Below, one piece after another: positions 1-64,000 of a DNA stretch of 64,000 nt. Origin of the DNA: Armatimonadota bacterium (GTDB taxonomy: Bacteria > Armatimonadota > Zipacnadia > Zipacnadales > Zipacnadaceae); assembly GCA_036504235.1 (NCBI GenBank), contig DASXVN010000076.1, positions 4,395-68,394 of the forward strand, read 5' to 3'. The notes under the pieces were generated by a model. The model was not told where the DNA came from. It was given only the letters and a program-made list of their open reading frames with translations, and made no database searches. Each line of letters starts with the position of its first letter. The first letter of the stretch is position 1. The position numbers and the translations under genes are program-made.

Positions 1-793
1 GGCCCGCGGACAGCTAGAGCTGGCCGAGGCCCAACCATTGCTCTTCCCGCGAGAGATCTGCGACCCGCAGGTCGCCACGAGAACCCTGCGCCAGGCCCTG
101 AACCGGGCGATGGATGAGGGCTGGGGCGGGTTGCGGCTGACTGCGGAGATGGCGGCAGGCCTGAATCAGGGGGCCGCCGGCGGAGAACTGCTGGGCTATG
201 AGTGTCTCTCCAATGCTCTCTTCCCCGATCACCTGCTCATCGCGCTCTGCCAGTACGACCGCCGCCGGTTTGACTCCGCCCAACTGCTGGAGGCGCTAGC
301 CTTGCACTCGGAGGTGGTGACCCCCACGGGGCGTCACGACAACTTCTACTTCAGCGCGCCGCCATACCTCACCCGGTCCGAGCCGGCGGAGAGTCTCCTG
401 CAGCACCGCCTGGAGCGCCTGGAGCGGCGCACCGCACAGGCGCGGACACTAGATGAAGACCTGGAGTTTGCGACCGCGGTGCTGGACGCTATGGCCGCTC
501 CGGTGCTGGTGCTGGACGCCTCGGGTCGCCTGGTCTTTGCCAATATCTCGGGAGAACAACTGCTGGGGGAGCCGGCGGAGAAGCTACGGGGGCGGTTGGT
601 CTGGGAGGTGCTCGAGGTGCAGGAAGGGCCGGGGGCGCTGCGCGACTTGGTCCGAGGCGGTACGGAGGAGGGCTCGACACCCCCCGCGCCGCCGGAGCTC
701 CTGACGCAGAACGGGCGCCGCCGCTGTTACCTAACGCGCCCCCACCTACCGGGGGGGCGCGCGTCGGGACACTTAGTTCTCACTGTGGTCTAG
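1..793 (+). CDS. Sensor protein with MEDS-like domain followed by PAS domain; 5' end lies outside the window
   Basis: Frame is open from window start to TAG at 791-793. The ...LLIALCQYDRRRF... region resembles the MEDS sensory domain; ...AVLDAMAAPVLVLDASGRLVFANISGEQLLG... is PAS-like. Convergent with the ECF sigma gene. Confidence 0.5.
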   Translation, partial: ARGQLELAEAQPLLFPREICDPQVATRTLRQALNRAMDEGWGGLRLTAEMAAGLNQGAAGGELLGYECLSNALFPDHLLIALCQYDRRRFDSAQLLEALALHSEVVTPTGRHDNFYFSAPPYLTRSEPAESLLQHRLERLERRTAQARTLDEDLEFATAVLDAMAAPVLVLDASGRLVFANISGEQLLGEPAEKLRGRLVWEVLEVQEGPGALRDLVRGGTEEGSTPPAPPELLTQNGRRRCYLTRPHLPGGRASGHLVLTVV

Positions 794-801
794 CGCCACC
801 G

Positions 802-1588
802 TTAGGCCGTGGCCCGGTCCAGGCACAGCTCCTGGAAATACTCCTCGGGCAGGCGGTGACGGAGCTTGTCCCGCAACTGGCAGCGGGCGTTGAACAGGCG
901 GCTCTTGACCGTGCCCAGCGGGCAGCCCAGGATCGTGGCGATCTCCTCGTAGCTGAGCCCCTGCAGGTCATACAGAATCACGACGGGCCGGAGCTTGGGG
1001 GACAACTCGGAGATGGCGGCCCAGACCTCGCGGCGCACGTCTCCGGCTTCCACTTCTTCCACCGGCGTCCGGGAGGAGCTGTCGACCGGATCGCGCGAGA
1101 GCATGGAGTCCTCGTCTTCCCGCGGCTCGTCCAGGGAGAGCGTGTTCCCCTCGCGGCGCAGCCGGCGGCGCGAAGCATCAATGGTGAGGTTGGCGGCGAT
1201 GCGATACAGCCACGTCTGGAAGCTGGCGTCGCCCCGGAAATGAGGGAGAGCCTGGTAGGCGCGGACGAACGTCTCCTGCGCCAGGTCCTCCGCGTCGGCG
1301 GGGTCCCGGAGCATCCGGGCGATGTAGCTATAGATGCGGCCCTGGTAGTGCTTGATGAGGCACTCGAAGGCGGCGTCGTTGCCGTCCCGGGCCTGGGCCA
1401 CCAGCAGCGGCACACTGTCCTCCAAGGACGGGGAGCCCCAGGGAGCGGTGGCCAGCGTCGCGTCCGGGGACTGCTCGGGAGCCCTCGCGGAACCAACCGA
1501 GGCGGCGGGGCGCTCGGCGACGGCAGTGCCCGCGGCGGATTCTTTGAGAGTGGATCTGGAACTGACTTGAGAGTTCACGCGGCTCATG
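802..1588 (-). CDS. ECF-type RNA polymerase sigma-70 factor
   Basis: Sigma-70 region 2 (...AEDLAQETFVRAYQALPHFRG...WLYRIAANLTID...) and region 4 (...LSYEEIATILGCPLGTVKSRL...). Internal ATG at 1588-1586 is preceded by a GGGGAG RBS; the longer ORF to 1707 is probably N-terminal over-extension. Confidence 0.8.
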
Positions 1589-1738
1589 TGTTGCTCCCCC
1601 TGTCGTTCTCTACGGTCGTGCAACCCAACGGTCGTAAAGATACACTTTCGCGTCGAGAGCAACAATCGGGGATCCACTGATATGTTTCCGCCTTTTACCT
1701 GAGGCACCCCCGGCGAGCGGGGGGTGCCGCCCAGGCGG

Positions 1739-2848
1739 CTAGGGGTGGCGTTTGTGGCCGCCGCCCAGCCAGCCGAGCTTCCAGAAGCGCCACAGCATGA
1801 ACAGACTGATGGCCACCATCACCGCCCAGACCCCGAGGTACCCATAGGGCGAGTACAGCTCCGGCATGTTCCAGGGCAGCACGCGGCTGGGCGGAGGCTC
1901 CGTCTGGAAGTTCATCCCGTAGACGCCCACGATGAAAGTCAGGGGGATGAAGATGGTGGCGATGATGGTCAGCACCTTCATGATTTCGTTGGTGCGGTTG
2001 GCCACGCTGGACAAGTAGGCGTTCATCAGTTCGCTGGTGATGTCCTGGTAGGTATCAAGGACCTCGATGATCTCGATGAGGTGATCCTCGCTATCGCGGA
2101 GCAGATGCGCGACCTCTTCACTGACCAGCGGGGCGCCGTCGCGGATCAACTCGGACACTACCTGCCGCTGGGGCCAGACCGAGCGGCGCATGGTGAGGAT
2201 TGCTCGGCGCAGGGCGTAGATGCGCTGCATGATCGGGGGCCGGGGATCGCCCACGGCCTCCTCCTCCACTGCCTCCATCACCTCCCCCAACCGTTCCAGC
2301 AGCGGGAAGTAGGCATCGATGACGGTGTCCATAATGGAGTACATCAGGTAATCGGTGCCACAGTGGCGGACGGGGCACGCGGGCGAGCGCAGGCGCCGCC
2401 GCACCGGCTCCAGCGCATCGACGCTGCCTTGCTGGAAGGTCAGGACGTAGTTCTTGCCCAGGAAGAGGCTGAGCTGATGGGGGCGGACCCGCTCCTGCTC
2501 CTCCTCGGGGACGATCACGCCGTGGATGACGATGAAGGCCTGCGCCTCGGCGATCTCGGCCTTGGGGCGCTGGGGGGTATTGACCACATCGGCGAGGGCC
2601 AGCGGATCAATATGGAAGAGGTCGCCCAAGCGCCGGATGACGCTCTCGTCCCCCAGCCCCTGGACATGCAGCCAGGTGATGCTGTGCTCGTCGAGGTAGG
2701 GAAGCACCTCCTCGGGGGAGGCCAGTTCCTTCTCGACGATCTCGTCGGCGGCGTAGTCCATGAGGATCAGTCGCGGCTTCGGCTCCTCCGGCACAGCGGC
2801 CATCGCTCCAGGTTGCGCCCCCACGGGCGGTCGGCGGCGGTCAAACAT
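1739..2848 (-). CDS. corA: Magnesium/cobalt transporter CorA
   Basis: C-terminal two TM helices with the YGMNF (GMN) signature. Start MFDRRR at 2848 is preceded by an AAGGAGA RBS. Confidence 0.8.
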   Translation of the reverse strand: MFDRRRPPVGAQPGAMAAVPEEPKPRLILMDYAADEIVEKELASPEEVLPYLDEHSITWLHVQGLGDESVIRRLGDLFHIDPLALADVVNTPQRPKAEIAEAQAFIVIHGVIVPEEEQERVRPHQLSLFLGKNYVLTFQQGSVDALEPVRRRLRSPACPVRHCGTDYLMYSIMDTVIDAYFPLLERLGEVMEAVEEEAVGDPRPPIMQRIYALRRAILTMRRSVWPQRQVVSELIRDGAPLVSEEVAHLLRDSEDHLIEIIEVLDTYQDITSELMNAYLSSVANRTNEIMKVLTIIATIFIPLTFIVGVYGMNFQTEPPPSRVLPWNMPELYSPYGYLGVWAVMVAISLFMLWRFWKLGWLGGGHKRHP

Positions 2849-2916
2849 GGTTGTCTCCTTGTCGGGCGGACTGGTGCGGGTGACCATCGCCGCGCGGACG
2901 CGACGAAAGCCGCCCC

Positions 2917-4368
2917 CTACGGCGTCAGACTCAGCGCCCGCCACTTCTTCCCGTCGTAGAACATCGGCCCCGGCTGGTGATCGGCGGTGTTGATCCCGCT
3001 GTCTACGGCCAGGTCGCCGAGCTTCGGATTGGGGAGCTTGGTCACGTCGCAGGGCGACAGATTCAGCAGCGCGGGCAGGCCGCCGGAGCCCTGATAGGTG
3101 CGGGTGACGCCGCCGTCCTCCAGGGCGCGCACCACGTTGCCGCTGTCCTCGCCCTTGACCACCAAGTCCTCGCGGCGGGCCACGGTGAACTCGTTGCCAC
3201 TCCCGCCCGCCTCCAGCACCACGGACTTGCCGCGCGGGTAGGAGGCCTCAAAGTCGCCCTTCGCGTTCTTGGTGAACAGCGTCGGGTAGTTGTCCAGAAT
3301 CTCCAGCTTGCTGTCGCGCAGGGGCGACTCGAATCGAACCATGCGGTAGTTGTCCGCGCCGGGAGCGTACTTCACGTAGATCCCGTCGTAGATGACCAGC
3401 CCCAGCCCGCTGACCTCCCACAAGCGCCCCGCCCCGCCCGGCTCGTAGGAGATCGGCTCGGCGGAACCGGACACCCACTCACCGGTGTGCACGCGCACAT
3501 TGTCCACCAGCCCCCGGGCCAGCAGGCAGTGCTCGGCGCGCTCGCCCTCGATGCGCACGCCCTCGATAGACACTGCGCCCACGCGCCCCCCGCCGTGCGT
3601 GCCGTCCAGCAGAATCCCGGTCAGGCCGGTGGCCGAGAAATAGCCGCCGTAGATCGCCAGGTCGCTGGTGGAGGGACCGCAGACCCACAGGTCCACGCAC
3701 TTGCCCCCGCCCCAGGCGGCCCAGGTGCAGCCGTAGAACTTGAACTCGGTGTTGGAGCAGCCGGCGGTCAGCTCGTGGTAGGGGCTTTTAACCTTCCAGT
3801 AGTTCACGGGGGCGATGATGAAGCCGACCCCATCCTTGGCCTTCTGGATGAAGTAGCAGTTGTACCAGCGACATACCTCGGAGGCGAGGCAGTAGACGCC
3901 GGCCACGCTGAAGGACCCGTCCACCATCACGTTGGTGAAGAACCCGTTGCAGCCGCCGTTGCCGGTCTCGCGGGCCAGGAGCAGGCCGATGTTGGCAGTA
4001 TCCGAGACGATCTTCAGGTCGCGCATGGTGACATAGGTGCTGTCGGTCAGGTCCACCACCGGCTGGTCCTTCATCTTGCCGACGAGGGTGGTATTGAGCA
4101 TCCCCGAGCCGGTAAGCGTGATGAAATCGCCGGAATGGGGGTACTTAGCGTCGCGCGGCCGCGTGTTGCGCCCGGTCAGGTCGAGGGTCTTGTCGAGGAC
4201 ATAATTGCCCGGCGGCAAAACCACCTCGCCCCCACCTTCCGGCAAAGCGTCCACCGCGGCCTGGAGATTAGGAAAGTCAGCAGCGTTGACCCGCGCCGGC
4301 TTGGCGTCAGCCGCCCAGGCGAGGGTCGGGAGAAGCAGGAGCAGCAAAGCAACGTGCATGGTGCGCAT
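2917..4368 (-). CDS. Secreted right-handed beta-helix protein (pectate-lyase superfamily-like)
   Basis: N-terminal signal peptide MRTMHVALLLLLLPTLAWA and a pectate_lyase_3-like N-terminal motif (VVLPPGNYVLDKTLDL). GAGGTG RBS. Followed by a Gly-rich repetitive beta-helix region. Confidence 0.55.
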   Translation of the reverse strand: MRTMHVALLLLLLPTLAWAADAKPARVNAADFPNLQAAVDALPEGGGEVVLPPGNYVLDKTLDLTGRNTRPRDAKYPHSGDFITLTGSGMLNTTLVGKMKDQPVVDLTDSTYVTMRDLKIVSDTANIGLLLARETGNGGCNGFFTNVMVDGSFSVAGVYCLASEVCRWYNCYFIQKAKDGVGFIIAPVNYWKVKSPYHELTAGCSNTEFKFYGCTWAAWGGGKCVDLWVCGPSTSDLAIYGGYFSATGLTGILLDGTHGGGRVGAVSIEGVRIEGERAEHCLLARGLVDNVRVHTGEWVSGSAEPISYEPGGAGRLWEVSGLGLVIYDGIYVKYAPGADNYRMVRFESPLRDSKLEILDNYPTLFTKNAKGDFEASYPRGKSVVLEAGGSGNEFTVARREDLVVKGEDSGNVVRALEDGGVTRTYQGSGGLPALLNLSPCDVTKLPNPKLGDLAVDSGINTADHQPGPMFYDGKKWRALSLTP

Positions 4369-4377
4369 GGAATCACC

Positions 4378-5340
4378 TCAGTCGAGTTCAATCCGTTTGG
4401 GCGGCTCGTCTCGTCTTTCCTCCGCCTCCGCCTGGGCCTGGCGGAGCAGGCGGCGGCCCCGCTCACCGATTACTGCCGCCCAAACCAGGCCGCCGAGTAT
4501 CGTCACTACCCCAGTTACCGCTACGAACCAAACGAGTACGTCGCTTGCGGACGCCATAGTCAGAGGCAGGCCGGACAACAAGAGTACCAGACCTACTATC
4601 CCGCTCCAGATGACGATTCGATTGGAGTCCTCGCGCAGTCGCTGAGCCTCCACGCGCTCAAACTCAGGAAGCAGCGAGTCGGGTACCGCTGCCTCCACCA
4701 CCTCCTCCACGGGCACCCGGAGGGGGCTGCCTCCCAGGCGGCGACGGAGAGGCAGATAGTACATAACCCACAACGGCAGACTCGCCAGCAACGGCCACAA
4801 CCACGGTGGGCGGTACACCAGCCACCCCCCGACGAAGAAGGCCAGGAAGGCGGCAGTAACCGCCAGCGATCCAACCGTCGCCAGAATCAGGTTGAGCAGG
4901 GGCGTGCTGGGGCCCAGTTCCCGCCATGCTCGTACCCAGGCCGGTCCCGCATAGAGGGCCCAGAGCAAGACCACGCCGAGGTTGAAGGCCTCTCTGAACC
5001 GGGGAGCGAGGCCGGGCGCGAAGGGCTCAACTAGAGGCGCCTCCACCCATACTAATGCCGCCAGGACCCATCCCCAACCCAGGAGCGAGATCGAGTGTCC
5101 CTGCCGCCGCCGAGCCAGCACGCCCAGTGCCAGCAGGCACACTACCGTCACGGTTCCGCCCGCGGCCATCCACTGGCCCAGGTGATTCGTCCACGGCGGC
5201 GTCCCGAGTTGCTCAAGGACCGCGCCTACGCCGACCGGCGTCAAGCCGAGCAGGAACCACAGCACCAGGCGGGGCTGTTGCTCCATCGCCCGCACCAGTT
5301 CATTCACCGGCTGGTCGAAGACCGACACCTGCCGTGTCAT
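4378..5340 (-). CDS. Polytopic membrane protein of unknown function
   Basis: About 8 predicted hydrophobic helices. Internal ATG at 5340 with GGAGGGAG RBS. Sits 9 nt upstream of the beta-helix gene on the same strand. Confidence 0.5.
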   Translation of the reverse strand: MTRQVSVFDQPVNELVRAMEQQPRLVLWFLLGLTPVGVGAVLEQLGTPPWTNHLGQWMAAGGTVTVVCLLALGVLARRRQGHSISLLGWGWVLAALVWVEAPLVEPFAPGLAPRFREAFNLGVVLLWALYAGPAWVRAWRELGPSTPLLNLILATVGSLAVTAAFLAFFVGGWLVYRPPWLWPLLASLPLWVMYYLPLRRRLGGSPLRVPVEEVVEAAVPDSLLPEFERVEAQRLREDSNRIVIWSGIVGLVLLLSGLPLTMASASDVLVWFVAVTGVVTILGGLVWAAVIGERGRRLLRQAQAEAEERRDEPPKRIELD

Positions 5341-5417
5341 ATGGCTCCCTCCGGCACTCGCTAAGAATTGAGACGACACCGGGCCCGAGAGGGATTACGC
5401 CCCGCCACCTCACTCGC

Positions 5418-6560
5418 CTACTTCTCCCCCCACCTCACCCGCGGGCCGCCGGGCTGCGAGGTTACGTCGTAGCCATGCCGCTTCGCCCACTGGCGGGCGG
5501 CGTTGTCGAGGGCGTCGCTACCGCAGTTGAGGTAGTCCTCGGCCAGGGTCTTGTCATTAGCGACCTCCAAGAGGCTCCCCAGGCGTTGCTCGGAACCGGG
5601 AATCCCCAGCTTGATCGCCAGGAACAGCACCTGCATCCGCGACGGTGGCCCCACGACTACCCCGCCATGCTGCAGGTAGCTCTGCTGGGGTCCGAGTTCC
5701 TCGTCGGGGCCCTTGACCTCGGGCCGCTGGACCGCCCGCGCCAGTGCCTCGGTCGCCCCGGTGTCGGCCGCCTGCAGGACATCATAGACCTCCAGGGCGG
5801 GGTCCTGCTCGCCGCCCAACCACGTGCCCGATTCGCTGAGGTGACCGGCAGCGTAGGTTACCAGCGCGTCCAGGGCGGCGCCGGCCTCCGGGGCCGAGGA
5901 GCCGATTCTCCCCAGCACTGCGGCCGCTTTCATGGCTAGGCGTGGGTCACTGTCCGCCAGCAGGGGCACCAGGGCCGGCTCCGCCGAGGGCTGCTCGGCG
6001 GCGATCCGGCGGGTGGCCTTCACGTTTTCTTCCGGAGAGGCTTCGCCCTGGAAGAACGTAAAACGAGGGTTATCTCGATTGAGCAGAAAGTCGAGCGCCG
6101 CCTGCCGGGTGCGGGGCCGGTCCGCCGCCAGGCAGGCGACCCACGCGCGCTCGGCGGCACGCTCCCGAGCGGCGCGGACCGGTCCGGAGCCAACCCACCA
6201 GGTGAAACCGGCAGCCGCCAAGAGCGCCGCCAAAGCCAGCGCGGCGGTCCTGAGCGTGAGGGGCAACTGTCTTCGGCGGCTAGAAGCCTTTCTCCGCTTC
6301 GTCGGCCAGACCAGAAAGACCAGGCCCCCGGCCACCGCCCAGAGGCCGGCGCCGGCGTACACCATCCCGTCCCAACTCGGGCCGTTACCCCGGAGCCGGT
6401 CTGCCCCCCACCAGCCCAGGAGAACGACCGGCGTCCCGAAGGCCGCCAGTAGCAGGAGGGCGACGAAACCGAACGAAAGAATTGTGCCGATCAGTTCGCC
6501 CGCCGTCAGCTTGGTCTTCGGCGCGGGCGCTCCCGGCTGTGATTCTGTGATGAAACTCAC
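5418..6560 (-). CDS. Membrane-anchored HEAT/ARM-like repeat protein (paralog A)
   Basis: N-terminal TM segments followed by HEAT-like repeats (...LVPLLADSDPRLAMKAAAVLGRIG...). C-terminal region (AEDYLNCGSDALDNAARQWAKRHGYDV) is paralogous to the 6604-7722 protein. Confidence 0.5.
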   Translation of the reverse strand: MSFITESQPGAPAPKTKLTAGELIGTILSFGFVALLLLAAFGTPVVLLGWWGADRLRGNGPSWDGMVYAGAGLWAVAGGLVFLVWPTKRRKASSRRRQLPLTLRTAALALAALLAAAGFTWWVGSGPVRAARERAAERAWVACLAADRPRTRQAALDFLLNRDNPRFTFFQGEASPEENVKATRRIAAEQPSAEPALVPLLADSDPRLAMKAAAVLGRIGSSAPEAGAALDALVTYAAGHLSESGTWLGGEQDPALEVYDVLQAADTGATEALARAVQRPEVKGPDEELGPQQSYLQHGGVVVGPPSRMQVLFLAIKLGIPGSEQRLGSLLEVANDKTLAEDYLNCGSDALDNAARQWAKRHGYDVTSQPGGPRVRWGEK

Positions 6561-6603
6561 CTCTGTGTCTGACTCGCGTTAGCTTTTCCTCGGCGCGGCG
6601 CAC

Positions 6604-7722
6604 CTAAGGCTTTCCCCAGCCCCAGCCGCCGGAGCCGGTGCCTTCAGTCCGCCTCTCCTCCACCTGGTAGTCGTTAGCGGCGGCCCATTTGCGCGCGGCC
6701 CGGTCGAGCGCGTCGCTCCCGTGGTTCAAGTACGCCTCCGCGATACCCGGGTCACCCTGGGTGTCCAGGAGGCCGGCCAGGCGGGGCTCGGAGCCGGGAA
6801 TCCCCAGCCTAATGGCGAGCATAACCAACTGCAGGCGCGAAGGCGCGTATCCCTCGGGCCCGGTTATCGCGCGCATCAGCAGTTCAGTGGTGGTCCCCCC
6901 GGCGTCCCGCAGCGCCTCATAGGCCAGCGCGCCGTCTCGCCGAGGGTCCGCTCCGCCCGGGGAGGTCGCGAGGTAGCTGATCAGCGCGTCCAGAGCGGCC
7001 GGCAGCTCGGGCGCCGGCGAGCCGGCCCGCGTGAGCAGGGCCGCCGCTCCCGTCCGGAGGAGCGGGTCCTCGTCCGCGAGCAGGCGCACCAACGCCGGCT
7101 CGACCTGCGGCTGCTCGGAAAACAGGCGGCGGCTGGCTTTCGCCTCCGCGGCCCGCTTCTCGTTCGCGTCCACGGGGGAGTTCCCCGCGGGGCTCAGAAG
7201 GAACGTAAGCGCGGCCTGCCGTTCCGGGGGGTCGGGGCTACCTAGTTCGACGATCCAAGCCCGCTCCGCGGCGAATCGGCGGGACGGATAGGCTGGTCCC
7301 TCCGGACAGACCGACCACGTGAAGACGCCGGCCACCAGGCAGGCGGCCGCGGTCAGAACCCAGGTCCACCGCGCCCGCGCTCGCCGGAGCGGGTGATCGA
7401 AAGCCGTACGACGTACCGCCAGGGCTCCCCGCACGGCCACCACCACCGGCACCGCCCACAAAGCAATCCCGACAAAGACCACCCAGTCGCAACTCGGGCC
7501 CGGGCAGCGCAGGGTGGCAGCGACCCCCCGGCCGATGAGGTAGACAAATAACGCCGGCAAGGCCAGCAACCAGAGGGCCGGCACGAGCATGGCCAGCCAC
7601 GACCCGTCACCCAGGTCCGTCTGCAAGAGTTGGCGAACTGAGCCAGCCCGTTCCGAGCGCGGCGGCTCTTCTTCGTCAGTCAAACTGGAATTGGCCGGCG
7701 GTGTTTCAGACACAGAACTCAC
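6604..7722 (-). CDS. Membrane-anchored HEAT/ARM-like repeat protein (paralog B), translationally coupled to recN
   Basis: GTG start at 7722-7720 overlaps the recN TGA stop (GTGA). Has a low-complexity N-terminus, TM helices and the same C-terminal domain as paralog A (AEAYLNHGSDALDRAARKWAAANDYQV). ORF-finder start at 7932 would overlap recN by 214 nt. Confidence 0.5.
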   Translation of the reverse strand: MSSVSETPPANSSLTDEEEPPRSERAGSVRQLLQTDLGDGSWLAMLVPALWLLALPALFVYLIGRGVAATLRCPGPSCDWVVFVGIALWAVPVVVAVRGALAVRRTAFDHPLRRARARWTWVLTAAACLVAGVFTWSVCPEGPAYPSRRFAAERAWIVELGSPDPPERQAALTFLLSPAGNSPVDANEKRAAEAKASRRLFSEQPQVEPALVRLLADEDPLLRTGAAALLTRAGSPAPELPAALDALISYLATSPGGADPRRDGALAYEALRDAGGTTTELLMRAITGPEGYAPSRLQLVMLAIRLGIPGSEPRLAGLLDTQGDPGIAEAYLNHGSDALDRAARKWAAANDYQVEERRTEGTGSGGWGWGKP

Positions 7723-9440
7723 CTTTTCTTGGCCCGCGCCAGCATTTCTTCGGCGTGGCGGCGGGCCGTCTCTTGGTCCTCGCGGGCGCCCATCATCCGG
7801 GCTAGCTCCGCTACCCGCTGCTCGCCGGTCAGGGTCTCCGCGGCGATCACCGTCCGCTCGCCGGAGACTACCTTGTTGACCGCCACCTGCTGGTCGGCGA
7901 GGCTGGCGATCTGGGCGAGGTGGGTCACGCACAGCACCTGAGCCTGGAGCGCCACGGAGGCCAGCTTCTCGGCCACCGCGTGCGCCGTGACGCCGCCGAT
8001 GCCCACGTCAATCTCATCGAAAACAATGGTCGGCACCGCCGTGGCCGGGGCGCACAGGGACTTGAAAGCCAGCATCAGGCGGGACAACTCGCCGCCGCTG
8101 GCGACCGCGGACAGGGGCCGCAGCGGCTCGCCCGCGTTGGCCGAGAGCAGGAAGCGCACCTGGTCCAACCCCCGGGCGCTGGCCGCGTAGCGCTTTCCGT
8201 CCGCGGCGGGGAGGCCCTCCGGGTCCGGCTCGCGCTCGAACTCCACCGCGAACTGGCCCTGCTCCATACCCAGGGGCTGCATCTCGGCGACCATCGCCGC
8301 CTCGAGCGCGCGGGCCTGCTCCTGCCGGGCCTGCGAGAGGGCCTCGGCGGCGGCGCCAGCCGCCGCGCGGGCTTTCTCCAGCTCGGCGTCCAGTTGCGCC
8401 CGCCGGTCCTCCAGGTTCTGCAGGTCCCGCAACTCCGCTTCCGCCCGCTGACCGTAGGCGAGAATCTCGGCCAGGCTCTCGCCATACTTGCGCCGCAGGC
8501 GGTCCAGGAGCGTCAGGCGCTCCTCGGCCTGCGCCAGCCGGCGGGGGTCAAAATCCAACTGGCTCGCGTAGCCCTGCAGGGTGCGCGCGGCCTCCCTCAG
8601 GATCGTCTCGGCGGTGACCAGCTCCGCAATCACCGGCTGCAGCGACTCGTCAAAGCGCGTCGCCTCGTGCAGGGAGGCCTGCGCCGCCGCCGTGGTCTCC
8701 GCCGCGCCCTGGCCCTCGCCCCAGTCGCCCTCCAGGTTGCGGAGGGCCTCCTCCACAATCTCGCGCAGCCGCTCGGCGTGCGCCAGCCGCCGGTGCTCGG
8801 CGGGGAGCGCCTCATCGGCGGTCAGGTCAAGCTGCGCCTCCTCCAGTTCCTGCACCTGGAAGCTGAGCAGGTCCAGGCGCTGCGCCCGGTCCCGCTCGGC
8901 AGCCAGCAGGCGCTCGCGCTCCTGCTGCAAGGCCCGGAAGCAGCTCCAGGCCTGCTCCCAGGCTAGACGGACGGGCTGCAGGGTGGGTCCGGCGAAGGTG
9001 TCGAGGAAGTCGAGGTGGCTGGGTTCGTGGATGAGCGCCTGATGCTCGTGCTGGCCGTGGATGTCCACCAGCCGCTCGCCGAGGCTGCGCACGACCGTGC
9101 GCGTGCTGGTGCGGCCGCCGACATAGTAGGAGCTGCGGCCCGCCTCAATCTTGCGGGCAATCAACAGCAGGCCGTCCTCCGGCTCCAGTCCGGCCTCGTC
9201 GAGCAAGGCCTCCAGGTCGGTGCGCCCGGCCACGTCGAAGAGCCCCTCCACCCAGGCCGCGGTGGCGCCGGAGCGGATATACTCGGCGCTGGCCGGCCCG
9301 CCCAGCAGGGCGCCCAGCGCGTCAATGAGGATGGACTTGCCCGCGCCGGTCTCGCCGGTCAGGGCGGTGAAGCCCGCCGCCAGCGGCAGCCGCAGACTCT
9401 CAACCAGGGCGAAGTTCTCGATGTACAGTTCGCGGAGCAT
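7719..9440 (-). CDS. recN: DNA repair protein RecN
   Basis: N-terminal Walker A (GETGAGKSILIDAL), long coiled-coil, C-terminal SMC-like signature/Walker B; 573 aa. Confidence 0.9.
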   Translation of the reverse strand: MLRELYIENFALVESLRLPLAAGFTALTGETGAGKSILIDALGALLGGPASAEYIRSGATAAWVEGLFDVAGRTDLEALLDEAGLEPEDGLLLIARKIEAGRSSYYVGGRTSTRTVVRSLGERLVDIHGQHEHQALIHEPSHLDFLDTFAGPTLQPVRLAWEQAWSCFRALQQERERLLAAERDRAQRLDLLSFQVQELEEAQLDLTADEALPAEHRRLAHAERLREIVEEALRNLEGDWGEGQGAAETTAAAQASLHEATRFDESLQPVIAELVTAETILREAARTLQGYASQLDFDPRRLAQAEERLTLLDRLRRKYGESLAEILAYGQRAEAELRDLQNLEDRRAQLDAELEKARAAAGAAAEALSQARQEQARALEAAMVAEMQPLGMEQGQFAVEFEREPDPEGLPAADGKRYAASARGLDQVRFLLSANAGEPLRPLSAVASGGELSRLMLAFKSLCAPATAVPTIVFDEIDVGIGGVTAHAVAEKLASVALQAQVLCVTHLAQIASLADQQVAVNKVVSGERTVIAAETLTGEQRVAELARMMGAREDQETARRHAEEMLARAKKR

Positions 9441-9502
9441 GGTGGTATGTGGACCCTGGGCCGGTTAGGGCCAGGGCTCTTTCGGAGGGGCCGAATACGA
9501 GG

Positions 9503-9521
9503 GAGTTTGCCATGCAAACTC
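9503..9521. promoter_or_regulatory. Perfect palindrome GAGTTTGC-CAT-GCAAACTC upstream of recN (candidate operator)
   Basis: 8-bp inverted repeat with a 3-nt spacer, 63-81 nt upstream of the recN start. AT-richer than its surroundings. Function inferred only from its position in front of an SOS-type gene. Confidence 0.3.
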
Positions 9522-9657
9522 CACGAAGTATCCGGCCCACGGCTAGCGCTAAGCCCTGGGCCGGATGCTTGCGGCGTCCTGCTACGCAGGCCGTCCTCGC
9601 ATGCGGCCCCTCCCGGAAACGACTACTGCAAACGGCTGGCCCGCCCCTACGCGCGAC

Positions 9658-10542
9658 TTACCTCTCCACGCCCCAGTTGAGCTTCTCGCGCAGGCGACCG
9701 TAGAAGCCATCGCCGCCGCCGAGCCGCACCAGCCGGGCGCGGAAGGGCGCCGCCGTGATCAGGATATCCTCGCCCGGTCCCAGGGGCACGTTGACCTGCC
9801 CGTCTACCGTCAGCCCGATCGGCGGATTGGGCTTGGAGCGGGCGCACAGGACCACCCGCAACTCGGACCGCGGCGAGATCACCAGCGGGCGCGTGTACAG
9901 ACTATGGGCGCAGATGGGCACCAGGATGAAACAGTCCAGCAGGGGGTCCACCAGGGGCCCGCCGGCGGACAGATTGTAGGCGGTCGAGCCGGTGGCCGTG
10001 GACACGATCAGGCCGTCCGCCGGGTAGTCGGTGACGAAATTGCCGTCTACCCAGGCGTCCAGATGCACCAGGCGCATCGGCTCCGACTTGCCGATGACCA
10101 CGTCGTTGAGCGCAAAGTACTCGCCGCGCCCCTCGTCGCCGGCCTGGACCTGCGCGGATAGCATCATGCGGTCGTCGGTCTCAAATTCGCCGGCCAGCAG
10201 GGCGGGCAGCGCCTCGATGACGTGCTCCAGCTTGCGTTCGGCCAAAAAGCCGAAGCCCCCCAGGTCCACGCCCAGCACCGGACAGCCCGCCGGCCCGGCG
10301 GCGCGAGTGGCGGCCAGCAGCGTGCCGTCGCCGCCCATGGCGATGATCAGCTCGCTGTGCCGGCCCCAGTCCGCCCGGGGACAATACTCGCAGCCCTCCA
10401 GCCCCAGGTCGGCCATGCGCTCGTCCACCAGCACCTGCGCGCCGCCCTCATGCAGGGCGCGCACCAGCGCGTGGGTGCTCTCCTCGGCGTGCGGTTTGTG
10501 CAGGGCGGTGAGTATCCCCACCCGGGTGATTCGCTCGGGCAT
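9658..10542 (-). CDS. nadK: NAD kinase
   Basis: GGDGTLL motif (IIAMGGDGTLLAA) and NAD-kinase C-terminal domain. Canonical nadK-recN linkage. Confidence 0.85.
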   Translation of the reverse strand: MPERITRVGILTALHKPHAEESTHALVRALHEGGAQVLVDERMADLGLEGCEYCPRADWGRHSELIIAMGGDGTLLAATRAAGPAGCPVLGVDLGGFGFLAERKLEHVIEALPALLAGEFETDDRMMLSAQVQAGDEGRGEYFALNDVVIGKSEPMRLVHLDAWVDGNFVTDYPADGLIVSTATGSTAYNLSAGGPLVDPLLDCFILVPICAHSLYTRPLVISPRSELRVVLCARSKPNPPIGLTVDGQVNVPLGPGEDILITAAPFRARLVRLGGGDGFYGRLREKLNWGVER

Positions 10543-10550
10543 GGCAACTC

Positions 10551-12023
10551 CTAACCCTGGGCGCGACTGGTCGCCGGGGTCTGCTGCAACTGATCGAGAT
10601 TGCGCTGGGCCGGCGCGTAGTTCGGGTCGGCCGTGACCGCCTTGTGGTAGTAGTTGCGGGCCTTTTCGACCTGCCCCTTGAGCTGGTAGACGACCCCCAG
10701 GTTATTGAGCGCGGGGGCGAAATTCGGGTCGGCGACCAGCGACGCCTCGAAGAAACTCTGGGCCTCCTGCGGACGATCGCGGTCCAGGTAGACCAGGCCG
10801 GCGTTGTTCTGCGCGGCGGCGTTGCGGGGGTTGATCGCGACTACCTTGAGGTACTCGGTGAGCGCCCGGTCCTTGTCGCCCTCGTCGTAGTACGCATCGG
10901 CCAGGCCGAGATGCGCCTGCTCGCTCTTGGGGAACTGCGCCGCGGCGGTCATCCACGCCTGCAGCGCCCGCTGCTTCTCGCCGGACGCGGCCAGCGCCCG
11001 GGCCTTGTTGACATACGGCAGCTCCAGCGTCGCGTTGGTCTGGATGGCCTTCTCGAAAGTCTCGATGGCCTCGGGGTAGCGCTTCTGCTCGAACTGCAGG
11101 GCGCCCAGGTTGTTCAGGCAGCCGGCGCTGTTCGGACGCAGCACCAGGGCCTTGTTGTAGGACTCCTCGGCGGCCGGGTAGTTCTTCATCCCCGACTGCA
11201 CCAGGGCCAGGTTGTACTGCGCCTCAAAGCTCTGCGGCAGCGCGGTCAGCGCCGCCTGCAGCGGCTCGAGCGCCTCCGCGTACTTGCCCTGGTTGTACAG
11301 CGCCGTGCCCAGGCCCAGTTGCGCCTCCGGCTTGTTCGGCGCGGCGGTCAGAATCCGGCGGTAGACCTCCGCCGCCTCCGCGTCTAGCCGGGACTCCAGC
11401 AGCAGCGCCCCCAGGCTCAGTTGGGTGGTCTGGTTGTCCGGCTGGAGCTTCGCCGCGGTGCGGTACTCGCGCAGCGCCTTCTCCAGGTTGCCGGTCTTGT
11501 GCAGCGCGTAGCCGAAGTTGAGGTGCACTTCCGGGTCGTTCGGGTTGGCGTCAATGGCCCTCGTGTATTCGTTGAAGGCCGGGTAGTAATCGCCCTGCGC
11601 GGCCTTGAGGTTGGCCAGGTTGAAGTGGGCGTCGAAATACTTGGGGTCCAGCGCCAGCGCCGCCCGGTAGGCCGCCTCGGCCTTGTCCTTCTGGCCCAGC
11701 GCCGCGTAGGCGTTGCCCAAGTTGTTCTCCACGACCTTGGACTTGGGGTCCTCCTTGGCGGCGGACTCCAGATAGCGCACCGCGTCGGCCGTCTGGCCCA
11801 ACTCCAGCGCGACGGTGCCGCACCAGGAGAGGATCACCGGCTCGCGGGGCTGGGCCTTGAGCGCGGCCTGGAACAGCCCGTAGGCTCCGGCCACGTTGCC
11901 CTGCTCGTAGGCCGATAGCCCTTGCTGGAAGAGGCTCGGCGGCGCCTGCGCGCTCCCGCCGGTCGCCCCGAGCAGCAGGGCCATCAGAGTCATCAGGGTC
12001 ACCACTAGGATGCGCTTGCGCAC
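10551..12023 (-). CDS. Secreted tetratricopeptide (TPR) repeat protein
   Basis: Signal peptide followed by more than 10 TPR units (W-LG-Y...A...F...A-P patterns) throughout. Confidence 0.75.
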   Translation of the reverse strand: MRKRILVVTLMTLMALLLGATGGSAQAPPSLFQQGLSAYEQGNVAGAYGLFQAALKAQPREPVILSWCGTVALELGQTADAVRYLESAAKEDPKSKVVENNLGNAYAALGQKDKAEAAYRAALALDPKYFDAHFNLANLKAAQGDYYPAFNEYTRAIDANPNDPEVHLNFGYALHKTGNLEKALREYRTAAKLQPDNQTTQLSLGALLLESRLDAEAAEVYRRILTAAPNKPEAQLGLGTALYNQGKYAEALEPLQAALTALPQSFEAQYNLALVQSGMKNYPAAEESYNKALVLRPNSAGCLNNLGALQFEQKRYPEAIETFEKAIQTNATLELPYVNKARALAASGEKQRALQAWMTAAAQFPKSEQAHLGLADAYYDEGDKDRALTEYLKVVAINPRNAAAQNNAGLVYLDRDRPQEAQSFFEASLVADPNFAPALNNLGVVYQLKGQVEKARNYYHKAVTADPNYAPAQRNLDQLQQTPATSRAQG

Positions 12024-12168
12024 GGGCTGTCGCCTCCTGGAGACGGACGAGAAGATAGTCGGGCGGGCAGAGGGACTCGCAAAAACCGGCTCCCTCCGCC
12101 GCGGGCCCCACCCGGCGGCGGGAGAGGCGTCTCACCGGGGTAGTATTCGCCGTCCCGGTGCACTTATC

Positions 12169-13254
12169 CTATCCAACACCGGGGGAAGAGGCGGAGTTCG
12201 CTAACGGCAAGGCAAAGGTGAAGGTACTGCCCTGGCCGGGCGCGCTCTCCACCCACAGCCGCCCGCCCATAGATTCCACGGCCAGACGGCAGAAGGTCAG
12301 CCCCAGGCCGAAGCTGAGGCGCACGCCCGCCTGAGCGGCCTCCGCCTGGCCAAACTTGTCGAAGATGCGCTCCTGCAACGCGGCGGGGATGCCGATGCCA
12401 TTGTCGGCCACCACTACCCAGACTTCCCGGTCGTGGACCGCAGCGCTGACCCGCACCCAGCCCTCACCGGGCGGCGCAAAGCGTAGCGCATTGGCGATCA
12501 GGTTCTCGAGCACCCGGTGGACTTTGTCCTCGTCCGCCTGCGCGATCAGGGCCTCGGCGGGCAGTGAGGTCTCCAGGCTGATTTCCATGCGCTCGGCGCG
12601 CGGCACGGCCTCGCTCGTCGTTCGCCGAATGACCTCCGTCACGTCCGTGGGGCCCAGTTGCAGCGGCAACTTGCCGGCTTCGGCCCGGCCCACGTCCAGC
12701 ACGTCCTCGATCATGCGCTCGATGCGGTGGTGACTTTCTCGAATCACGCGGAGCATGGACTGCTCCGACTCCCCCAACCCGTCGCAGGCCTCCAGTCCCC
12801 GCTCCATCCCTCCCACCGCCATCTCCGCCGAGACCAGAGGGTTCTTCAGATCGTGGACGAGCATGTGGGTCAAGTCATCGCGGAAGGCTTCCGCCTTTTG
12901 CAGCTTCAGATTGGACTGGCGGAGCGCCAAAACCACGGAAGTCGTGATCAGATATGCTCCCAGGCGAACCGCCGAGTTCCAGTAGGGAGCAGCGGCCGGG
13001 CCTTCCAGACCGTGCATGGACTCGTCCACCAGATTGGCGGCCGCGCCGGCCGCGCAAATGAGCAGCGCCGGCAGCAGGTCCACGTACCAGGCCACCAGGA
13101 GAATCGGTAGCAGGTAGAAAGCGGCCAGGGAAAGGTGCGGCGCAGACAGGTAGTCAACCACCCCGACCACGCAGACCAGAATCAGCCCCACCGCAAACGC
13201 CACCCCTCGATGCCGGGTCAGACCGCGGTTAAGGGCGCGCAGGAGGGGCCTCAC
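12169..13254 (-). CDS. Sensor histidine kinase (membrane sensor + HisKA + HATPase_c)
   Basis: H-box (HMLVHDLKNPL); N, G1 and G2 boxes (...ENLIANALRF...VADNGIGIP...GLGLTFCRLAV...). N-terminal membrane helices. Start lies 2 nt after the dxs stop; no adjacent response regulator. Confidence 0.8.
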   Translation of the reverse strand: MRPLLRALNRGLTRHRGVAFAVGLILVCVVGVVDYLSAPHLSLAAFYLLPILLVAWYVDLLPALLICAAGAAANLVDESMHGLEGPAAAPYWNSAVRLGAYLITTSVVLALRQSNLKLQKAEAFRDDLTHMLVHDLKNPLVSAEMAVGGMERGLEACDGLGESEQSMLRVIRESHHRIERMIEDVLDVGRAEAGKLPLQLGPTDVTEVIRRTTSEAVPRAERMEISLETSLPAEALIAQADEDKVHRVLENLIANALRFAPPGEGWVRVSAAVHDREVWVVVADNGIGIPAALQERIFDKFGQAEAAQAGVRLSFGLGLTFCRLAVESMGGRLWVESAPGQGSTFTFALPLANSASSPGVG

Positions 13255-13256
13255 GA

Positions 13257-15158
13257 TCAGCTTTGCTCCTCAACGACTCCGGGCTCCGGTTGCCGGGCGC
13301 GTTCCACGGCGGCTACGATCCCGGCGGCGTCCAGCTCCAGGTCGGCCAGCAGCCCGGCGCGCTCGCCGTGGGGGACGAACGCGTCCGGCAGCCCGCCGCG
13401 AGTCAGCGTCACCCCGGTCAGGCGCTCATCCGCCAGCAACTCCGCCACCGCCGACCCCAGGCCGCCGGCCAGCGCATTCTCCTCCAGCGTCACCAGACAG
13501 CCGGTCTCGGCCGCCAGCCGCCGCACCAGGTCGCGGTCCAGCGGCTTGACGAACCGCATGTCCGCCACCGCGCAGTCCACCCCGCGAGCCGCCAGCAACT
13601 CCGCCGCCGCCAGCGCCGGCGCCACCATCGTGCCCAGCGCCAACAAAGCGCAGTCGCCGCCCTCGCGCAGCACGCGGCCCTGGCCCAGGTGCAGCGGCTC
13701 ATCACTCTGGTCGAGGTCTGCGATTCCGGCCAGGCCCCGGGGGTAGCGCAGGGCCACCGGACCGGGCAGACTCAGGGCGGTGGTCAGCATCCGGCGCAGC
13801 TCCGCCCCGCTGGAGGGGGCCATGATCGTCAGGCCCGGGATGTGGCGCAGGAAACTGAGATCGTACGCGCCGTGATGAGTGGGGCCGTCGTCGCCCACCA
13901 GCCCGGCGCGGTCCAGGGCCAGCACCACGGGCAACTCCTGCAGGGCGACATCGTGGATGATCTGGTCGTACGCGCGCTGCATGAAAGTCGAGTAGATCGC
14001 CACCACCGGCCGCAGCCCGGCCGCAGCCAGCCCTGCGGCGAAACAGACCGCATGTTCCTCGGCCATCCCCGCGTCGAAGCAGCGGTCCGGGAAGCGGCGC
14101 TTGAAGCCCTCCAGGCCCGTGCCGTCAATCATTGCCGCGGAGATCGCCACAATGCGCTTGTCTTTCTCCGCGAGTTCGGTGAGCCGCTCGCCAAAGACCT
14201 GGCTGTAGCTCGCCCCGTTCTTGGGCTCGCAGGAGCCGTCGCTGATCTCGAAAGGCGCGGTGCCGTGGAACCGCTTGGGGTCCTGCTCGGCCGGGGTGTA
14301 GCCCCGTCCCTTCTGCGTCAACACATGCACCATGATCGGCCCCGGCAGGCGCTTGGCGGACTCCAGAACCTCCATCGTCTGCGTCAGGTTGTGACCATCG
14401 ATGGGGCCCAGGTAGGTGAAGCCCAGCTCCTCGAACAGCATGCCCGGCACCACCAAGTGCTTGATCCCATCCTTGAGGCGGTCCATCGCTTCCAGCATCG
14501 CGTCGCCCATCGCCCAGCGGCTCAGCAGTCGCGCCGTCTCGGCCCGTGCCCGCCGCACGTGTGGCTCCACCGCGCTGCGCATGGAGGTCAGGTAGGCGGA
14601 GATCGCCCCCACGTTGCGGCCGATGCTCATCTCGTTGTCGTTGAGCACCACGATCAGGTTGCGCCCCGCATGTCCCGCCTGGTTGAGCGCGGCCAGCGCC
14701 AGCCCCCCGGTGAGCGCCCCGTCGCCGATGATCGCCACCACCTGCTCCCGCGTCCCGCGCAGGTCGCGGGCGGTCGCAAAGCCCAACGCAGCAGAGATTG
14801 ACGTGGAGCCATGCCCGGCGCCGAAGGGGTCGTACTCGCTCTCCGCGCGGCGGGTGAAGCCCGACAGCCCGCCCGCCTGGCGGATGCTGGGGAACTGGTC
14901 GCGGCGCCCGGTGAGCAGCTTATGCGGGTAAGACTGGTGCCCCACGTCCCAGATCAACTTGTCCCGCGGCGTGTCGAAAATCCGGTGCAAAGCGATGGTC
15001 AGCTCGACCACGCCCAGGCTAGAGGCCAGGTGCCCACCGGAGCAGGAAGTGACCTGCACGATGGTCTCCCGAATCTCACCGGCCAGCTTCCGCAACTCCT
15101 CAGTGGAGAGCTTCTTCAGGTCAGCGGGCGAGTTGATACGGTCTAGTAAGGTGGGCAT
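13257..15158 (-). CDS. dxs: 1-deoxy-D-xylulose-5-phosphate synthase
   Basis: TPP-binding and transketolase-like domains (GHLASSLGVVELTIALH..., GDGALTGG...NDNEMSI). Start chosen at MPTLLDRINSP; the longer ORF to 15314 would run into the REP element. Confidence 0.9.
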   Translation of the reverse strand: MPTLLDRINSPADLKKLSTEELRKLAGEIRETIVQVTSCSGGHLASSLGVVELTIALHRIFDTPRDKLIWDVGHQSYPHKLLTGRRDQFPSIRQAGGLSGFTRRAESEYDPFGAGHGSTSISAALGFATARDLRGTREQVVAIIGDGALTGGLALAALNQAGHAGRNLIVVLNDNEMSIGRNVGAISAYLTSMRSAVEPHVRRARAETARLLSRWAMGDAMLEAMDRLKDGIKHLVVPGMLFEELGFTYLGPIDGHNLTQTMEVLESAKRLPGPIMVHVLTQKGRGYTPAEQDPKRFHGTAPFEISDGSCEPKNGASYSQVFGERLTELAEKDKRIVAISAAMIDGTGLEGFKRRFPDRCFDAGMAEEHAVCFAAGLAAAGLRPVVAIYSTFMQRAYDQIIHDVALQELPVVLALDRAGLVGDDGPTHHGAYDLSFLRHIPGLTIMAPSSGAELRRMLTTALSLPGPVALRYPRGLAGIADLDQSDEPLHLGQGRVLREGGDCALLALGTMVAPALAAAELLAARGVDCAVADMRFVKPLDRDLVRRLAAETGCLVTLEENALAGGLGSAVAELLADERLTGVTLTRGGLPDAFVPHGERAGLLADLELDAAGIVAAVERARQPEPGVVEEQS

Positions 15159-15225
15159 AGATGATTGGCTAACTGGGACCATTTCCCGGAACCCCCGCCC
15201 AGTACGGGTCGTTTCCCGTAGGGGC

Positions 15226-15340
15226 GGAATTTCGGCGTCTCCGCCGAATCTCCGCCCGCGGCTAGCGGCAGTTCTCGGCATGCGCGGGCGGAGATTGCCC
15301 GGCAGACCGGGCAAATTCCGCCCCTACAACGGCACCGGCA
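15226..15340. repeat. REP pair (BIME-like): two inverted REP palindromes beginning GTAGGGGCGG
   Basis: GTAGGGGCGGAATTTCGGCGTCTCCGCCGAATCTCCGCCCGCG paired with its inverted partner ...CGCGGGCGGAGATTGCCCGGCAGACCGGGCAAATTCCGCCCCTAC. Same family as the REPs flanking the RAYT gene at 58020. Confidence 0.6.
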
Positions 15341-15491
15341 ACTGCCGAGGCAGCGCCTCGCCGACCGTGGCCCCGTAGGTCACGCATCCCGGCACCACGG
15401 GAAACCAGACGGTGAAGCCGCCCTCCGGCTCCTGCCGCAGGAGGACCGTGTAGGTCGGCTCTACCGCTCCATCACTCCGCTTGGCTTTCAT
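15324..15491 (-). pseudogene. HicB-like (UPF0150) antitoxin N-terminal domain fragment, 3' end replaced by REP sequence
   Basis: 55-codon ORF not in the supplied track (under 60 aa): MKAKRSDGAVEPTYTVLLRQEPEGGFTVWFPVVPGCVTYGATVGEALPRQ-LPVPL*. GGAGGAG RBS present. Core matches the UPF0150/HicB fold motif (Y-V....E.GG..V..P.LPGC.T.G.T.EEAL). The final codons and the TAG lie inside the GTAGGGGCGG REP. Confidence 0.35.
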
Positions 15492-15696
15492 CCGTCTCCT
15501 CCACCGCCGTCAATTCCTCGATGCGTGCTTCCGCTTGCGCCAGCAGGGCCTCGCACTGTTTCTTTAGACGCATCGCCTCGTCAAACCGCTCCAGGGCTTG
15601 CTCTAGGGGCAGCCCGCCGCTCTCTAGTTGGGCGACGATAGCCTCGAGTTTGTTCAGAGCTTCCTCAAAGGACAGCTCGGTCTCATTTTCGTTCAT
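15472..15696 (-). CDS. xseB: Exodeoxyribonuclease VII small subunit
   Basis: MNENETELSFEEALNKLEAIVAQLESGGLPLEQALERFDEAMRLKKQCEALL is classic XseB. GGAGGAGG RBS before the ATG at 15696. Confidence 0.8.
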   Translation of the reverse strand: MNENETELSFEEALNKLEAIVAQLESGGLPLEQALERFDEAMRLKKQCEALLAQAEARIEELTAVEETDESQAE

Positions 15697-16372
15697 TGCG
15701 CAGTGCCTCCTCCACCGAGTCCCTGATCGAAGCTGCAGGTCGGTGCTGTAGAAACTCCTCGTACAGCGACAGCGCATCTAGCTCGCGATTGCCAGAGCCG
15801 CGGGGTACCAAGAGACGTGTGACCCATCTCGACAAAGGTTCCCCTGAGTGGTCTGGGCTCAATCGTATAGCATCCCTCATCCTCTTCCGGGGGCAATCCG
15901 CATCCTCGTAGCACCGCAGGCGCCCGGAAGCAGGCCTGGGCGAGTCCGACGGCCAGCAGTCCATCAGGTCCTCGGTCTCCGGGATCCATCCGTCCAAAGA
16001 AGGCAGGACCACTGTGCTCCTGAGCCTGGACGACCGCGCGGCCAGTGCGTGAAGGATTGAGATGACGCACCTATCGAGGTACTGGTTTGTGTGTTCAGCA
16101 TCAAATCTGATCACGTCCCACCCGGCGTCGTTGAAGACGTCGCTCTCGAAATCCTCCTCCCACACGATACTCTCTACCCCATAGTCGTCCACCTGTACGA
16201 TAAGCCGCGCCGACTCCCCATAGCACTCAACTACAGACAGGTCGGCACGGATTCGTCCAACGCGTTCGTCACGCAGGACGTGTAGCGGGGGAAGCTTCTC
16301 TGTGACCAGCACCTCGTAGAGAGCGCCCGCTGCGTCCCGACTGCCGCCTTGTGATGCGCGCACAACGACCAC
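15683..16372 (-). CDS. Hypothetical protein with DUF559/Vsr-like endonuclease-fold C-terminal motif (putative)
   Basis: C-terminal ...ARLIVQVDDYGVESIVWEEDFESDVFNDAGWDVIRFDAEH... resembles the DUF559 pattern (VE-DG...D..R...L...GW.V.RF). GTG start; overlaps the xseB start by 14 nt. Inserted between xseA and xseB. Confidence 0.4.
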   Translation of the reverse strand: MVVVRASQGGSRDAAGALYEVLVTEKLPPLHVLRDERVGRIRADLSVVECYGESARLIVQVDDYGVESIVWEEDFESDVFNDAGWDVIRFDAEHTNQYLDRCVISILHALAARSSRLRSTVVLPSLDGWIPETEDLMDCWPSDSPRPASGRLRCYEDADCPRKRMRDAIRLSPDHSGEPLSRWVTRLLVPRGSGNRELDALSLYEEFLQHRPAASIRDSVEEALRNERK

Positions 16373-16430
16373 TTCCTATTCAGCTAAGCCCAATCAGATG
16401 CATCGTCCGGCGCGGCAGCGCCCGCTCGGC

Positions 16431-16928
16431 TTACCTCGGGAAGGTAAAAGCCATCAGACGCCACTGGCCGTCCGGCTTGCCGACGAGCGCCCAGTAGGGC
16501 CCCGCGGGCTTCGCCTCGGCGTCGTCAGCCTTCTGCAGATGGTAGGTGACCATCACCAACTGGCCCCCGGGGGCGGCCTCCGCCGTCAAGTCTACCAGCT
16601 TGCTGCCCGTGAAGAGGTTGGCTTGACCCGCGTTCTGCTGCAGACCCTTGATCAGCTCGTCGCGCGACAAAATCATGGAGCGGGGCGCCTCCCCCTGCGC
16701 GTTGACCCCCACGCCCGCAACCGTCTCCGCCAGGCACTGCTCCAGCGTTGCCACGTCCCCCGCCTGGACCGCCGTCAGCGCCCGGACCAGCGTCTCCTGA
16801 GCCGCTTGCGCCGCCAGCGTCGGGGTGTTGGTCCCCGGGGCCGCGCCCCCGGCGTCGTCCGCCCAGACCGACAGGCTGCCTACGACCAGCACGATTACTA
16901 CCGCTGCGATCAGTTTCATGCGGAACAT
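16431..16928 (-). CDS. Secreted NTF2-like (SnoaL/DUF4440-like) domain protein
   Basis: Signal peptide MFRMKLIAAVVIVLVVGSLSVWA, AGGAGGG RBS, and C-terminal ...GKPDGQWRLMAFTF typical of the NTF2-like fold. Confidence 0.5.
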   Translation of the reverse strand: MFRMKLIAAVVIVLVVGSLSVWADDAGGAAPGTNTPTLAAQAAQETLVRALTAVQAGDVATLEQCLAETVAGVGVNAQGEAPRSMILSRDELIKGLQQNAGQANLFTGSKLVDLTAEAAPGGQLVMVTYHLQKADDAEAKPAGPYWALVGKPDGQWRLMAFTFPR

Positions 16929-16956
16929 GGTTAGCCCTCCTGCGCCGACAGTGCGT

Positions 16957-18177
16957 CTAGAATAGACTCTCCTGCGGATTCCCCCCGGCCACACGGACCG
17001 CGAGGCTGCCGTCGCTCACCGCGACGGTCAGCGCCTCGCCCGGCGGCGCCGCGGCGACCTTCGTCACCAGCGCCCCGTCGCGCGTCCTCTGCACTAACGC
17101 ATATCCCCGGCCCAGTACCTCACGCGGGTCCATGGCGGTGAGGCCCGCGGCCAGCCGCTGCAACTGGTGCCCGGAGCGCTCCAGGCGCAGGCGCAGGCTG
17201 TCCGCGCCCCGCTCGGCCGCCACGTCCACCCGCTGCAGCCAGGGCGCGAGCAGCGACTCCGGCCGGGCCAGCACCGGATTCTGCTCCAGCCGCGCCAGGC
17301 GCAGATGCTGTCGCCGGGCCAGGCTCTGCAGGCCCGTCCGCGACCGCTGCCCCAGGGCCCGCAGGTGGTTCTGCAGTTGTATCTGGTCGGGCACGACCAG
17401 CTCCGCCGCCGCCGAGGGCGTGGGCGCGCGCAGGTCCGCCACCAGGTCGCAAATCGTGATATCCGTCTCGTGGCCGACGGCGCTGACCACCGGCAGCGGG
17501 CAGGCGAACACCGCCCGCGCCACGACCTCCTCGTTGAAGGCCCACAGGTCCTCCAGCGACCCGCCGCCGCGGCCGACGATGACCACGTCGGCCTCCCCGC
17601 GCCGGCCCACTTGCTGCAGGGAATTGACGATGCTCGCCGGAGCGGCGTCCCCCTGCACCAGGGTCGGCACCAGGACCACGCGCGCCAGCGGATAGCGCCG
17701 GCTGAGGATGTTGATCATGTCGCGGATCGCCGCGCCGGTGGGCGAGGTACACAGGGCGATCACGCGGGGGAAGCGCGGCAGGGGCCGCTTGCGCTCGGCG
17801 GCAAAAAGCCCCTCGGCGAGCAGGCGAGCCTTGAGCGCCTCAAAGCGCTGGTGGAGTTCCCCCAGGCCGTCCGGCCGCATGTGCACGACCATGAGCTGGT
17901 ATTTGCCCTGGGGTTCGTAGAGCGACAGCGAGCCGTAGGCGACGACCTGCTGGCCCTCCTGGGGGTCGAAGTTCAGGCTGGAGGCCTGCCCGCGGAAGCA
18001 GACCGCGCCCAGCAGGCTCTTATCGTCCTTGAGGGAGAAATACAGGTGGCCGGAGGAATGACGCCGGAAGTTGGAGATCTCGCCGCGCACCTGAACCTGC
18101 TGCAGCAGCGGGTCCGCCTCGATCAGGCGCTTGAGGTAGACGGTAAGCTCGGAGACACTCCAGACCCCGTCCGCCAC
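16957..18177 (-). CDS. xseA: Exodeoxyribonuclease VII large subunit
   Basis: OB-fold N-terminus (VWSVSELTVYLKRLIE...GEISNF...SGHLYFSLKD) and catalytic core (...IVGRGGGSLEDLWAFNEE...). GTG start at 18177, 1 nt after the nusB stop; TTG at 18195 is an alternative. Confidence 0.85.
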   Translation of the reverse strand: MADGVWSVSELTVYLKRLIEADPLLQQVQVRGEISNFRRHSSGHLYFSLKDDKSLLGAVCFRGQASSLNFDPQEGQQVVAYGSLSLYEPQGKYQLMVVHMRPDGLGELHQRFEALKARLLAEGLFAAERKRPLPRFPRVIALCTSPTGAAIRDMINILSRRYPLARVVLVPTLVQGDAAPASIVNSLQQVGRRGEADVVIVGRGGGSLEDLWAFNEEVVARAVFACPLPVVSAVGHETDITICDLVADLRAPTPSAAAELVVPDQIQLQNHLRALGQRSRTGLQSLARRQHLRLARLEQNPVLARPESLLAPWLQRVDVAAERGADSLRLRLERSGHQLQRLAAGLTAMDPREVLGRGYALVQRTRDGALVTKVAAAPPGEALTVAVSDGSLAVRVAGGNPQESLF

Positions 18178-18178
18178 G

Positions 18179-18739
18179 CTAATCCGCCTCCGCAAGCGGC
18201 TCGGGGGGCGATTCTTCTTCGGGGGTCGGCGCCTCGTCGGCGGCGGCCGGGGGGGTCTGCAGCTCCCGGGCTACGGTGCCCAGGATGCCGTTGATGAACT
18301 TGCCGCTGTCGGCGGTGCCGTATTCCTTGGCCAGGTCCACGGCCTCGTCAATGGTCGCGCCTACCGGGATGTCGGCGAGGTACAGCAGCTCGGCCATCGC
18401 CATGCGCAGGATGTTGCGGTCCACCACCGGCATGCGCTCGAGCGTCCAGCCCTGGGAGAGCCGGTCAATGCGCTCGTCGATGTCCCGGTGGTGGATGAAG
18501 TATTCCTCGCAGAGCCGGCGGCCGAAATCGCTCACGGCGGGCCGCAGCTTCTGGGCCTCGTCGGGGGCCAGACCCCACTCGGTGAACAGCGAGGTGAGCA
18601 TGTCGTCGGCCTGCATGAACACGGCGGCCGGCCCGTCCAGACCGCTGTCCGAGGCATAGAGCAGGGCCACGCAGAACTCGCGAGCCCGCCGTCGGGCTCC
18701 GGCTCTTTCCCGCTTGCTGAAGGGTGATTCAGATCGCAT
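18179..18739 (-). CDS. nusB: Transcription antitermination factor NusB
   Basis: NusB fold motifs (...REFCVALLYA...WTLERMPVVDRNILRMAMAELLY...IDEAVDLAKEYGT...GFINGILG...), with an acidic C-terminal tail. Confidence 0.85.
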   Translation of the reverse strand: MRSESPFSKRERAGARRRAREFCVALLYASDSGLDGPAAVFMQADDMLTSLFTEWGLAPDEAQKLRPAVSDFGRRLCEEYFIHHRDIDERIDRLSQGWTLERMPVVDRNILRMAMAELLYLADIPVGATIDEAVDLAKEYGTADSGKFINGILGTVARELQTPPAAADEAPTPEEESPPEPLAEAD

Positions 18740-18795
18740 AATAGTGTACAGGTACGCAGGTCAGGTACAGGCCGAACGGGGACCGGGCCCGGCGA

Positions 18796-18993
18796 CTAGT
18801 CGCCGATCCAGTAGCGCCCCGCCCACCCGCCGATCAGGGCCAGCAGGGTGCAGACGATGACCGCCCCCAAACCCCATTTATACCCGATAATCCCCAGGAC
18901 CAGGCCGGCGGCCGCTCCCGCCACTGAGCCCCAGGACAGCCGACGAGTCCGCACCGTTGTGAGCCCCTCGAAGTCCTCCAGGTCGTCAGCCAC
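18796..18993 (-). CDS. Small two-helix membrane protein
   Basis: 65 aa with two hydrophobic helices. GTG start with AGGAGGG RBS, 4 nt from the accC stop. Confidence 0.4.
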   Translation of the reverse strand: MADDLEDFEGLTTVRTRRLSWGSVAGAAAGLVLGIIGYKWGLGAVIVCTLLALIGGWAGRYWIGD

Positions 18994-18996
18994 TGG

Positions 18997-20352
18997 TTAC
19001 CCTCCTTCGGTCATTACCGTGTGCCGCTCGAGAAAATGAGTGTCAATCTCGCCGCGGCGGAAATACGCGTTGCCCAGCACCCGTAGGTGGAAAGACAGGT
19101 TGGTCCGAATCCCCTCGACCCGCATCCCTTGCAGGGTCGCTTCCATGCGCGCGATGGCCCGCGCTCGGTCCGGCGCCCAGCAGATCACCTTGGCGATCAT
19201 CGGGTCGTAGTAGGTGGAGACCTCCGAGCCGGTGGTCACGCCGCTATCCACGCGCACGCCCGGACCGAAGGGCACTTCCCAGCGGGTGATGGTCCCCGGC
19301 GAGGGCATGAAGCCTCGCTCGCCGTCGGCCGCCAGCACCCGGCACTCCAGCGCGTGACCGTTGAACCAGATATTGCCCTGCTCCAGTTGCAGCTTCTCGC
19401 CGGCGGCGATGCGCAACTGCTCGGCGACTAGGTCCACCCCGGTGAGCATCTCCGTGACCGGATGCTCCACCTGGATGCGGGTGTTCATCTCGATGAAGTA
19501 GAACTTGCCCCGGCCGTCCATGAGGAACTCGACGGTGCCCGCATTGCGGTAGCCCACCGCCTGCGCGGCCTTGACCGCCGACTCGCCCAGCCGGCGGCGC
19601 TGGGAGGTGCTCACGGCCACCGAGGGCGATTCCTCGATCAGCTTCTGGTGGCGGAACTGGATGGAGCACTCGCGCTCCCCCAGATGAATGACGTTGCCAT
19701 GCTCGTCGGCGAGAATCTGGACCTCGATGTGCCGCGGCAGCGCCAAGTACTTCTCCAGGTAGACCTCGCCCGAGCCGAAGGCCGCGCGGGCCTCCATGCG
19801 GGCGGAGTCCAGCGCCGCGCTGATGCCCTCGGCGTTGTGCACGACGCGGATGCCGCGCCCGCCGCCGCCCAGGGCCGCCTTGATCATCACGGGGTAGCCC
19901 AGCGTCTCGGCGATGGAGCGGGCCGCGCGGGCATCGCGCACCCCGTCCTCACTCCCCGGCACCACCGGCACCCCCGCCTCGCGCACGATGCGCCGGGCGG
20001 CGGACTTGTCCCCCATCTGGCGAATCACGCCGGAGGGCGGGCCGATGAACTTGATCTTGCAGTGCTCGCAGGCCTCGGCGAAGTTGAAGTCCTCGGACAG
20101 GTTGCCGTAGCCCGGATGAATCGCCTCGGCGCCGGTAATCACGGCGGCCGAGAGCAGATTGGCGGCGCTCAGGTAGCTGTCCCGGTTCTGCGGAGCGCCG
20201 ATGCAGACGGACTCATCCGCCATCCGCACGTGCAGCGCGCCCGCGTCGGCCTCGGAGTAAACGGCCACGGTCTTAATTTTGAGTTCGCGGCAAGCCTGGA
20301 CGATGCGACAGGCGATCTCGCCGCGATTGGCGATCAGAACTTTTTCGAACAT
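18997..20352 (-). CDS. accC: Acetyl-CoA carboxylase biotin carboxylase subunit
   Basis: MFEKVLIANRGEIACRI... ATP-grasp biotin carboxylase, 451 aa, full-length homology to AccC. Confidence 0.9.
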   Translation of the reverse strand: MFEKVLIANRGEIACRIVQACRELKIKTVAVYSEADAGALHVRMADESVCIGAPQNRDSYLSAANLLSAAVITGAEAIHPGYGNLSEDFNFAEACEHCKIKFIGPPSGVIRQMGDKSAARRIVREAGVPVVPGSEDGVRDARAARSIAETLGYPVMIKAALGGGGRGIRVVHNAEGISAALDSARMEARAAFGSGEVYLEKYLALPRHIEVQILADEHGNVIHLGERECSIQFRHQKLIEESPSVAVSTSQRRRLGESAVKAAQAVGYRNAGTVEFLMDGRGKFYFIEMNTRIQVEHPVTEMLTGVDLVAEQLRIAAGEKLQLEQGNIWFNGHALECRVLAADGERGFMPSPGTITRWEVPFGPGVRVDSGVTTGSEVSTYYDPMIAKVICWAPDRARAIARMEATLQGMRVEGIRTNLSFHLRVLGNAYFRRGEIDTHFLERHTVMTEGG

Positions 20353-20400
20353 GTCTCTCCTGTGTACGCGGTCGGCGATGCCCTGACGACCGGCGATGCA

Positions 20401-20631
20401 CTACTTGAGATTGGCGATGAACTCCTCAACGGACAGGCCGGCCTGCTCCAGAATGCGGTGCAGGGTGCCCAGGGCCAGATCGTGGCCGCCATGCTCCGGA
20501 ACTACCGTGGAACGCTTCTGCTCATGGTGGACCATGAAGGTGTGGCTGCCCGTGATCCGCATTTCCTCGAACCCGGCCCGGCGGAGCGCCGCGATGGTCT
20601 CTCGCGCGTTGACCCGGGGCTCCTTAGGCAC
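20401..20631 (-). CDS. hicA: HicA-family mRNA interferase toxin
   Basis: 76 aa with ...LRRAGFEEMRITGSHTFMVHHEQKRSTVVPEHGGHDLALGTLHRILEQAGL, matching the HicA/YcfA-like fold motif (GSH...). Confidence 0.7.
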   Translation of the reverse strand: MPKEPRVNARETIAALRRAGFEEMRITGSHTFMVHHEQKRSTVVPEHGGHDLALGTLHRILEQAGLSVEEFIANLK

Positions 20632-20977
20632 CGGGCTGGTCCTCCCGGATGGTAAGCCGATAGACGAAGGCCTCCTGGCTATGGCTCATGTCCACGGTGA
20701 CCTGTGGATTGTCGGGCGCCAGCGGCCAGCCCAACTCGCGGTTGCCCTGAAGATAGAGCCGCAGGGCGTCCTCCGTCATCTGTAGGCACTCGGGCAGGGT
20801 ATCGCCAAAGCTGCCGCAATTGTTCAGCGCCGGCGCGTAGGCTGAGTAGTGTCCATCAGCTTCCCGCATCACGACAACAGTGTAGACTGTCTCCGCCTGC
20901 TTCCGGCCACGACCGCGTTTCGCCCGAGGATCAGGACAAGCGGCCGGCGGAGTGCCCGGTTTTGCCTTGGTGGGCAT
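20624..20977 (-). CDS. hicB: HicB-family antitoxin
   Basis: ...YTVVVMREADGHYSAYAPALNNCGSFGDTLPECLQMTEDALRLYL is a HicB N-terminal (UPF0150-like) domain. Overlaps hicA by 8 nt. Confidence 0.65.
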   Translation of the reverse strand: MPTKAKPGTPPAACPDPRAKRGRGRKQAETVYTVVVMREADGHYSAYAPALNNCGSFGDTLPECLQMTEDALRLYLQGNRELGWPLAPDNPQVTVDMSHSQEAFVYRLTIREDQPGA

Positions 20978-21003
20978 CGTCTGGTTTCACCTCACCAGCC
21001 CGA

Positions 21004-21396
21004 TCAGTACTTCTCATGCCCCGGCGTGGGGTCGGATACGGCGCCGGTCGCGGGATCATACTTGAACGCCTGCCCGCTGACCGCGCACTTGAGCGGCACC
21101 CCCCATTTGGGGTCCAGCGCCGCCGGCCACTCGCCGGTTGAGTCCTTCTCCATCTGCAGCGCCATGCGCAGTTGGTGGAGATTATTGATGCAGTCCACGG
21201 TCTGGCCCTTTTGCAGGCTCTGGCCCAGCACCGTCTGCGCCTCGCCCGCGAAGCGCGGCTTACGCTGCACGTTCCCGGCGGGACGCAGGTAGAGCCACCA
21301 GACGGCGATCATGATGATCGCCACCACGACGAGCAGGCCAATCAGGGTGGCGCTGCCTCGGCGCGAGCACCGACCTCGCTGCCTCACGATGGTCAC
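21004..21396 (-). CDS. Small N-terminally anchored membrane protein
   Basis: TM helix TLIGLLVVVAIIMIAVWWLY. GTG start overlaps the accB TGA stop (GTGA). Confidence 0.4.
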   Translation of the reverse strand: MTIVRQRGRCSRRGSATLIGLLVVVAIIMIAVWWLYLRPAGNVQRKPRFAGEAQTVLGQSLQKGQTVDCINNLHQLRMALQMEKDSTGEWPAALDPKWGVPLKCAVSGQAFKYDPATGAVSDPTPGHEKY

Positions 21397-21845
21397 GCTC
21401 CCGGCCGGAGCACAAACAGCAGGTCGCCAAACTGCACCGGCTGGTGCTCTTCGGCCACGATCTCCGCCACCGTCCCCGCTCCCGGCGCGGTGACGGCCGT
21501 AATCTGCCGCAAAGACTCAATAGTGCCGATAGTCTGCCCCGCCTTGACCTGGTCCCCGAGCGCAACCAGCGGCTCGCTGTCCGGACCATTGCCCCGGTGG
21601 AAGAACCCCACCAGCCGCGCGGTGACCGCCACGGCGCCCTCCGCCACCTCCGGCGTCGCGATGGCCATGCCCAGCGAGATCGCCGGGAGGCCGTTCGCCT
21701 CCGTCTCCTCGCGCACCGGCGCAGCCGCCACCGGCAGAGCCGGTCGGCGCAGGCGCACGTACAGATCGCCTTCCTTGACGGACAACTCCAGCGCGGAGGA
21801 TTCCTTCAGTATACCCAGCAGGCTCAGGATACGTTCGCGATCCAC
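21393..21845 (-). CDS. accB: Biotin carboxyl carrier protein ortholog (AccB) lacking the biotinyl-lysine
   Basis: N-terminus (MDRERILSLLGILKESSALELSVKEGDLYVRL) parallels E. coli [32 protein letters not shown], followed by an Ala/Pro linker and biotinyl domain. The EAMKM motif reads ESLRQ; the codon is CGG (Arg), read from the minus strand. Confidence 0.8.
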   Translation of the reverse strand: MDRERILSLLGILKESSALELSVKEGDLYVRLRRPALPVAAAPVREETEANGLPAISLGMAIATPEVAEGAVAVTARLVGFFHRGNGPDSEPLVALGDQVKAGQTIGTIESLRQITAVTAPGAGTVAEIVAEEHQPVQFGDLLFVLRPGA

Positions 21846-21890
21846 AATGAATCTCCTGTGTCAGCGCCGCAAGCCGGCGCGAGGACGTTC

Positions 21891-22455
21891 CTACTTCGCG
21901 CGGGTGACGTACTCGCCGGTGAGGGTGTTTACGGTAATGACCTCTTCGTTCTCGATGAACAGCGGCACGGTTACCTTGATCCCGCCCTCAATCGTAGCCG
22001 GCTTGTTGCCCCCCTGAGCGGTGTCGCCCTTGAGGCCCGGCTCGGTGTAGATAACCTTGCGGTCCACCGTATTGGGCAGCTCCAGACCGATGATCCGGTC
22101 CTCGTAGACGGTGACGTAGAGGTCCTCGCCTTCCTTGAGCCAGCCCAGATCAGCGCCGATCTGCTCGCGGGTGAGTTCGCGCTCCTCGTAGGTCTCGTTA
22201 TCGAGGAAGTGATAAAGCTCGCCGTCGGTCCACATGTAGTTGTGCGGCCGCTTCTCCAGCCGCGCGGTCTCCAGGCGGTCTTCCGGATCGAAAGTCTTGT
22301 CAAAGGACTCGCCGTTAATGATGTCGCGCAGCTTGGTGCGAATGAGAGCGGACCCGCGTCCGACACCCATGTGATGGTCCGCATGCAGGACGCGCAAGAT
22401 GCGCCCGTCCATATCAATCGTGTTGCCTTCCCGAAGTTTCGTCGCCAGAATCAAG
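21891..22455 (-). CDS. efp: Elongation factor P
   Basis: 188 aa from a TTG start at 22455 preceded by GGAGG. ...ILATKLREGNTIDMDGRILRV... aligns with the EF-P N-terminus; C-terminal ...TEPGLKGDTAQGGNKPATIEGG..VTVPLFI is EF-P. Confidence 0.85.
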
Positions 22456-22642
22456 TGTTCCCAACCTCCTGCAGAGCAGAGACTAGACGCCGCACCGGGG
22501 AGGGCCCAACTTCCACGCAAGCGCAGAAGGCAACCGGGCCGGCGGTGCGGCGACGAGGGCTGCTTAGAAATCTAAGAAAAAGTGTACAAGAAGGAGGGGG
22601 AAATGTAAAGCTGAGGGGGAGGAGGGGCTTCCCGTGGCCGTC

Positions 22643-22852
22643 CTGTAGGGCTGGGGCTACGTCCCTCGCCGGCCGTTTGCCGTTGTCGTTCGCCGTTCTC
22701 CCCCTCTCCCAAGGTCCGCCGCGGGAGAGGGGGCCGGGGGGTGAGGTGAAACTGGCGGCGCGCCTCCGCCTTCCGCTCGGGCGCGGGCGGCGGGTGTAAC
22801 CGCCGCCCCTCCGGGGAAACGGCCGGCGGGGGACGTAGCCCCCGCCCTACAG
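22643..22852. repeat. MITE-like composite repeat with 23-nt terminal inverted repeats (CTGTAGGGCTGGGGCTACGTCCC / GGGACGTAGCCCCCGCCCTACAG)
   Basis: The inverted termini begin with GTAGGG. The interior carries GCCGTT tracts and a CCCCCTCTCCC-AAGGTCCGCCGC-GGGAGAGGGGG hairpin followed by GCCGGGGGGTGAGGTGAAACTGG, near-identical to the 47891-47950 copy. Confidence 0.55.
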
Positions 22853-22859
22853 TCCCCCT

Positions 22860-23570
22860 TCACCCCAACGCCTTCACCATGAACTCCCGCGCCTTATCGT
22901 GCACCCACTCCGGCCAGGGGCCGCCGTGGCCCGCGCCGGGGACCTCTAGGTACTCCACTCGCCGGCCGCGCTCCCGCATCGCCGGGACCATCCGGTCCGC
23001 GTGCACCGACTTCTTGACCGCCTCATCCGCGTCGCCCTGGACGATCAGGTAGTCAATATCCGGCATCTGGTCCACCTGGTGCAGCGGGGAATGCTCGGCC
23101 AGCAGGTCGGCCATCTCGCCCTCATAGCCGGCGAAGGCGCTGTAGATGGTGCGGGGCAGATCGGGCCGCTCGCCGAAGTGATAGACCAGGTCGCACATCG
23201 GGACATTCGCGTAGCAGGCCACCGGGTGATGCCGCGTATAGCGCACCCCCAGCAACGCCGCGCCGCCGCCCATCGAGCCGCCGGTGAAGACCAGCGGCAC
23301 GGTGGCCGGGTCCAGACCGTGCTGCGCGTAGAGGTCGGCGATCAGCACATCCACCATCTCCCGAGCCTGGCGGTTCATCCAGGACCAGGGCCCGTAATAG
23401 GGCATGACCATCAGCGCGCCGAGCGCCGCCATTTCCCGGTCCCAGTCATCCGGCTCGGTCTTGAGCCCGGTGCCGCCCAGGCCGTGGAAGCACATCACCA
23501 CGCCGCGAATCGGTCCCTCCAGCAACTCGTCGCCCACCCAGGCGACCTCGTGGGGCTGTCCGTGGGGCAT
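22860..23570 (-). CDS. Alpha/beta hydrolase (esterase/peptidase S9-like)
   Basis: Nucleophile elbow GGSMGG and the C-terminal D and H of the triad. Internal ATG at 23570 with GAGGAG RBS; the longer upstream ORF is low-complexity. Confidence 0.65.
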   Translation of the reverse strand: MPHGQPHEVAWVGDELLEGPIRGVVMCFHGLGGTGLKTEPDDWDREMAALGALMVMPYYGPWSWMNRQAREMVDVLIADLYAQHGLDPATVPLVFTGGSMGGGAALLGVRYTRHHPVACYANVPMCDLVYHFGERPDLPRTIYSAFAGYEGEMADLLAEHSPLHQVDQMPDIDYLIVQGDADEAVKKSVHADRMVPAMRERGRRVEYLEVPGAGHGGPWPEWVHDKAREFMVKALG

Positions 23571-23590
23571 AAAACAGAACTCCTCTTCGA

Positions 23591-24607
23591 CTACTTGGTT
23601 ATCGTGACCAGACACAGCGACGCGGCGCCCGGCGCGATCATCTGCGCCGCGCCCTTCGCCAGGGGCAGCAAATAGAGGGAGGGCCCGGTCTCGCTGACGC
23701 GCCGGAAGCTGACGTACAGGCCGGTCCCGTCGCGGCTCCACAGCACCTGGTACAGCTCCGCAACGGCGGTGGGCGCGGTCGCCCCGGCCGGGGTCCCCAT
23801 GCGCAGACTCGGCTGCAGCGCGCCTTCCGCGCTCACCAGCCACAGGCCACGCGGATTCACGTAGGCGATCTGCGTCCCGTCGGGGCTCACGGCGGCCGCG
23901 GTGATGTAGCGGTCGGCCCAGGGCTGCAGGTTGGTGCTCAGGCGGAAGGCCCAGCGCAAAGCGGGCGCGGGCTGCACGGTGGTGGCCTGGAGCAGGTCGC
24001 CATAGCGGTACTTGGCCTCAGTCGAGTCCCCGCCGTCGCTGGTGGTCATCCAGGTGGCCGCCACCGAGCGGCTGCCGTCGGCGCTGCGGCCATCCCAGAC
24101 CGTGCCGGAGTCCAGCAGCGTCACCGCGAAGGGCGTGGCCAGGGCGATCGAGTAGACCTCGCTCTGATAGCCGGTGCCCGTCAGGCGCACGCGCGCCAGC
24201 AGGCTGTGCTTGTCCGCCGCGAGGCTGACCGCCTCCAGCCGCCAGTCCGCGGGATCACCCAGGGCGGTCGGAGCCGAGACCAGCTTCTGCGAGGTCCCGG
24301 CCTTCACGTCCGCGAGATTCAGGCCGAACGCCTGCAGCACGCCCTTCGCGTCGCGCTGCTCCTCGGTCCAGACCACCTGGCCGGGCCCCACGGACCAGAG
24401 CCGCGCGGCCATGGTCGTGGCGGTCAGCTCCGCGGGAACCACCAAGTCCGGGCCCTGCGACTTGATTTTCCCGGAGTCGATCCACAGGGAGTTGTCCGGC
24501 GGCGGCAGGAGTGCGGCCGGGGCAGCGGCCGGAGCCGCCCCCGCGAGGGACGCGGACAGCAGTAGGGTCAGCAGCACTGCACCCAGGAATCCAGCAGTCA
24601 GACGCAT
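23591..24607 (-). CDS. Secreted beta-propeller (PD40/TolB-like repeat) protein
   Basis: Signal peptide plus repeated S.DG...Y motifs (AAVSPDGTQIAYVN, WSRDGTGLYVS). Confidence 0.5.
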   Translation of the reverse strand: MRLTAGFLGAVLLTLLLSASLAGAAPAAAPAALLPPPDNSLWIDSGKIKSQGPDLVVPAELTATTMAARLWSVGPGQVVWTEEQRDAKGVLQAFGLNLADVKAGTSQKLVSAPTALGDPADWRLEAVSLAADKHSLLARVRLTGTGYQSEVYSIALATPFAVTLLDSGTVWDGRSADGSRSVAATWMTTSDGGDSTEAKYRYGDLLQATTVQPAPALRWAFRLSTNLQPWADRYITAAAVSPDGTQIAYVNPRGLWLVSAEGALQPSLRMGTPAGATAPTAVAELYQVLWSRDGTGLYVSFRRVSETGPSLYLLPLAKGAAQMIAPGAASLCLVTITK

Positions 24608-24643
24608 GACAGTTACCTCCCAATAATTATGTGTGCGGTCGCC

Positions 24644-25843
24644 CTACTTGCCGGCGAGCATTGCCTGCGCCATTTGCGCCCCCAGCGCGCGAGCGGCCTG
24701 CAGGTCCTCGTCCGTCGGCACCAGGCGCGCCGTCGCCGGCTCGCCCACCACGTTCATCTTCAGGTCGGCCAGCCGCGAGGCGATGAAGCGCGGGGCCTCG
24801 CCGCTCCAGCCGAAGGAGCCAAAGCTGGCGGCGAGCTTGCCGCGCAGATTGAGCGTGGCCAGCGAGGAGAGCAGGTCCCAGACCGGCTTGACCGCGTCGC
24901 CGTTGATGGTCAGCGAGCCGACCGCCACGCCGCCGCAGGTCTCCAGGTCGTCGGTCACCGCGCTCAGGTCGGCGCTGGACAGGTCCAGCAGCGACACCCG
25001 CGCCCCGGCCTCCTCCGCGCCCCGGCCCAGTTCCTCAGCCAGCCGCCGCGTGTTGCCGTAGGAGCTGGCATAGAACACCAGCAGCCGGTCCGGCTGCGAG
25101 CCGGGCAGAACCTGCGCCCACGAACGGTATTTCGCCAGTAGCTCGGGTATCCCCTGTCGCAGGATCGGCCCGTGGCTGGGGCAGACGATCTTGACCTCGC
25201 GCCGGTCTATCTCCTCCAGGCCCTTGAGCACGTAGCTCTTGAAGGGGCGAAAGATCACGTTGAAGTAGTACTCGAACTGGTAGGCGTACTCCTCGGTGAG
25301 GTCGTTAAAGAGCCGCTCGTCGGCGAAATGCGCCCCCAGGAAGTCACAGGGGAAGAGAATCCGGTCCTCCTGCAGGTACGTGAACATGGTGTCCGGCCAG
25401 TGCAGGAAGGGGGCCTGGATGAACTCCAGGGTCTTGCCGCCCAGCTCCAGGGTGTCGCCGCTGCCGACCAGCCGCGGGTTCACGTCGCGATGCAGCAGCC
25501 CGCCCACCAGCAGCTTGGCGCTCTTGGAGCACAGCACCTGCGGCCCGCCGCACTTGTCCAGCACTGCGGCCAGCGCGCCGGTGTGGTCCGGCTCGCAGTG
25601 GTTGAGCACCAGGTAATCCACCGCCCAGGTGTCCACCAGCTCTTCCAGATGCTGATAAAGCTGCGGCTCAAAACCCGCCTTGACCGTCTCGATCAGCGCG
25701 GTCTTCTCGCTGCCGCGCACCAGATAGGCGTTGTAGGTGGTGCCGTGCGGCGCGGCCATGATGACGTCAAAAACGCGAATATCCGGGTCCAGCGCTCCGA
25801 CCCAGTGAACCCCGTCAGCGATCTGTACAGACAACTTCCTCAC
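24644..25843 (-). CDS. Flavodiiron protein (A-type flavoprotein: metallo-beta-lactamase + flavodoxin domains)
   Basis: ...VDYLVLNHCEPDHTGAL... diiron MBL site and C-terminal flavodoxin-like domain (LVFYASSYGNTRRLAEEL). Exact start uncertain: GTG at 25843 or TTG 3 codons in. Confidence 0.8.
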   Translation of the reverse strand: MRKLSVQIADGVHWVGALDPDIRVFDVIMAAPHGTTYNAYLVRGSEKTALIETVKAGFEPQLYQHLEELVDTWAVDYLVLNHCEPDHTGALAAVLDKCGGPQVLCSKSAKLLVGGLLHRDVNPRLVGSGDTLELGGKTLEFIQAPFLHWPDTMFTYLQEDRILFPCDFLGAHFADERLFNDLTEEYAYQFEYYFNVIFRPFKSYVLKGLEEIDRREVKIVCPSHGPILRQGIPELLAKYRSWAQVLPGSQPDRLLVFYASSYGNTRRLAEELGRGAEEAGARVSLLDLSSADLSAVTDDLETCGGVAVGSLTINGDAVKPVWDLLSSLATLNLRGKLAASFGSFGWSGEAPRFIASRLADLKMNVVGEPATARLVPTDEDLQAARALGAQMAQAMLAGK

Positions 25844-25851
25844 CCTCCCTG

Positions 25852-25893
25852 GCGCGGAGCAGGCACGCCGGTGCTCCCGGCGCCGCTCCGCGC
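25852..25893. promoter_or_regulatory. Inverted repeat GCGCGGAGC-N24-GCTCCGCGC immediately upstream of the flavodiiron gene (candidate operator)
   Basis: Perfect 9-bp arms seen in the sequence, 10-50 nt upstream of the start codon on the transcribed side. Confidence 0.3.
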
Positions 25894-26085
25894 AGGTTAT
25901 CTTAGCACAAAGGCCGAAATGTATATAGAAGACGCTGCCGCCCGGCGGTAGTTCTCCGTACCTCGGGAACCCCCCGACCCGCGGGCGGCGTTTAGCACGG
26001 TAGCAACGAAAACTGCCTTTCCGGCCCGAGGCGGAGCGCCGCGCTCCCCCCCGGTCGGGCGCGTTCGGCGAGGAGTGCTTCGCTT

Positions 26086-27573
26086 ATGTCCCGAGACCGA
26101 CTCTTGTTCCTGATTATAGCCACGCTGGCGCTGGTAGGCCTGGCCGCCGGCGGCCTCCATTGCCTGACCAACAGCCCGGCCTGGGCGCAGGAGGGCCCTC
26201 CCGGCCAGATGGCCCCGGGCGGCGCCCCCGGCGGGGGGCCCGGTGGCCCTCCGGGCGAGGCTGCTCCGCCCCTGCCCAACCCGCAGGACGCCTTCACCAA
26301 GGCGCAGTCGAAGGACATTGACACCCGCTCCGCCGCTCTGCGCGACGTGGCCACGCTGTATAACGCCACCCAGGACGAGGCGGTCCGCAAGCAGGCCCAG
26401 GGTCTGCTCCGCCAAGCGGCGCAGCAGGGCGAGACGGCGGCTATCCGCCAGGCGGCGGTGGGCGCCCTCGGCATGCACGCTACCGACAATACCGACTTGC
26501 TCCTGCAGATGACTTACGATCCCGACGCCGAGATCGCCAATGCCGCCCTCGCCGGCCTCGCGCAGGGCACCCCCTCCGCAACCGTAACGGCGCGCCTGCA
26601 GCAGCTCCGCGGCTCCCGCGACACCGCCCTGGCCACCCTGGCCACCGAGGTCCTGACGCAGGTCTACGGCCGGCAGGGCCTCGCCGGCGCCCCGGCCCTA
26701 ATTGAGATGCTGGGCAGCTCCACCGGCGACGCCAACGCCAAGGCGGCCCTGCGACTGCTCGGCCTCGGCCGCGACATCCTCCCGGCCTGTGTCACCGTAC
26801 TGACCTCCAGCCCCAACGACCTGCAGCGCCACGGCGCCGGCGTGGTTATCGCCATGCTCTGCGGGGGCAAGAATCAGTACCAGGAGGCTTTCGCCCAAGT
26901 GGGCCAGGCGGAGTTCAAGGTCACCCGCAACGTCCTCGCCCCGGACCTGCGGGTGCTGCCCGCCCTGCTCACCGCCGTGCGCAACGACCGCTCCCCGATG
27001 GTTCGCGAGATCTGCGCTCAGGCGCTGAGCTACTTGGGCGACGAGCGCGCCGTCCCGGTCCTGGCGCAGGCCCTGCAGTCCGACCCGGAGGCCTCGGTCC
27101 GCGCCTTCGCGGCCGGCGCCCTAGTGACTCTCCCCGCCGAGGCGGCCCGCCCGGCGCTAGAGCGAGCCCTGGAGACCGACAAGTCCGCGCGCGTGCGGCG
27201 CAACGCCGCCGAGGCGCTGGGCTGGCTCGGCGACCAGGCCGCCTCGGGCGCCCTGATCGCGGCTACCCGGGACCGGGACGAGGAGGTCCGCCGCCTCGCC
27301 GCCGCCCAGTTGGGCCGCGTGCACGGCGCGGGCTCCCTGGAGGCGCTGACCGCCCTCTTCGGCGACTCCAGTGAGGATGTGCGCTGGGCCGCCGTCGTGG
27401 CCGTGGACAAGATGCGCGACCGCCGCGCCGTCCCCGCCCTGGTGTCCGCCACCCAGGATACCTCCGTGCTGGTCTCGCACGCCGCGGAGACCGCCCTGCA
27501 GAAGCTCGGCGAGACCTACCGCCAGGAGACCAACCTCAAGCAGCCGGCCCGACCTGCCGCCCAGAACAGCTAA
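26086..27573 (+). CDS. Secreted HEAT-repeat (PBS-lyase-like) protein
   Basis: Signal peptide then multiple HEAT units (...SARVRRNAAEALGWLGDQAA..., ...DVRWAAVVAVDKMRDRRAVPALV...). Confidence 0.7.
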   Translation: MSRDRLLFLIIATLALVGLAAGGLHCLTNSPAWAQEGPPGQMAPGGAPGGGPGGPPGEAAPPLPNPQDAFTKAQSKDIDTRSAALRDVATLYNATQDEAVRKQAQGLLRQAAQQGETAAIRQAAVGALGMHATDNTDLLLQMTYDPDAEIANAALAGLAQGTPSATVTARLQQLRGSRDTALATLATEVLTQVYGRQGLAGAPALIEMLGSSTGDANAKAALRLLGLGRDILPACVTVLTSSPNDLQRHGAGVVIAMLCGGKNQYQEAFAQVGQAEFKVTRNVLAPDLRVLPALLTAVRNDRSPMVREICAQALSYLGDERAVPVLAQALQSDPEASVRAFAAGALVTLPAEAARPALERALETDKSARVRRNAAEALGWLGDQAASGALIAATRDRDEEVRRLAAAQLGRVHGAGSLEALTALFGDSSEDVRWAAVVAVDKMRDRRAVPALVSATQDTSVLVSHAAETALQKLGETYRQETNLKQPARPAAQNS

Positions 27574-27594
27574 CCGTAACTCCTGTTCAAAACC

Positions 27595-27633
27595 AAACGG
27601 GCGGCGCTCACGCGTCGCCCGTTTTCTTTTGTC
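27595..27633 (+). terminator. Rho-independent terminator
   Basis: AACGGGCG-gcgctcacgcgt-CGCCCGTT stem-loop followed by TTTCTTTTGTCT, 22 nt after the stop codon. Confidence 0.6.
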
Positions 27634-27645
27634 TAGTCCGAGATT

Positions 27646-27718
27646 GTCAGTGGCACCGGCGTCTCGCCGGTGCCGGGCGGCATGGCCACAGGGGACACCG
27701 GCGAGACGCCGGTGCCAC
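27646..27718. repeat. Pair of inverted copies of a conserved hairpin element (GTCAGTGGCACCGGCG-TCT-CGCCGGTGCC) between convergent genes
   Basis: Perfect 10-bp stem, 3-nt loop. The second copy (ACACCGGCG-AGA-CGCCGGTGCC) is its reverse complement. The same 28-mer recurs at 61246-61274. Confidence 0.5.
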
Positions 27719-27720
27719 CG

Positions 27721-28632
27721 TTACGGTAGCCGCACCACGTATTTCTCCACCATCTGCGCCGGATGATACGACTCCTTGGCCTCCCGCAGGCCCGGAATCC
27801 CCAGGTCCTGCTCCCGGTTGACGAAGGCGAACTGCGACCATTCCTGCACCAGAAACTCCCGGTTGATGACCTGGAAGGCCCCATGCAGGTCGGGGCTGGC
27901 CTTCTCGATGTGGATGACCACCGTGTCCGCGCTGAGCGCCTCCCCCAGCGCGAAAGCCTGCACCCGCTGGTTGACCAGGAGCGCCCCGCCGGTCACCTCC
28001 AGCTCCTCCAGGCCCGCCAGCACTTCCTTGACCGCCTCCGCCTCGGCCCGCAGCCCCGCCGCCAGATCGCAGTGCTTGTCGTCGCACCACAGGTCCTGCA
28101 GCGCCTGGCACGCGGGCACCAGGTCCGGGGTGATCCGCCGGTACTCATACGGGAACTTCCGCGTGAAGCTGTCCACATGCCGCCGCTTGTCCCGATAGTC
28201 CTCCCCGGCCAGGTCAATCAGATCCGGCACCCGGTAGACGTAGTCCCAGTTATCACGGTCGGGGGTAAGAGTGAACTGTGCGGGGGTCAGGCCCAGCCGG
28301 TCGAGTTCCCGCTGGTCGGCGCGGGCCAGCTTGGGGTCGTGACCGGAGGCGGCCATCCACGCCAGGGCCGCGCGCACGTGCTCGGCCCCGGCGCCCGAAC
28401 CCAGCGGGGGCAGGAGAAAGGACTCGGTGGGGTCGGCGCGCAGGCAGAACAGGCAGACGACCTCCCCGATCCGCCCCAGGCGCGTCCCGTAGGCGTGGCG
28501 CCACATGAAGAGGTTAGTGAAGGTCAACTCGGAGACGCGCGGCGCTGCGGCGGAGAGCAGCCGCTGCAACTGCGGCCGGTGCTCTCGCCCCAGCGCCACC
28601 GTCTCGGGCAGGACGGGGATCAGGTCATCCAT
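27721..28632 (-). CDS. DUF2156-like (MprF C-terminal domain-like) protein
   Basis: ...LTFTNLFMWRHAYG... and ...DYRDKRRHVDSFTRKFPYEYRRI... resemble the DUF2156 family; assignment from memory of the motif pattern. Confidence 0.45.
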   Translation of the reverse strand: MDDLIPVLPETVALGREHRPQLQRLLSAAAPRVSELTFTNLFMWRHAYGTRLGRIGEVVCLFCLRADPTESFLLPPLGSGAGAEHVRAALAWMAASGHDPKLARADQRELDRLGLTPAQFTLTPDRDNWDYVYRVPDLIDLAGEDYRDKRRHVDSFTRKFPYEYRRITPDLVPACQALQDLWCDDKHCDLAAGLRAEAEAVKEVLAGLEELEVTGGALLVNQRVQAFALGEALSADTVVIHIEKASPDLHGAFQVINREFLVQEWSQFAFVNREQDLGIPGLREAKESYHPAQMVEKYVVRLP

Positions 28633-28640
28633 ACGGTTGG

Positions 28641-29465
28641 CTACGGGGTCTTGGTTACCACCGGGCCGCTGACGCGTCCGGCCACCGGATAGTCCACCGT
28701 CACGAAGGCGTCCGTGGCGCTAAAGCGATAGCTGAAAGTGCCTAGCGCCTGCAGCTTAACGTCTTGCGTGAAGACCACGCCCTTAGCCCAGCGGTTGCCG
28801 GTCGCCGTCATGGTGAAGGGGCTGTTGAGAATCTGGCTACCCGCCTGGTTCCAGACCTGCAGAAGCACGGACTTGGGCGCCCGTCCGTCGGCATCCGAGA
28901 ACATGATCTGGAACTTGAACGTGGTGCTGGGCAGGCCCCGCAGCGGAGCCACTCCCCCGCTCTCATAGCCCGGGGCGCCGGTCCACTTCAGCACCGGAGG
29001 ACTGTTCACCAGCGGGCCATTGGCCTTGCCGCTGGTCGGCAGGGCCGCGAGATTCAGGCCATCATCGCCGACAAAGCTGTACTTGTAGTTCCCGGCGGCG
29101 GTCAACTTGACCAGGGTGGTGAAGATCACGCCCTGCACCCAGGTGGTGCTGCCGCTCCCCGTCATGGCAAAGGGGCTGCCGGTCATCTCGACCCCCGAGG
29201 GGAGCCAGATGTGGACGACCACGGATTGCGGGACCAGGCCATCCGGGTGCGAGTATTTCACCTTGAACTGGTAGTTGACGCCCGGCCGGGACGAAGTCGG
29301 CAGGACGCCGTTGCCGACGTACCCGGCCGTCCCCGCCCAGGCCAGCACCGGGGGATGCCATTGCGGCGGGGGCGGCGGCTGCGCTTGGGCGCCGGTCGCG
29401 GCTAGGGCCAGACCAATAATCGCCGCCACCAAAACGGCGCGGACACCTGTGGAAAAGCTGTTCAT
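28641..29465 (-). CDS. Secreted protein with two tandem homologous ~115-aa domains
   Basis: Signal peptide plus an internal duplication (PPVLAWAGTAGYVGNGVLP...NYQFKVKYSHPDG... versus PPVLKWTGAPGYESGGVAP...TFKFQIMFSDADG...). Confidence 0.55.
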   Translation of the reverse strand: MNSFSTGVRAVLVAAIIGLALAATGAQAQPPPPPQWHPPVLAWAGTAGYVGNGVLPTSSRPGVNYQFKVKYSHPDGLVPQSVVVHIWLPSGVEMTGSPFAMTGSGSTTWVQGVIFTTLVKLTAAGNYKYSFVGDDGLNLAALPTSGKANGPLVNSPPVLKWTGAPGYESGGVAPLRGLPSTTFKFQIMFSDADGRAPKSVLLQVWNQAGSQILNSPFTMTATGNRWAKGVVFTQDVKLQALGTFSYRFSATDAFVTVDYPVAGRVSGPVVTKTP

Positions 29466-29699
29466 GCGTTTTCATCCTCCGGGACAACCAGTACTAGCGA
29501 GTCAGGAACATTCGCCCTGCCGGTAAGCTGCCAACCTCTTGCGCAGCCTGCGGCTCTTGGACGGAAACCAACGCGATTTTGTTTCACCGCCCCGCCCGCC
29601 CGTCAGGCCGGCCAACCGCTGCTCAGGACCGCGCATTGACCTCCAGGGCACCCACATGATACCATAATACGCTACGCTACAAAAAGGCAGCAGCATATA

Positions 29700-32549
29700 A
29701 TGGATAGCTCCGGCAATAACATTCGGATTTACGGCGCGCGCGAGCACAACCTCAAGGGGGTTTCCCTGGAGCTGCCGCGCGACGCTTTGGTCGTTTTTTG
29801 CGGGGTCAGCGGCTCGGGCAAGTCCTCCCTGGCCTTCGATACCCTCTACGCGGAGGGCCAGCGCCGCTACGTCGAATCGCTGTCCGCCGGCGCCCGCCAG
29901 TTCCTCGGCGAGCTGCTCCGGCCCCAGGTGGACCACATTGACGGACTCTCGCCCGCCGTGGCGATTGACCAGAATTCCAGCCACAGCAACCCGCGTTCCA
30001 CCGTCGCCACCCTCACCGACATCTACGACTATTTGCGAGTAATGTTCGCCAAGGTCGGCCTCCCCCACTGTTACCAGTGCGGCGACCTCATCTCCGCCCG
30101 CACCCCCTCCCAGATCACGGACGAGCTGGAGAGCCTGCCCGAGCAGACCCGGCTCACTGTCCTCGCTCCGCTGACTCCCGGGTCCGGCGAGCGCTATGCG
30201 GAGGTCCTCCGCACCGCCCGCCGCCGCGGCTACGCCCGCGTCCGGCTGGACGGGGAGCTGCGCGATCTGGCCGAGAGCATCCGCGTGGACGAGAACGAGG
30301 AGCACCACATCGAGCTGGTCGTGGACCGGCTCGTGGTCGGCCCCGAGGTGCGCACCCGGCTGGCCGAGGCCGTGGAGGTCGCCCTGGAGGAAAGCAGTGG
30401 CATGGTCGTCGCCGCTATCGAGGGCGAGCCGGACCGGCTCTTCTCCAACCGCTTTGCCTGCACGCGCTGCGGCCTGACCTACCCGGAGCTAACCCCGCAG
30501 CTTTTCTCCTTCAACCACCCCAGCGGCTACTGCCCCACCTGCGGCGGCCTGGGCGTGGTCACCGACACCGCGCCGGAGCGCCTGGTGCGCGACCCCGAGG
30601 TCTCGCTGCTCGACGGGGCCCTGCACCTGGTTGGCGCGCCCCCCGCCGCCCCCATGCTGCACCTGCTCGAGGGGCTGGCCGAGCACTATGGCTTCGACCT
30701 GCACACCCCCTGGAACCAGCTCACCGAGAGCGTCCGCCAGGCTCTCTTGTTCGGCTCGGAGCAGGACAAGATTTCCTACTCGCACACCACCAAGACCGGC
30801 CGCCAGATCAGCTACGAGCGCGAATTTGAGGGGCTCGTGCCCATGGTCACCCGCCGCCACGAGCAGACCGAGTCGCGCCACTCCCGCGATTTCTACGAGC
30901 AGTTCCGCGCCCCGCGCCCCTGCCCCGCCTGCCACGGCGCCCGCTTGCGGCCCGAGGCGCTGGCGGTCACCGTAGGCGGCCAGCGCATCAACGAGATCTG
31001 CAGCCAGACGATTGAGGCCTCCGTCGGTTTCTTTGCCGGCCTGAGTTTCGCCGGCGGTCAGGAACTGGTCACCCACGAGCTGCTCAAGGACATTCGCGCC
31101 CGGCTGGGCTTCCTGGCGCAGGTCGGGCTGGGCTACCTCACCCTGGACCGCTCCGCCCCCACCCTCGCCGGCGGCGAGGCCCAGCGCATCCGCCTGGCCA
31201 ACCAGGTCGGCAGCGGCCTCGCCGGCATCATCTACATCCTCGACGAGCCCTCCATCGGCCTGCACCCGCGCGACCATGAGCGCCTGCTGGAGGTCCTGGC
31301 CCAACTGCGCGACCGGGGCAATACGCTAGTGGTCGTGGAGCACGATCCGCCCACCATCCTGGCCGCCGACTACGTGGTGGAGTTCGGCCCCGGCGCCGGC
31401 ACCCAGGGCGGCGAGGTGATCTTCGCCGGCACCGTGCCCGAGCTACTCCAGGCCCCCCACTCGCTCACCGGCCAGTACCTCAGCGGCCGGCGCCACGTGC
31501 CCCACCCCACCTATCGCCGGCCGGCCGGGGACCAGGTCCTGTGGATCCGCGGCGCCCGCGAGCACAACCTCCAGAACCTGGACGTTGCCCTGCCGCTGGG
31601 CTTGATGATCTGCGTCACCGGCGTCTCCGGCTCGGGCAAGAGCACCCTGATCAGCGACATTCTCTACCCGGCCCTGCGCCGCCGCCTGCATCGCTCGCAC
31701 GACACCCCCGGGGCCTACGACCGGCTGGAGGGCGTCGAGTATCTGGACAAGGTGGTCAGCATCGACCAGCGCCCCATCGGCCGCAGCCCGCGGTCCAACC
31801 CGGCCACCTATTCCGGCGTGTTCGGGCCCCTGCGCGAGCTGTTCTCCCAGACGCCGGCCGCGCGCATGCGCGGCTACGGGCCGGGGCGTTTCAGCTTCAA
31901 CGTGCGCGGCGGCCGCTGCGAGGCCTGCGCCGGCGAGGGCACCCGGCGCGTGGAGATGCACTTTCTCCCCGACGTCCGCGTGCCCTGCCCCGAGTGCGGC
32001 GGCACCCGCTACAACCGCGAGACCCTCCAGGTGCGCTACAAGGGCAAGGACATCGCCGAGGTCCTGGACTTGACCATCCAGGAGGCGCTGGAGCTGTTCG
32101 CGAACCAACCGGCTCTGGCCCGCGTCTTGCGTACGCTCTGCGAGGTCGGTCTCGACTATATCAAGCTCGGCCAGCCGGCCAACACGCTCTCCGGCGGGGA
32201 GGCCCAGCGCCTCAAGCTGGCCCGGGAACTGTCCCGGCCCGCCACCAGCCAGACGTTGTACCTCCTAGACGAACCGACCACGGGTCTGCATTTTGTAGAT
32301 ATCGAGAAACTCCTGGAGGTGCTGCAGCGGCTGGTGGACGCCGGCAATACGGTAGTGATCATCGAGCACAATCTCGAGGTAATCCGTAACGCCGACTACG
32401 TCATCGACCTGGGCCCCGAGGGCGGAGACGGCGGCGGCCGGCTCCTCGTCTCGGGTACCCCCGAGCAAGTCGCCGCGGCCCCCGGCTCCCACACCGGCCG
32501 CTTCTTGCAGGCCGCCATGGCCGCGCCCGGCGCCCCCCCAGAACCATGA
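29700..32549 (+). CDS. uvrA: Excinuclease ABC subunit A
   Basis: 949 aa; duplicated ABC ATPase with Walker [24 protein letters not shown] and zinc fingers. Confidence 0.95.
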
Positions 32550-33526
32550 GTGATACCTGCTCCCCCCTGCGCCTGTCCCTGATCATCCCCACCTACCGCC
32601 GCCGGGAGAGCCTGCTGCGCTGCCTGCAGGGACTGGCCGCGGGCGCGCGCCGGCCCGACGAGACTCTGGTAGTGGTGCACGAACAGGACCCGGAGGCCGG
32701 CGACCTGGAGCAGGCCCTCCGCGAGTTGGCGGCCCCCCTGCATCTGCGCCTGGTCTGGGCGGAGCGCGCCGGCCAAATCTTCCAGATGAACGCGGGGATT
32801 GCCGAGGCCACCGGCGACATCCTCTGCTTCACCGATGACGACTGCGTGCCGCGCCCCGACTGGCTGGCGCAGCTCGCCGCCGCCTACGACGACCCCCGCA
32901 TCGGCGGCGTCGGGGGCCGGGATATCGTCCATCATGGGGAAGTGCTCAGCGAGGGTCCGGGCGCGGTGGTCGGCCGGATCACCTGGTACGGTCGGGTGGT
33001 CGGCAACCACCATCTGATCTTCCCCCCCGGACGCCGCGAGGTCGATCACCTCAAGGGGGCCAATATGAGTTTCCGCCGCGAGTCAACGCCCCCCCTGGAC
33101 CCGCTGATGGTGCTCGGCCCGGGCACCGGCTCCCAGAATGACACCGAGCTGTCCCTGGCCGTCCGGGCCCGCGGCTACCGCCTGGCCTATGAGCCGCTGG
33201 CCCAGGTTGACCACTACCCGGCGCAGCGCCACGGGGTGACACACCGCAATCTCGACCACCCGCAGCAGGTCTACCTGGACGCGCACAACTGGGCCTACCT
33301 GATGTTCAAGCACTACGGCTGGAGCCGGCGGCTCCCCTTCCTGGCTTACGCCGCGCTCGTCGGCTGCGGCAACCGCCTGGGCCTGGCCAAATTCCTGGTC
33401 CGCGCGGTCCGCGCTCCCGGCCCGGCCGGCCGTCAGTGGACCACCACCCTGCGCGGGCTGCACTCGGGTCTGCGCACCTACTACCGCGCCGGCCGCCCCG
33501 GCTCGCAGAGGAGGAACGCGCATTAA
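32546..33526 (+). CDS. Family 2 glycosyltransferase
   Basis: LSLIIPTYRRRESL...FTDDDCVP... (DXD). ATG overlaps the uvrA TGA (ATGA). Confidence 0.8.
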   Translation: MSDTCSPLRLSLIIPTYRRRESLLRCLQGLAAGARRPDETLVVVHEQDPEAGDLEQALRELAAPLHLRLVWAERAGQIFQMNAGIAEATGDILCFTDDDCVPRPDWLAQLAAAYDDPRIGGVGGRDIVHHGEVLSEGPGAVVGRITWYGRVVGNHHLIFPPGRREVDHLKGANMSFRRESTPPLDPLMVLGPGTGSQNDTELSLAVRARGYRLAYEPLAQVDHYPAQRHGVTHRNLDHPQQVYLDAHNWAYLMFKHYGWSRRLPFLAYAALVGCGNRLGLAKFLVRAVRAPGPAGRQWTTTLRGLHSGLRTYYRAGRPGSQRRNAH

Positions 33527-33719
33527 ACGCGGGAGCAGTCAGCGGATTCCTTTCGAGATCGGCCTCATCTTCTTCGGCTGCGCGGCCGGGCTGGTCGTCG
33601 CCTGGGTCACCGGCGGCCTTACCGGGCAGAACGGCACCTTCAAGCCTATCGCCCTGGGCCTCGGCGTCGCCGCTCTGATCTCTTCCTGCGCCTCCCTGGA
33701 GATCGCCTGTCTCTGCCTG

Positions 33720-35039
33720 ATGGCGCTTTGCTTTTTTGATGGTTTCATCAAGGCCGCCGACCCCTCGCGTGTTTCCCTGTTCGCCAAGGACGTCTTCCTG
33801 GCTATCGCCCTCCTGCGCTGGGGCTACCAGAACCTGCGGCGCCGCCGTTGGCCCTCCTTCGCTCTGCCTTTCACCGTCCCGATGGTGCTGTTCGTCGCCT
33901 ATTGTGGCGCGGAAATGTTCAACACTACTACCGCGGACCCGCGCGTTGCCCTGGCCGGCGTGCGCACCTGGATAATCTGGCTCCCCTGCGCCTTTCTCTT
34001 CTACGACTACGTGGTGAGTCGCGCGCAGCTCCAGCGCTTGCTCGTGCTCGTCGTGGGGCTGGGGCTGCTCACCGGAATCTATGGCATCGTGCAGTTCCGC
34101 GTGGGCTATGGCCATCTGCAGGGGCTGGGAGCCGGATTCGCCTACTACACGACCCACTTCAACGTACTGGGCACCGATACCGTCCGCGCCGTCTCCACCT
34201 TCGTCTCTCCGGGTACCTTCGGCGCCGCCATGGGTTCCGTGGTGATGCTCGGCACGGGCGCCGCCGCCTACCTGCAGCGTGTGCCCCTCAAGATCTTCTC
34301 CGGCGTGACCGCGGCCATCGCCCTCGTGGGACTCGGCGCCAGCGCTAGCCGCGCCCCGCTGATCGGGCTGGTGGCCGGTGGGTTCGTCCTGCTAGTGGTG
34401 GCCCGCAAGCCGCGACTCCTGGCCCTCGTGATCGGCATCGGCTTCGTCTTTGTGGTGCTGGTCGGTAGCTTCGCCGGCGGCGCTTTTGCCCGTCGCTACA
34501 ACCGCGAGCTGATCAACAGCGACACCATCACCTCCCGTTTTGCCATCCCCCTGCAGCACGTCTGGGTCTCGATGCTAGACGAACCCCTCGGAGTGGGCGT
34601 AGCTACCGGCATGGGCATCGGACGTTCCGATGCCGACCGCACCGCGTACGCTCCGGCGGCGAGTTCTGAGCTCCAAGCCTCCGACGAGGCCAGCGGCATG
34701 GTCGAGAATGAATACGCCCGCGCCTTGCGCGAACTCGGTATCCCCGGCGCTTTGCTGTTCATCTGGCTTATCTTCAAGGCGCTCCAGACCTTCGTCCGCT
34801 CCTACCGGCGCGTACGGACCACCGATTACCGCATCCTGGTCGGAGCCTGCCTGGGCTTGGCCGTCAGCATCGTCCTCCAGTTGGCCGTCGGCAGCGTTCT
34901 CTACCTCGTACCCAGCGGCATTCTCTTCTGGGGGATGGCGGCGCTGTGCTGGAAGCTGCCCGAACTCGAGGCGCGCGAACTGCTCACCGTGACTCCGGCG
35001 GAGCCCCAACCCGCCGCCGCCCCGGCGATAGGGAGATAG
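33720..35039 (+). CDS. O-antigen ligase/polymerase-like (Wzy_C family) membrane protein
   Basis: 10-12 TM helices with a periplasmic loop carrying ...GASASRAPLIGLVAG.... In-frame upstream translation (33540-33719) is TM-like and contains no ATG/GTG/TTG, so the true start may lie upstream. Confidence 0.6.
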   Translation: MALCFFDGFIKAADPSRVSLFAKDVFLAIALLRWGYQNLRRRRWPSFALPFTVPMVLFVAYCGAEMFNTTTADPRVALAGVRTWIIWLPCAFLFYDYVVSRAQLQRLLVLVVGLGLLTGIYGIVQFRVGYGHLQGLGAGFAYYTTHFNVLGTDTVRAVSTFVSPGTFGAAMGSVVMLGTGAAAYLQRVPLKIFSGVTAAIALVGLGASASRAPLIGLVAGGFVLLVVARKPRLLALVIGIGFVFVVLVGSFAGGAFARRYNRELINSDTITSRFAIPLQHVWVSMLDEPLGVGVATGMGIGRSDADRTAYAPAASSELQASDEASGMVENEYARALRELGIPGALLFIWLIFKALQTFVRSYRRVRTTDYRILVGACLGLAVSIVLQLAVGSVLYLVPSGILFWGMAALCWKLPELEARELLTVTPAEPQPAAAPAIGR

Positions 35040-35043
35040 CGGC

Positions 35044-37371
35044 ATGCGCCTCGCCTTCCTCGTGGAGGATGTCAGCCTCAAGAAGGGCCAGGAGCGCGTC
35101 ACCGCCGAGTTGCTTCGGCGGCTAGTCGCGCGCCATGAGGTCCACCTGTTCGGCTACACCGCCGCCGACCTCCCGCCCGAGATCCACGTTCACCGCCTGT
35201 GGAACCCCCGCTGCGGCTCCACGCTGCGCGCCTTTCTCTTCCCCTACGTGGCCGGGTGGGCCCTGCGGGGCCAGCGCTTCGACGTGGTCCTGTCCACCGG
35301 CGGCAACAGCTTCGTCTCGAATTTCGTCCTCACCCACACCTGCCATGCAGACCGTCGCCGCTTCCTCGGCGCCTCCCGCCCCGGCGAGCCGCCGCCGTCC
35401 GCCCTCTGGCGGCTGCTCTGGAACCTGCGCAGCCGCTGGGCCTGCGCTATGGAGCGCCGCGCCGTGCGCCGCTGCCCGGACCGCACTATCGCCGTCTCCG
35501 GAGCGCTCGCCCGCGCCCTGGCCCGCGCCTACGATCTGCCCCTCAGCCACCTGCTGGTCGCCCCCAACGGGGTGGACCATGACCTCTTCCATCCCGGCCT
35601 GCGCGGCGCCCACCGGGCCGAGTTGCGGGCGGAGTTGGGCCTCGACGAGCCGGACTTTGTCGTGCTCTTCGTCGGTGGCCTCTGGCTGGAGAAGGGCTTG
35701 CCGCTGGTCGTCGCGGCCCTGGCCCAGATGCAGCACCCGGCCCGCCTGGTCGTGGTAGGCTCCGGAGACGAGGAGGCGCTGCGCCGAATCGCGGCCGCGG
35801 AGGGCGTCGCTGACCGCGTGCTCCTGGTCGGCCGCCGGGACGATGTGCACCGCTTCTACGGGGCCGCCGATTGCTTTGCCTTCCCCTCCGAGTCGGAGGG
35901 CTTCGGCCTGGTCATGGCGGAAGCCGCCGCGGCCGGCCTGCCGGTGATCGCCACCCGCGTGGGCATCGCCGAAGACCTGATTGAAGACGGCCGCAGCGGC
36001 TACCTCGTGGAGGGCGACGTGGCCCAGATCGCCGACCGCCTGGACCGCCTGGCCGCCGATCCGCCACTACGCCGGGCCCTGGGCGAGGCCGCCGGCGCCC
36101 GCGCCCAGACCTTCACCTGGGAGCGCCAGGCCGAGTTGGTGGAGGAGTTCTTCGCGGAGAAGTGCGCTGCTGTGCCGCCGACACCCGAGAAGCTGCGCGT
36201 AGCCGTCCTCAGCCACGCCTGCGTGGTGGACGTCAACCAGCGGCTCTACGCCGATCTGGCCGCCGCGCACCCGGAGTGGGAAGTGCTGGTGATCGCCCCC
36301 GACCACTGGCGCAACCCGCTCAGCGGCGAGCGTCCCCTCTCGCTCCTGCCCGCGGCCGCCGCGCTGGTCCATCCGCTGCCCGTGCACCTCGCCGGGAAGA
36401 TGCACCTGCACTGGTATCACCGGGGGCCGCTCACCCGGCTGCTGCGCAACTTCCGCCCGGACGTGGTGATGGCCCATGAGGAGCCGTACTCGCTGGCCGG
36501 GGCGCAGGCCGGCTGGCTCGCGCACCGGCTGGGCGCGCGCATGATCCTCTGCAGCCAGCAGAACCTCTATCGCCCCTGCCCGCCACCGTTGGCCTGGAGC
36601 CAGGCCTGGCTGCTGCGCCACGTGGACTGGATGCTCCCGGTCACCCCGGAGGTCGGCGAGATCGTCCGCCAACGCGGCTTTTCCGGTCCCCAGAGCCTTC
36701 TGGCCAACGGCTTTGACGAGACGCTCTTCCGCCCCGAGGCCCGGGGTGACGGCTCCCTGCGTCGCGAACTGGGCCTGACCCGGCCCGTCCTCGGCTACGC
36801 GGGACGTCTGGAGCCCGCCAAGGGGCTCCGCAACCTCCTGGAGTCGGCGCGCCTGCTGCGCCTGCGCTACGGCGACGACTTCCAGCTTTTCTTCATCGGC
36901 GAGGGCAGCCTGCTCCCCGAGATCCAGGCCTTCGCCGCCCAGCACCTGGCCCCCGGGCAACTGGTGCACCAGGGCTATGTGCCGCATCATCGGATGGGCG
37001 AATACATGGCGGCGATGGATGTGCTGGTGCTCCCCTCGCTCACCACGCCCACCTGGAAAGAGCAGTTTGGCCGGGTCATCGTGGAGGCGCTGGCCTGCGA
37101 GGTGCCGGTGGTGGGGTCGGACTCGGGGCACATTCCGGTGCTGCTCGAGGAGACGGGCGGAGGACTGGTCTTTCCGGAGGGCCAGGTCGAGCCGTTGGCG
37201 GCTTGCCTGGAGCAGTTGCTACGCGACTCGGAGTTGCGGCGCCAACTGGGGAAACACGGTCACGACGTGGTCATGCGGGAGTACACCTGGCAGCGCTGGG
37301 CCGAGCACCTCTACGACGCCCTGTGCGGGACGATGGCTCTCCCCAACCGACCCGGGCGCCCGCCGCGCTAG
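35044..37371 (+). CDS. Tandem fusion of two GT4-family (GT-B) glycosyltransferase modules
   Basis: Two complete GT4 units (residues ~1-385 and ~386-775), each with the EX7E-type C-terminal motif (FPSESEGFGLVMAEAAAAGLPVIAT and LPSLTTPTWKEQFGRVIVEALACEVPVVGS). Confidence 0.75.
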   Translation: MRLAFLVEDVSLKKGQERVTAELLRRLVARHEVHLFGYTAADLPPEIHVHRLWNPRCGSTLRAFLFPYVAGWALRGQRFDVVLSTGGNSFVSNFVLTHTCHADRRRFLGASRPGEPPPSALWRLLWNLRSRWACAMERRAVRRCPDRTIAVSGALARALARAYDLPLSHLLVAPNGVDHDLFHPGLRGAHRAELRAELGLDEPDFVVLFVGGLWLEKGLPLVVAALAQMQHPARLVVVGSGDEEALRRIAAAEGVADRVLLVGRRDDVHRFYGAADCFAFPSESEGFGLVMAEAAAAGLPVIATRVGIAEDLIEDGRSGYLVEGDVAQIADRLDRLAADPPLRRALGEAAGARAQTFTWERQAELVEEFFAEKCAAVPPTPEKLRVAVLSHACVVDVNQRLYADLAAAHPEWEVLVIAPDHWRNPLSGERPLSLLPAAAALVHPLPVHLAGKMHLHWYHRGPLTRLLRNFRPDVVMAHEEPYSLAGAQAGWLAHRLGARMILCSQQNLYRPCPPPLAWSQAWLLRHVDWMLPVTPEVGEIVRQRGFSGPQSLLANGFDETLFRPEARGDGSLRRELGLTRPVLGYAGRLEPAKGLRNLLESARLLRLRYGDDFQLFFIGEGSLLPEIQAFAAQHLAPGQLVHQGYVPHHRMGEYMAAMDVLVLPSLTTPTWKEQFGRVIVEALACEVPVVGSDSGHIPVLLEETGGGLVFPEGQVEPLAACLEQLLRDSELRRQLGKHGHDVVMREYTWQRWAEHLYDALCGTMALPNRPGRPPR

Positions 37372-37769
37372 TGGACGCGAATCTGCGCGAGTTGCGCGCC
37401 ACGCGAGGCGGTCATGCCGCCAATCGCCGCCAGCACCAGCAGAATCACCAGCTTGAGCACCGCCCCGACGGCCACCACGATCAGCGTCGGCCCCTCGGTT
37501 GTCGGCTTGGCGACCGCTACCTCCGCCGGTTTGGTCTCCTTGCCGGCAGCGGCTTTCGGCGCCGCGGTTGTCGCCGGTGTGGCCACCGGCTTGGTCACTT
37601 GCACCCGCTGAATCTGCTCGTCCACGGTCTTGAGCATCAGATAGCCCCAGTAGAAGGCCAACAGCATCAACGCCACGCCCGCCACAAAAACCAGCAGGCC
37701 CACCCCATAGTTGCCCCAGGCTTGCCCCGAGCCGGGCTCGCGTTGCTGGGTCTCTGAGACTTCCGCCAT
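37368..37769 (-). CDS. Small membrane protein (two TM helices, Ala/Pro/Thr/Lys-rich linker)
   Basis: ATG at 37769 with GAGGAGGAAG RBS, 22 nt downstream of the pilin-like gene. Overlaps the GT4 stop convergently. Confidence 0.4.
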   Translation of the reverse strand: MAEVSETQQREPGSGQAWGNYGVGLLVFVAGVALMLLAFYWGYLMLKTVDEQIQRVQVTKPVATPATTAAPKAAAGKETKPAEVAVAKPTTEGPTLIVVAVGAVLKLVILLVLAAIGGMTASRGAQLAQIRVH

Positions 37770-37791
37770 TGCTGCGCTTCCTCCTCGCGGG

Positions 37792-38574
37792 CTACTCGGG
37801 CCAGTCTCCGCCTTGCGCCGCGGTACCCCAGCGCTCACAGGCACCGACGCCATTGCTGCCCGCCGGGTTCAGCGCAAACGGCCCCTGGCCGTCATGGTAC
37901 CACTTGGCGTTGCCATCCACGAACAGGAAGTTCTTCCCGCCCACGTGGAACATGATCTCTGAGTACCCCGGCTGCCCCTTCGTGCTGTGGCTCTGGTACA
38001 CGTTCTCCCCCAGCGCGTCGCCCCACGAGCCGGGCAGATTCGCGCCCTTTTCGAAGAGCAGCACCGTCGCGGCCGGATCGGGGATCATGGCCTTGTTGCC
38101 CCCGGTGAAGATAGTCGTGACGCCGACCCGCCGCGAGCGCTGCGTGTACCGAGCGATCGCGTAGGCGCGCAACGTGTCCGCCTTGGCTCCGGGGGTCCCG
38201 ATGACGGCCTCCGGCATCGGATTAGTGGGGCAGGTCATGATTCCGCTGACCTTCTTCTCCACGTAGTCGCCAATAGTTATGTCCCAGGTGATGATCCCGG
38301 CCGCCGGCTGGTCCTTCGGGGTCGGGGGCGCCATGGGGTTGGGATGGCTGACGCACCACGTGGGGAAGTACTGATAGCTGTCGTTGCAGTACAGCGAGAA
38401 GGCCATCCCCAAGTTTTTCAGGTGCGAGATGCACTCGACGCGACGCGCGTTATTCCGCGCGTTCGCGATCACCGGGAACAGAATCGCCGACAAGACGGCG
38501 ATGATCGCAATCACCACCAGCATTTCCACCAGCGTAAAACCCGTCCGCAGACGGCGGGCTTGGTTCATCTCCAC
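37792..38574 (-). CDS. Prepilin-type N-terminal cleavage/methylation domain protein with DUF1559-like C-terminus
   Basis: Leader + GFTLVEMLVVIAIIAVLSAILFPV (type IV pilin N-methylation site). C-terminal ...GGKNFLFVDGNAKW... is typical of DUF1559 proteins, which are abundant in Planctomycetota and Armatimonadota. Confidence 0.75.
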   Translation of the reverse strand: MEMNQARRLRTGFTLVEMLVVIAIIAVLSAILFPVIANARNNARRVECISHLKNLGMAFSLYCNDSYQYFPTWCVSHPNPMAPPTPKDQPAAGIITWDITIGDYVEKKVSGIMTCPTNPMPEAVIGTPGAKADTLRAYAIARYTQRSRRVGVTTIFTGGNKAMIPDPAATVLLFEKGANLPGSWGDALGENVYQSHSTKGQPGYSEIMFHVGGKNFLFVDGNAKWYHDGQGPFALNPAGSNGVGACERWGTAAQGGDWPE

Positions 38575-38693
38575 TCACCTCCGGGTGTGACGCACCCCTG
38601 CGGCCAAGCCGCCGGCCCCTCTCTTCGGCGCCGGCGACTAGATTCTCATCGTGATTATACCCGCTGCCCGGCGGCCCTAAGCAGCGGGCCGCG

Positions 38694-40679
38694 TCAGTAG
38701 GGCATTTGCGAGACGGATTTGCCGATCAGCACCAGCGCCACGGTAACCATACCGACCAACCCCATCCCGCAAGCATAGCCGGCCCACAGTACCGTCGCAT
38801 ACTGCTTCCACCGCCGCGCTCCCAGCCGCGGGATGAAGTAGTACTGGCTGATAAGCGCCCCCAGGAGCTGCGGGAAGACGAAGTGAGGCAGGATCCCGAA
38901 GCTCCGGATCAGACCGTAAATCAGCAGGATCGGCAGCCGGAAAGCGCGCAGCACACTGTACAGCGCCAGGGCTCCGGCCATGCCGCCCATGAAGTACTCC
39001 CATTTCCAGGCCTGAACGAAGGGGCTCTGTTCCGGGTTCAGGGTGGCCGTATACCAGATGCCGTTCTGCAGCGCCTGCAGGTGCCACATCTTCAGGGCGT
39101 ACGGATACGCCGTGGAGGGAATCGGCCCCAGCTTCCAGATGAACTGCCAGAAGATCAGACTGGCGAAAATGGTGATTGGCCAGATGGTAATCTCGGCCTT
39201 GACCAGACTGATGATCTTGTTCCCGGTCAGCTCCAGCACCCGGAACTGCTGCGCCACGTCACCGTGATTGAAGTCCGGAATGGGGGCGAACCAGATGTCA
39301 ATATTCTTGTAGCCGCTGAAGATAATCACAGCGTTCTTCAGCATCGGAATACCGATATATTGGCCGGTCAAACCGATCATGCGGGCGTTGACGTACGAGT
39401 TGATCGGGGTCACGATAAACCCGAAGCCCACGATCCACCAGATCGGGAAGTCCGGCACTAGCCAATGGCACAGGAAGACGTATCCCAGCGTGGTGCCCAC
39501 GTAGATGGCGACGGCGATCCACAGCGGGAAATCGCCGCGGCCCGCCGGTGGCGCCCAGGTGGCCGTGCTCTCCTCCCCCGCCCGCCGCGCGCGCACGTTC
39601 GCGAAGTACTGCGTCAGCACCTCGTAGGCCCCCAGGATGGCGACCGCCATCGTGGCGCCGATGCCTACGCTCAGGTAGAAGTCGAGCTGGTTGGCGAACT
39701 GCGTCGAGATCGCGTCCATACCCGGCGTCCACTTGTTGAGGATGCCGGCCCGCTGCAGTTGGGGGTTGATGATGATGGTCGCCAGCGCCGCAATCGCGCT
39801 ACCCACGACCGCCCAGAAGGGAATGACAAAGCCGCCGAGCACCGTACCCAGGTCGGTCATGAAGCCCATCGGCACCGCCGGCCAGATCGACTGGGTACTG
39901 CGGGTCAGGTCCACGAAGGGGATCGGGATAAGCTGCAGCGGCTGGGTCATGATCACGCTGGTGATGGTGGGGATGCCCACGTAGACCGCGCCGAACACCA
40001 ACCCGATCATGGCGCCGATACTGAAGATGCGCCAGCGCCACGTCTCGTCCTTCCCGCCCGCCTCGGCCAGGGCCGTAGCCCCTTGGGCGGTGATGGCCGC
40101 GAAGGGATAGGGCAGCTTCTCGTAGTCGGAAGTCTCGCGGAACAGCAGGTAGCCGAAGGCGAACCAGTTGAGGCGGTTAAGAATGGTCTGCCCGACGATC
40201 AGCAGTCCGGGCAAGAGCCAGTCGCGGTCAAAGAAGGTGCGGTTGACGATAGCCGCGGAGTTCTCCCGGGGCACCAGCCAGGTCGGGATCTTGTCGGCGA
40301 TTCCCAAGCCTTTGGCGGCCTGCGACCGGACGAAGTATTGCCACCAGATCGCCTGCGCAAAAGCGCCGCCGGAGAGGGCCATACCGCCGTACATGGCGGT
40401 GAGACCGGCCGCGATATAGTACAGGATGTAGATCTGCGCGCGATTGAGCCGCACGAAAGAGCGTCGCGCGATCTCTGAGAACAGGATGATGGTCACCCAC
40501 TGGGCGGCGTCTCCCAGCGAAATCCCGGCCACCAACCCGAGGTAGATCGCGCCGGGCATCATTACGAAGCCCACGAACAGCGCTCCGGCCAGGGACCGCC
40601 CGTCGAAACCGTCCGTATAGGTTTCGGGCCGCTCCATCAGGCTTCGGTACAGTTCAATTTCGGCGTCTTTGTATGCCAC
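38694..40679 (-). CDS. Polytopic transporter, probably OPT (oligopeptide transporter) family
   Basis: About 16 TM helices, Trp/aromatic-rich, about 660 aa. GTG start with AGGAGG RBS. Family assignment is tentative. Confidence 0.45.
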   Translation of the reverse strand: MAYKDAEIELYRSLMERPETYTDGFDGRSLAGALFVGFVMMPGAIYLGLVAGISLGDAAQWVTIILFSEIARRSFVRLNRAQIYILYYIAAGLTAMYGGMALSGGAFAQAIWWQYFVRSQAAKGLGIADKIPTWLVPRENSAAIVNRTFFDRDWLLPGLLIVGQTILNRLNWFAFGYLLFRETSDYEKLPYPFAAITAQGATALAEAGGKDETWRWRIFSIGAMIGLVFGAVYVGIPTITSVIMTQPLQLIPIPFVDLTRSTQSIWPAVPMGFMTDLGTVLGGFVIPFWAVVGSAIAALATIIINPQLQRAGILNKWTPGMDAISTQFANQLDFYLSVGIGATMAVAILGAYEVLTQYFANVRARRAGEESTATWAPPAGRGDFPLWIAVAIYVGTTLGYVFLCHWLVPDFPIWWIVGFGFIVTPINSYVNARMIGLTGQYIGIPMLKNAVIIFSGYKNIDIWFAPIPDFNHGDVAQQFRVLELTGNKIISLVKAEITIWPITIFASLIFWQFIWKLGPIPSTAYPYALKMWHLQALQNGIWYTATLNPEQSPFVQAWKWEYFMGGMAGALALYSVLRAFRLPILLIYGLIRSFGILPHFVFPQLLGALISQYYFIPRLGARRWKQYATVLWAGYACGMGLVGMVTVALVLIGKSVSQMPY

Positions 40680-40713
40680 AATCAACCTCCTGCTACACGG
40701 GCCGCTCGCGCGG

Positions 40714-40742
40714 CCTCCGGAGACCGGCACGCCGGTCTCCGG
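40714..40742 (-). terminator. Strong GC hairpin CCGGAGACCGG-cacg-CCGGTCTCCGG downstream of the giant permease gene
   Basis: Perfect 11-bp stem with no clear U-tract, so it may be an intrinsic terminator or an RNA-stability element. Confidence 0.35.
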
Positions 40743-40802
40743 GCAAGGTCATATTCCGGTGAGGAGGCGGCGCGTCGCCGCGCCTCGCCTGCCTCGGCTA
40801 AT

Positions 40803-43800
40803 CTAGGCCGTATCCTCGGACTGGGGCGGGCCGCTCTCGCCCTCCACCAGCCGCCCTTCCAGCAGGGCCACGGCGTTCTGTCCGTACTCGTCCTTCTGCG
40901 CGGCCGGGAAGGTGCGCCACAGCAGATACTGCTTGCGGATGATGTTCACGAAGTTGCGGGTGACCCGCATCCAGGACGCGTCGTCACCGCTGGCGCGAAT
41001 GATCCGCGCCTCGATGGTGAAGATTTCCGGGTCCTCGGTGGGCACGGTCTCCACGTACAGCCGCTCGGAAACGCCCAGGTCGTACGGCGCCAGCCAGACC
41101 ATCGAGCCCAGCCGGTAGCCGGGTCCGTTCGGGAAATCCTCCTGGCTCATGACGATCTCCGCCGTCGAGAATTGCCCCAGCGAGTAGTCCGTGTGCGCCA
41201 GGAGGAACTCGCGCAGGTACATGTTCACGCCCAGCGCCTGGTCGCCGGTAACCGTGAAGGGCAGGCTCATGTTCAGGTTGTCGCCGTCCGGCTCCGGCAG
41301 CGACCAGCGCCGCTCGATACCGGGCATCGCGATGTCCGAGGCCCGCCGCGCCGGGTAGACCACCGAGAGCAGCACGGTGGCCATAATGATCAAGGTCGTC
41401 GCTACCGCCGAGAGCGAGGAGTAGTTCAGGTTCAGGCTCGCGCTCAGGTGGAACATCGTCACGATCTTGGCCGCAGTCTGGCCGACCAGGTAGCCGGCGA
41501 TGGCCCCCAGCACGGCGTAGACGCTGGCCTCGGCGATGAATAGCGCCGCGACGTGGTTGGGCGCGAGACCCAGCGAGCTGTAGATGTAGATCTCCTTGAC
41601 GCGCTCGTAGACCGACCCCAGCATCGTGTTGAGTACGATGGCGGCCGCGATCAGAATGGGAATGATCAAGTCGCCCATCCCGGCCAGGCTGGTGGAGCTT
41701 ACCGCGCTGCACAGGTAAGTCTTGCCGCCCACGCCCGCGTACAGGTTCAGCTCAATGCGGGTGATCAACTTGTTCAGCACCTCGTCGGCGCTCTTGTCGT
41801 CCGGCGTCGCAATGGCTACCGAGCGCAGCGTCGCGTTATGGTCCATGGCGAACTGGTAGGGAACCAGCACGATGCTGTCCGGCCCCAGATGAATGTACTC
41901 CTGGGCGTCACCGCCCTTGCCGGCGCTGCCTCGCGACTCCTCGAGCTGCTGCTGCGCCATCTGCTGCTGCATGACCAAAAAGTCGACCGGCGTCATGACT
42001 TCGCTGTCCATGTCCTGGGCGCTCTTGAAGCGCGACGAGGAGAGCACTCCGATCACGCGCATCTGGTTGCCGAAGACGCTGACGGTCGCGGTCCCGATAT
42101 CCGACGGCGCCACAGACAGGGCCTTGGCGACGCCCTCCGGCAGGATGCAGACCCGTTCGTCATTGGGCTGGAACCAGCGGCTGCCCGGGATCAGATACTG
42201 TTGCGGCTTGGTGACCTCGGCCTCCGTCGGCGTCATCCCCAGCATCGCCGTGGCCATGTACTGCGCGGGCCCGCGGCTAATGCTGACGAAGGACTGCTTG
42301 CCGATCTCGGTCGAGAAGTACCAGGCGCGACCGGCCACCTTATACTCGTCGCTAAATTCGGTGACCATCTGCCGGTAGGCGACCTCACCCATCGGCAGCC
42401 AGGTCTTGTCCCGCATCAGCACGCCGTTATACGGCGCCAGCTTGGGGATCAGGATCTTGTTGGCCCGGACGCTGGACACCACGGAGGTGAAGGACATAAC
42501 CGTGAAGGTCAGCAAAATCAGCGTCAGGCAGGTCAGGATCGTCCGGGTCTTGCGCCGGCGCATGTTGGAAACGCCCAGGCTGAAGGCCGCGGCCGAGGCG
42601 CTCATGCGGCCTACGTCGGCCTCATGAACCCCGGTCTGTTCATACTTGACCGCCTTCATTTGCTCCTCGAATTTGCTGACGATAATGCTAGTCACCAGCA
42701 CGCCGAGGGCTAGAATGATGAAGGCCAGCAGAATTACAATGGAGGTACTAGTCAGCGCAAAAGCAGGATGCACGTAGTACAGCACCGCGAAGATGCCCAG
42801 GAAGATGCCGCCCGTGCCCAGCAGTTGCCACTTGAGGTCCGGGTGGCCGATCAGCAGCCGCTCCAGGAAGTAGCTGAACGGCAGGAGCAGCGCCATGTAG
42901 AAGATGATGCCCTTGATGACGTCGTTGGCCGTGGACCGCACGGCCGGGTAGGCCCGCGATTCCAGTGACCACGCCGCCCGCGAGGACGAGATGAACTGGT
43001 CATAGCGCCACTGCTTGAGGAACTCGGAGGCCTTCTCCAGTTCCGCTTTGGCCGCCCCGTGCGCCTCGTCTACCAGGTTGTTGGTGATCCCGTACTGCTT
43101 CAGCTTCTGGATGCGGCTCTCGTCGAGCGTCCACATGTCCCGCGCCACCAGGTACGGGCTCATGTACAGCGCCGGGGTCTCATCCGCCAGGTAGCCGTCC
43201 CCGTTGGGGTTGGCCGCGGTGCTGTTGAGCAGCAGGAAGCGCAGCCCCAGCAGGCTGGCGGCCATGGTCACGCGCAGCTTGGTGCCGGCGGTCGAAAAGA
43301 CCATCCCCACCGGCTCGTAGTTGCTCTGCAGCTTCTTCGGCGGCAGCGGCAGGCAGTAGCCGTAGGTGTACGGCTCGGCCTCCAGGCCCGCGTCATATAC
43401 ATAGATCTGCGAGAGCAGATCGTAGAACCGCTGGTCCACCATGTCGTACAGCGTAGTCGCCTTCGCCTCGAACATCACGACTGTGGCCGGCTTCACCGGC
43501 TGGTCCATTTCCATCTCGATCGGGTAGGCGATCGCGCCGTTGACGCCCTGGTCCGGGGCCATCACGATGCCGCCGTCCTGCGGGCTCAGCAGGAAGCCGT
43601 CCACTTTGGTCTTGCCCGCCACCGCGCGTACGTTGGCGACGCCGGCGAGGTCAAAGCGGCCCTTCTCGTCCGCCGAATCCAGCAACTCGGTCCGCACGCC
43701 CATGGCGCTCTTCTCAACCTTGCGGATGGCCGCGATGCCGCCCACGATCGGGTCGTCCGGGAAGGTGCTGACCGCCGGGTCAAACTGCACAAGCCGGCCC

Positions 43801-45764
43801 TTGGCCTCCACGAAGTTGTCCTCCAGCTCAATCTTGAACAGGTCCTGCGGCTGAGTGACGGAGACCATATCGCCGAGCAAGCAGCCCATGAACCGGGCCT
43901 GCTCCACGACGTTGTCGATGTTCATCGCAGCGGGCAGGTCCATCGGCGTATCCACCAGGGGCCGCCCGTCGTTGATGGTGGCCAGGCCCACGGCGGGCAC
44001 CCCGGCCAGCACGCAGATCTCGCTGCCCAGGGCCAGATGCCCGGACATGTACGCCTGCCAGTTCTTGCCCTGCAGGGCGTTGATGCCGTCGGCGAAGCGC
44101 TGCGCCGGATCGACCGACAGCGCCTGCCCGACCAGCGCGGCGTACTCCCGGGCCTTCTTGCCCAGGTCCGCGAACTTCCACTGCATGCCCTCGTTATAGT
44201 CGTAGAAATAGCCCTTGAAGAACATGCCGAAGGCCGGATTGTGGCTGGACAGGTCCACCGAGAACCACAGGTTGACGTCCTCGCTGGTGAAGTCCAGGGC
44301 GCCGGTCAGCGCGTAGACCTTGGCCTCGACGTCCTTGAGCGCCGCCTGCTTCGCGGCGTCGTCGCCCGCCGTCTGGCCCTGAGCGGCCTTGACGGTGGCC
44401 TCGGCTTGGTCGGCGGCCTGGCGAATCAGGGGCGCGCGCTTCTGGAACTCGTCCAGATACGCTTTGCGCTTGGCCACGTCCGCCGCGGGAAGCTGATACA
44501 CCGACAGCACGCCCGCGTTGGGGTCGTGCGCCAGGCCCGAGCCGGACTTACTCTCCAGCCGGTCGGCCTTGCTCCGTGCGTCATTGATGCGGCCTAGCAG
44601 GCCGCTGACGCCTCGGAGCTGATCGTCAATGGTGCGGGTCTCAGTGGCCCCCGGCGGGAGCGCGCCCCACAGCCGGTCGGCGATGTCTTCGAGGCCCTTG
44701 CGTGACTCGTTGGCGATATTGAAGCAATACTTGACATACCCGTCGGCCCGCGCGCCGCGCGTGCGCTGCATCAGGTAGCGCTTCTCGCCGGCCAGCGCCT
44801 CAAAATGCCCGGAGGTGGCCAGGAAGACGACGGTGCGCTTAGGCGGCTGCGCCTGGAAGGTCTTGACCAGTTGCAGCAGCGTCGCGATCGAGGTGGCCGA
44901 CTCCGCCCCCGGCGCGAGGCTAGGGACGATGGACATGGAGTCGTAGTAGGCCTGGATGACGATGCGCTGAGTCTTGAGGCGCGGATCGGTGCCGGGGATC
45001 ACGCCGGAGATGTTCTTGGCCGTGACCTTCTGCCACTTCATGTCGCAGTTGACGGTCACATTGACCTGCGGCTGGCTGCGCAGCGTGCCCAGCAGATAGT
45101 CGGCCACTGCCCGGGGCACCCAGTAGCGGGGAATGTCCGCCGGGATGGACAGGAACTTCTGCTCGGCCTCGCCGCGAATCGTCCCCTCCGGCTCAATGAA
45201 CAGCACGGCGCGGGCGCCCAGCATTGGCGCGTTGAGCCACTCCGACTGACAGTTGAAGTCCATCAGCACGATGCTGCCGGTCACGGGATGTCCGTTGAAG
45301 GCCGCCAGGCTGCCGTCGCCGCCATACAGCAGCGGACCGGTGAGGCCCTCGGGCGGCGTCTGCGGGGTGCGGACCAGATTGGGCCACAGCGGGTAGACGG
45401 TGAACTGCTTGCCGGCCACGCTCAGGGAGGCGGGCTGCTCATCGTTGCCCGGCCGGGGCGACAGGACCGGGAACTCGTCCACGGCCACGTCCTGCAGGCC
45501 GGCCGCGCGGAACTTGGCTTCCACGAGTTGGGCGGTCTTCTCGCAGCCCGGATAGCCGGTCACCCGGCTGCCGAAAGCGGCCAGTTCCTGGATGGTCTGG
45601 GTAATTTCCGGAGCAGAGATCTGCGCGGCGACCTTCGCGTAGTCCGTCTCGGAGGAGAGCGCCACCTCCATTTCCTCCTGGGCCATAGTGGTGAGGTCAG
45701 TCACCATCAGACCCAGCAGGACAACTACCGCGAATAGGGCCGGCTTCATCATGCGTGATTTCAT
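40803..45764 (-). CDS. Giant ABC-transporter permease: signal peptide + degenerate M28/transferrin-receptor-like (PA) ectodomain + coiled-coil region + two FtsX/MacB-type permease modules
   Basis: 1653 aa. N-terminus has a PA-like region (GSIVLMDFN...GARAVLFIEP) and an M28-like region with non-canonical residues (YYDS, GAESATS, SGHFEALAG). C-terminal half has two FtsX-like 4-TM modules, the second with a MacB-like periplasmic domain. Confidence 0.7.
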   Translation of the reverse strand: MKSRMMKPALFAVVVLLGLMVTDLTTMAQEEMEVALSSETDYAKVAAQISAPEITQTIQELAAFGSRVTGYPGCEKTAQLVEAKFRAAGLQDVAVDEFPVLSPRPGNDEQPASLSVAGKQFTVYPLWPNLVRTPQTPPEGLTGPLLYGGDGSLAAFNGHPVTGSIVLMDFNCQSEWLNAPMLGARAVLFIEPEGTIRGEAEQKFLSIPADIPRYWVPRAVADYLLGTLRSQPQVNVTVNCDMKWQKVTAKNISGVIPGTDPRLKTQRIVIQAYYDSMSIVPSLAPGAESATSIATLLQLVKTFQAQPPKRTVVFLATSGHFEALAGEKRYLMQRTRGARADGYVKYCFNIANESRKGLEDIADRLWGALPPGATETRTIDDQLRGVSGLLGRINDARSKADRLESKSGSGLAHDPNAGVLSVYQLPAADVAKRKAYLDEFQKRAPLIRQAADQAEATVKAAQGQTAGDDAAKQAALKDVEAKVYALTGALDFTSEDVNLWFSVDLSSHNPAFGMFFKGYFYDYNEGMQWKFADLGKKAREYAALVGQALSVDPAQRFADGINALQGKNWQAYMSGHLALGSEICVLAGVPAVGLATINDGRPLVDTPMDLPAAMNIDNVVEQARFMGCLLGDMVSVTQPQDLFKIELEDNFVEAKGRLVQFDPAVSTFPDDPIVGGIAAIRKVEKSAMGVRTELLDSADEKGRFDLAGVANVRAVAGKTKVDGFLLSPQDGGIVMAPDQGVNGAIAYPIEMEMDQPVKPATVVMFEAKATTLYDMVDQRFYDLLSQIYVYDAGLEAEPYTYGYCLPLPPKKLQSNYEPVGMVFSTAGTKLRVTMAASLLGLRFLLLNSTAANPNGDGYLADETPALYMSPYLVARDMWTLDESRIQKLKQYGITNNLVDEAHGAAKAELEKASEFLKQWRYDQFISSSRAAWSLESRAYPAVRSTANDVIKGIIFYMALLLPFSYFLERLLIGHPDLKWQLLGTGGIFLGIFAVLYYVHPAFALTSTSIVILLAFIILALGVLVTSIIVSKFEEQMKAVKYEQTGVHEADVGRMSASAAAFSLGVSNMRRRKTRTILTCLTLILLTFTVMSFTSVVSSVRANKILIPKLAPYNGVLMRDKTWLPMGEVAYRQMVTEFSDEYKVAGRAWYFSTEIGKQSFVSISRGPAQYMATAMLGMTPTEAEVTKPQQYLIPGSRWFQPNDERVCILPEGVAKALSVAPSDIGTATVSVFGNQMRVIGVLSSSRFKSAQDMDSEVMTPVDFLVMQQQMAQQQLEESRGSAGKGGDAQEYIHLGPDSIVLVPYQFAMDHNATLRSVAIATPDDKSADEVLNKLITRIELNLYAGVGGKTYLCSAVSSTSLAGMGDLIIPILIAAAIVLNTMLGSVYERVKEIYIYSSLGLAPNHVAALFIAEASVYAVLGAIAGYLVGQTAAKIVTMFHLSASLNLNYSSLSAVATTLIIMATVLLSVVYPARRASDIAMPGIERRWSLPEPDGDNLNMSLPFTVTGDQALGVNMYLREFLLAHTDYSLGQFSTAEIVMSQEDFPNGPGYRLGSMVWLAPYDLGVSERLYVETVPTEDPEIFTIEARIIRASGDDASWMRVTRNFVNIIRKQYLLWRTFPAAQKDEYGQNAVALLEGRLVEGESGPPQSEDTA

Positions 45765-45896
45765 CAGACCGAAGTCACCGCCTCGATAACTCTTTCAACT
45801 GGGTGGCGCCGCCTCGCCCCAACGCTGCGTCCGGGGAGACGGAGTTGCCGTGCCGTCGCGACCTCCGGCCGCGACCGCTCGCCGGCGCGGGACCGC

Positions 45897-46793
45897 CTAA
45901 TGCTCCTGGCCGCCCATGATACCAACGGCAAGTTCGATATCCTCGCGCCGTTCGATTCGCTCGATGGCCCCGTCGCGGATGTGCACGACGCGGTCGGAAA
46001 CGTCAATCATCTTCAGATCGTGGGTAGCGGAGATAATCGTAACGCCGCTCTCAACGTTCAGCTCCTTGAGCAGGTCAATGATCTCCTTACCGGTCAGCAG
46101 GTCCAGGTTGCCGGTCGGCTCGTCGGCGAGGATGATCGCCGGGCTGTTGGCCAGCGACCGCGCCACGGCCACGCGCTGCTGCTGTCCGCCCGATAGCTCA
46201 TTGGGCTTGTGGTGCAGGCGGCCGCCGAGGCCTACCAGTTCCAGCAGCATCCGCCCGCGCTCCAGCATCTCATCGCTGCTCGCGCCGGCGAAGATCATCG
46301 GCAGGGTGACGTTCTCCAGCGCCGTCATTACCGGGATCAGATTGAAGGTCTGGAAAATGTAGCCGATGGTGCGGCAGCGCTGCCAGGCCAACTCCTGCGC
46401 GCTAAGCTGCGCCATGTCCGTCTCGTTGATGTAGCACGAGCCGGAGGTCGGCTTGTCCAGGCCGCCCACCAGGTTGAACAGGGTGGACTTGCCGGAGCCG
46501 GAGGGGCCCATGATGGACAGATACTCCCCACGGCGGATGTCCAGGTCCACGCCTTTGAGCGCCGGGACCTCCACATCCCCCATCTTGTAGATTCGCGTCA
46601 GGCCGCGGGTCCGCACGATATACTCGTGAGTGGTCACCGAGTCATCGCGCACCAGGTCAGCGGCGCGCTTGCGCAGGTTGCGCGAGGCCGCCTCCAGCAC
46701 CCCGGTCATATCCGCGTGACACTCCGGGCAGACCGTGACCAGCCCCGTCGTCTCGACTTCGTGACCACATTCCGCACACACGTATTTGGCCAT
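45897..46793 (-). CDS. MacB/LolD-type ABC transporter ATP-binding protein with N-terminal zinc-ribbon
   Basis: CAECGHEVETTGLVTVCPEC zinc ribbon; Walker A GPSGSGKST; LSGGQQQRVAVARSL signature; Walker B ILADEPTGNLD. ATG at 46793 with AAGGAG RBS. Confidence 0.85.
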   Translation of the reverse strand: MAKYVCAECGHEVETTGLVTVCPECHADMTGVLEAASRNLRKRAADLVRDDSVTTHEYIVRTRGLTRIYKMGDVEVPALKGVDLDIRRGEYLSIMGPSGSGKSTLFNLVGGLDKPTSGSCYINETDMAQLSAQELAWQRCRTIGYIFQTFNLIPVMTALENVTLPMIFAGASSDEMLERGRMLLELVGLGGRLHHKPNELSGGQQQRVAVARSLANSPAIILADEPTGNLDLLTGKEIIDLLKELNVESGVTIISATHDLKMIDVSDRVVHIRDGAIERIERREDIELAVGIMGGQEH

Positions 46794-46852
46794 TGCCTTC
46801 GCTCCTTGTTGGTCCCGCCCTGCCCGCACGAGCCGGGCAACTCCGGCCGACC

Positions 46853-47611
46853 CTAGATCTCCGACCGCAGAGCGGCCGCCGGCGGCATCTGCGCCGCCCG
46901 TATCGCGGGCGGAATCGCCGCCATCAGACTCAGGACGGCGCCGATCACCACGGACGCCACCATGTAGCCCGAAAGCTGCGCCCAGTTGACCTGGCCGACC
47001 ACGCCGAAACCGTACTTTATCCCGTAAAACAGAATCACAAACAGCGAGCCGACAATCAGGCCCGCCACGGACCCCAGCACGCCGACCACGGCGGCCTCAA
47101 TCAAAAAGAGCCGCACAATGAATGAATCGAGGGCTCCTAAACACTTCATCGTCCCAATTTCCTGGAACCGCTCCGTGACCGACATCAGCATGGAGTTGGT
47201 GATCCCGATGCCGCAAACCAGCAGCGACATGATGACCAGCCAGAGCTGGCGCGCGGCCTTTTCCTTGGCCGTTGCGGCCAACTGCTCGGCGGTCTGCTTT
47301 TGGCTAGCCTCGGTAGTCGCGGAGCCGGCGGTGCCGCGCACCGTCTCGGCGGCTTGCGCCACCGACTGCTCCTGCTGGACGCGAGCCTTCTCGACTCCCT
47401 CGCTAAAGATGTGGTCCGACCACACGTAGCTCAGGAAGGCCACGCCGAGGATGATGCCGGTGGCGGTGATGCCGGCCCGCCCCAGTCGCAGCAACACGCT
47501 CTTGGTGCTGATGCGGAAAGCGTCGCTCCAGGGCAGCATGATCTGCCGCTGCACGACCAGCGATTTCTCGCCGCCGCCGCCGCCCAATTCCGCCAGTTTC
47601 TTCACGTCCAT
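46853..47611 (-). CDS. FtsX-like ABC transporter permease (single 4-TM module)
   Basis: One TM, a short periplasmic segment, then three C-terminal TM helices with FtsX-family topology. Sits upstream of the ATPase in the same operon. Confidence 0.7.
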   Translation of the reverse strand: MDVKKLAELGGGGGEKSLVVQRQIMLPWSDAFRISTKSVLLRLGRAGITATGIILGVAFLSYVWSDHIFSEGVEKARVQQEQSVAQAAETVRGTAGSATTEASQKQTAEQLAATAKEKAARQLWLVIMSLLVCGIGITNSMLMSVTERFQEIGTMKCLGALDSFIVRLFLIEAAVVGVLGSVAGLIVGSLFVILFYGIKYGFGVVGQVNWAQLSGYMVASVVIGAVLSLMAAIPPAIRAAQMPPAAALRSEI

Positions 47612-47802
47612 AGTGCGTTCACCACCAACCGGGTATGCCCCTGTGGGCCTACCCGGCTCATCATTCTGCCGGGAGAGGGTCCTCCCGACCGAGCGTACCC
47701 GTTACATTCCCTGCTCTGGACGACATTACCTTCCCCCTCCAGAGATTTCCTGAGGGGGAGCAATTGACCGCCGGCCCTGGCTTCGGCGCAGGGTGGTCAG
47801 GA

Positions 47803-48083
47803 GCCGTTGCCGTACTGTAGGGCGGGGCTTGCCGCGGGCCCTGAGCCCGTCGAAGGGTGCCGCCGGGGAGGGGGCCGCCGTTTGCCGTTACTCCCCCTCT
47901 CCCAAGGTCCGCCGCGGGAGAGGGGGCCGGGGGGTGAGGTTGAACTGGTGTCCAGCCACCCCCTTCCGTCCCTTGGGCCCGCCTTTGCCGTTAGCCGTTT
48001 CCCCCCTCCCCTATCTAGGGGAGGGCGGCGCGCAGCGCCGGGGAGGGGTCCGCCGTTTGACAGCGCCCCGCCCGCCCCTTACG
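47803..48083. repeat. Mosaic GC-rich intergenic repeat cluster
   Basis: Contains GTAGGGCGGGG..., GCCGTT tracts, the hairpin CCCCCTCTCCC-AAGGTCCGCCGC-GGGAGAGGGGG + GCCGGGGGGTGAGGTTGAACTGG, and CCCCTCCCC-TATCTA-GGGGAGGG. Confidence 0.6.
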
Positions 48084-48138
48084 ATGTTGGCACCCGTGCC
48101 CCCGGGGCCCGTGGTTTCCTTGAGGAGAGTGCTGCGCC

Positions 48139-48678
48139 ATGTACAAACTAAGCCCCGCGCTCGTGCACGTCTATACCGGCTCCGGCAAGGGCAAAACCAG
48201 CGCCGCTCTGGGCGTGACCTGGCGCGCCCTAGGGGCCGGGCTGCGCGTATACTTCCTGCAGTTCCTCAAGGGCGGCACCCCGGCCGCCGAGGAGCTGCTG
48301 GCCGACTGCTTCCCCGGACACCTGACCTTCCACAACCTGAACCACCCCTGCACTCCGGACCTCTTCGCCGGCCGGCCCACTGCCCAAGACTGCCGACTGG
48401 CCCAGGAGGCCTGGACGGTAGCTCGCGGAGTGCTGGCGGACCCGCAGTACGATCTGGTCGTGCTGGACGAGATCAACAACACGTTGCACCTGGGGTTGGT
48501 GGAGTTGGCTGAGGTCCTCCAGGCCCTGCGCGAGCGCCCCCCGACGCAGGAGGTCATCTGTACGGGCCGCGGAGCGCCGGAGGGCTTGGTGGACTTCGCG
48601 GACTTGGTCACGGAGCTACGCGAGGTCAAGCACCCCTATCGCAACGGCGTCCCCGCCCGCCGCGGAGTGGATTTCTAG
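48139..48678 (+). CDS. cobO: Cob(I)yrinic acid a,c-diamide / corrinoid adenosyltransferase (CobA/CobO/BtuR type)
   Basis: P-loop VYTGSGKGKTSAALG; LQFLKGG; DLVVLDEIN; C-terminal KHPY...GVDF. Confidence 0.75.
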   Translation: MYKLSPALVHVYTGSGKGKTSAALGVTWRALGAGLRVYFLQFLKGGTPAAEELLADCFPGHLTFHNLNHPCTPDLFAGRPTAQDCRLAQEAWTVARGVLADPQYDLVVLDEINNTLHLGLVELAEVLQALRERPPTQEVICTGRGAPEGLVDFADLVTELREVKHPYRNGVPARRGVDF

Positions 48679-48689
48679 CCGCGCCAGTC

Positions 48690-49080
48690 GTCCCCCCCTC
48701 TTCCGGAGGGGCCGCACGAGCAAAGCGAGGCCGGCCCTGCCGTTGCCTTGGCCGTTCGTAGGGCGGGGATTACGCCTGCGAAGCTCGCTCCGCGAGCTTC
48801 CCGCCCTGAGCCTATCGAAGGGTCTCCCGCCGGCCGTTAGCCGTTGCCTTTGCCTTGCCGTCAGCCCCTCCCGCTCCGGGAGGGGTGCCCAAGGCGAAGC
48901 CGAGGGCGGGGTGGGCCACCCGTCAGCGAGCGGGCGCGTTGCTCGGCTCCGCTCCGCAGAACGCGCCCCTACGCAGAAACGGCCCGGCCGTTGCCCGTTT
49001 GCCGTAGCCGTCAAGCCCCTCCCTTTAGGGAGGGGTGCCCGGAGGGCGGGGTAGGGCCGTCTGCCGTTCCCCCTTCCGCC
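48690..49080. repeat. Mosaic GC-rich intergenic repeat cluster
   Basis: Carries the 42-nt box CCGGAGGGGCCGCACGAGC(AA/GC)AGCGAGGCCGGCCCTGCCGTT, GTAGGGCGGGG..., GCCGTT tracts, and two CCCTCCC-loop-GGGAGGGGTGCCC..GGGCGGGGT(A/G)GGGCC hairpins. Confidence 0.6.
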
Positions 49081-49085
49081 TCCCC

Positions 49086-49128
49086 CCAAAAAAAGAGGCC
49101 CCGACCGAAGTCGGGGCCTCTTTTGTGT
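49086..49128. terminator. Bidirectional rho-independent terminator
   Basis: AAAAAAAGAGGCCCCGACCGAAGTCGGGGCCTCTTTTGTGTT: 11-bp stem flanked by an A-run and a T-run, between convergent cobO and the SLH-porin gene. Confidence 0.65.
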
Positions 49129-49155
49129 TGCTTGGGTACTGCAGTCGGCTCTTGC

Positions 49156-50994
49156 TTAGAAGCCTACGGAGACGCCCATCATCACGAGCTGAGCATCCTC
49201 GAGTACGCTACCAGCAAGGTCCTTCGTGCGGTCCTCAACCAGCTGCTGGGCATAGGTGAAGTTAACATCTACGCCGTTGGCAACGGGCTTCTTCACGCGG
49301 ATGGCCCACAACTTGTCGAACGGAGCGCGAGTCTCGTTACCAGCGGCGAAGACCCGATCCCCTACGTTGTTGACGCCCCACATGGTGTTAGCCCAGTTGT
49401 CGCTCCGGCCATGCAACGAATAGTACATTGCATTCCAGTCGGCAGCGACGAACTTGAAGTTGAGCTGTCCGCCGATGACCTGCGTGTTCGGCATGACGAG
49501 CGGGTTGCGGAGCCAGCGCTCCCACGGAACCCACGTCGTGCCGTCTTCGTTCCCGTAGTTCTCGAAGTACGGGTTGACGGTGGAGTAGAAGGGGTTGTAC
49601 TCGGCGTCAGCCTGCGAGTAGTAACCCTTGAGGGCCCAAGCGCGGCCCTTCCAGATATCGACCGTGGCCATCAGGGCCTCCGGGTCGTTGTGGGTGACAT
49701 ACTTGTCGCCCGCGAGGTCGCGAAGCTGCTGAGCGTATTCTGCCTGCAGCTCGCGGCCGCCCCAGAAACGTACCCAACCGTCGGCGCTCCAGCCGCGCTC
49801 CCCGCCCACACCGTTGAGCAGGTAGTTGCCCGCGACAGCCCAGTTCGGCTGCTTGTAGGACAAGCGGGTGCTGGCATAGTAGTCGCCCATGGTCTTCCAC
49901 GGGGTGCTGAACGTGTAGTCGGCGCCGCCCACGAAGGCATCCAGGCCGATTCCGGTCGAGAACATGTTGTTCCAACCGAAGCGGATCCCCTGCTGCGACT
50001 GCCGGGCGTTGTTGACGAGCAGGCCCATGCCATAGGACTGGAACTGGCGGCCCAGCACCATGTGGGTGCGGGGGAAGACATGCCAGGTGAAGTCCAGGTT
50101 GGCCTCATCAAGCCACAGCTGCTCGGCCTGATGGGTGATGGAGCTGCTGGTGCCGAGGTCGGTGAAGCCGTCCAGGGCCACGATGTTGCGCCCGGCGAAG
50201 CTGCCGCGGCGGGTGAACGTCGAGACGAACGGGGCTTCGGTGTCGCGGACCTTGAGCACTACGCGACCGGTCAGGTCGTCAGTGATCTTGCCCTCGATGC
50301 CGAGCTTGGCGGTCATGTTGTCGAACTCGTTCTGCCCGACCTTGAAGCCCTTGGCCGAGCTGAGCAGGCTCTGCTGGCCGCCCACCAGGCGGCTCCCGGT
50401 GAACTGCTGGGCCAGGCCTACGCGATAGTCTACCCAACCGGTGACGCGGGGGCCCTGGCGGGCCTCGAGGGCGGCAACGCGGTCGGTGAGGCTATACACG
50501 TCGTCGGTCAGGTAGTCGAGGTTGTCCTTGACGTCCTTCAGCTCATTCTTGAACTCGTCGCAGAGCTTCTGGCAGACAGCCTTGACTTCGTCGGGATTGA
50601 CGACACCAGCCGGACCCTGCGGGCCAGTGGCGCCCGCGGGACCCTGCGCGCCAGCCGGGCCGGCGGCGCCGGCGGGACCAGCAGTACCAGTGACGCCAGC
50701 GGCGCCAGCGGGGCCCTGCGCGCCAGCGGGGCCGCGCATGTTCGGGTTCTTCTGCAGGGCGTCCAGCATGCGGCTAATGGCCATAGCGAACTCGTAGCGA
50801 GTCATGGCCCGGTTGCCACGGAACGTACCATCGGGGTACCCGATGATAATGCCCTGGTCGACGAGCTTCTGTACGGCATCATAGGCCCAGTGATCAAACG
50901 GCACAGTTTCGGCCGGATTGTACTGAGCCAGCGCGGGCAGGGCGATAGCGCCCAGCGCCACGATCAGGCATACGACTAGGAATTTCTTGCTCAT
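49156..50994 (-). CDS. Outer-membrane protein: SLH domain + collagen-like G-P-A repeats + coiled coil + C-terminal beta-barrel (porin-like)
   Basis: Signal peptide [23 protein letters not shown]; SLH motif ([38 protein letters not shown]); [43 protein letters not shown]; C-terminus ends in F. ATG at 50994 with AAGGAGGG RBS. Confidence 0.7.
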
Positions 50995-51448
50995 TTGGGT
51001 TATTAACCCTCCTTTTGGATGGTCGTCGAGGAGACGCGAGGTTGGCTCACAACTCGGCTTGCCCAAGCGTCCCTCCGGAGCGAACAGACCAGCATTGGAG
51101 GGCTCAAGAGTGTCCATGTTTCCTCTCATGCCCTGGCTGCGAACGGTCTGCGCTACTCCGCCCTCGTCCATTGACCTCTGATACCCTGGCCTGGAGGTCC
51201 CTCCCTTCTTGGGCCTGGTGTTTGGATATCAGCATGGACAAGCGCTCGACATACGGGGCATAAGCCCCGCTTACGGCGGGTTAACGATACTATTTTAGCC
51301 GCCGCAAGTCAAGGTAGTTCGACACCTGAGCTTCCGAAAGGTTCGCCTTCTCCAGCCTTTTCTCCGGGAATTTCCCCGGCCCCTTGAGGACCGTGCTTCC
51401 TCCCTAGCGACCCCCGCACTAGCAGCAGTTTCCAAACTGTCGCTGCTG

Positions 51449-51812
51449 TTTGTAGGGGTGGGCTTTGCGGTCCGCCGCCATGTCCACCCAGCGTTGCCTT
51501 CCTCTCCCTCTCCCAAAGTGGGAGAGGGGGCCGGGGGTGAGGAAGCGCCGTTGCCGTTGTAGGGGCGGCTTTTGCCCGTCTCGGGCAATTGCCGCCCGTT
51601 TGCTGACTGAAATCAAACCGGCGCGGAAGGATCTACCCCTGCCGAACGGGCGGCAATTCGGCGCTGACGCCGAAAAGCCGCCCCTACGGTGAAAGGGCCG
51701 TCGCCGTTCCCGGAGGGGCCGCACGAGCGCAGCGAGGCCGGCCCTGCCGTTAGCCGTTGCCCCTCCCGCTCCGGGAGGGGTGCCCGGAGGGCGGGGTGGG
51801 CCGCCGTAAGTT
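51449..51812. repeat. Mosaic repeat cluster including a REP inverted pair (BIME-like)
   Basis: GTAGGGGTGGGC...; CCTCTCCCTCTCCC-AAAGTG-GGAGAGGGGG + CCGGGGGTGAGG; REP GTAGGGGCGGCTTTTGCCCGTCTCGGGCAATTGCCGCCCG with inverted partner at 51646-51686; 42-nt box; CCCTCCCG-CTCC-GGGAGGG hairpin. Confidence 0.6.
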
Positions 51813-51902
51813 TATTCTCCTCACCACCGGAACCTTTCTTATCTACTATTGTTGGTAGTAGGCAGAGCACCGAACTTTCCCAGACTCCGCGAGGTGAGAA
51901 AG

Positions 51903-52478
51903 ATGAGAGCAACCCTTTATTCCTTACTAACCCTGTCCGTCCTGGCCACCGTACTGGCGGGCTGCGGCGGCTCCAGCAGCACCCCCGCCCTGCCTGCCGA
52001 ACCGGCCCGCAGCGCCCAGGTAATCACCAAGAGTCCGGGACTGGACAGTCTCGCCGCCGCCCTAACCGCGGCGGGCAAGCCCCTACCCGACTTCCTGCAG
52101 AGCGGCACGGTAACCACCGCCCCGCCTCCCGGCTCCGTGAGCACGCAGTCCTACATGACCGTGCTGACCCTCAACCGCTGGCTGTACAACCAGAGCGTGA
52201 CCCGCGGCCGCACCCAGTGGTATGAGGTCAGCCTGACCAGCCTCAACAACCTGACGGACGCCTACGCCCTGGTCCGCTCCGGCGACGCCGACCTCTACGT
52301 CTTCTCGCCGATCCGCCCCAACGACCCCAACAGCTCCCTGCAACTGGTCGGCTACAGCGTGGGCACGGGCAACGAGCAGGTCGGCTCCTGGGTAGCCTCC
52401 GCCTGGGGCGGCACCGGCCGCTACATCATCGGAGTCAACGGCTTCCAGGCCAGCACCTTCGACCTCAAAGTCTGGTAG
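51903..52478 (+). CDS. Lipoprotein with pre-peptidase C-terminal (PPC)-like domain
   Basis: Lipobox VLAGC after signal peptide; GAGGTG RBS. ...QWYEVSLTSLNNLTDAYALVRSGDADLYVF... matches the PPC pattern. Confidence 0.55.
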   Translation: MRATLYSLLTLSVLATVLAGCGGSSSTPALPAEPARSAQVITKSPGLDSLAAALTAAGKPLPDFLQSGTVTTAPPPGSVSTQSYMTVLTLNRWLYNQSVTRGRTQWYEVSLTSLNNLTDAYALVRSGDADLYVFSPIRPNDPNSSLQLVGYSVGTGNEQVGSWVASAWGGTGRYIIGVNGFQASTFDLKVW

Positions 52479-52504
52479 CCGCGTCGATATGCGCACAGAC
52501 AGCG

Positions 52505-52536
52505 AGAGAGCCGAGCTAGTTAGCTCGGCTCTCTTC
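52505..52536 (+). terminator. Perfect 14-bp palindrome AGAGAGCCGAGCTA-GT-TAGCTCGGCTCTCT downstream of the lipoprotein gene
   Basis: Begins 27 nt after the stop codon; weak T-rich tail. Confidence 0.4.
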
Positions 52537-52559
52537 GTGTCAGCCGGTTTGCGGGTGAG

Positions 52560-53012
52560 CCGGCCGTCTCCCGTAGGGGCGCGTTTTGGCCCGTCCGCGG
52601 GACAACACACGCCCCTACGCGGAAGAGTCCCCGCCGTTGTCTTTGCCGTTCCCCCCTCTCCCCAGTCTGCGCGGGGAGAGGGGCCGGGGGTGAGGCCAGG
52701 CTGCCGCTGGGCGTGTCTCTTCGCCGTTCGTCATTGCCGTTCCCCCCCTCTCCCAAGCCGCAGGCGCGGGAGAGTGGGCCGGGGGCCTGTCCGCCGTAGC
52801 TTCAGCGAAGGCGGATGAGGTAAGACTGGCGTCCGGCCTCCCCCTTCCGCCCCTACGCGGAGACCTCCCCGCCGTTCGCCTCTGCCGTTACTCCCCTCTC
52901 CTGCCAGGAGAGGGGCCGGGGGTGAGGCCGGGCTACCGCTGGGCCCGTCTTCCCCAGGTCCCGCGCGGGGAGAGGGGGCCGGGGGCCTGTCCGCCGTAGC
53001 TTCAGCGAAGGC
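52560..53012. repeat. Mosaic repeat cluster (REP + four CCCCTCTCC/GGAGAGGGG hairpin copies, two carrying a nested insertion)
   Basis: REP GTAGGGGCGCGTTTTGGCCCGTCCGCGGGACAACACACGCCCCTAC; hairpin copies at ~52656, 52745, 52896, 52965. Copies 2 and 4 have CCTGTCCGCCGTAGCTTCAGCGAAGGCGGA inserted between GCCGGGGG and TGAGG. Confidence 0.6.
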
Positions 53013-53020
53013 GGATGAGG

Positions 53021-53596
53021 CTAGTACGCCTCGCAATACGGCTCGTAGTACGCCTGCGCATGCTGACACGCCGGACACACCTTGGGCGGCGTGGCGCCCT
53101 CCATCACCATGCCGCAGTTGCGGCAGTGCCACTTGATCGGCGCGGGGCGCGAGAAGACCTCGCCCGCCGCCACGCGACCGGCCAGTACGTTATAGCGATG
53201 CTCGTGGAAGGCCTCTACCTTAGCGATCTGGTCGAAGGACACGAACACCGCGCCGAAGCCCTCCTCCTTGGCGGTCGCGGCGAAGCCGGGATACAGCGTG
53301 CCCCACTCCAGCAGCTCGCCCGCGGCCGCGGCCTGCAGGTTCTCCAGAGTCCCGGCGATCACGCCGCCCGGGTAGGTAGCGGTGATCTCCACGTCGCCGC
53401 CCTCGAGGTGCTTGAAGAAGACCTGCGCGTGCTCCTTCTCATTGTCCGCGGTCTCGGCAAAGATCGCGGAGATCTGCTCATACCCCTCCTTCCGCGCCAC
53501 GCTGGAGAAGTAGGTGTAGCGGTTGCGGGCCTGCGACTCGCCGGCAAAGGCGGCCAGCAGGTTCTTCTCGGTCTGTGAGCCTTTCAGACTGGACAT
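53021..53596 (-). CDS. rbr: Rubrerythrin
   Basis: Ferritin-like diiron motifs (E..H pairs) plus a C-terminal rubredoxin-like CxxC...CxxC (CRNCG...CPAC). Confidence 0.85.
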   Translation of the reverse strand: MSSLKGSQTEKNLLAAFAGESQARNRYTYFSSVARKEGYEQISAIFAETADNEKEHAQVFFKHLEGGDVEITATYPGGVIAGTLENLQAAAAGELLEWGTLYPGFAATAKEEGFGAVFVSFDQIAKVEAFHEHRYNVLAGRVAAGEVFSRPAPIKWHCRNCGMVMEGATPPKVCPACQHAQAYYEPYCEAY

Positions 53597-53632
53597 GGAT
53601 GACTTCCTCCCTAGGATGTTCCGTTGTTTCCC

Positions 53633-53676
53633 GTAGGGGCGGCTTTCGCAGCTTCCGAGCTGCGCTTGCCGCCCGC
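53633..53676. repeat. Single REP palindrome (GTAGGGGCGGCTTTCGCAGCTTCCGAGCTGCGCTTGCCGCCCGC)
   Basis: Begins with GTAGGGGCGG and is internally palindromic; lies between rubrerythrin and the zinc-ribbon gene. Confidence 0.5.
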
Positions 53677-53691
53677 TGGCTAAACGCGCCT

Positions 53692-53949
53692 CTACTCGGC
53701 CGGCTCGGCGGGCGGTTCAGCTTCCGGCGCGGCGGCCGCGGCCTCGGCTTCGGCCTGCATCTCCGCGAGCTTGGCCTCGTCCACCCAGATGCGGCCGTGG
53801 CCACTGCAGAACGAGCAGCGCGCCGCGGACGGCTGGCCCTTGCGCCCCTGACCGGCGGCCATCTTGCAGACCTCACAACTCCGACCGTGGTCCACCTTAC
53901 AGATCTTGGCTCCGTGGCAGTGCATGCATTCGACTAGCTTATCGGCCAT
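53692..53949 (-). CDS. Small zinc-ribbon / DnaJ-CR-like Cys-rich protein
   Basis: 85 aa with CMHCHG...C..C and CSFCSGHG (CxxCxGxG) motifs. AAAGGAG RBS at canonical spacing. Acidic Ala/Glu/Pro C-terminal tail. Confidence 0.5.
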   Translation of the reverse strand: MADKLVECMHCHGAKICKVDHGRSCEVCKMAAGQGRKGQPSAARCSFCSGHGRIWVDEAKLAEMQAEAEAAAAAPEAEPPAEPAE

Positions 53950-54048
53950 GATGCTTGGCTCCTTTCAGAAGACGGAGGCCGCTGGACGCCGAGGCGCGCC
54001 GCTCCCGTCTGGGCTGCGATTATCCCCCTCGCGGGGGCCTTCTCCCGT

Positions 54049-54846
54049 CTACGGCTTGGCGAACACTTCCGCCAGAAAGTCCCGCATCGCCTGCCCGGAG
54101 CGCCGGGCGGCGATCTCGTTATAGGCGACCGGCGAGCCGGCGGCCGGCACGTTGGCGGGGTTGGTGAAGCCGTGTACCGCCCCGCCGTAGTAGATCATTT
54201 CCCAGTCCACCTTGCCCTGCCGCAAGGCCTCCTGCAGCGCGGTAATCGTCTCCGGCTTGATCGTCGGATCATCCGCCCCGTGCAGAATCAGCAGGTGCGC
54301 CTTGATTCGCGCCAGGTCCGCCGCCTCCGGCACGGTCAGCCCCCCGTGGAAGGTCACCACGCCCCCCAGCACCGCCCCGCTGTAAGCCAACTCCAGCGCG
54401 CAGGTGCCGCCGAAACAGAAGCCGATCGCCGCAACGCGCTGCCGGTCCACCCGCGGGTTCTTCACCAGTTCAGCCAGCGCCGCCGCCGCCCGCTCCCGCA
54501 TCAACTGGCGCCCGCCGGTGTCCCAGGCGCCCCGGAACTGCCCGGCCAGCTTCCCGGCCTCAGCGGGATCAGTGGCCACCAGACCGTCGCCATACATGTC
54601 CGCTACCAGGGCTACATAGCCCAGTTCCGCGAGCTGTCGCGCCCGCTCGCGCGGGAAGTCGTTGACCCCCCACCACTCCGGGAAGACCAGTACTCCCGGC
54701 CGGGGTCCGGCCCCCGCGTCGTCATCGGCGAGGTAGCCCTGGCACACCGTGTCGCCCGCCTGATAGGTCACCGTCTCCGTCTTGATCGCCGCCTGGGTCG
54801 CCATGCTTAGCCCCAGCAGCAACAGCACCACGACTGCCGTTTGCAT
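54049..54846 (-). CDS. Secreted dienelactone hydrolase family protein
   Basis: Signal peptide; GFCFGG nucleophile motif; HGADD; C-terminal H in VHGF. ATG at 54846 with AAGGAGG RBS. Confidence 0.75.
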   Translation of the reverse strand: MQTAVVVLLLLGLSMATQAAIKTETVTYQAGDTVCQGYLADDDAGAGPRPGVLVFPEWWGVNDFPRERARQLAELGYVALVADMYGDGLVATDPAEAGKLAGQFRGAWDTGGRQLMRERAAAALAELVKNPRVDRQRVAAIGFCFGGTCALELAYSGAVLGGVVTFHGGLTVPEAADLARIKAHLLILHGADDPTIKPETITALQEALRQGKVDWEMIYYGGAVHGFTNPANVPAAGSPVAYNEIAARRSGQAMRDFLAEVFAKP

Positions 54847-54884
54847 CCGGGCTCGCCTCCTTATATATAGGAGGGACCCCTCGG

Positions 54885-56780
54885 CTAGGGCTGCCGCCAC
54901 CAGGCCTCGGCCAACTCCGGCGCCGCCGCCTGGCTGTCGCCCAGCGTCGGCCAGGCGCGCAACCCGGGGGTCACCCTCCAGCGCGCCCCCTCGAGCGCGG
55001 TCGGCGAGAAGTCAGCGCCGGCCAGGGGCGTCACTGGCTCTGACGTTCCCCGCAGCCCTCCTAGTTCGACGCTCACGCCCTTGAGGCCCGCCAGCAGTTG
55101 CGCCAGCGCCCGGCCCGCGTCGCTAGCGGGGCGCTCCCCCTGGAAGCTGTCCAGGCAGGCGCGCAGCGTCCGCACCGCCGGCGCGGCCTGCCCCGGCGCG
55201 TACTCAATCCGGCCTACGACCGCCTGCCAGCGGAAGGCCCCCGCGCTCAGCGGCAGCGACCCGGTGGCGCAGAGGTACAGCCGCTCCCGCGCCTTGCCCT
55301 CCCGGACTCCGCTCACCCAGACCAGCGCCCCCTCGGCCTGCGTGTCCCCCTCCGGCAGCAGCTTGGCCACCGCGGCGCTGGGCTGCACGCTGACCACCTT
55401 GGCCTCGTGCAGCGTCTCGTCCGGCTGGGCCAGCAGGTACTCCACGTACTTCTCCGGGGTCCGCCGCTTGAGCACGGTCAGGTACGGCTCGCTGGAATCC
55501 TCCCGGTACGGAGTCCCCTCCGCCTGCCCCAGAGACACCAGTATCGGCGACAAATCTCGGAAAAACGGCGTGCTCGGCTGCTGCCAGGAGACCTCATAGT
55601 CCGCCGAGCGCAGCCGCAGGGCGATAGTCGGCTGGCCCGCAAAAGTAGTGACCGCCCCCCCGGCCTCCCAGCCCGCGGGCAGGCCCAGGGAAAGCTGCTT
55701 GTTGTTGTCCGTCCAGCGGGGCGCCTCCTCGGGGGCCACCGTCGCCGGCTCCCAACCAGGCGCCGCGGCCCGGCTGAGCTGCCCCGCCAGGCGCGGCGCC
55801 TGCTCTGCCCACTGCGCCGCCGGGGCGTAAAGGCCGGTCACCAGCGCCGTATCGCCCTGCCGCCAGACATACAGTACCGCCCGCACCGGCGCGGTCGCGC
55901 TCCCGGGCGTCGTCCGCCGGAAGATCGGCCCCGACACCCGCGCCGCCAGCACCTCTCCGGCCCCCAGGGGCCGAGTCGCCAGTATCTCCAGCGTCGTCCC
56001 CGTCGCGGCGGACCACAACGCCGGCAGCTTGGCCAGATCCACCTCGCCCGTCACCCGCACCGGCCACAGGAAGTACCCGCTCGGCTGCTGCGGGTCCCGC
56101 GCCTCCACCAGACCATCCTGGTTGCGGACCTCCCAGCCCGGCAGGGTCCGCAGCGTGAAGCCGTCCACCAGCGAGAGCCCCTCGGCGGTCGACGCGGGGA
56201 CAGTCGCCGGCGGGAGGGCCACCGGCGGTGTCACCGCGAAGCTCTCGGCCCCGGTAGGCGTGGGCGTCAGAGACAGACTGGTGCAGATCGCTTCCAGCCG
56301 TTGCCGCGCCGCCGCCTCAAAACCGGGCAGCCCCCGCACCGCCACGGCCACCCGCGTCTTCTCGTGAGTATAGGTAACAAAAGCCAGCAGCGGCTTAGCC
56401 TGGGTAGACACGTCCACATGCATCCAGCAGCCGGGCTGCCCGTCCGCGTCGCTGGCGGTCAGGTCGGCCAAGCGCACCGCCGCCTCGCTTAAGCCCAGGC
56501 TGTCGCGATACTCGACCGCCGCTTCCTCCGGGGTGGCCGCCGTCTCGCCCGACCAGACCTTGACCGTGACCTCGGTCCCCTGCGGCGAGAAGAGCCGCGC
56601 CTGATCGGAATGCCGCGGCGCGTCCAGCAGCCACCCCCCGGGAATCCGCAAACTAACGCCCCCCGCCGGCAGCCACACCGATTGCCAATCCGCCCCCGGC
56701 ACCGCCCCGGTAAGCTGGGCGGAGACCGGTCCCGCCGCCAGAAGCACACTGACCGCTAGCGCTGCGGCTATCCTCTTCAT
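54885..56780 (-). CDS. Secreted hypothetical protein (631 aa)
   Basis: Signal peptide MKRIAAALAVSVLLAAGPVSA; no recognisable catalytic motif; coherent long ORF with no competing frame. Confidence 0.5.
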   Translation of the reverse strand: MKRIAAALAVSVLLAAGPVSAQLTGAVPGADWQSVWLPAGGVSLRIPGGWLLDAPRHSDQARLFSPQGTEVTVKVWSGETAATPEEAAVEYRDSLGLSEAAVRLADLTASDADGQPGCWMHVDVSTQAKPLLAFVTYTHEKTRVAVAVRGLPGFEAAARQRLEAICTSLSLTPTPTGAESFAVTPPVALPPATVPASTAEGLSLVDGFTLRTLPGWEVRNQDGLVEARDPQQPSGYFLWPVRVTGEVDLAKLPALWSAATGTTLEILATRPLGAGEVLAARVSGPIFRRTTPGSATAPVRAVLYVWRQGDTALVTGLYAPAAQWAEQAPRLAGQLSRAAAPGWEPATVAPEEAPRWTDNNKQLSLGLPAGWEAGGAVTTFAGQPTIALRLRSADYEVSWQQPSTPFFRDLSPILVSLGQAEGTPYREDSSEPYLTVLKRRTPEKYVEYLLAQPDETLHEAKVVSVQPSAAVAKLLPEGDTQAEGALVWVSGVREGKARERLYLCATGSLPLSAGAFRWQAVVGRIEYAPGQAAPAVRTLRACLDSFQGERPASDAGRALAQLLAGLKGVSVELGGLRGTSEPVTPLAGADFSPTALEGARWRVTPGLRAWPTLGDSQAAAPELAEAWWRQP

Positions 56781-56923
56781 AGTGTCTACCTAATTCCCGT
56801 TTCCCCGCGGAACTCCTGCCCCAGCGGGTCCCCCGCCGGGAGGATTGCCGCCTCCCCAGGGCGAACCAGTTCCCAATCGTGGTCGTTTCCGGCCGCACCG
56901 CCACTATCTGAGGAGGAATCCCT

Positions 56924-57919
56924 ATGTCCTTTGACGTCGTAACCTTCGGCGAAGCCATGGTCCGCCTGACTCCGCCGCTTTTCCAGCGTATCGAGCAGGC
57001 CAGCGAGCTGTGGATGCACGTCGGCGGCGGCGAGTTCAACGTCGCCATCGGCGCTTCCCGCCTGGGCCTGACCTCGGCCTGGGTCTCCGCCCTGCCCGTC
57101 AACCCCCTGGGCCGTCTGGTCCGCAACAAGGCCCGCGAGCACGGGGTCAACACCGATTACGTCGCCTGGCACGAGAAGGAGCGCTGCGGCCTGTACTTCC
57201 TGGAGATGGGCACCGCCCCGCGCCCCAACGCCGTCCTCTACGACCGCGCCAACGCGGCGGTCTCCAACCTCCAGCCCGGCGAGCTAGACTGGGACGGCGT
57301 CTTCGCGGGCGCGAAGGCCTTCCACGTCTCCGGCATCACCCCCGCCCTCTCGGCAAGCTGCTGCGAGGTCACCATGGAGGCTCTGCAGAAGGCCAAGCAG
57401 CACGGACTGTTCGTGTCCTACGACCTCAACTACCGCAAGAACCTCTGGTCCACCGCCGAGGCCGCCGCCGCCCAGGAGCCGATGATGGACTACGTGGACC
57501 TGCTGATCACCACCGAGGACGACGCGAACGAGGTCTTCGGCCACCAGGGCGCCCCGGCCTCGGTCTGCCGGGAACTCAAGGAGCGCTTCGGCTTCACCGC
57601 CGCGGCCATGACCCTGCGCCGCATCGACACCGTCCTGCGCCACGGCTGGACCTCGATTATCTACGCCGACAAGCTCTATGAGGACGTCACCTACGAGCTA
57701 GAGAACGTGGACCGCGTAGGCGGCGGCGACAGCTTCTCGGCCGGCTGCCTCTACGGCTGGCTGACCACGCAAGACTGGCAGCAAGCAGTAGCCTGGGGCG
57801 ACGCCTTCAGCGCCCTCAAGCACACCAACCTGGGCGACGTAAACTTCGCCACCCGCGAAGAAACCGAGCGTCTCATGAAGTCCTACGGCGACAAGCTCCG
57901 CTTCAAGATTCAGAGGTAG
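56924..57919 (+). CDS. PfkB-family carbohydrate kinase (KdgK-like)
   Basis: N-terminal GG motif region (HVGGGEFNVAIG) and C-terminal DRVGGGDSFSAGCLYG anion-hole/ATP motif. Confidence 0.8.
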   Translation: MSFDVVTFGEAMVRLTPPLFQRIEQASELWMHVGGGEFNVAIGASRLGLTSAWVSALPVNPLGRLVRNKAREHGVNTDYVAWHEKERCGLYFLEMGTAPRPNAVLYDRANAAVSNLQPGELDWDGVFAGAKAFHVSGITPALSASCCEVTMEALQKAKQHGLFVSYDLNYRKNLWSTAEAAAAQEPMMDYVDLLITTEDDANEVFGHQGAPASVCRELKERFGFTAAAMTLRRIDTVLRHGWTSIIYADKLYEDVTYELENVDRVGGGDSFSAGCLYGWLTTQDWQQAVAWGDAFSALKHTNLGDVNFATREETERLMKSYGDKLRFKIQR

Positions 57920-57939
57920 ATAGACGCGGCCGTTTCCGC

Positions 57940-57986
57940 GTAGGGGCGGAAGTTGCCCGGTCCGCCGGGCAATCTCCGCCCGCGCC
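57940..57986. repeat. REP palindrome immediately upstream of the RAYT gene
   Basis: GTAGGGGCGGAAGTTGCCCGG-TCC-GCCGGGCAATCTCCGCCCGCG. Confidence 0.6.
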
Positions 57987-58019
57987 CGCCACTAACACTC
58001 TCTTCTTCACAACCTTGAC

Positions 58020-58529
58020 ATGGACCGCACCCCTACCGACAATCCGGTCGTTCGCCTGCCGCAACGACATGACTGCCGCCCGCGGCTTGATTCGTACGTC
58101 TACGGGCCGTCTGGCTATGTCACGCACGTTGCCATCGGTTCTCACCGAAAACGCCCGGTGCTGACTACCAATCCCCAGGTCGCTGGCCTGATCTGCGCGT
58201 GCCTGGAGGCTGCGGCCTTCGCCCAGGGTGGGCGGCTCTATTGCTACTGTCTGATGCCCGATCATCTGCACTTTCTGGTCGCCATTGACCCGGGCGGGAG
58301 CAACGTCGCCACGATCGTTCGCTCTTTTGGCATCCGGGTGACGATGCGGACCAAGCACCTCTGCGCTCCGCCGCTTTTCCAACGCAGCTTCTACGATTCC
58401 GTAGTCCGGGAGGACGACGATCTACCGGAGCGCTGCACATACGTGGTGAATAATCCGGTGCGCCAGGAGCTGGTGGCGGATTGGCGCGACTATCCTTACA
58501 CGTGGCTCTCTCCAGAGTTGGGAAGCTAA
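58020..58529 (+). CDS. REP-associated tyrosine transposase (RAYT; IS200/IS605-like HuH Y1 transposase family)
   Basis: HuH motif in ...YCYCLMPDHLHFLVAI..., catalytic-Tyr region ...CTYVVNNPVRQELV...; about 165 aa, typical RAYT size. Flanked on both sides by REP palindromes beginning GTAG. Confidence 0.75.
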   Translation: MDRTPTDNPVVRLPQRHDCRPRLDSYVYGPSGYVTHVAIGSHRKRPVLTTNPQVAGLICACLEAAAFAQGGRLYCYCLMPDHLHFLVAIDPGGSNVATIVRSFGIRVTMRTKHLCAPPLFQRSFYDSVVREDDDLPERCTYVVNNPVRQELVADWRDYPYTWLSPELGS

Positions 58530-58545
58530 CGCTGTTGCCCTTGTA

Positions 58546-58950
58546 GGGAGACGACCGCTTCATGCGCGAACCCCCTGCCGTTGCCCTTGTAGGGGCGGAA
58601 GTTGCCCGGTCCGCCGGGTAATCTCCGCCCGCGCCCGCCACCAACCGCCTCTTCCTCACCCCCTGACGCCCAACGCGACATCGCCTCGTCGAATCAGCGA
58701 ACCACCCCCAACCTAGCGACCGCCGCGGGCGGAGATTCGGCGCCGACGCCGAACTTCCGCCCCTACGGGAGACGACCGCTTCATGCGCGAACCCCTGCCG
58801 TTGCCCTTGTAGGGGCGGAAGTTTTCGCGTCCTAGCGAAAATCTCCGCCCGCGCCCGCCACCAACCGCCTCTTCCTCACCACCTGACGCCCAACGCGACA
58901 CCGCCTCGTCGAATCAGCGAACCACCCCCAACCCTAGCGACCGCCACCGT
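58546..58950. repeat. Tandem direct duplication (~220-nt unit x2), each unit containing a REP, separated by an inverted REP
   Basis: GTAGGGGCGG at 58589 and 58809. Unit 1 inner stem TTGCCCGG/CCGGGTAA versus unit 2 TTTTCGCG/CGCGAAAA (compensatory changes preserve the hairpin). Inverted REP GCGGGCGGAGATTCGGCGCCGACGCCGAACTTCCGCCCCTAC at 58727-58768. Confidence 0.6.
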
Positions 58951-59100
58951 TCTGCTGCTAGTGTTCTGGCACGGACTGGGAATGTACCTCGCGCACCTGC
59001 ATGCCGGATAGGACGCCCCCTCCCGCCGAACCTCTCCCGGCGCCCCGGCGTCGTTCCTCCTCAGACGTCGCACCCTTGCCGCCCCTGGGAGGAACCCCGT

Positions 59101-59670
59101 ATGCGCCCGAAGGCCCGTTGGTATCGAGGAGCCCTCACTGCCGCCGGAGCCCTGATCGCCACCAGCGCCTGGGCGCAAGGCCCTCCCGGGCCGCCCCGCC
59201 GGTCCTTCTGGCTGGACCCTGTCCACCTCCTCGGCCTCTCCGCGCCCCTGGTCATGGCCGTGGCCCTGGTCATCGGCCTGACCATCTTCTTCGGCCTACG
59301 CCGTCATGGCCTGGCCTATGACTCGCCGGCCCGCCAGGGTCGCCGCCGCTGGCATATCGCCTTCGGCCTGACCGGGGGTAGCCTCGCGATCGCCCACGCC
59401 CTCGGCCGCTACCACCAGTTTGGCGACAAAATTGACTTCACCCAGGCGGCGCCCAACCTGGCCCTGGCCTCGGTGCTGCTGCTAGCTATCGCCGGCATCT
59501 TGCGCGCCTCCCTGCCCTCTCGCCACGCCACCGCCCTGAGCGTCTTGGCCTGGTGCCACCGGCTGGGGGTGGTGGGCATGCTGGGTTTCGCCGCCTGGCA
59601 CGCGACCGGCGCGGTCCTCTTTCACCTCGCGCGGATGGCGAAGGCCGCCGCGACGCCCCCTCGCGGCTAG
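59101..59670 (+). CDS. Membrane protein of unknown function (signal peptide + 4 TM helices, conserved His residues)
   Basis: GGGAGGAA RBS 6 nt before ATG. Hydrophobic helices with His in HIAFGLTGGSLAIAH and WCHRLG...AWHATG. Confidence 0.45.
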   Translation: MRPKARWYRGALTAAGALIATSAWAQGPPGPPRRSFWLDPVHLLGLSAPLVMAVALVIGLTIFFGLRRHGLAYDSPARQGRRRWHIAFGLTGGSLAIAHALGRYHQFGDKIDFTQAAPNLALASVLLLAIAGILRASLPSRHATALSVLAWCHRLGVVGMLGFAAWHATGAVLFHLARMAKAAATPPRG

Positions 59671-60030
59671 TTTTTTTGGGTATTTTTTCTCCCCGAGAAG
59701 GAATCCCCCCGGACAGGGGGAATACCACCTGCGGCGCGGGTTACTACTCGCGCTTGACAACAGGTTTTGCACTCGGGGCATTGGCGCGCGCGAGCGCGTC
59801 GGGGCAATCTTCGCAGCTGGACAGAGGCGGACTCGGCTTTCTTTTCTGCTTGGGGGCAGACTAGAGCGTACCGGTCGGGTCAGCGTCGGTCCTCACCACA
59901 CTACTACCTCTCCCCTATCACACCAACGGTCTTGCCGTCCCTATCGGTCGTCCGCCAAGCGCGGCCACTCGGGCGAGATTCGCTAGGTCCCGCCAGTGGG
60001 CGCGGCTTGGCGCGTCCGCCTACGACCGAC

Positions 60031-60115
60031 TGTGGATAACTACGTGGATTCCGCGTGAATAAGCGGTATACGCGTGGTTCGTCACCTGTGGAAAACCACA
60101 CTTGGCTGTGGATAA
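60031..60115. promoter_or_regulatory. Cluster of DnaA boxes: two perfect TGTGGATAA 9-mers (60031-60039, 60107-60115) and one 8/9 match (60087-60095)
   Basis: Perfect matches to the DnaA-box consensus TTATCCACA (reverse orientation) in a ~70% GC background, 40-125 nt upstream of the oxidoreductase start. An AT-rich stretch lies at 59670-59700. Confidence 0.4.
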
Positions 60116-60155
60116 CTCGCCGTACCACCAGCATTTCAGGAGGATCAGTATCGCT

Positions 60156-61229
60156 ATGGCCACTCCTCGTATCGGCATCGTCGGCATCGGCACTTTCGGC
60201 ATCAATCACCTGCGCTGTTTCCGGCAGATGGGCTACACGGGCGACGCGGAATTGGTCGCCGCTTGCGATATGAACGCGGACCTGCTCGCCCTGCGCCAGC
60301 AGGAATTCAGCTTCACCCCTTACACCGACTATCACGAGATGCTGGAGAAGGAGAACCTGGACGGAATCACCGTGGTCACGCCCGACCCCTTCCACCGCGA
60401 GGTAGTCCTCGCCGCCGCCGCCGCCGGCGTCCACGTGATGAGCGAAAAGCCCCTCGACGTAACCGTAGAGGGCTGCCAAGAGATGACCGAGGCCTGCGCG
60501 CAGGCCGGCATCCTGCTGCAGGTGGACTTCCACAAGCGCTATGACGAGTACCATCTGGCTATGCGCGACAAGATCGCCGCCGGCGACCTCGGCCAAATCG
60601 AGTACGGCTACGCGCACATGGAGGACCGCATCGAGGTCCCCCGCGACTGGTTCCCCGGCTGGGCGGGCAAGTCGTCCCCGGCCTGGTTCCTGGGCATCCA
60701 CTTCTACGATCTGGCCCGCTTCCTGCTGGGAGCCAACGGGGTCTCCGTCTGGGCTACCGGCAATCGTGGCCGCCTGCGGAGCCTCGGCGTGGACGCCTGG
60801 GATTCCGTCTGCGCCAAGGTCCTCTTCGACAACGGCGCCACGGTCAGCTTCGACACCTCCTGGATTCTCCCGGACGGTTTCGAGGCCATCGTCAACCAGG
60901 GCATCCGCCTGGTCGGCGCCAAGGGCATGCTCGAATGCGACAGCCAGGACCGCGGCACGATGACCTGCTGCGCCGACGATCAGCCCATGATGCAGACCCA
61001 CAACAAGAGCTTCCTGCGCCAGGTGACGGACAAGTACGGGCGCGAGCTCTGGGAGGGCTACGGCATGACCAGCATCGCCGACTTCGCCCTCAACGTAAAG
61101 CTGCTCCTGGAGGGCCGCACGCTAGCCGACCTCGGCGCGTACCCCAGCGGCGAAGACGGCATAGAGGCCACCAAAATAGCCGCCGGCGTACATAAGAGCC
61201 TGGAATCCGGCGGAATCGTACAGCTGTAG
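60156..61229 (+). CDS. Gfo/Idh/MocA-family NAD(P)-dependent oxidoreductase
   Basis: N-terminal Rossmann motif IGIVGIGTFGINH; C-terminal alpha/beta domain. ATG at 60156 preceded by AGGAGGA. Confidence 0.8.
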   Translation: MATPRIGIVGIGTFGINHLRCFRQMGYTGDAELVAACDMNADLLALRQQEFSFTPYTDYHEMLEKENLDGITVVTPDPFHREVVLAAAAAGVHVMSEKPLDVTVEGCQEMTEACAQAGILLQVDFHKRYDEYHLAMRDKIAAGDLGQIEYGYAHMEDRIEVPRDWFPGWAGKSSPAWFLGIHFYDLARFLLGANGVSVWATGNRGRLRSLGVDAWDSVCAKVLFDNGATVSFDTSWILPDGFEAIVNQGIRLVGAKGMLECDSQDRGTMTCCADDQPMMQTHNKSFLRQVTDKYGRELWEGYGMTSIADFALNVKLLLEGRTLADLGAYPSGEDGIEATKIAAGVHKSLESGGIVQL

Positions 61230-61245
61230 GGCGTTGTCCGCCGCC

Positions 61246-61274
61246 CGTCGGTGGCACCGGCGTCTCGCCGGTGC
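61246..61274 (+). terminator. Conserved hairpin element GTCGGTGGCACCGGCG-TCT-CGCCGGTGC (second copy of the 27646 element)
   Basis: Starts 17 nt after the oxidoreductase stop; 27/28 identical to the copy after the HEAT-repeat gene; no U-tract. Confidence 0.45.
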
Positions 61275-61275
61275 A

Positions 61276-61480
61276 TGCCGTTAGCATCTTGGCCGTTGCC
61301 GTTGCCGTTGCCGTTGTAGGGGCGCGTTTGGCGGCGTCTGCGCCGACACACACGCCCGCTCGCTGCCTGACAGTCAGCGTAAGGGGACAATCCCCGGCCG
61401 TTGCCGTTCGACTTTGCCGTTCCCTCTCCTATTTAGGGGAGGGCGGCGGCGTCCCCGCCGCCGGGGAGGGGTCCGCCGTT
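61276..61480. repeat. Mosaic repeat cluster (GCCGTT x4 tandem, REP, CCTCTCC-TATTTA-GGGGAGGG hairpin)
   Basis: GCCGTTGCCGTTGCCGTTGCCGTT followed by GTAGGGGCGCGTTTGGCGGCGTCTGCGCCGACACACACGCCC, then the hairpin and CGGCGGCGTCCCCGCCGCCG palindrome. Confidence 0.6.
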
Positions 61481-61556
61481 GCCGCACCCGAACGTTTTCG
61501 CTCGCGACTCGCTCCGGCGACTCGCGTTGACTAACACAAAAGGGAGGTGAACAATT

Positions 61557-61976
61557 TTGCGGAGTATTCACTTGCGGGTGGCTGTGGGAGTGGTTGGCGC
61601 CTTGTTGGCGCTGGGCGCGACGTTGGCCGTGAGCTCTTTAGGTCAGGACAACGTACCGCTGATCTGGGATGGCCACCTGATCCTACGTATTCGCGTGGGC
61701 AGCGGCGGGCTGACGTCAGCGGAGCGAGCCTCAGAGATTCAGATGCGCCTGGAGGACCTCATGGCCGACCAGTTCGCCAATGAACGCGCCGACATAATCG
61801 GGCGCATCGCCGTGCACAAGTACGGCAAGGAGCTAACCATCGGCACCCCCGACCGTCTGCTCATGACCGTGACCCTGGCGGACGCGCGGGCCTGTAACTC
61901 GACCGTATTCTGGCTGGCCCAGTACTGGCGCGCCCGGATCATCGAGGCCATGATCATAGCCACGCGCACCGGCTAG
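61557..61976 (+). CDS. Small secreted protein of unknown function
   Basis: TTG start with AGGGAGGTG RBS at 7-nt spacing; signal peptide (VAVGVVGALLALGATLAVSS). Confidence 0.45.
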   Translation: MRSIHLRVAVGVVGALLALGATLAVSSLGQDNVPLIWDGHLILRIRVGSGGLTSAERASEIQMRLEDLMADQFANERADIIGRIAVHKYGKELTIGTPDRLLMTVTLADARACNSTVFWLAQYWRARIIEAMIIATRTG

Positions 61977-62080
61977 CGCTCGTCTCCCGAGAACCGCTTC
62001 ACCACACCGCTGCCCTATATCGCACTAATCGCCGCGCATATCCGCCGCACCCAACTCGGGATCGTACAGATCAAGCCAGG

Positions 62081-62660
62081 CCGGGGAGCACTTTCCCCGG
62101 CCTGCTTTGCGTTCGAAGGGCAGCCGCTAACCCTCCCGTAGGGGCGGAGCTTGCTCCGCCCGGCCGTTAGCCGTCGCCGTTGCCGTCGCCGTTTGTAGGG
62201 CGGGGACTCGTGCCCCGCCGTCGCTAGGCAGACGTAATCCGCCGGGGCACAGTCCTCGGCGCACTGTGCGAATGCCGTTGCCTTTCCCGGAGGGGCCGCA
62301 CGAGCGCAGCGAGGCCAGCCCTGCCGTTCGCCTTGGCCGTTTGTAGGGCGGGGCCTACGCGCCCCGCCGGCCGTTGCCTCTGCCCTTGCCCTTCTCCCCC
62401 TCTCCCAAGCCGAAGGCGCGGGAGAGGGGGCCGGGGGGTGAGGTTAAGACTGGCGTCCCGCCTCCCCCTTCCGCTTCGACGCGGGCGGAGCAAGCTCCGC
62501 CCCTACGGGGAAACGGCGCCGGCCATCCGCCGTTCCCCCCTCTCCCAAAGTGGGAGAGGGGCGGGGGTGAGGAAGCCGTTGCCGTTCCCCCCTCTCCTGC
62601 GGGCGCTCGTCGGCGAGCGCCACGGAGAGGGGCCGGGGGTGAGGCCCGGCGGTCACTGCC
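62081..62660. repeat. Large mosaic repeat cluster bounded by inverted REPs (GTAGGGGCGGAGCTTGCTCCGCCC at 62139 / inverse at 62483)
   Basis: Contains the hairpin CCGGGGAGCACTTTCCCCGG, GCCGTT/GCCGTC tracts, GTAGGGCGGGG-loop-CCCCGCC REPs (62196, 62343), the 42-nt box (62288-62330), and three CCCCTCTCC/GGAGAGGGG hairpin copies (62396, 62541, 62583). Confidence 0.6.
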
Positions 62661-62678
62661 GACGCTCCGGGCGCTAGC

Positions 62679-63119
62679 TCACTGCATGTGCGCCTCAATG
62701 TGAATGTCGCCACTAGCGAAATTCACGGTGCCAAAGCCCCAGACCTGTCGCGTGTTGACCCACAAGTAATCCTCGGCCGGCGTGGTGAGACTGATGTTCT
62801 CACAAAGGTCGGCGATGGCCTCGCCGGCGCGAGGCACGCCCACCCCGTCGGCCGACAGGGCGATCCGCTGACCGCCCTTCGTCTCAATGACGGCGCGTAT
62901 GTCGAGGTCAATGCGCCCGTCCGCCCGCAGTCGGAGGTAGTCCACGCCCCGCACCTGACCAGTCAATCGCCCCGTGGCGTGACCTTCAAAGGCCACGTCA
63001 ATGCGAGCACCTTGCGGAGGGATTGGAGACTGGCCCGCGAGGATGGACTTCAGCGTAATCCCGTAGTCCGTCACTCCCATGACTTTCAGATCGTATTCGT
63101 AGATCTTTTCGCCTCTCAT
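62679..63119 (-). CDS. DUF3237-like small protein
   Basis: 146 aa from the ATG at 63119. ...IPPQGARIDVAFEGHATGRLTGQVRGVDYLRLRADGRIDLDIRAVIETKGGQRIALSADG... matches the DUF3237 pattern; the ORF-finder N-terminal extension is repeat DNA. Confidence 0.45.
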   Translation of the reverse strand: MRGEKIYEYDLKVMGVTDYGITLKSILAGQSPIPPQGARIDVAFEGHATGRLTGQVRGVDYLRLRADGRIDLDIRAVIETKGGQRIALSADGVGVPRAGEAIADLCENISLTTPAEDYLWVNTRQVWGFGTVNFASGDIHIEAHMQ

Positions 63120-63221
63120 GGAACCCCTTCTCTCTTCTACTGAGTTTGCAGTGCCACGCGTCGCGAAACCCAACTGGCCCTCAACCGGGCCGCCCGCCCC
63201 GACCAACGCGCCGGCTGAGCA

Positions 63222-63556
63222 AGCCTTGCCGTTGACGTTGCCCTCGCCGTTGCCGTTCGCCGTTTCCCCGGAGGGGCCGCACGAGCGCAGCGAGGCCGGC
63301 CCGGCCGTTGCCGTTCTCCCCCCTCTCCCAAGGTCCGCCGCGGGAGAGGGGGGCCGGGGGGGTGAGGTCAAACGTAACTCCCGCCTCCACCCCTCGCCCC
63401 AACCTCCGCCTCTGCCGTTCCCCCCTCTCCCCAGTCCGCGCGGGGAGAGGGGCCGGGGGTGAGGAGCCGTTGCCGTACGCCGTTGCCTTTGCCGTAAACC
63501 CCTCCCTTCAGGGAGGGGTGCCCGCAGGGCGGGGTAGGGCCGTTGCCGTTCCCCTA
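63222..63556. repeat. Mosaic repeat cluster
   Basis: GCCGTT tracts, the 42-nt box (63268-63309), two CCCCTCTCCC/GGGAGAGGGG hairpin copies (63320, 63421), and the CCCTCCC-TTCA-GGGAGGG hairpin. Confidence 0.6.
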
Positions 63557-63588
63557 GACCACCGACCACCCACCACCGACTTCCCCCC

Positions 63589-63620
63589 TTGCATCTATTT
63601 TCGTTTTATGCTAAATTACC
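63589..63620 (+). promoter_or_regulatory. Sigma-70-type promoter for the ArsR-family gene
   Basis: TTGCAT-N17-TAAATT in a locally AT-rich stretch directly upstream of the ATG at 63625; short or no leader. Confidence 0.45.
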
Positions 63621-63624
63621 AAAC

Positions 63625-63975
63625 ATGAACACCGAAGCTTGCTGTCCTGAGACCGACTCCTCCCTGTACGAGGCCCGCGCCGAGGTCTTCCGCGCCCTCG
63701 CCCACCCCACCCGCCTGCGTCTGCTCGAGTGCCTGGCCGACGGCGAGCACTGCGTCTGCGAGTTGCATGTCGCCGTCGGCTCCAGCCTTCCCACCGTCTC
63801 CCGACACCTCGCCCAGATGAAGGCCGCCGGCCTCCTGGGCTGCCGCCGCGAGGGGAACAACATCCACTACCGGCTGCTGGTCCCGTGCATCACCAACACC
63901 CTAGCCTGCATCGACGAGGCCCTCCGCGCCGACAGCGATCGCCGCGCCGAGGTCTGCTCCGCCTGCTCCCGGTGA
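63625..63975 (+). CDS. ArsR/SmtB-family metalloregulatory transcriptional repressor
   Basis: Winged HTH (...RALAHPTRLRLLECLADGEHCVCELHVAVGSSLPTVSRHLAQMKAAGLL...) with metal-site cysteines (CVC, C-terminal CSAC). Confidence 0.75.
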   Translation: MNTEACCPETDSSLYEARAEVFRALAHPTRLRLLECLADGEHCVCELHVAVGSSLPTVSRHLAQMKAAGLLGCRREGNNIHYRLLVPCITNTLACIDEALRADSDRRAEVCSACSR

Positions 63976-64000
63976 CCTGATGACCAGGAAAGACGCCCCG

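Follow-up and report, generated by a model that had tools for sequence, protein, structure and literature searches.

A predicted toxin–antitoxin pair, hicB–hicA (hicBA), lies inside a conserved housekeeping gene cluster of Armatimonadota in the 64-kb stretch of DNA from an uncultured bacterium analysed here (the window). The pair is probably an accessory, long-resident passenger of this cluster, sitting precisely at the junction between a small core gene, orf130, and accC. The cluster has the order efp, an accB-like gene lacking the biotinyl-lysine, pilin-like orf130, accC, orf65, nusB and xseA. The initial annotation had described three extra genes, orf130, hicB and hicA, interrupting a normal accB–accC operon. 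The comparison of related loci separates them: hicBA is accessory and is absent from 11 of the 17 distinct loci that span the position, whereas orf130 is a core gene found in all 17.

The cluster and its hicBA pair

All features of the cluster described below are on the minus strand, where orf130, hicB and hicA were found as originally placed. The first gene of the cluster, efp (21891–22520), encodes elongation factor P with EFP_N, EFP and Elong-fact-P_C domains, and it precedes the accB-like gene in every locus spanning that position. The accB-like gene (21393–21845) is followed by orf130 (21004–21396), which encodes a small membrane protein and whose GTG start overlaps the accB-like stop (GTGA), as had been noted; a second GTG three codons further on corresponds to the 127-aa call at NCBI. 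After a 26-nt spacer (20978–21003) come hicB (20624–20977; ATG start, 117 aa) and hicA (20401–20631; GTG start, 76 aa), and a 48-nt spacer (20353–20400), first given as 45 nt, leads to accC (18997–20352) and contains its Shine–Dalgarno sequence, AGGAGAG. The accC product, a biotin carboxylase, has the three domains of this enzyme and scores 639.9 bits against TIGR00514 (cut-off 626.5). The gene conserved after accC, orf65 (18796–18993), encodes a small Gly-rich membrane protein, the L008 homolog of which matches DUF2273. Could this arrangement be an assembly artefact? That explanation was ruled out, as gene order is identical in the independent Logan contig L001, and the accB-like, HicB, HicA, accC and orf65 proteins encoded on a JGI contig of 113.5 kb are the same or at least 90% identical.

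The toxin is readily recognised. HicA matches Pfam HicA_toxin (PF07927) over profile positions 1–58 of 58 (E = 2.4e-17, 63.2 bits, cut-off 27), and its PDB hits are 1whz (the best by sequence, 5e-8), 6g26 (7e-4) and 4c26. The G28-S29-H30 motif is intact, and the histidine and the G-x-H pattern are invariant across all seven aligned copies; we take H30, which lies on the first strand within this motif, to be the catalytic residue. The start of hicA overlaps the end of hicB by 8 nt, in agreement with the initial annotation, and this overlap suggests translational coupling.

The antitoxin is harder to place from the single protein. Alone, the window HicB falls below the Pfam cut-off of 27 for HicB_lk_antitox (E = 3.9e-4, 21 bits), but the assignment was then confirmed by other routes. 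PF15919 is matched by 12 of the 13 HicB family members (best E = 4.2e-9), a profile search of the PDB returns HicB3 (4p78) at the top (E = 5e-4), and the top 18 PDB matches of the AlphaFold (AF2) model in Foldseek are all HicB antitoxins, with probabilities of 0.99–1.00. Residues 30–110 are modelled as the HicB N-terminal fold, b1-b2-b3-a1-b4 (partial RNase H-like), and residues 1–29 as a basic disordered tail (containing CPDPRAKRGRGRK). An 81-aa call at JGI, starting at M37, was rejected; it would cut off VYTVVV, the first strand, which is invariant, and no alternative start is available between codon 1 and codon 36.

HicB has no C-terminal RHH or HTH DNA-binding domain, and the protein stops seven residues past b4. 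It aligns with the N-domains only of HicB structures, and the TM-score relative to the target is 0.64–0.76 for N-domain-only entries versus 0.42–0.50 for full-length entries. The protein therefore belongs with the short single-domain HicB/UPF0150-like forms. The basic tail is conserved in the copies at the acc locus and missing from an ectopic copy (L009); it might bind nucleic acid and so serve in regulation after all. The same hicB–hicA pairing occurs in L007, L008, L009, L012, L014 and L019. Profile, PDB and model matches thus bear out the description of a real hicB–hicA pair between the accB-position gene and accC, and by these features it appears to be a bona fide type II toxin–antitoxin pair with the antitoxin gene first. 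Taken alone, the hicBA pair is an ordinary toxin–antitoxin module.

How is the pair transcribed? The 26-nt spacer between orf130 and hicB is too short for a separate hicB promoter. It holds the hicB Shine–Dalgarno sequence, GGTGAGGTGA, 9 nt upstream of the ATG and, by prediction, within the loop of a 5-bp hairpin (CTGGT/ACCAG). The sole sigma70-like promoter match in the cluster lies upstream of efp (22581–22609, TTTACA-17-TACACT); it agrees at 9 of 12 positions by consensus only, and the E. coli-type consensus may not apply to Armatimonadota, whose promoters are uncharacterised. Between the region upstream of efp and accC, the scan for sigma70-like promoters, made with the same type of consensus, gave no match, and no intrinsic terminator was detected either; the 48-nt spacer between hicA and accC, which shrinks to only 17–21 nt in L019 and L008, has no terminator-like element. 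Since no promoter- or terminator-like site separates hicBA from accC, their co-transcription is likely, and the earlier proposal that accC is transcribed through the module very probably holds. A promoter inside orf130 or hicA may nonetheless exist, the scan consensus being of the E. coli type. Rfam searches over 16–24 kb returned nothing relevant.

Gain, loss and age of hicBA at the junction

In the window and five relatives, the pair occupies precisely the orf130–accC junction. The six occupied junctions are those of the window/L001, L007, L008, L012/L013, L014 and L019; the 11 empty ones are those of L002/L016, L003, L015, L004/L020, L005, L006, L018, L021, L022/L023, L028 and L031. Relatives carry zero, one or two hicBA pairs at this position, and two of the five occupied relatives have an additional distant hicBA module or a decayed remnant of one. 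The order is [B'A'][BA] in L007 and [BA][B'-remnant] in L012, where the remnant consists of an orphan HicB' and a hicA' scar. The 'empty' junction of L015 keeps a scar as well, the terminal ~45 nt at the hicA 3' end; it is identical to the L007 hicA 3' end at 38 of 47 nt and reads EEFVALLK followed by a stop codon. Loss is only an inference for L002 and L003, because neither has a scar at the junction. Only ~35 nt next to accC and the hicA scar of L015 could be aligned to follow the boundaries of the insertion at the nucleotide level; the intergenic DNA of the window and of the empty relatives is otherwise too diverged.

These comparisons also decide what was inserted. A homolog of orf130 lies between the accB-like gene and accC with or without hicBA, so that the conserved core arrangement in relatives, which had been named as evidence against an insertion, was found for orf130 and for neither hic gene. 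Thus, orf130 is a core gene outside the hicBA insertion, and a tripartite orf130–hicB–hicA system was rejected on synteny. It is very improbable that orf130, hicB and hicA form one recent three-gene mobile block, or its remnant, that broke a canonical accB–accC operon. The tight spacing of the three genes, their common strand and their position between accB-like and accC would fit such a block, as would the adjacency of canonical accB and accC elsewhere, for example in L024 with a 25-nt gap; however, synteny refutes it for orf130, which is present in the 11 loci that have no hicBA, and hicBA orthologs with 55–86% identity occupy the same site in other relatives. No integrase, transposase or other mobility gene is present in the efp–xseA cluster, and searches for terminal repeats or a target-site duplication flanking the insert gave only chance-level matches of 10–18 nt. 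One flanking 12-mer, D6, brackets the insert with 11 of 12 matches; it was discarded as conserved coding sequence, with about one such match expected by chance by our estimate. The GC content of hicBA (0.64–0.65, against 0.675 for the window) is host-like, and tblastn searches of plasmids gave matches of at most 45% for HicA and 38% for HicB, so that a recent plasmid origin is unsupported.

Divergence is informative about age. Between the window and L012, L007 and L008, respectively, identity is 86, 78 and 61% for HicA, 68, 64 and 56% for HicB, and 64, 64 and 58% for host genes. Window–L012 dS is 0.74 for hicA, 0.70 for the accB-like gene and 1.02 for orf130, although with dS values of ~0.7–3, near saturation, the argument from co-divergence is a rough one. 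Because its sequence divergence matches that of neighbouring genes, hicBA appears to be an old resident that has suffered losses. A recent or unique mobile insertion, or the remnant of one that was initially suggested, sits poorly with its orthologs in five relatives, its flank-like dS, its host-like GC content and the lack of mobility genes.

Alternatively, has the junction been filled several times? It may have acted as a landing pad, with several independent gains of promoter-less hicBA, for example by homologous recombination through the conserved flanks after DNA uptake; we regard such recurrent capture as possible but doubtful. The one junction is host to two hicBA types that clearly differ, in opposite order in L007 and L012, and the main type itself splits into two subgroups (window/L012/L007 versus L008/L014/L019), which could represent two independent captures instead of one. 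A related pair is found in an unrelated context in L009, with a HicB 66% identical; therefore, the module has moved at least once. Moreover, neither of the closest host relatives by accB-like and orf130 identity, L015 and L003, has hicBA at the junction, whereas L008, though more distant, does. Set against this, L015 is empty through deletion only, as its hicA scar testifies, the hicBA groupings broadly parallel host groupings with dS matching that of flanking genes, and apart from the chance-level 12-mer no repeats resembling recombination sites were seen.

It is also conceivable, though unlikely, that the pair is a passenger, either neutral or in decay, or that it has been domesticated and is not toxic: HicA would be inactive, and the genes would be kept because operon deletions are risky or because they were co-opted, for example in processing of the operon mRNA. 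Decay at the junction in L012 and L015 is in keeping with this idea, as are the lack of the usual regulatory domain in HicB and the absence of any match to the PADLOC defence models. Its weakness lies in the invariance of the catalytic histidine and G-x-H motif in all seven HicA copies, in the preserved overlap of start and stop codons, and in dN/dS values of 0.14–0.46 for hicA and 0.09–0.39 for hicB, equal to or below those of flanking genes, which point to purifying selection on both.

Under the favoured reading of a long-resident accessory passenger, hicBA would have entered the junction in the ancestor of the subclade whose accC is at least 80% identical, and its inheritance since then would have been mostly vertical, apart from an occasional loss, decay or gain of a second module. 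The pair would be transcribed as part of the operon and not autoregulated; therefore, the supply of HicB and HicA would track the transcription of a growth-linked essential operon. A drop in operon transcription, through starvation or phage-induced host shut-off, would allow labile HicB to decay, and the freed HicA, a presumed ribosome-independent mRNA interferase, would cleave mRNA and arrest growth. A site between two conserved genes, one of which (accC) is probably essential, might shield a selfish module from large deletions.

The accB-like gene and the pilin-like orf130

Is the gene at the accB position an accB? Its place between efp and accC is the genomic position of accB, and its N-terminus (MDRERI..L..LLK.S...EL.V.EGD) can be aligned with the N-terminal region of E. 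coli AccB type. However, the protein has ESLRQ where E. coli has EAMKM, in an alignment that is ungapped across the motif; the biotinyl-lysine position is R or G throughout the clade, and there is no conserved lysine nearby. The score against TIGR00531 is 69.7 bits (equivalog cut-off 115.2), and NCBI names the product only a 'biotin/lipoyl-containing protein'. The protein is thus predicted to be incapable of biotinylation at the canonical site. No canonical biotin motif, E[AVSTC]MK[MLVI], was found in the six frames of the 64-kb window. The assumption of a normal accB–accC operon is therefore only half right, since the occupant of the accB position lacks the biotinyl-lysine.

The second unusual gene, orf130, appears from profile matches to belong to a pilin-derived family. 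Among 25 family members, 13 match PF07963 N_methyl (best 5.5e-9), six match TIGR02532 (best 4.1e-6) and six match GspG TIGR01710 (best 1.5e-5); homologs reach down to 37–38% identity. The L028 homolog keeps the prepilin motif, RRG/FALIE (the slash marking the processing point of the motif). The motif appears degenerate in the window genome, where F1 and E5 of the prepilin signal are missing (GSATLIG) and the match to the prepilin N-terminal profile falls below the cut-off of 21.2 (E = 0.011, 15.7 bits). The AF2 model (pLDDT 79) consists of a TM helix, a long helix and a small hairpin. A fold search of the PDB gave no significant match for orf130; the best were pilins and pseudopilins, with E of at least 0.7 and TM-scores of 0.27–0.37. 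The C-x-x-N-L-x-Q-L motif of the family is also present in a DUF1559 protein encoded in the same window (37792–38574).

The triad of a Lys-less accB-like gene, a pilin-like gene and accC is widely conserved, reaching far beyond the clade of the window (L028, L031). It is tempting to speculate, although we attach little probability to the idea, that the triad is one functional unit and a bacterial counterpart of plant BADC, with a carrier homolog that cannot be biotinylated, and perhaps a partner anchored in the membrane, controlling biotin carboxylase or acting as its scaffold. The gene for the catalytic BCCP would then lie elsewhere, or this protein would form a fusion with another subunit, and hicBA would be promoter-less sentinels of the triad's transcription in its one permissive gap. 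Across this Armatimonadota-related group, the protein at the accB position lacks the canonical lysine and a pilin-derived gene always stands before accC, which raises the question of how acetyl-CoA carboxylase is built or regulated there; this side observation may outweigh hicBA in importance. The literature yielded nothing specific on bacterial non-biotinylated BCCP homologs or on toxin–antitoxin modules inside acc operons.

Comparison with known systems

[quoted passage not shown] The accB-like protein resembles them in being a BCCP homolog without the biotinylation motif; it keeps the AccB-like N-terminal region and the fold signature of the biotinyl domain, and is encoded beside biotin carboxylase. 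In contrast to BADC, it is bacterial and, not being an additional paralog, takes the ancestral place of accB. With type IV pilins, GspG-like pseudopilins of type II secretion and DUF1559 proteins, the orf130 family shares a prepilin-type N-terminus (G/FALIE in L028), followed by a long helix with C-x-x-N-L-x-Q-L, the motif also present in the DUF1559 protein of the window. Its members are much smaller, however (113–134 aa), in the model the helix is broken and the hairpin head tiny, and the gene is fixed inside the acc cluster, not in a pilus or secretion locus.

The pair itself is closest to the type II systems HicAB of E. coli (6hpb), HicA3-HicB3 of Yersinia pestis (4p78), HicAB of Burkholderia pseudomallei (6g26) and HicBA of Streptococcus pneumoniae (5yrz). 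Common to all are a HicA_toxin domain with a catalytic histidine, a toxin-covering HicB N-terminal domain of b-b-b-a-b type and a tightly coupled two-gene module. The window HicB differs from these in lacking the C-terminal RHH/HTH domain and in having a basic disordered N-terminal tail, and the module lies inside a housekeeping operon that leaves it no space for its own promoter. The hicAB locus has been listed among the few toxin–antitoxin loci in which the toxin gene comes first (PMC4803016), whereas the order in the window is antitoxin-first. A single-domain HicB of 70–90 residues without a DNA-binding domain, and a HicA-like protein, are also known from Thermus thermophilus (TTHA1756, 2yzt; TTHA1913, 1whz) and Lactobacillus plantarum (3kwr), and 2yzt and 3kwr are among the top structure matches of the window HicB. 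Relative to these short stand-alone HicB/UPF0150-like proteins, it has an extra basic tail of 29 residues.

What gives hicBA a modest value is that it has neither a promoter nor a DNA-binding domain and resides in an operon that is linked to growth and probably essential. Relatives also show gain, duplication, decay and scars of deletion at this one fixed junction. Together, these features offer a clean natural example of selfish toxin–antitoxin genes settling into housekeeping operons and eroding from them, and the pair could serve as a test case for activation driven simply by lost transcription of the host operon. A parallel is mazEF, a chromosomal type II system with expression linked to an adjacent housekeeping or regulatory operon. 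In Staphylococcus aureus, mazEF is found upstream of the sigB operon. In E. coli, it is located downstream of relA and is an example of a toxin–antitoxin system co-transcribed with a host gene (PMC4803016). However, mazEF has promoters of its own, which are autoregulated, and an antitoxin that binds DNA; neither is detectable in the window hicBA, and in contrast to mazEF the pair described here lies within an essential biosynthetic cluster, flanked by two of its genes, and not at its edge.

Gene order and occupancy of the accC junction

The genes at this locus all lie on the minus strand: efp (21891-22520), a BCCP-like gene in the accB position (accB-like, 21393-21845), a 130-aa ORF (orf130, 21004-21396), hicB (20624-20977), hicA (20401-20631), accC (18997-20352), a 65-aa ORF (orf65, 18796-18993), nusB and xseA. 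The initial annotation was accurate in its details, including the GTG start of orf130 that overlaps the upstream stop as GTGA and the 8-nt overlap of hicB and hicA; the gap between hicA and accC, given there as 45 nt, measures 48 nt. The proteins of the locus are recorded at NCBI as HEY3398589-94, from an Armatimonadota MAG. The locus is not an assembly artefact, because an independent Logan contig (L001) has the same gene order and a 113.5-kb JGI contig encodes proteins that are identical or at least 90% identical to those of the window. The Gly-rich membrane ORF directly after accC, orf65, is kept in near relatives and its homolog in the related locus L008 matches DUF2273; Firmicutes have small genes in a similar position, between their accC and nusB.

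Were orf130, hicB and hicA inserted together into an accB-accC operon, as had been proposed? Profile-guided scans of genomes and metagenomes, with exact-protein look-ups, found 17 distinct loci (window included) that span the orf130-accC junction. All 17, with or without hicBA, have an orf130 homolog (identity down to 37-38%) between their BCCP-like gene and accC. Since it holds the same place in every locus, orf130 is a core gene, and its inclusion in an insertion is refuted. The hicBA pair is accessory: it is missing from 11 of the 17 loci (L002/L016, L003, L015, L004/L020, L005, L006, L018, L021, L022/L023, L028 and L031), with 36-148 nt separating orf130 and accC, and is found exactly at this junction in the window, L007, L008, L012/L013, L014 and L019. 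The occupied loci all fall within a subclade whose accC is at least 80% identical to that of the window, and every one of the deeper lineages (accC 66-72% identical) is empty.

A short HicB in a probable operon

The proposed HicA assignment held up in profile searches: the protein matches Pfam HicA_toxin over the whole profile (E=2.4e-17; 63 bits, cut-off 27) and the solved HicA proteins 1whz (5e-8), 6g26 and 4c26 among PDB sequences. The G-S-H30 motif is intact and its His is invariant across all orthologs. The window HicB alone scores 21 bits against Pfam, under the cut-off of 27. Its identity is established because PF15919 is matched by 12 of 13 orthologs (best 4.2e-9), Y. pestis HicB3, TTHA1756 and B. 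pseudomallei HicB head the PDB sequences retrieved with the family profile, and HicB antitoxins make up all of the top 18 PDB matches of its AlphaFold model in Foldseek (probability 0.99-1.00). The model (pLDDT 77) has strands at residues 30-38, 44-48, 54-58 and 102-110, and a helix at 61-82.

The Foldseek alignments cover only the N-terminal domains of the HicB structures, and the window protein ends 7 residues past its last strand, which makes it a short HicB that lacks the RHH/HTH DNA-binding domain. Residues 1-29 (20891-20977, minus strand) make up a disordered, basic, Pro-rich tail (CPDPRAKRGRGRK). Such a basic N-terminal tail (CPDPRAKRGRRKK-like) is conserved on the HicB copies at acc loci, but an ectopic copy has none; by binding nucleic acid, the tail might stand in for the C-terminal domain that HicB lacks. 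The 117-aa start of HicB is the correct one, because it is preceded by a Shine-Dalgarno sequence (GGTGAGGTGA) and an 81-aa call, which was rejected, would remove VYTVVV, the first strand, which is invariant. In the spacer ahead of hicB (20978-21003, minus strand), a predicted 5-bp hairpin (CTGGT/ACCAG) holds the Shine-Dalgarno sequence GAGGTGA in its loop.

How is the pair expressed? Only 26 nt separate orf130 from hicB, hicB overlaps hicA, and the 48 nt between hicA and accC shrink to 17-21 nt in L019 and L008. The sole sigma70-like match in 18.7-22.8 kb is upstream of efp, by an E. coli-type consensus that may not fit Armatimonadota. Neither an intrinsic-terminator-like site nor an Rfam element was found at the cluster. 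Given the short spacers and the lack of sigma70-like or terminator-like sites within the cluster, accC transcription almost certainly passes through hicBA, as proposed earlier, and hicBA would itself be transcribed as part of the operon. The pair is probably not autoregulated, so that its supply would rise and fall with the transcription of an essential cluster linked to growth. If HicB works here as in the HicAB systems that have been studied, its N-domain would occlude the active site of HicA; a drop in operon transcription would deplete the presumably labile HicB, leaving HicA to cleave mRNAs and stop growth. The pair could serve in addiction, stress response or abortive infection. Other toxin-antitoxin pairs are known to be tied to host operons; mazEF, which lies downstream of relA, is one (PMC4803016).

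History of hicBA at the junction

Modules of two subfamilies are found at the junction: the main type, as in the window, and a distant type, HicB'/HicA' (31-36% and 39-43% identical to the main type, respectively). L007 (5341-6478) has two complete modules in tandem between its orf130 homolog and accC, first the HicB' (92 aa)/HicA' (85 aa) pair and then a main-type pair. In L012 (2596-2995), a main-type pair is followed by an orphan HicB' and a hicA-like 3' remnant of about 10 codons (..VEQFLALLN*). The 148-nt spacer of L015 (1796-1949) is a deletion scar, because the final ~45 nt of hicA (..EEFVALLK*; 38/47 nt identical to L007) are still there and continue into the same accC leader. For part of this pattern, a hot spot that captured modules repeatedly and independently is a live alternative.

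HicA and HicB are 86% and 68% identical to the window proteins in L012, 78% and 64% in L007, and 61% and 56% in L008, and these values parallel host-gene identities of 64, 64 and 58%. Between the window and L012, dS (near saturation) is 0.74 for hicA, similar to its neighbours accB-like (0.70) and orf130 (1.02). Values of dN/dS, 0.14-0.46 for hicA and 0.09-0.39 for hicB, indicate purifying selection on both genes, with dS near saturation. A mobile insertion had been among the possibilities raised initially; a fresh one is not borne out: the junction arrangement is shared with five relatives, dS is neighbour-like, GC content is host-like, and the locus has neither mobility genes nor significant repeats on its flanks. 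No close plasmid relatives of the pair were found. At least one move of the module is evident from a related pair (HicB 66% identical, tail-less) that stands in an unrelated context in L009 (2667-6496). That pair is flanked by a 5-FTHF cyclo-ligase gene on one side and DUF8091/FolB genes on the other, with a MazE/nucleotidyltransferase-HEPN pair a few kb upstream. The best reading is that hicBA was an old acquisition in the subclade, probably inherited mostly vertically, with losses, decay and the occasional gain of a second module.

A BCCP-like/pilin-like/AccC triad

Both neighbours of hicBA, accB-like and orf130, are odder than the toxin-antitoxin pair, and the most novel of the possible readings concerns the BCCP-like/pilin-like/AccC triad rather than the TA module. 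The flanking gene at 21393-21845 did not prove to be a canonical accB. It has the accB position, an AccB-like N-terminus and a biotinyl-domain signature; in ungapped alignment, however, the biotinyl-lysine is replaced (ESLRQ versus EAMKM in E. coli), and the protein scores far under the BCCP equivalog cut-off, as by the same logic do 48/48 close homologs. No canonical AMKM-type motif was found anywhere in the 64-kb window. Lysine is missing from 18 of 19 aligned homologs (ESLRQ, EALRN or EALGK; the exception is P0056), and relatives in the clade have R or G at the biotin site. In an exhaustive profile search, 145 proteins could be aligned among the best 150 cluster representatives (P0086-P0234); 90 have the Lys, and the other 55 have R (32), N (10), G (7), Q (2), H (2), S (1) or D (1) in its place. 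Lys-less proteins of the BCCP-like kind therefore seem to be common and widespread among uncultured bacteria.

The same search returned proteins of other architectures. P0094 (546 aa) and P0118 (353 aa) are unusual in combining an N-terminus that is TIR-like by eye with two to four biotinyl-type domains in tandem, of which some have AMKM/AMKL and others no Lys. P0173 (616 aa) is like pyruvate carboxylase subunit B/oxaloacetate decarboxylase alpha, fused to a complete AccB-like C-terminal part with the AccB N-terminal region and an AMKL motif, and represents one way to encode a catalytic BCCP away from accC.

The orf130 family is, on motif and profile evidence, derived from prepilin-type proteins. 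Its members match N_methyl (13/25), TIGR02532 (6/25) and GspG (6/25), and the L028 homolog has a canonical prepilin motif, RRG|FALIE; the cleavage motif is degenerate in the clade of the window (GSATLIG). The helix motif C-x-x-N-L-x-Q-L is common to orf130 and an N_methyl + DUF1559 pseudopilin-like protein of 260 aa in the window (GFTLVEMLVVIAII...; 37792-38574, minus strand), whose ECISHLKNL helix resembles that of orf130 (tblastn 23% identity, E=0.001). The C-terminal motif of the family is CPxSGxxYxYDPxTGxVx(C/D)xxxxH, with an invariant His. The AF2 model of orf130 has a TM helix, a long helix and a small hairpin, and its matches to pilins are weak and non-significant.

The triad of a Lys-less BCCP-like gene, a prepilin-type (N_methyl) gene of ~115-133 aa and accC, with efp upstream, is present in all of L002-L023 and in the far lineages L028 (1045-3363) and L031 (5001-6831), where accC is 66-72% identical. 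Lys-less 'N-type' variants elsewhere do not adjoin accC (L027, L030), and in L024 a canonical accB directly precedes accC. The conserved linkage of the triad suggests a functional connection. The plant BADC proteins provide the closest analogy for the accB-like protein: these homologs of BCCP are not biotinylated, and they associate with biotin carboxylase (PMC12706156).

Follow-up and report, generated by a model that had tools for sequence, protein, structure and literature searches.

A BCCP homolog without the biotin-accepting lysine occupies the accB position beside an intact accC in a lineage of Armatimonadota

A single residue, the biotinyl-lysine, defines a biotin carboxyl carrier protein (BCCP). 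Homologs that do without this lysine are best described from plants, in which the BADC proteins lack the AMK(L/M) motif, are not biotinylated, and bind both biotin carboxylase (BC) and BCCP (PMC12706156, PMC11926652). The BADCs have been portrayed both as inhibitors and as the "glue" of assembly (PMC12706156, PMC11926652). The literature regards them as peculiar to plants, and one report terms them "unique to the plant htACCase" (PMC11926652). Our full-text searches, with most subscription journals outside their coverage, returned plant work only and no description of a lysine-less bacterial BCCP.

Two other groups of proteins invite comparison. Fused BC-BCCP acetyl/acyl-CoA carboxylases occur in Chloroflexota, e.g. 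in Chloroflexus, and such alpha subunits (Chloroflexus BC1, actinobacterial AccA) illustrate that in Terrabacteria a different polypeptide can provide the carrier (PMC11077971). These subunits keep EAMKM and are biotinylated, whereas the AccC described here is an unfused protein of 451 residues. RnfC_N (PF13375), NqrA_N and the barrel-sandwich hybrid domains of HlyD/RND adaptors share the fold of the biotinyl domain without a cofactor lysine. They are devoid of the BCCP N-terminal domain, the linker, the thumb and any linkage to accC; their likeness to the protein described here is one of fold only.

In this report, we examined a 64-kb stretch of DNA (hereafter "the window") from an Armatimonadota bacterium. 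It encodes a 150-residue BCCP homolog, referred to below as the AccB-like protein, in which arginine stands where biotin would be attached. The features of the locus are collected in Table 1.

Table 1. Features of the accB-like locus in the window and of gene X in related loci
Feature	Coordinates	Strand	Remarks
efp	21891..22454	-	187 aa in the Logan gene call; mechanical ORF to 22520 = 209 aa
accB-like gene (150-aa BCCP homolog without biotinyl-lysine)	21393..21845	-	stop codon 21393-21395
N-terminal domain, residues 1-35	21741..21845	-	helix 3-15 and beta hairpin 20-33; homologous to the E. coli BCCP N-terminal region
Ala/Pro-rich disordered linker, residues 36-71	21633..21740	-	pLDDT <50 for residues 38-63
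biotinyl-type barrel-sandwich domain, residues 72-150	21396..21632	-	thumb at full length
Arg113 codon (CGG), biotinyl-lysine position at hairpin tip	21507..21509	-	motif E110-S111-L112-R113-Q114
gene X, 130 aa, pseudopilin-like, between the accB-like gene and accC	21004..21396	-	hydrophobic N-terminal helix, two conserved Cys
gene X in locus L002	10446-10829
gene X in locus L003	2712-3077
gene X in locus L011	8519-8956
gene X in locus L013	10434-10856
hicB, antitoxin-like	20624..20977	-	between X and accC
hicA, toxin-like	20401..20631	-	8-nt overlap with hicB
accC, biotin carboxylase, 451 aa	18997..20352	-	intact, unfused; TIGR00514 639.9 bits vs cutoff 626.5
nusB	18179..18739	-	next conserved member of the order
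xseA	16957..18195	-	next conserved member after nusB

A preliminary description of this DNA had proposed that the acceptor lysine of AccB is replaced by arginine, and the comparison with E. coli bears this out. In a phmmer alignment, the E. coli residues V-E-A-M-K122-M fall without gaps on I-E-S-L-R113-Q, and the CGG codon is two substitutions away from AAG. An AlphaFold model places R113 in the turn that links strands 105-111 and 114-119. K101, which had been raised as a possible canonical lysine, aligns to E. coli N110, lies outside the hairpin, and varies among relatives (K, E, R, A, Q, H and others). Biotinyl and lipoyl domains reportedly go unmodified once their lysine is moved by a single position (Reche and Perham; Wallis and Perham). 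The accompanying claim that the last 50 residues contain no lysine is right for the last 49 and wrong for the fiftieth, K101 itself being the 50th residue from the C-terminus. With the acceptor gone and no conserved alternative lysine in the sequence, BirA-type biotinylation at the hairpin is excluded, as had been proposed. Judged by its sequence, then, the protein cannot carry biotin at this site.

The substitution is shared by relatives. Lysine is absent from the site column in all 47 homologs gathered by sequence search, which read ESLRQ, EALRN or EALGK. In the last of these, a lysine is displaced by one position from the acceptor column. Within the ESLRQ group, E110, S111, L112, R113 and Q114 are invariant, and the locus-finding search picked ESLRQ[IMV]TAV as the best conserved segment.

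Beyond the hairpin tip, the protein retains the three modules of a BCCP: an N-terminal domain, a flexible linker and a thumb-bearing biotinyl fold. Residues 1-146 align by phmmer to full-length E. coli BCCP (4hr7_B, E = 2e-15), with zero gaps in the biotinyl domain (residues 74-146). The Pfam model Biotin_lipoyl (PF00364) scores 43.3 bits, above its gathering threshold of 22.1. The AlphaFold model, built from 47 homologs, has a pLDDT of about 88 for residues 1-35 and about 97 for residues 72-150, with a disordered linker between them. Its top Foldseek match in the PDB is the biotinyl domain of E. coli (1BDO; rmsd of 1.1 Å over 75 columns, 32% identity). Conserved positions in the N-terminal domain are R3, L13, S16, E20, L21, R33 and R34. 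The thumb proline is kept and conserved as P88, and the thumb tyrosine is replaced by histidine (H83). Taken with the confirmed neighbors efp and accC, these results sustain the earlier reading of the ORF as a BCCP homolog in the accB position, with an Ala/Pro linker and a C-terminal biotinyl domain.

Differences from the E. coli type (TIGR00531; 1BDO, 4HR7) are nonetheless clear. Not only has the hairpin lysine become arginine, but the methionine before it has become leucine (ESLRQ versus EAMKM), and the BCCP equivalog model TIGR00531 scores 69.7 bits, far under its cutoff of 115.2. The protein therefore lacks two of the defining marks of a BCCP, namely the lysine and a score above the curated cutoff, and displays two others, namely the architecture and the linkage to accC. 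We also observed that it exceeds the gathering score of RnfC_N (30.4 versus 25.6 bits) and that most relatives in the ESLRQ group carry a precomputed RnfC_N match.

The gene opens with GTG, seven bases 3' of an AGGAG sequence, and its GC3 of 0.84 is the same as that of the neighboring genes. It belongs to a long row on the minus strand: efp, the accB-like gene, gene X, hicB, hicA, accC, nusB, xseA, an unknown gene, dxs, a histidine kinase, a TPR protein, NAD kinase and a RecN-like gene. The start of efp is probably at 22454, because matches to the family models begin only at residue 25 or 26 of the 209-residue ORF and the Logan call has 187 residues. From efp to accC, the gaps measure 0-48 nt and our scan found no terminator-like sites; the same scan placed one promoter-like site upstream of efp, which in a non-model phylum is weak evidence. 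The accB-like gene thus lies in a tightly packed, same-strand row with accC. The product of accC retains, on direct reading, the GGGGRG loop and the EMNTRIQVEHPVTE, HQK and ECR motifs, which we take to correspond to the catalytic residues of the E. coli enzyme. Its top match in the PDB is the small subunit of 2-oxoglutarate carboxylase, and its similarity to that protein equals its similarity to E. coli BC.

The slot between efp and accC is the one that accB occupies in the familiar order efp-accB-accC-nusB-xseA(-xseB)-dxs. Among Armatimonadota, the order efp, accB-like gene, X, accC, nusB, xseA recurs in all loci with a readable flank, i.e. on about nine distinct contigs in addition to the window (L002/L009, L003, L007, L008, L011, L015, L016, L017, L019 and L020). 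Scans with the ESLRQ group yielded three loci from genome contigs and six from metagenome contigs. In a sister lineage (locus L013, protein P0075 and relatives), X and the other genes follow in the same order, and the hairpin is the canonical G-T-I-E-A-M-K-V. That a lysine-bearing gene holds the same place in L013 marks the lysine-less gene as an ortholog of canonical accB; by gene order and alignment, it corresponds in position and descent to the housekeeping accB.

Gene X is a companion of this row. Its GTG start overlaps the stop of the accB-like gene (GTGA), with an alternative GTG 9 nt downstream. Its products comprise 121-145 residues and share 35-80% identity between loci. The N-terminal helix is of the prepilin type; signatures of N_methyl, GspG and ComGC are present in L003 and L011, whereas those in the window are degenerate. 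The C-terminal part carries a CP.SG..Y.YDP.TG motif. This pilin-like gene separates accB from accC at every Armatimonadota locus that we read, including the lineage that keeps the lysine. Its presence in L013 indicates that X predates the loss of the lysine. Elsewhere in the window, 37792-38574 (minus strand) encodes a DUF1559 prepilin-type protein, of a family that we take to be typical of Armatimonadota and Planctomycetota.

The window holds several other genes that merit mention. A protein of 1653 residues (40803-45764, minus strand) combines Peptidase_M28, MacB periplasmic core and FtsX permease domains, and it adjoins genes for an ABC ATPase at 45897-46829 and for another FtsX protein at 46853-47611. 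At 49156-51171 (minus strand) lies the gene for a protein with an SLH domain and collagen-like repeats.

Selection has acted on the accB-like gene about as strongly as on accC. By the Nei-Gojobori method applied to six loci, the C-terminal domain has a dN/dS of 0.14-0.25 and the N-terminal domain one of 0.14-0.32, compared with 0.11-0.26 for accC at the same loci. The linker evolves as if neutral, in an alignment that is unreliable there. These ratios are rough because dS is high (0.8-2), yet the domain-to-domain contrast and the match with accC come out clearly. The folded parts of the protein are thus maintained by purifying selection about as strong as that on accC.

The loss of the lysine extends well beyond the close relatives of the window gene. 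An exhaustive HMMER search of 1.84 billion representatives returned 19,149 matches at E<=0.001. Among the best 150 of these, about 50 have no lysine at the site and carry R, G, N, H, Q, D or S instead; the preceding residue in these sequences is mostly leucine rather than methionine. In a rough neighbor-joining tree, most lysine-less sequences form one large clade, with a few lysine-containing sequences near its base. A further lysine-less protein, P0070, sits inside the canonical groups of that rough tree, and therefore the lysine may have been lost more than once. The name "acetyl-CoA carboxylase biotin carboxyl carrier protein" is given to many of the lysine-less proteins by JGI and to at least one (P0042) by NCBI.

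Named members of the family come from Armatimonadota MAGs, from the "candidate division WS1" isolate AS10tlH2TH_13 and, within the ESLRQ group, from Candidatus Zipacnadum vermilionense. The last belongs to the class Zipacnadia, formerly UBA5377, and the paper on Zipacnadia mentions neither biotin nor carboxylases (PMC10290634). The window also encodes a flavodiiron-type protein (24644-25843, minus strand; ODP metallo-beta-lactamase fold plus flavodoxin) and a rubrerythrin (53021-53596, minus strand). Both fit an anaerobic or microaerophilic lifestyle, as has been proposed for Zipacnadia.

Another subtype, with the hairpin E[ST]LNV, includes a member from a Ktedonobacteraceae MAG (HYK86670.1). 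At two loci of this Ktedonobacteria type (L010 10001-11391, L012 4825-6235), the lysine-less gene follows efp (L012) or stands alone (L010), and accC is absent from both. The persistence of the gene without accC means that the family is not everywhere tied to that partner and can have a role independent of it, which counts against reading these proteins as carboxylase partners throughout. The proteins of this subtype have 175-189 residues with an N-terminal extension, and their genes are followed by a conserved gene for 273 residues. The 273-residue proteins are 74% identical between the two loci and have only a weak match, to DUF2398.

Some matches have unusual architectures. P0055, P0080 and P0124 begin with a TIR-like segment (e.g. 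"FISYRRDDS") and continue with two to four tandem biotinyl-type domains. One of the four such domains of P0055 has AMKM, and the combination of TIR-like and tandem biotinyl domains looks defense- or signaling-like. P0178 (281 residues; L014 6215-7060) joins a lysine-less BCCP-like half to a canonical BCCP half. We set it aside as direct evidence for a pairing of lysine-less and canonical forms, since it sits downstream of pxpB-pxpC-pxpA-type genes in an unrelated organism.

What, then, might an accB ortholog do without biotin? Our preferred reading, to which we would give slightly better than an even chance, is that this positional ortholog of accB lost its biotin-accepting lysine and has been kept by selection as a non-catalytic subunit. 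The operon linkage and the conserved N-terminal and hairpin surfaces suggest that the protein would still bind AccC. There, it could act as a scaffold or as a dosage-type regulator of the carboxylase complex, as plant BADCs do with BC and BCCP. A biotinyl domain from another part of the genome would carry the carboxyl group; this could be another BCCP or a carrier domain belonging to a PycB-, OadA- or CfiA-type or fused BC-BCCP subunit. The use of another carrier by acetyl-CoA carboxylase was one of the two options in the preliminary description, and it is probably the right one. There is precedent for such an arrangement, in that BC subunits of the AccC type work with carrier domains located on other subunits, as in 2-oxoglutarate carboxylase. 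The residues found at the former lysine site differ among subfamilies, which argues against a new chemistry there; the site and its flanks are strictly conserved within subfamilies, which speaks for a hairpin that still serves in docking. However, conservation at the hairpin tip exceeds what a passive scaffold would need, and this counts against the scaffold version of the proposal.

By analogy, the AccB-like protein would work most like a BADC. Both are BCCP homologs without the biotinylation motif, both are conserved by selection, and both are tied to BC. The BADCs, however, are extra paralogs beside true BCCPs, whereas the protein described here fills the ancestral accB slot. No second biotinyl domain accompanies it in the window or in the loci read, which counts against the core of the analogy, coexistence with a true carrier. 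Given the bacterial synteny and the lysine-containing ortholog of the sister lineage, the two most likely arose independently.

An alternative is that the AccB-like protein is the only AccB-type protein of these organisms and that the pair it forms with AccC is no longer a classical acetyl-CoA carboxylase (ACC). AccC could then serve another biotin enzyme, such as a two-subunit pyruvate or 2-oxoglutarate carboxylase, with the AccB-like protein in a new role; or malonyl-CoA could come from a fused BC-BCCP acyl-CoA carboxylase like those of Chloroflexota (PMC11077971). The orthology with the canonical accB of the sister lineage is in keeping with this idea, as it makes the lysine-less gene something other than an extra copy. 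So are the retention of the gene at the Ktedonobacteria-type loci that have lost accC and the equal similarity of AccC to the two kinds of BC subunit. Searches for another carrier point the same way. A custom HMM of the C-terminal domain, run on six-frame translations, found exactly one biotinyl domain per locus and no second one in the window or in 20 loci, and a search of the six frames of the window for AMKM or E[AST]MK yielded only unrelated chance matches. These searches took in the window and, for each relative, a surrounding stretch of at most 20 kb; they sampled under 2% of any genome, which limits their weight. Further, the tight linkage to accC and the matching strength of selection fit a continued partnership. 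The alternative overlaps with our preferred reading, and the two differ only in whether a stand-alone BCCP exists. We judge it credible but unlikely. An extension of the idea, which we offer tentatively and likewise consider improbable, is that Zipacnadia-type Armatimonadota are without any stand-alone biotinylatable BCCP. In such organisms, accB would encode an obligatory cofactor-free subunit, and BC would use a borrowed carrier domain or participate in non-textbook ACC chemistry.

Another possibility is that the protein is a decoy for, or a regulator of, BirA. Its hairpin would dock to the ligase without accepting biotin, and thereby tune biotinylation or BirA-dependent repression. The hairpin is the best conserved segment despite having no acceptor, and the thumb and the fold that ligases recognize are kept, both of which favor the idea. 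It is otherwise pure inference, and we found neither birA nor bio genes near the accB-like gene. Moreover, subfamilies differ in what they carry at the site (R, G, N, H, Q, D or S) and in its flanks, which is hard to fit to one conserved ligase pocket. We regard this explanation as quite improbable.

The preliminary description had favored a further explanation, that the locus has been functionally retired and that the hicBA insertion is a sign of its decay. The missing catalytic lysine and the low TIGR00531 score would suit a pseudogene. Yet neither a disrupted ORF nor relaxed selection was found: the reading frame is intact in all relatives (more than 47), the hairpin is its best conserved part, the folded domains are under the constraint described above, and accC is intact and scores above its equivalog cutoff. 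The hicBA pair does not serve as evidence of decay either. It was said to lie just downstream of the accB-like gene; it does lie downstream, but the conserved gene X intervenes. It breaks no ORF in the window. A hicB-hicA pair with 58-63% amino acid identity occupies the same slot between X and accC in two diverged relatives (L015 1063-1567, L019 876-1383), whose AccB-like proteins (54-60% identity) and X proteins (55-61%) have diverged to about the same degree. Persistence at one slot with matching divergence fits a long vertical residence in a sub-lineage and not a recent, disruptive insertion. Retirement of the locus is thus very improbable.

Finally, an error of sequencing or assembly at the CGG codon that would restore AAG, or K101 as the true acceptor, has little beyond the rarity of the change to commend it and hardly any chance of being correct, because the identical protein occurs in three assembly sources, which may derive from one sample (an NCBI TPA MAG, HEY3398594.1, "Armatimonadota bacterium"; the Logan assembly of SRR11794808, the one copy compared at the DNA level and identical there too; and a JGI contig of 113 kb), the arginine is invariant in the ESLRQ group, and K101 is unconserved and off the hairpin.

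An entire bacterial lineage thus keeps a lysine-less version of BCCP in the ancestral accB slot beside an intact accC, and the wider family reaches the Ktedonobacteraceae. One practical consequence concerns annotation: the BCCP labels that some pipelines attach to lysine-less proteins would mislead metabolic reconstruction of the MAGs that encode them. If the AccB-like protein works as a non-catalytic subunit, then control or assembly of ACC of the BADC type would have evolved independently in bacteria, and a simple operon would be at hand for its study. Should there be no other carrier, these organisms would organize malonyl-CoA synthesis in a way that is as yet unknown. And if there is no stand-alone BCCP at all, the first committed step of fatty-acid synthesis would have been rewired across a bacterial class.

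Follow-up and report, generated by a model that had tools for sequence, protein, structure and literature searches.

Organization of the Locus

The window considered here is a 64-kb stretch of DNA from an Armatimonadota bacterium, with a G+C content of 65%. On its minus strand lie three co-directional open reading frames (ORFs), which encode a small FtsX-domain permease (46853-47611), an ABC ATPase (45897-46793), and a giant subunit (40803-45764). An earlier note, made from the sequence, had described these three ORFs as an operon; they are present as it described them, but two genes past the end that it gave had been missed. Both lie on the same strand: one encodes an OPT-superfamily-like polytopic membrane protein of 661 aa (38694-40679; NCBI HEY3398608.1, “peptide transporter”), and the other, probably the last gene of the operon, encodes a 260-aa prepilin-type protein with a DUF1559 domain (37792-38574; PF07963 at 7e-8 and PF07596 at 9e-7). 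A promoter and terminator scan gave sites no more frequent than those in shuffled sequence.

The small permease (252 aa) has four transmembrane (TM) segments and a PF02687 match of 65.5 bits, in agreement with the note; by Pfam and TM scan, its outer loop is just ~55 aa of low complexity and has no PCD. Its scores against the NCBIfam LolC/E, MacB, and FtsX models are all far under the cut-offs. The ATPase (298 aa; PF00005, 112.5 bits) likely starts at the ATG at 46793 and not at the GTG at 46829 to which the ORF extends, because its homologs align from that ATG. Its Walker A motif, LSGGQ signature, Walker B-Glu, and H-loop are all intact. The best NCBIfam match is LolD (230 bits, cut-off 307.75), followed by MacB, DevA, and FtsE, with scores of 199-230 bits against the LolD, MacB, and FtsE models, under their equivalog cut-offs; the darobactin exporter model DarD gives 204 bits, well under its cut-off of 375. 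None of the NCBIfam equivalog scores comes near its cut-off, and orthology to LolCDE, MacB, or FtsEX was rejected on that ground. The N-terminal zinc ribbon of the ATPase (CxxC-x16-CxxC, residues 6-25, 46719-46778 on the minus strand; CAEC...CPEC, CAECGHEVETTGLVTVCPEC) is present as the note had claimed, but it marks one clade and not the family: it is kept in 19 of the 20 Zipacnadia-type loci whose ATPase is encoded upstream (L014 lacks it, possibly through an error of ORF extraction) and is missing from all 12 Chthonomonadales-type ATPases.

A Single Giant Polypeptide

The giant (1653 aa plus stop codon; NCBI HEY3398609.1, “FtsX-like permease family protein”) is a single uninterrupted ORF, and its relatives are also full-length, mostly 1500-1900 aa, which disposes of the missed frameshift or stop that the note had named as a possible flaw. 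Full-length relatives occur in at least 592 species genomes, and hundreds of genomes from Armatimonadota, Fervidibacter, and Latescibacterota conserve this length; clustered at 50% identity, the family forms more than 1300 groups, in poorly studied phyla. Spurious long ORFs do arise at such a G+C content, but the idea that assembly or annotation has merged separate peptidase and permease genes found no support and deserves virtually no credence. The same fusion recurs in more than 100 independent clusters from several phyla, with identity distributed over the full length, which effectively refutes it, and the AlphaFold (AF2) model, the alignment rows of which were full-length database proteins, is confident through the domain junctions. 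A frameshift or fusion artefact was rejected on the grounds of this conserved architecture.

Residues 1-28 (45681-45764) form a positively charged and hydrophobic segment ending in TMA|QEE, with a family consensus of AxAQ and a pLDDT below 70 (below 50 in the linker 26-33). It is probably a cleaved Sec signal peptide, as the note had suggested, the conserved AxA-Q motif being typical of such cleavage. Three Pfam matches in the giant exceed their gathering scores: Peptidase_M28 (28 bits), MacB_PCD (30 bits), and FtsX (54 bits).

A PA-M28 Ectodomain with a Remodelled Site

Behind the signal peptide lies the N-terminal half of an M28-like domain (44760-45659), into which a PA domain is inserted (approximately residues 105-245, 45030-45452); the C-terminal M28 half follows at residues 495-640 (43845-44282). 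In profile searches against the PDB, the ectodomain matched 2EK8 (1e-20 to 2e-23), YwaD (8e-17 to 1e-19), AAP (2e-10 to 3e-10), TfR (2e-10), and Nicalin (2e-9), and Foldseek placed its AF2 model (pLDDT 90.8) on 2EK8 at 1e-19; by profile and model together, the nearest structures are 2EK8, YwaD, PaAP, GCPII, and TfR. PF04389 is matched by 36 of 37 relatives and by the giant in the window (28 bits, cut-off 21.3), here with partial coverage, limited to 78 N-terminal positions of the 193 in the model. PF02225 is matched by 15 of the 37 relatives but not by this giant itself; its alignment to 2EK8 and YwaD runs across their PA domains. The C-terminal M28 half is included in the Foldseek M28 matches; alone, it gave no sequence match to the PDB, and a weak ordered alignment pairs the family motif “lvDtPfD” with “WYHTPED” of YwaD. 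Judged by profiles and predicted structure, the ectodomain has a PA plus M28 aminopeptidase fold, and the PA-like and M28-like domains of the earlier note are borne out by two of the approaches that it had proposed, i.e., profile searches (in which PF04389, PF12704, and PF02687 pass their gathering scores) and structure prediction.

The coiled-coil-like segment of the note corresponds to a real helical insertion within the M28 domain (residues 337-490, 44295-44756), modelled at high pLDDT as four helices (342-366, 379-412, 427-462, and 469-489), but it belongs to one clade; relatives such as P0105-P0118 lack it, as do the Fervidibacter and Chthonomonadales types. After the M28 domain comes a beta-rich region (residues 650-850, 43215-43817; AF2 strands, pLDDT ~90) with no significant PDB profile match and no Pfam match. 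It takes the place of a TfR_dimer domain (PF04253), for which the giant has no match at E<=1.

The M28 N-terminal half holds Y273-Y-D275, G-A-E288, and H320-F321. The five co-catalytic zinc ligands of AAP (H97, D117, E152, D179, and H256) become Y273, E288, F321, D504, and D605; in other words, the canonical set is absent, and none of 83 relatives keeps it. HMMER alignments equate H97 with Y273, the bridging D117 with E288, the general base E151 with H320, and E152 with F321, and show D99 retained as D275; D504 was assigned by motif order, and D605 by a single weak ordered alignment plus motif order. The note had read the swaps correctly (YYDS for H-x-D, and H320-F321 for E151-E152). The substituted residues Y273, D275, E288, H320, D504, and D605 are almost invariant across three lineages, and the C-terminal half adds the invariants W569, E582, D599, R601, T606, and D609 to D504 and D605. 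Among the 83 relatives, which share only 33-78% overall identity, D275, H320, D504, D599, R601, D605, T606, and D609 are each kept in 82 or 83 (H320, in place of the general-base Glu, in 82). Near-invariance at such identities argues for a functional pocket. The term “catalytically degenerate” is therefore apt insofar as the canonical ligands are absent, but the conservation pattern indicates an active site that is remodelled, not decayed, and the “inactive” scaffold of the note is not established. The conserved carboxylate/His/Tyr set could bind a metal and catalyse hydrolysis.

Membrane Anchor, Permease Half, and C-Terminal Domain

A helical stalk (residues 869-948), a 3-TM anchor, and a cytoplasmic helix to residue 1044 follow the ectodomain (42633-43160). 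The TM scan gives segments at 949-971, 981-1004, and 1009-1027, and the AF2 helices span 869-890, 896-917, 921-971, 977-998, and 1008-1044. The note had counted this cluster as the first of two FtsX modules. When residues 935-1045, including the TM cluster 949-1027, were compared with the FtsX domain, hhalign returned a probability of 0.16%, on which a second module was rejected, and PF02687 has a single match in the giant (residues 1368-1476, 54.3 bits). Since the N-terminal segment is a probable signal peptide and the first cluster is not FtsX, the protein is best described as a 3-TM anchor plus one FtsX module. With one FtsX domain per polypeptide, it also falls outside the tandem-FtsX permeases (ADOP, YbbP type); ADOP TIGR03434 gives 26 bits, with a cut-off of 622.

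Residues 1058-1477 (41334-42593) make up a complete MacB-type permease half, in the order N-terminal amphipathic helix, TM1, periplasmic core domain, and TM2-4. The core domain that the note had likened to MacB matches PF12704 (residues 1075-1273, 30 bits, cut-off 27) and the periplasmic domain of Escherichia coli MacB (5C59, Foldseek 2e-5), and the whole half matches MacB 5GKO at 3e-8, 5LIL and 5NIK at a similar level (about 1e-8), and also 5XU1. From these domain and model matches and the LolD/MacB/FtsE-like ATPase, the locus is assigned to the type VII (MacB/FtsX) kind of ABC transporter, as the note had proposed. The family-specific cytoplasmic C-terminal domain (residues 1478-1653, 40806-41333) has no Pfam match and no PDB sequence match; Foldseek gave PYL, Bet v1, START, and Ups1 (E ~1e-3, probability 0.4-0.98, TM ~0.3), and the domain possibly adopts a helix-grip (Bet v1/START-like) fold. 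It occurs in 1357 representative proteins, at the extreme C terminus among the long carriers listed (~1450-3050 aa).

Neighbouring Genes across Clades

The OPT-like gene is the one most tightly linked to the giant. It lies immediately downstream in 55 of 79 loci, and in 65 of the 79 either this gene is just downstream or its distant homolog, DUF6785/6784, is just upstream (hhalign 86%, E 4.9e-6); the gaps between the giant and the OPT-like gene are mostly -49 to +100 nt, and a paralogous clade of giants pairs specifically with the DUF6785 type. The relationship to OPT itself is weak: the protein in the window has no PF03169 match at E<=1, 3 of its 26 homologs match (best 1.5e-9), and a sequence search of the PDB gave no significant relative. 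The DUF1559 protein carries the prepilin-type N-terminal methylation motif G|FTLVE, and 25 of 29 HMM matches in related loci lie on the same strand, 1.8-3.9 kb 3' of the giant's stop.

The ftsX and ATPase genes are always encoded together in relatives, and the pair adjoins the giant in 33 loci from two clades, in two gene orders; in Latescibacterota, Fervidibacter, and the paralog clade, neither gene is found less than 10 kb from the giant. The clusters of the Chthonomonadales type and of Latescibacterota have a conserved gene of the PqqD family (RRE), with 29 loci by HMM and Pfam confirmation in three of these. Within the 64-kb window, PqqD, a protein designated X, and DUF6785 are all absent; protein X has no significant PDB sequence match and no invariant Cys or His. 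An FtsW/RodA gene stands in the cluster of L004 and L005, which represent one lineage only.

A Possible Mechanism and Its Rivals

From the architecture, folds, residue pattern, and gene linkage observed here, we tentatively favour a reading that we hold at somewhat less than an even chance, in which a heterodimeric type VII ABC mechanotransmitter would drive the peptide-handling ectodomain of the giant and work with the OPT-like permease. The complex would probably combine two ATPase copies with the small FtsX permease and the one FtsX half that the giant provides. We infer this stoichiometry, two FtsX domains that dimerise and two NBDs, from gene linkage, and a heterodimer is proposed because the giant has one FtsX domain and ftsX and the ATPase gene always travel paired; the pair is not near the giant in three of the groups mentioned above, and so the heterodimer is put forward conditionally. 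On the outside, the giant would expose its PA-M28 (YwaD/TfR-like) ectodomain on the helical stalk, with the 3-TM anchor running straight into the FtsX half, and would also bring its own MacB-type periplasmic core domain and the family-specific cytoplasmic domain; it could homodimerise, by analogy with TfR and GCPII. ATP binding and hydrolysis in the cytoplasm would move the stalk helices and change the conformation of the ectodomain, a mechanical coupling suggested by the workings of MacB, LolCDE, and FtsEX. Type VII systems that drive periplasmic partners have been reviewed (PMC5985334, PMC7668044, PMC12646458). The remodelled pocket (Y273, D275, E288, H320, D504, and D605), which is not a canonical di-zinc aminopeptidase site, would bind and might process a peptide or protein terminus; the neighbouring OPT/DUF6785-superfamily permease would carry a peptide-like ligand across the membrane, acting with the complex, and the pilin-like DUF1559 protein may be an anchored periplasmic partner. 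A peptide as the substrate, and the direction of transport, are likewise proposals, the peptide theme being suggested by the M28 fold, the OPT relationship, and the PqqD-family peptide chaperone of other clades. Since the transporter is of the type VII kind and its PA-M28 ectodomain does not have the canonical zinc ligands, the note's mechanotransmission device with a built-in effector is a reasonable functional analogy, though not its inactive scaffold. The weak OPT relationship and the absence of PqqD and protein X from the window were counted against our reading.

The ectodomain might instead be catalytically active, an exopeptidase whose non-canonical metal site, mononuclear or with a different metal, could be formed by E288, D504, D605, H320, and Y273. 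Its role would be the trimming of peptides from the environment for nutrition, with import of the products by the OPT-like protein and regulation or positioning of the enzyme by the ABC module. This is unlikely, if far from negligible. Polar, metal-competent residues are near-invariant at the former active site, the nearest structures (2EK8, YwaD, and PaAP) are active PA-M28 aminopeptidases, an OPT-like importer adjoins the giant, and “M28” peptidase and “OPT” transporter proteins are expressed in cultures of Fervidibacter sacchari, although not gene-resolved (PMC11535203). Against it, the two His ligands and Glu152 have given way to other residues, the general-base Glu is a His, none of the 83 relatives has the canonical set, and a nutritional enzyme has no obvious need for an ATP-driven FtsX motor, a stalk, and a cytoplasmic domain.

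Two further readings call on known machines. FtsEX systems activate coiled-coil peptidoglycan hydrolases or activators such as EnvC, PcsB, RipC, and CwlO (PMC7668044, PMC10694151, PMC6705773), and the peptidase-like domain could similarly act on the stem peptides of peptidoglycan through ATP-controlled binding or cleavage, the OPT-like permease recycling the released peptides. The coiled-coil-like insert in the clade of the window, the FtsW/RodA neighbour, and a phylum-wide conservation that suggests a housekeeping role point this way, but the insert is missing in most clades, the neighbour is confined to a single lineage, no LysM, SPOR, or PG_binding domain was detected in the Pfam search, and the FtsX and FtsE models of NCBIfam give scores far under their cut-offs; we consider such a cell-wall remodeller improbable. 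RiPP-like export and maturation, in which PqqD would read a leader peptide, the MacB-type ABC module would export the product, and trimming or capture would fall to the outer M28-like domain, seems slightly less probable still. Peptide-exporting MacB-type systems are known, and both the conserved PqqD-family gene and the ATPase score against DarD speak for it. No cluster examined contains a precursor-peptide gene, radical-SAM enzyme, cyclase, or other modifying enzyme, however; protein X offers no invariant Cys or His, neither it nor PqqD occurs in the window, and the distribution is phylum-wide and core-like, unlike that of sporadic RiPP clusters. The locus does not qualify as a RiPP biosynthetic cluster (precursor peptide, PqqD, and modifying enzyme); PqqD was found in other clades only.

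Comparison with Known Systems and Significance

The type VII ABC paradigms are few (MacAB-TolC, LolCDE, FtsEX, and YbbAP-TesA), and their periplasmic effector is a separate protein. The complex described here resembles MacB, LolCDE, FtsEX, and YbbAP in its 4-TM FtsX half with a core domain between TM1 and TM2, its separate LolD/MacB/FtsE-like ATPase, and the mechanical work that it is expected to perform in the envelope, and it could plausibly pair two different FtsX proteins as LolC/LolE does. It differs in that one permease partner is almost devoid of a periplasmic domain, whereas the FtsX half of the giant is preceded by an ectodomain of ~950 aa on its own 3-TM anchor and ends in a cytoplasmic domain of 176 aa; it is also tightly coupled to an OPT-like permease, and the locus has no MacA/TolC, LolA, or EnvC-type partner gene. 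FtsEX shares the ATP-driven FtsX module and a peptidase-type effector with a coiled-coil element, but the effector of the giant differs in fold and is joined in cis, its coiled-coil occurs in one clade only, and peptidoglycan targeting is without support.

The aminopeptidases of Aneurinibacillus (AM-1, 2EK8), Bacillus subtilis (YwaD/BSAP, 6HC6), and Pseudomonas aeruginosa (PaAP, 8ACR), the best profile and Foldseek matches, have the same fold, with PA inserted in M28. Unlike them, the giant has replaced zinc ligands and catalytic Glu (Y273, F321, D605, and H320) and adds the helical insertion, the beta-rich domain, a membrane stalk, and the ABC permease fusion. The transferrin receptor, Nicalin, and Nicastrin likewise present a PA plus M28 ectodomain on a membrane protein without the canonical zinc site; they are eukaryotic and anchored by a single TM, whereas the near-invariant residues at the former active site of the giant suggest that a pocket function is retained. 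The 661-aa neighbour appears to be a distant relative of both the OPT family (PF03169) and DUF6785/DUF6784, and most members of its own family lie under Pfam detection.

The literature on FtsX and M28 in Armatimonadetes, on DUF6785, and on bacterial OPT structures gave no description of the family of the giant. To our knowledge, no characterised OPT protein works with an ABC or FtsX machine. A bolder version of our reading, to which we give only a small chance, is that an ATP-driven FtsX motor works a nicastrin/TfR-like receptor, which would capture the terminus of a peptide or protein and gate or feed an OPT/DUF6785-type channel, as core equipment of the Armatimonadota and Latescibacterota; this would be an ABC-OPT hybrid without a described counterpart. 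Because cultured hosts exist (Chthonomonas calidirosea and F. sacchari), experimental work is feasible. Here, an effector-like domain of the TfR/nicastrin-type fold, with a rebuilt and conserved pocket, is fused in cis and genetically linked to an OPT-superfamily-like permease. If the coupling is real, it would represent a new use of ATP for peptide handling beyond the cytoplasmic membrane and would provide the first functional handle on the bacterial OPT and DUF6785 proteins.

An operon with a giant FtsX subunit

The sequence is from an Armatimonadota MAG of the Zipacnadia type, and five genes run in the same direction on its minus strand between 37.8 and 47.6 kb, with about 60-130 nt between neighbours. 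They encode a 252-aa FtsX-domain permease (46853..47611), an ABC ATPase (45897..46793), the 1653-aa giant (40803..45764; NCBI HEY3398609.1, "FtsX-like permease family protein"), a 661-aa polytopic OPT-like membrane protein (38694..40679; HEY3398608.1, "peptide transporter") and, directly after the latter, a 260-aa prepilin-type/DUF1559 protein with the motif G|FTLVE (37792..38574). The small permease, ATPase and giant that an earlier note had described as a minus-strand operon are the first three of five genes. The ATPase is competent. Two of the proteins have an FtsX domain, and a periplasmic core domain is present in the giant but not in the small permease.

A missed frameshift or stop in the giant ORF, a possibility raised in the earlier note, and a fusion artefact are both excluded by full-length relatives across genomes. 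A database search yielded 758 relatives; nearly all of the 120 best are full length, with 43-100% identity across 1500-1900 aa. A scan with one genome per species placed relatives in at least 592 genomes. Among the matches listed, they occur in the Armatimonadota (Zipacnadia, Chthonomonadales including Chthonomonas calidirosea, and Fimbriimonadales), in Fervidibacter and Latescibacterota, and in MAGs labelled WS1 or Gemmatimonadetes. The C-terminal 176 residues match 1357 representatives at 50% identity and form the extreme C terminus in the long proteins listed (about 1450-3050 aa). Some relatives found via this domain reach 2000-3050 aa, so that the family has larger variants.

Domain architecture

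Three Pfam models match the giant above their gathering scores: Peptidase_M28 (residues 251-332, 28 bits, with coverage limited to model positions 1-78 of 193), MacB_PCD (1075-1273, 30 bits) and FtsX (1368-1476, 54 bits). The protein was modelled with AlphaFold2 in two parts from a 114-sequence alignment, giving pLDDT 90.8 and pTM 0.85 for residues 1-1045, and 79.2 and 0.52 for residues 1046-1653. In Foldseek searches, the N-part matched M28 aminopeptidases that have a PA domain, and non-catalytic relatives of these (2EK8, 1e-19; YwaD/BSAP; PaAP; GCPII; TfR1), and the C-part matched MacB (5GKO, 3e-8; 5LIL; 5NIK), Spr0694-0695 (5XU1) and the isolated E. coli MacB periplasmic domain. Family profiles match 2EK8 (2e-23), YwaD (1e-19), AAP (3e-10), TfR1 (2e-10) and Nicalin (2e-9); PF04389 is matched by 36 of 37 relatives and the PA domain PF02225 by 15. 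The M28/PA ectodomain and MacB-like periplasmic domain proposed earlier are thus borne out.

The giant begins with a probable signal peptide (residues 1-28); a conserved AxA-Q motif closes its hydrophobic stretch, as is usual at signal-peptidase sites, and cleavage probably takes place there. An M28 domain with an inserted PA domain (36-335) follows, then a four-helix insertion (337-490), the remainder of M28 (495-640), a beta-rich region not assigned to any family (650-850), a helical stalk continuing into three TM helices (869-1044), a single complete MacB-type permease half (1058-1477) and a cytoplasmic domain (1478-1653). An unbroken helix, passing from the stalk through the TM part into the cytoplasm, connects the PA-M28 ectodomain with the N-terminal end of the FtsX half. 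Some relatives (P0119 and P0120) have an additional hydrophobic hairpin within the beta-rich part.

The earlier note had counted two FtsX modules; there is only one, as hhalign detects no resemblance between the TM cluster at 949-1027 and the FtsX domain (probability 0.16%). The zinc ribbon of the ATPase and the coiled-coil-like insert of the giant are indeed present, but they are confined to the Zipacnadia-type clade.

A remodelled active site

The M28 aminopeptidase AAP (1AMP) binds zinc through H97, E152, D179 and H256, with D117 as the bridging ligand; H97 is oriented by D99, and E151 is the general base. We mapped these residues onto the giant through HMMER alignments to AAP, 2EK8 and YwaD, counting AAP numbering along the alignment, and scored them in 83 relatives with only 33-78% overall identity. 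H97 corresponds to Y273 (76/83), D99 to D275 (82/83), D117 to E288 (76/83, plus five Asp) and E151 to H320 (82/83), while E152 corresponds to F321 (F in 52, H in 22 and C in 6). D179 corresponds to D504 (83/83), assigned by motif order only, and H256 to D605 (82/83), from a weak ordered alignment. D599, R601, T606 and D609 are each present in all 83.

On this mapping, the canonical di-zinc site and general base are absent from the giant. The replacing residues, however, are almost invariant among such divergent relatives, and this pattern, read from the alignments, is the signature of a putative functional pocket, ligand-binding or non-canonically catalytic, not of a decayed site. The earlier description "catalytically degenerate" holds for the canonical residues and needs qualifying in so far as it implies decay.

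Permease partners and gene neighbourhood

Among 79 non-redundant loci, an OPT-like gene lies directly downstream of the giant in 55, mostly with gaps of -49 to +100 nt. In ten others, a DUF6785+DUF6784 membrane protein lies upstream instead, at a distance of up to about 310 nt in nine and of 3.1 kb in the tenth. Of the 14 loci lacking either permease, nine end within about 1.2 kb of the giant gene. The DUF6785+DUF6784 protein (about 651 aa; L032:7965-9920, also L022-L027, L042, L065, L077 and L078) stands directly upstream of paralogous giants, a clade that shares its genomes with the main type and is specifically paired with this permease; Latescibacterota carry both giant types. The two permeases are distantly homologous: hhalign gives 86%, with E 4.9e-6 across 538 columns. 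The relationship to OPT itself is weak (PF03169 is matched by 3 of 26 homologs), a sequence search of the PDB found no relative of the OPT-like protein, and the searchable literature does not mention DUF6785/DUF6784.

The ftsX and ATPase genes are always paired. In the Zipacnadia-type clade they precede the giant; in the Chthonomonadales type they come after it (giant-OPT-...-ftsX-atp). Neither Latescibacterota nor Fervidibacter nor the paralog clade has them within 10 kb of the giant. The position of pilin-like DUF1559 genes after the OPT-like gene is non-random: 25 of 29 HMM matches lie 1.8-3.9 kb downstream of the giant stop on the same strand, and related Armatimonadota loci have one to three in this position. 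Two genes come after the OPT-like gene in Chthonomonadales-type and Latescibacterota clusters (L053:16515-17886, L074:18442-19880, L032:17128-18493). One encodes protein X, which is conserved, about 300 aa long and without relatives in Pfam, NCBIfam or the PDB; the other encodes a peptide chaperone of the PqqD family (PF05402, 1e-10 to 1e-14).

Some 1.5 kb before the operon, and likewise on the minus strand, is the gene for a 671-aa protein (49156..51171) with an SLH domain and collagen triple-helix repeats, which may belong to the S-layer or envelope. A CobA/BtuR-like (cob(I)alamin adenosyltransferase-type) ORF (48139..48678, plus strand), divergent from the operon, is syntenic with a 78%-identical locus (L001), where the operon is also flanked by the block at 29700..37371 (plus strand) encoding UvrA, GT2, a Wzy_C/O-antigen-ligase-like protein and a double GT4 glycosyltransferase.

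Comparison with known systems

Of the features that define type VII ABC transporters, the locus shows all that could be tested, in agreement with the MacB/FtsX-type identity first proposed. It falls below every NCBIfam equivalog cut-off for LolCDE, MacB or FtsEX. Database names include "M28 family peptidase" and "Aminopeptidase YwaD"; the giant has the M28 fold but lacks the canonical set of zinc ligands and the general base, and so should not be classed among the M28 peptidases. Like TfR, Nicalin and Nicastrin, it has the PA-M28 ectodomain of a membrane complex, but unlike TfR it has no TfR dimerisation domain. We found no description of the family in the searchable literature; a proteomics study of Fervidibacter sacchari recorded expressed "M28" and "OPT" proteins, without gene resolution (PMC11535203). 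What is new is the architecture, together with the obligate permease partner; the underlying modules are known.

A possible mechanism and its alternatives

By analogy with MacB, LolCDE and FtsEX (PMC5985334, PMC7668044, PMC12646458), we tentatively propose, with somewhat less than even confidence, a heterodimeric FtsX/ABC machine with a pocket-bearing ectodomain. The small FtsX protein and the giant's FtsX half would form a LolC/LolE-like heterodimer with two ATPases, turning ATP binding and hydrolysis into movement of the stalk helices and so repositioning the ectodomain. The conserved pocket would bind, and possibly trim, a peptide or protein terminus, and the OPT-like permease would carry this ligand across the membrane. 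A peptide-like substrate is favoured by the theme of peptides that recurs in M28, OPT and PqqD.

The same near-invariant pocket could instead belong to an active exopeptidase of non-canonical chemistry that feeds an importer; with the general base replaced, we regard this as rather unlikely. A cell-wall machine of the FtsEX kind appears improbable. Slightly less probable again is a system for RiPP-type export and maturation, which the PqqD-family chaperone brings to mind; neither this chaperone nor protein X was found in the 64-kb window. An artefact, given the full-length relatives, has practically no likelihood.

The cytoplasmic C-terminal domain of the giant (40806..41333, minus strand) gives weak Foldseek matches to helix-grip (Bet v1/START/PYL) proteins; if this fold is real, it points to a hydrophobic ligand bound at the cytoplasmic face.
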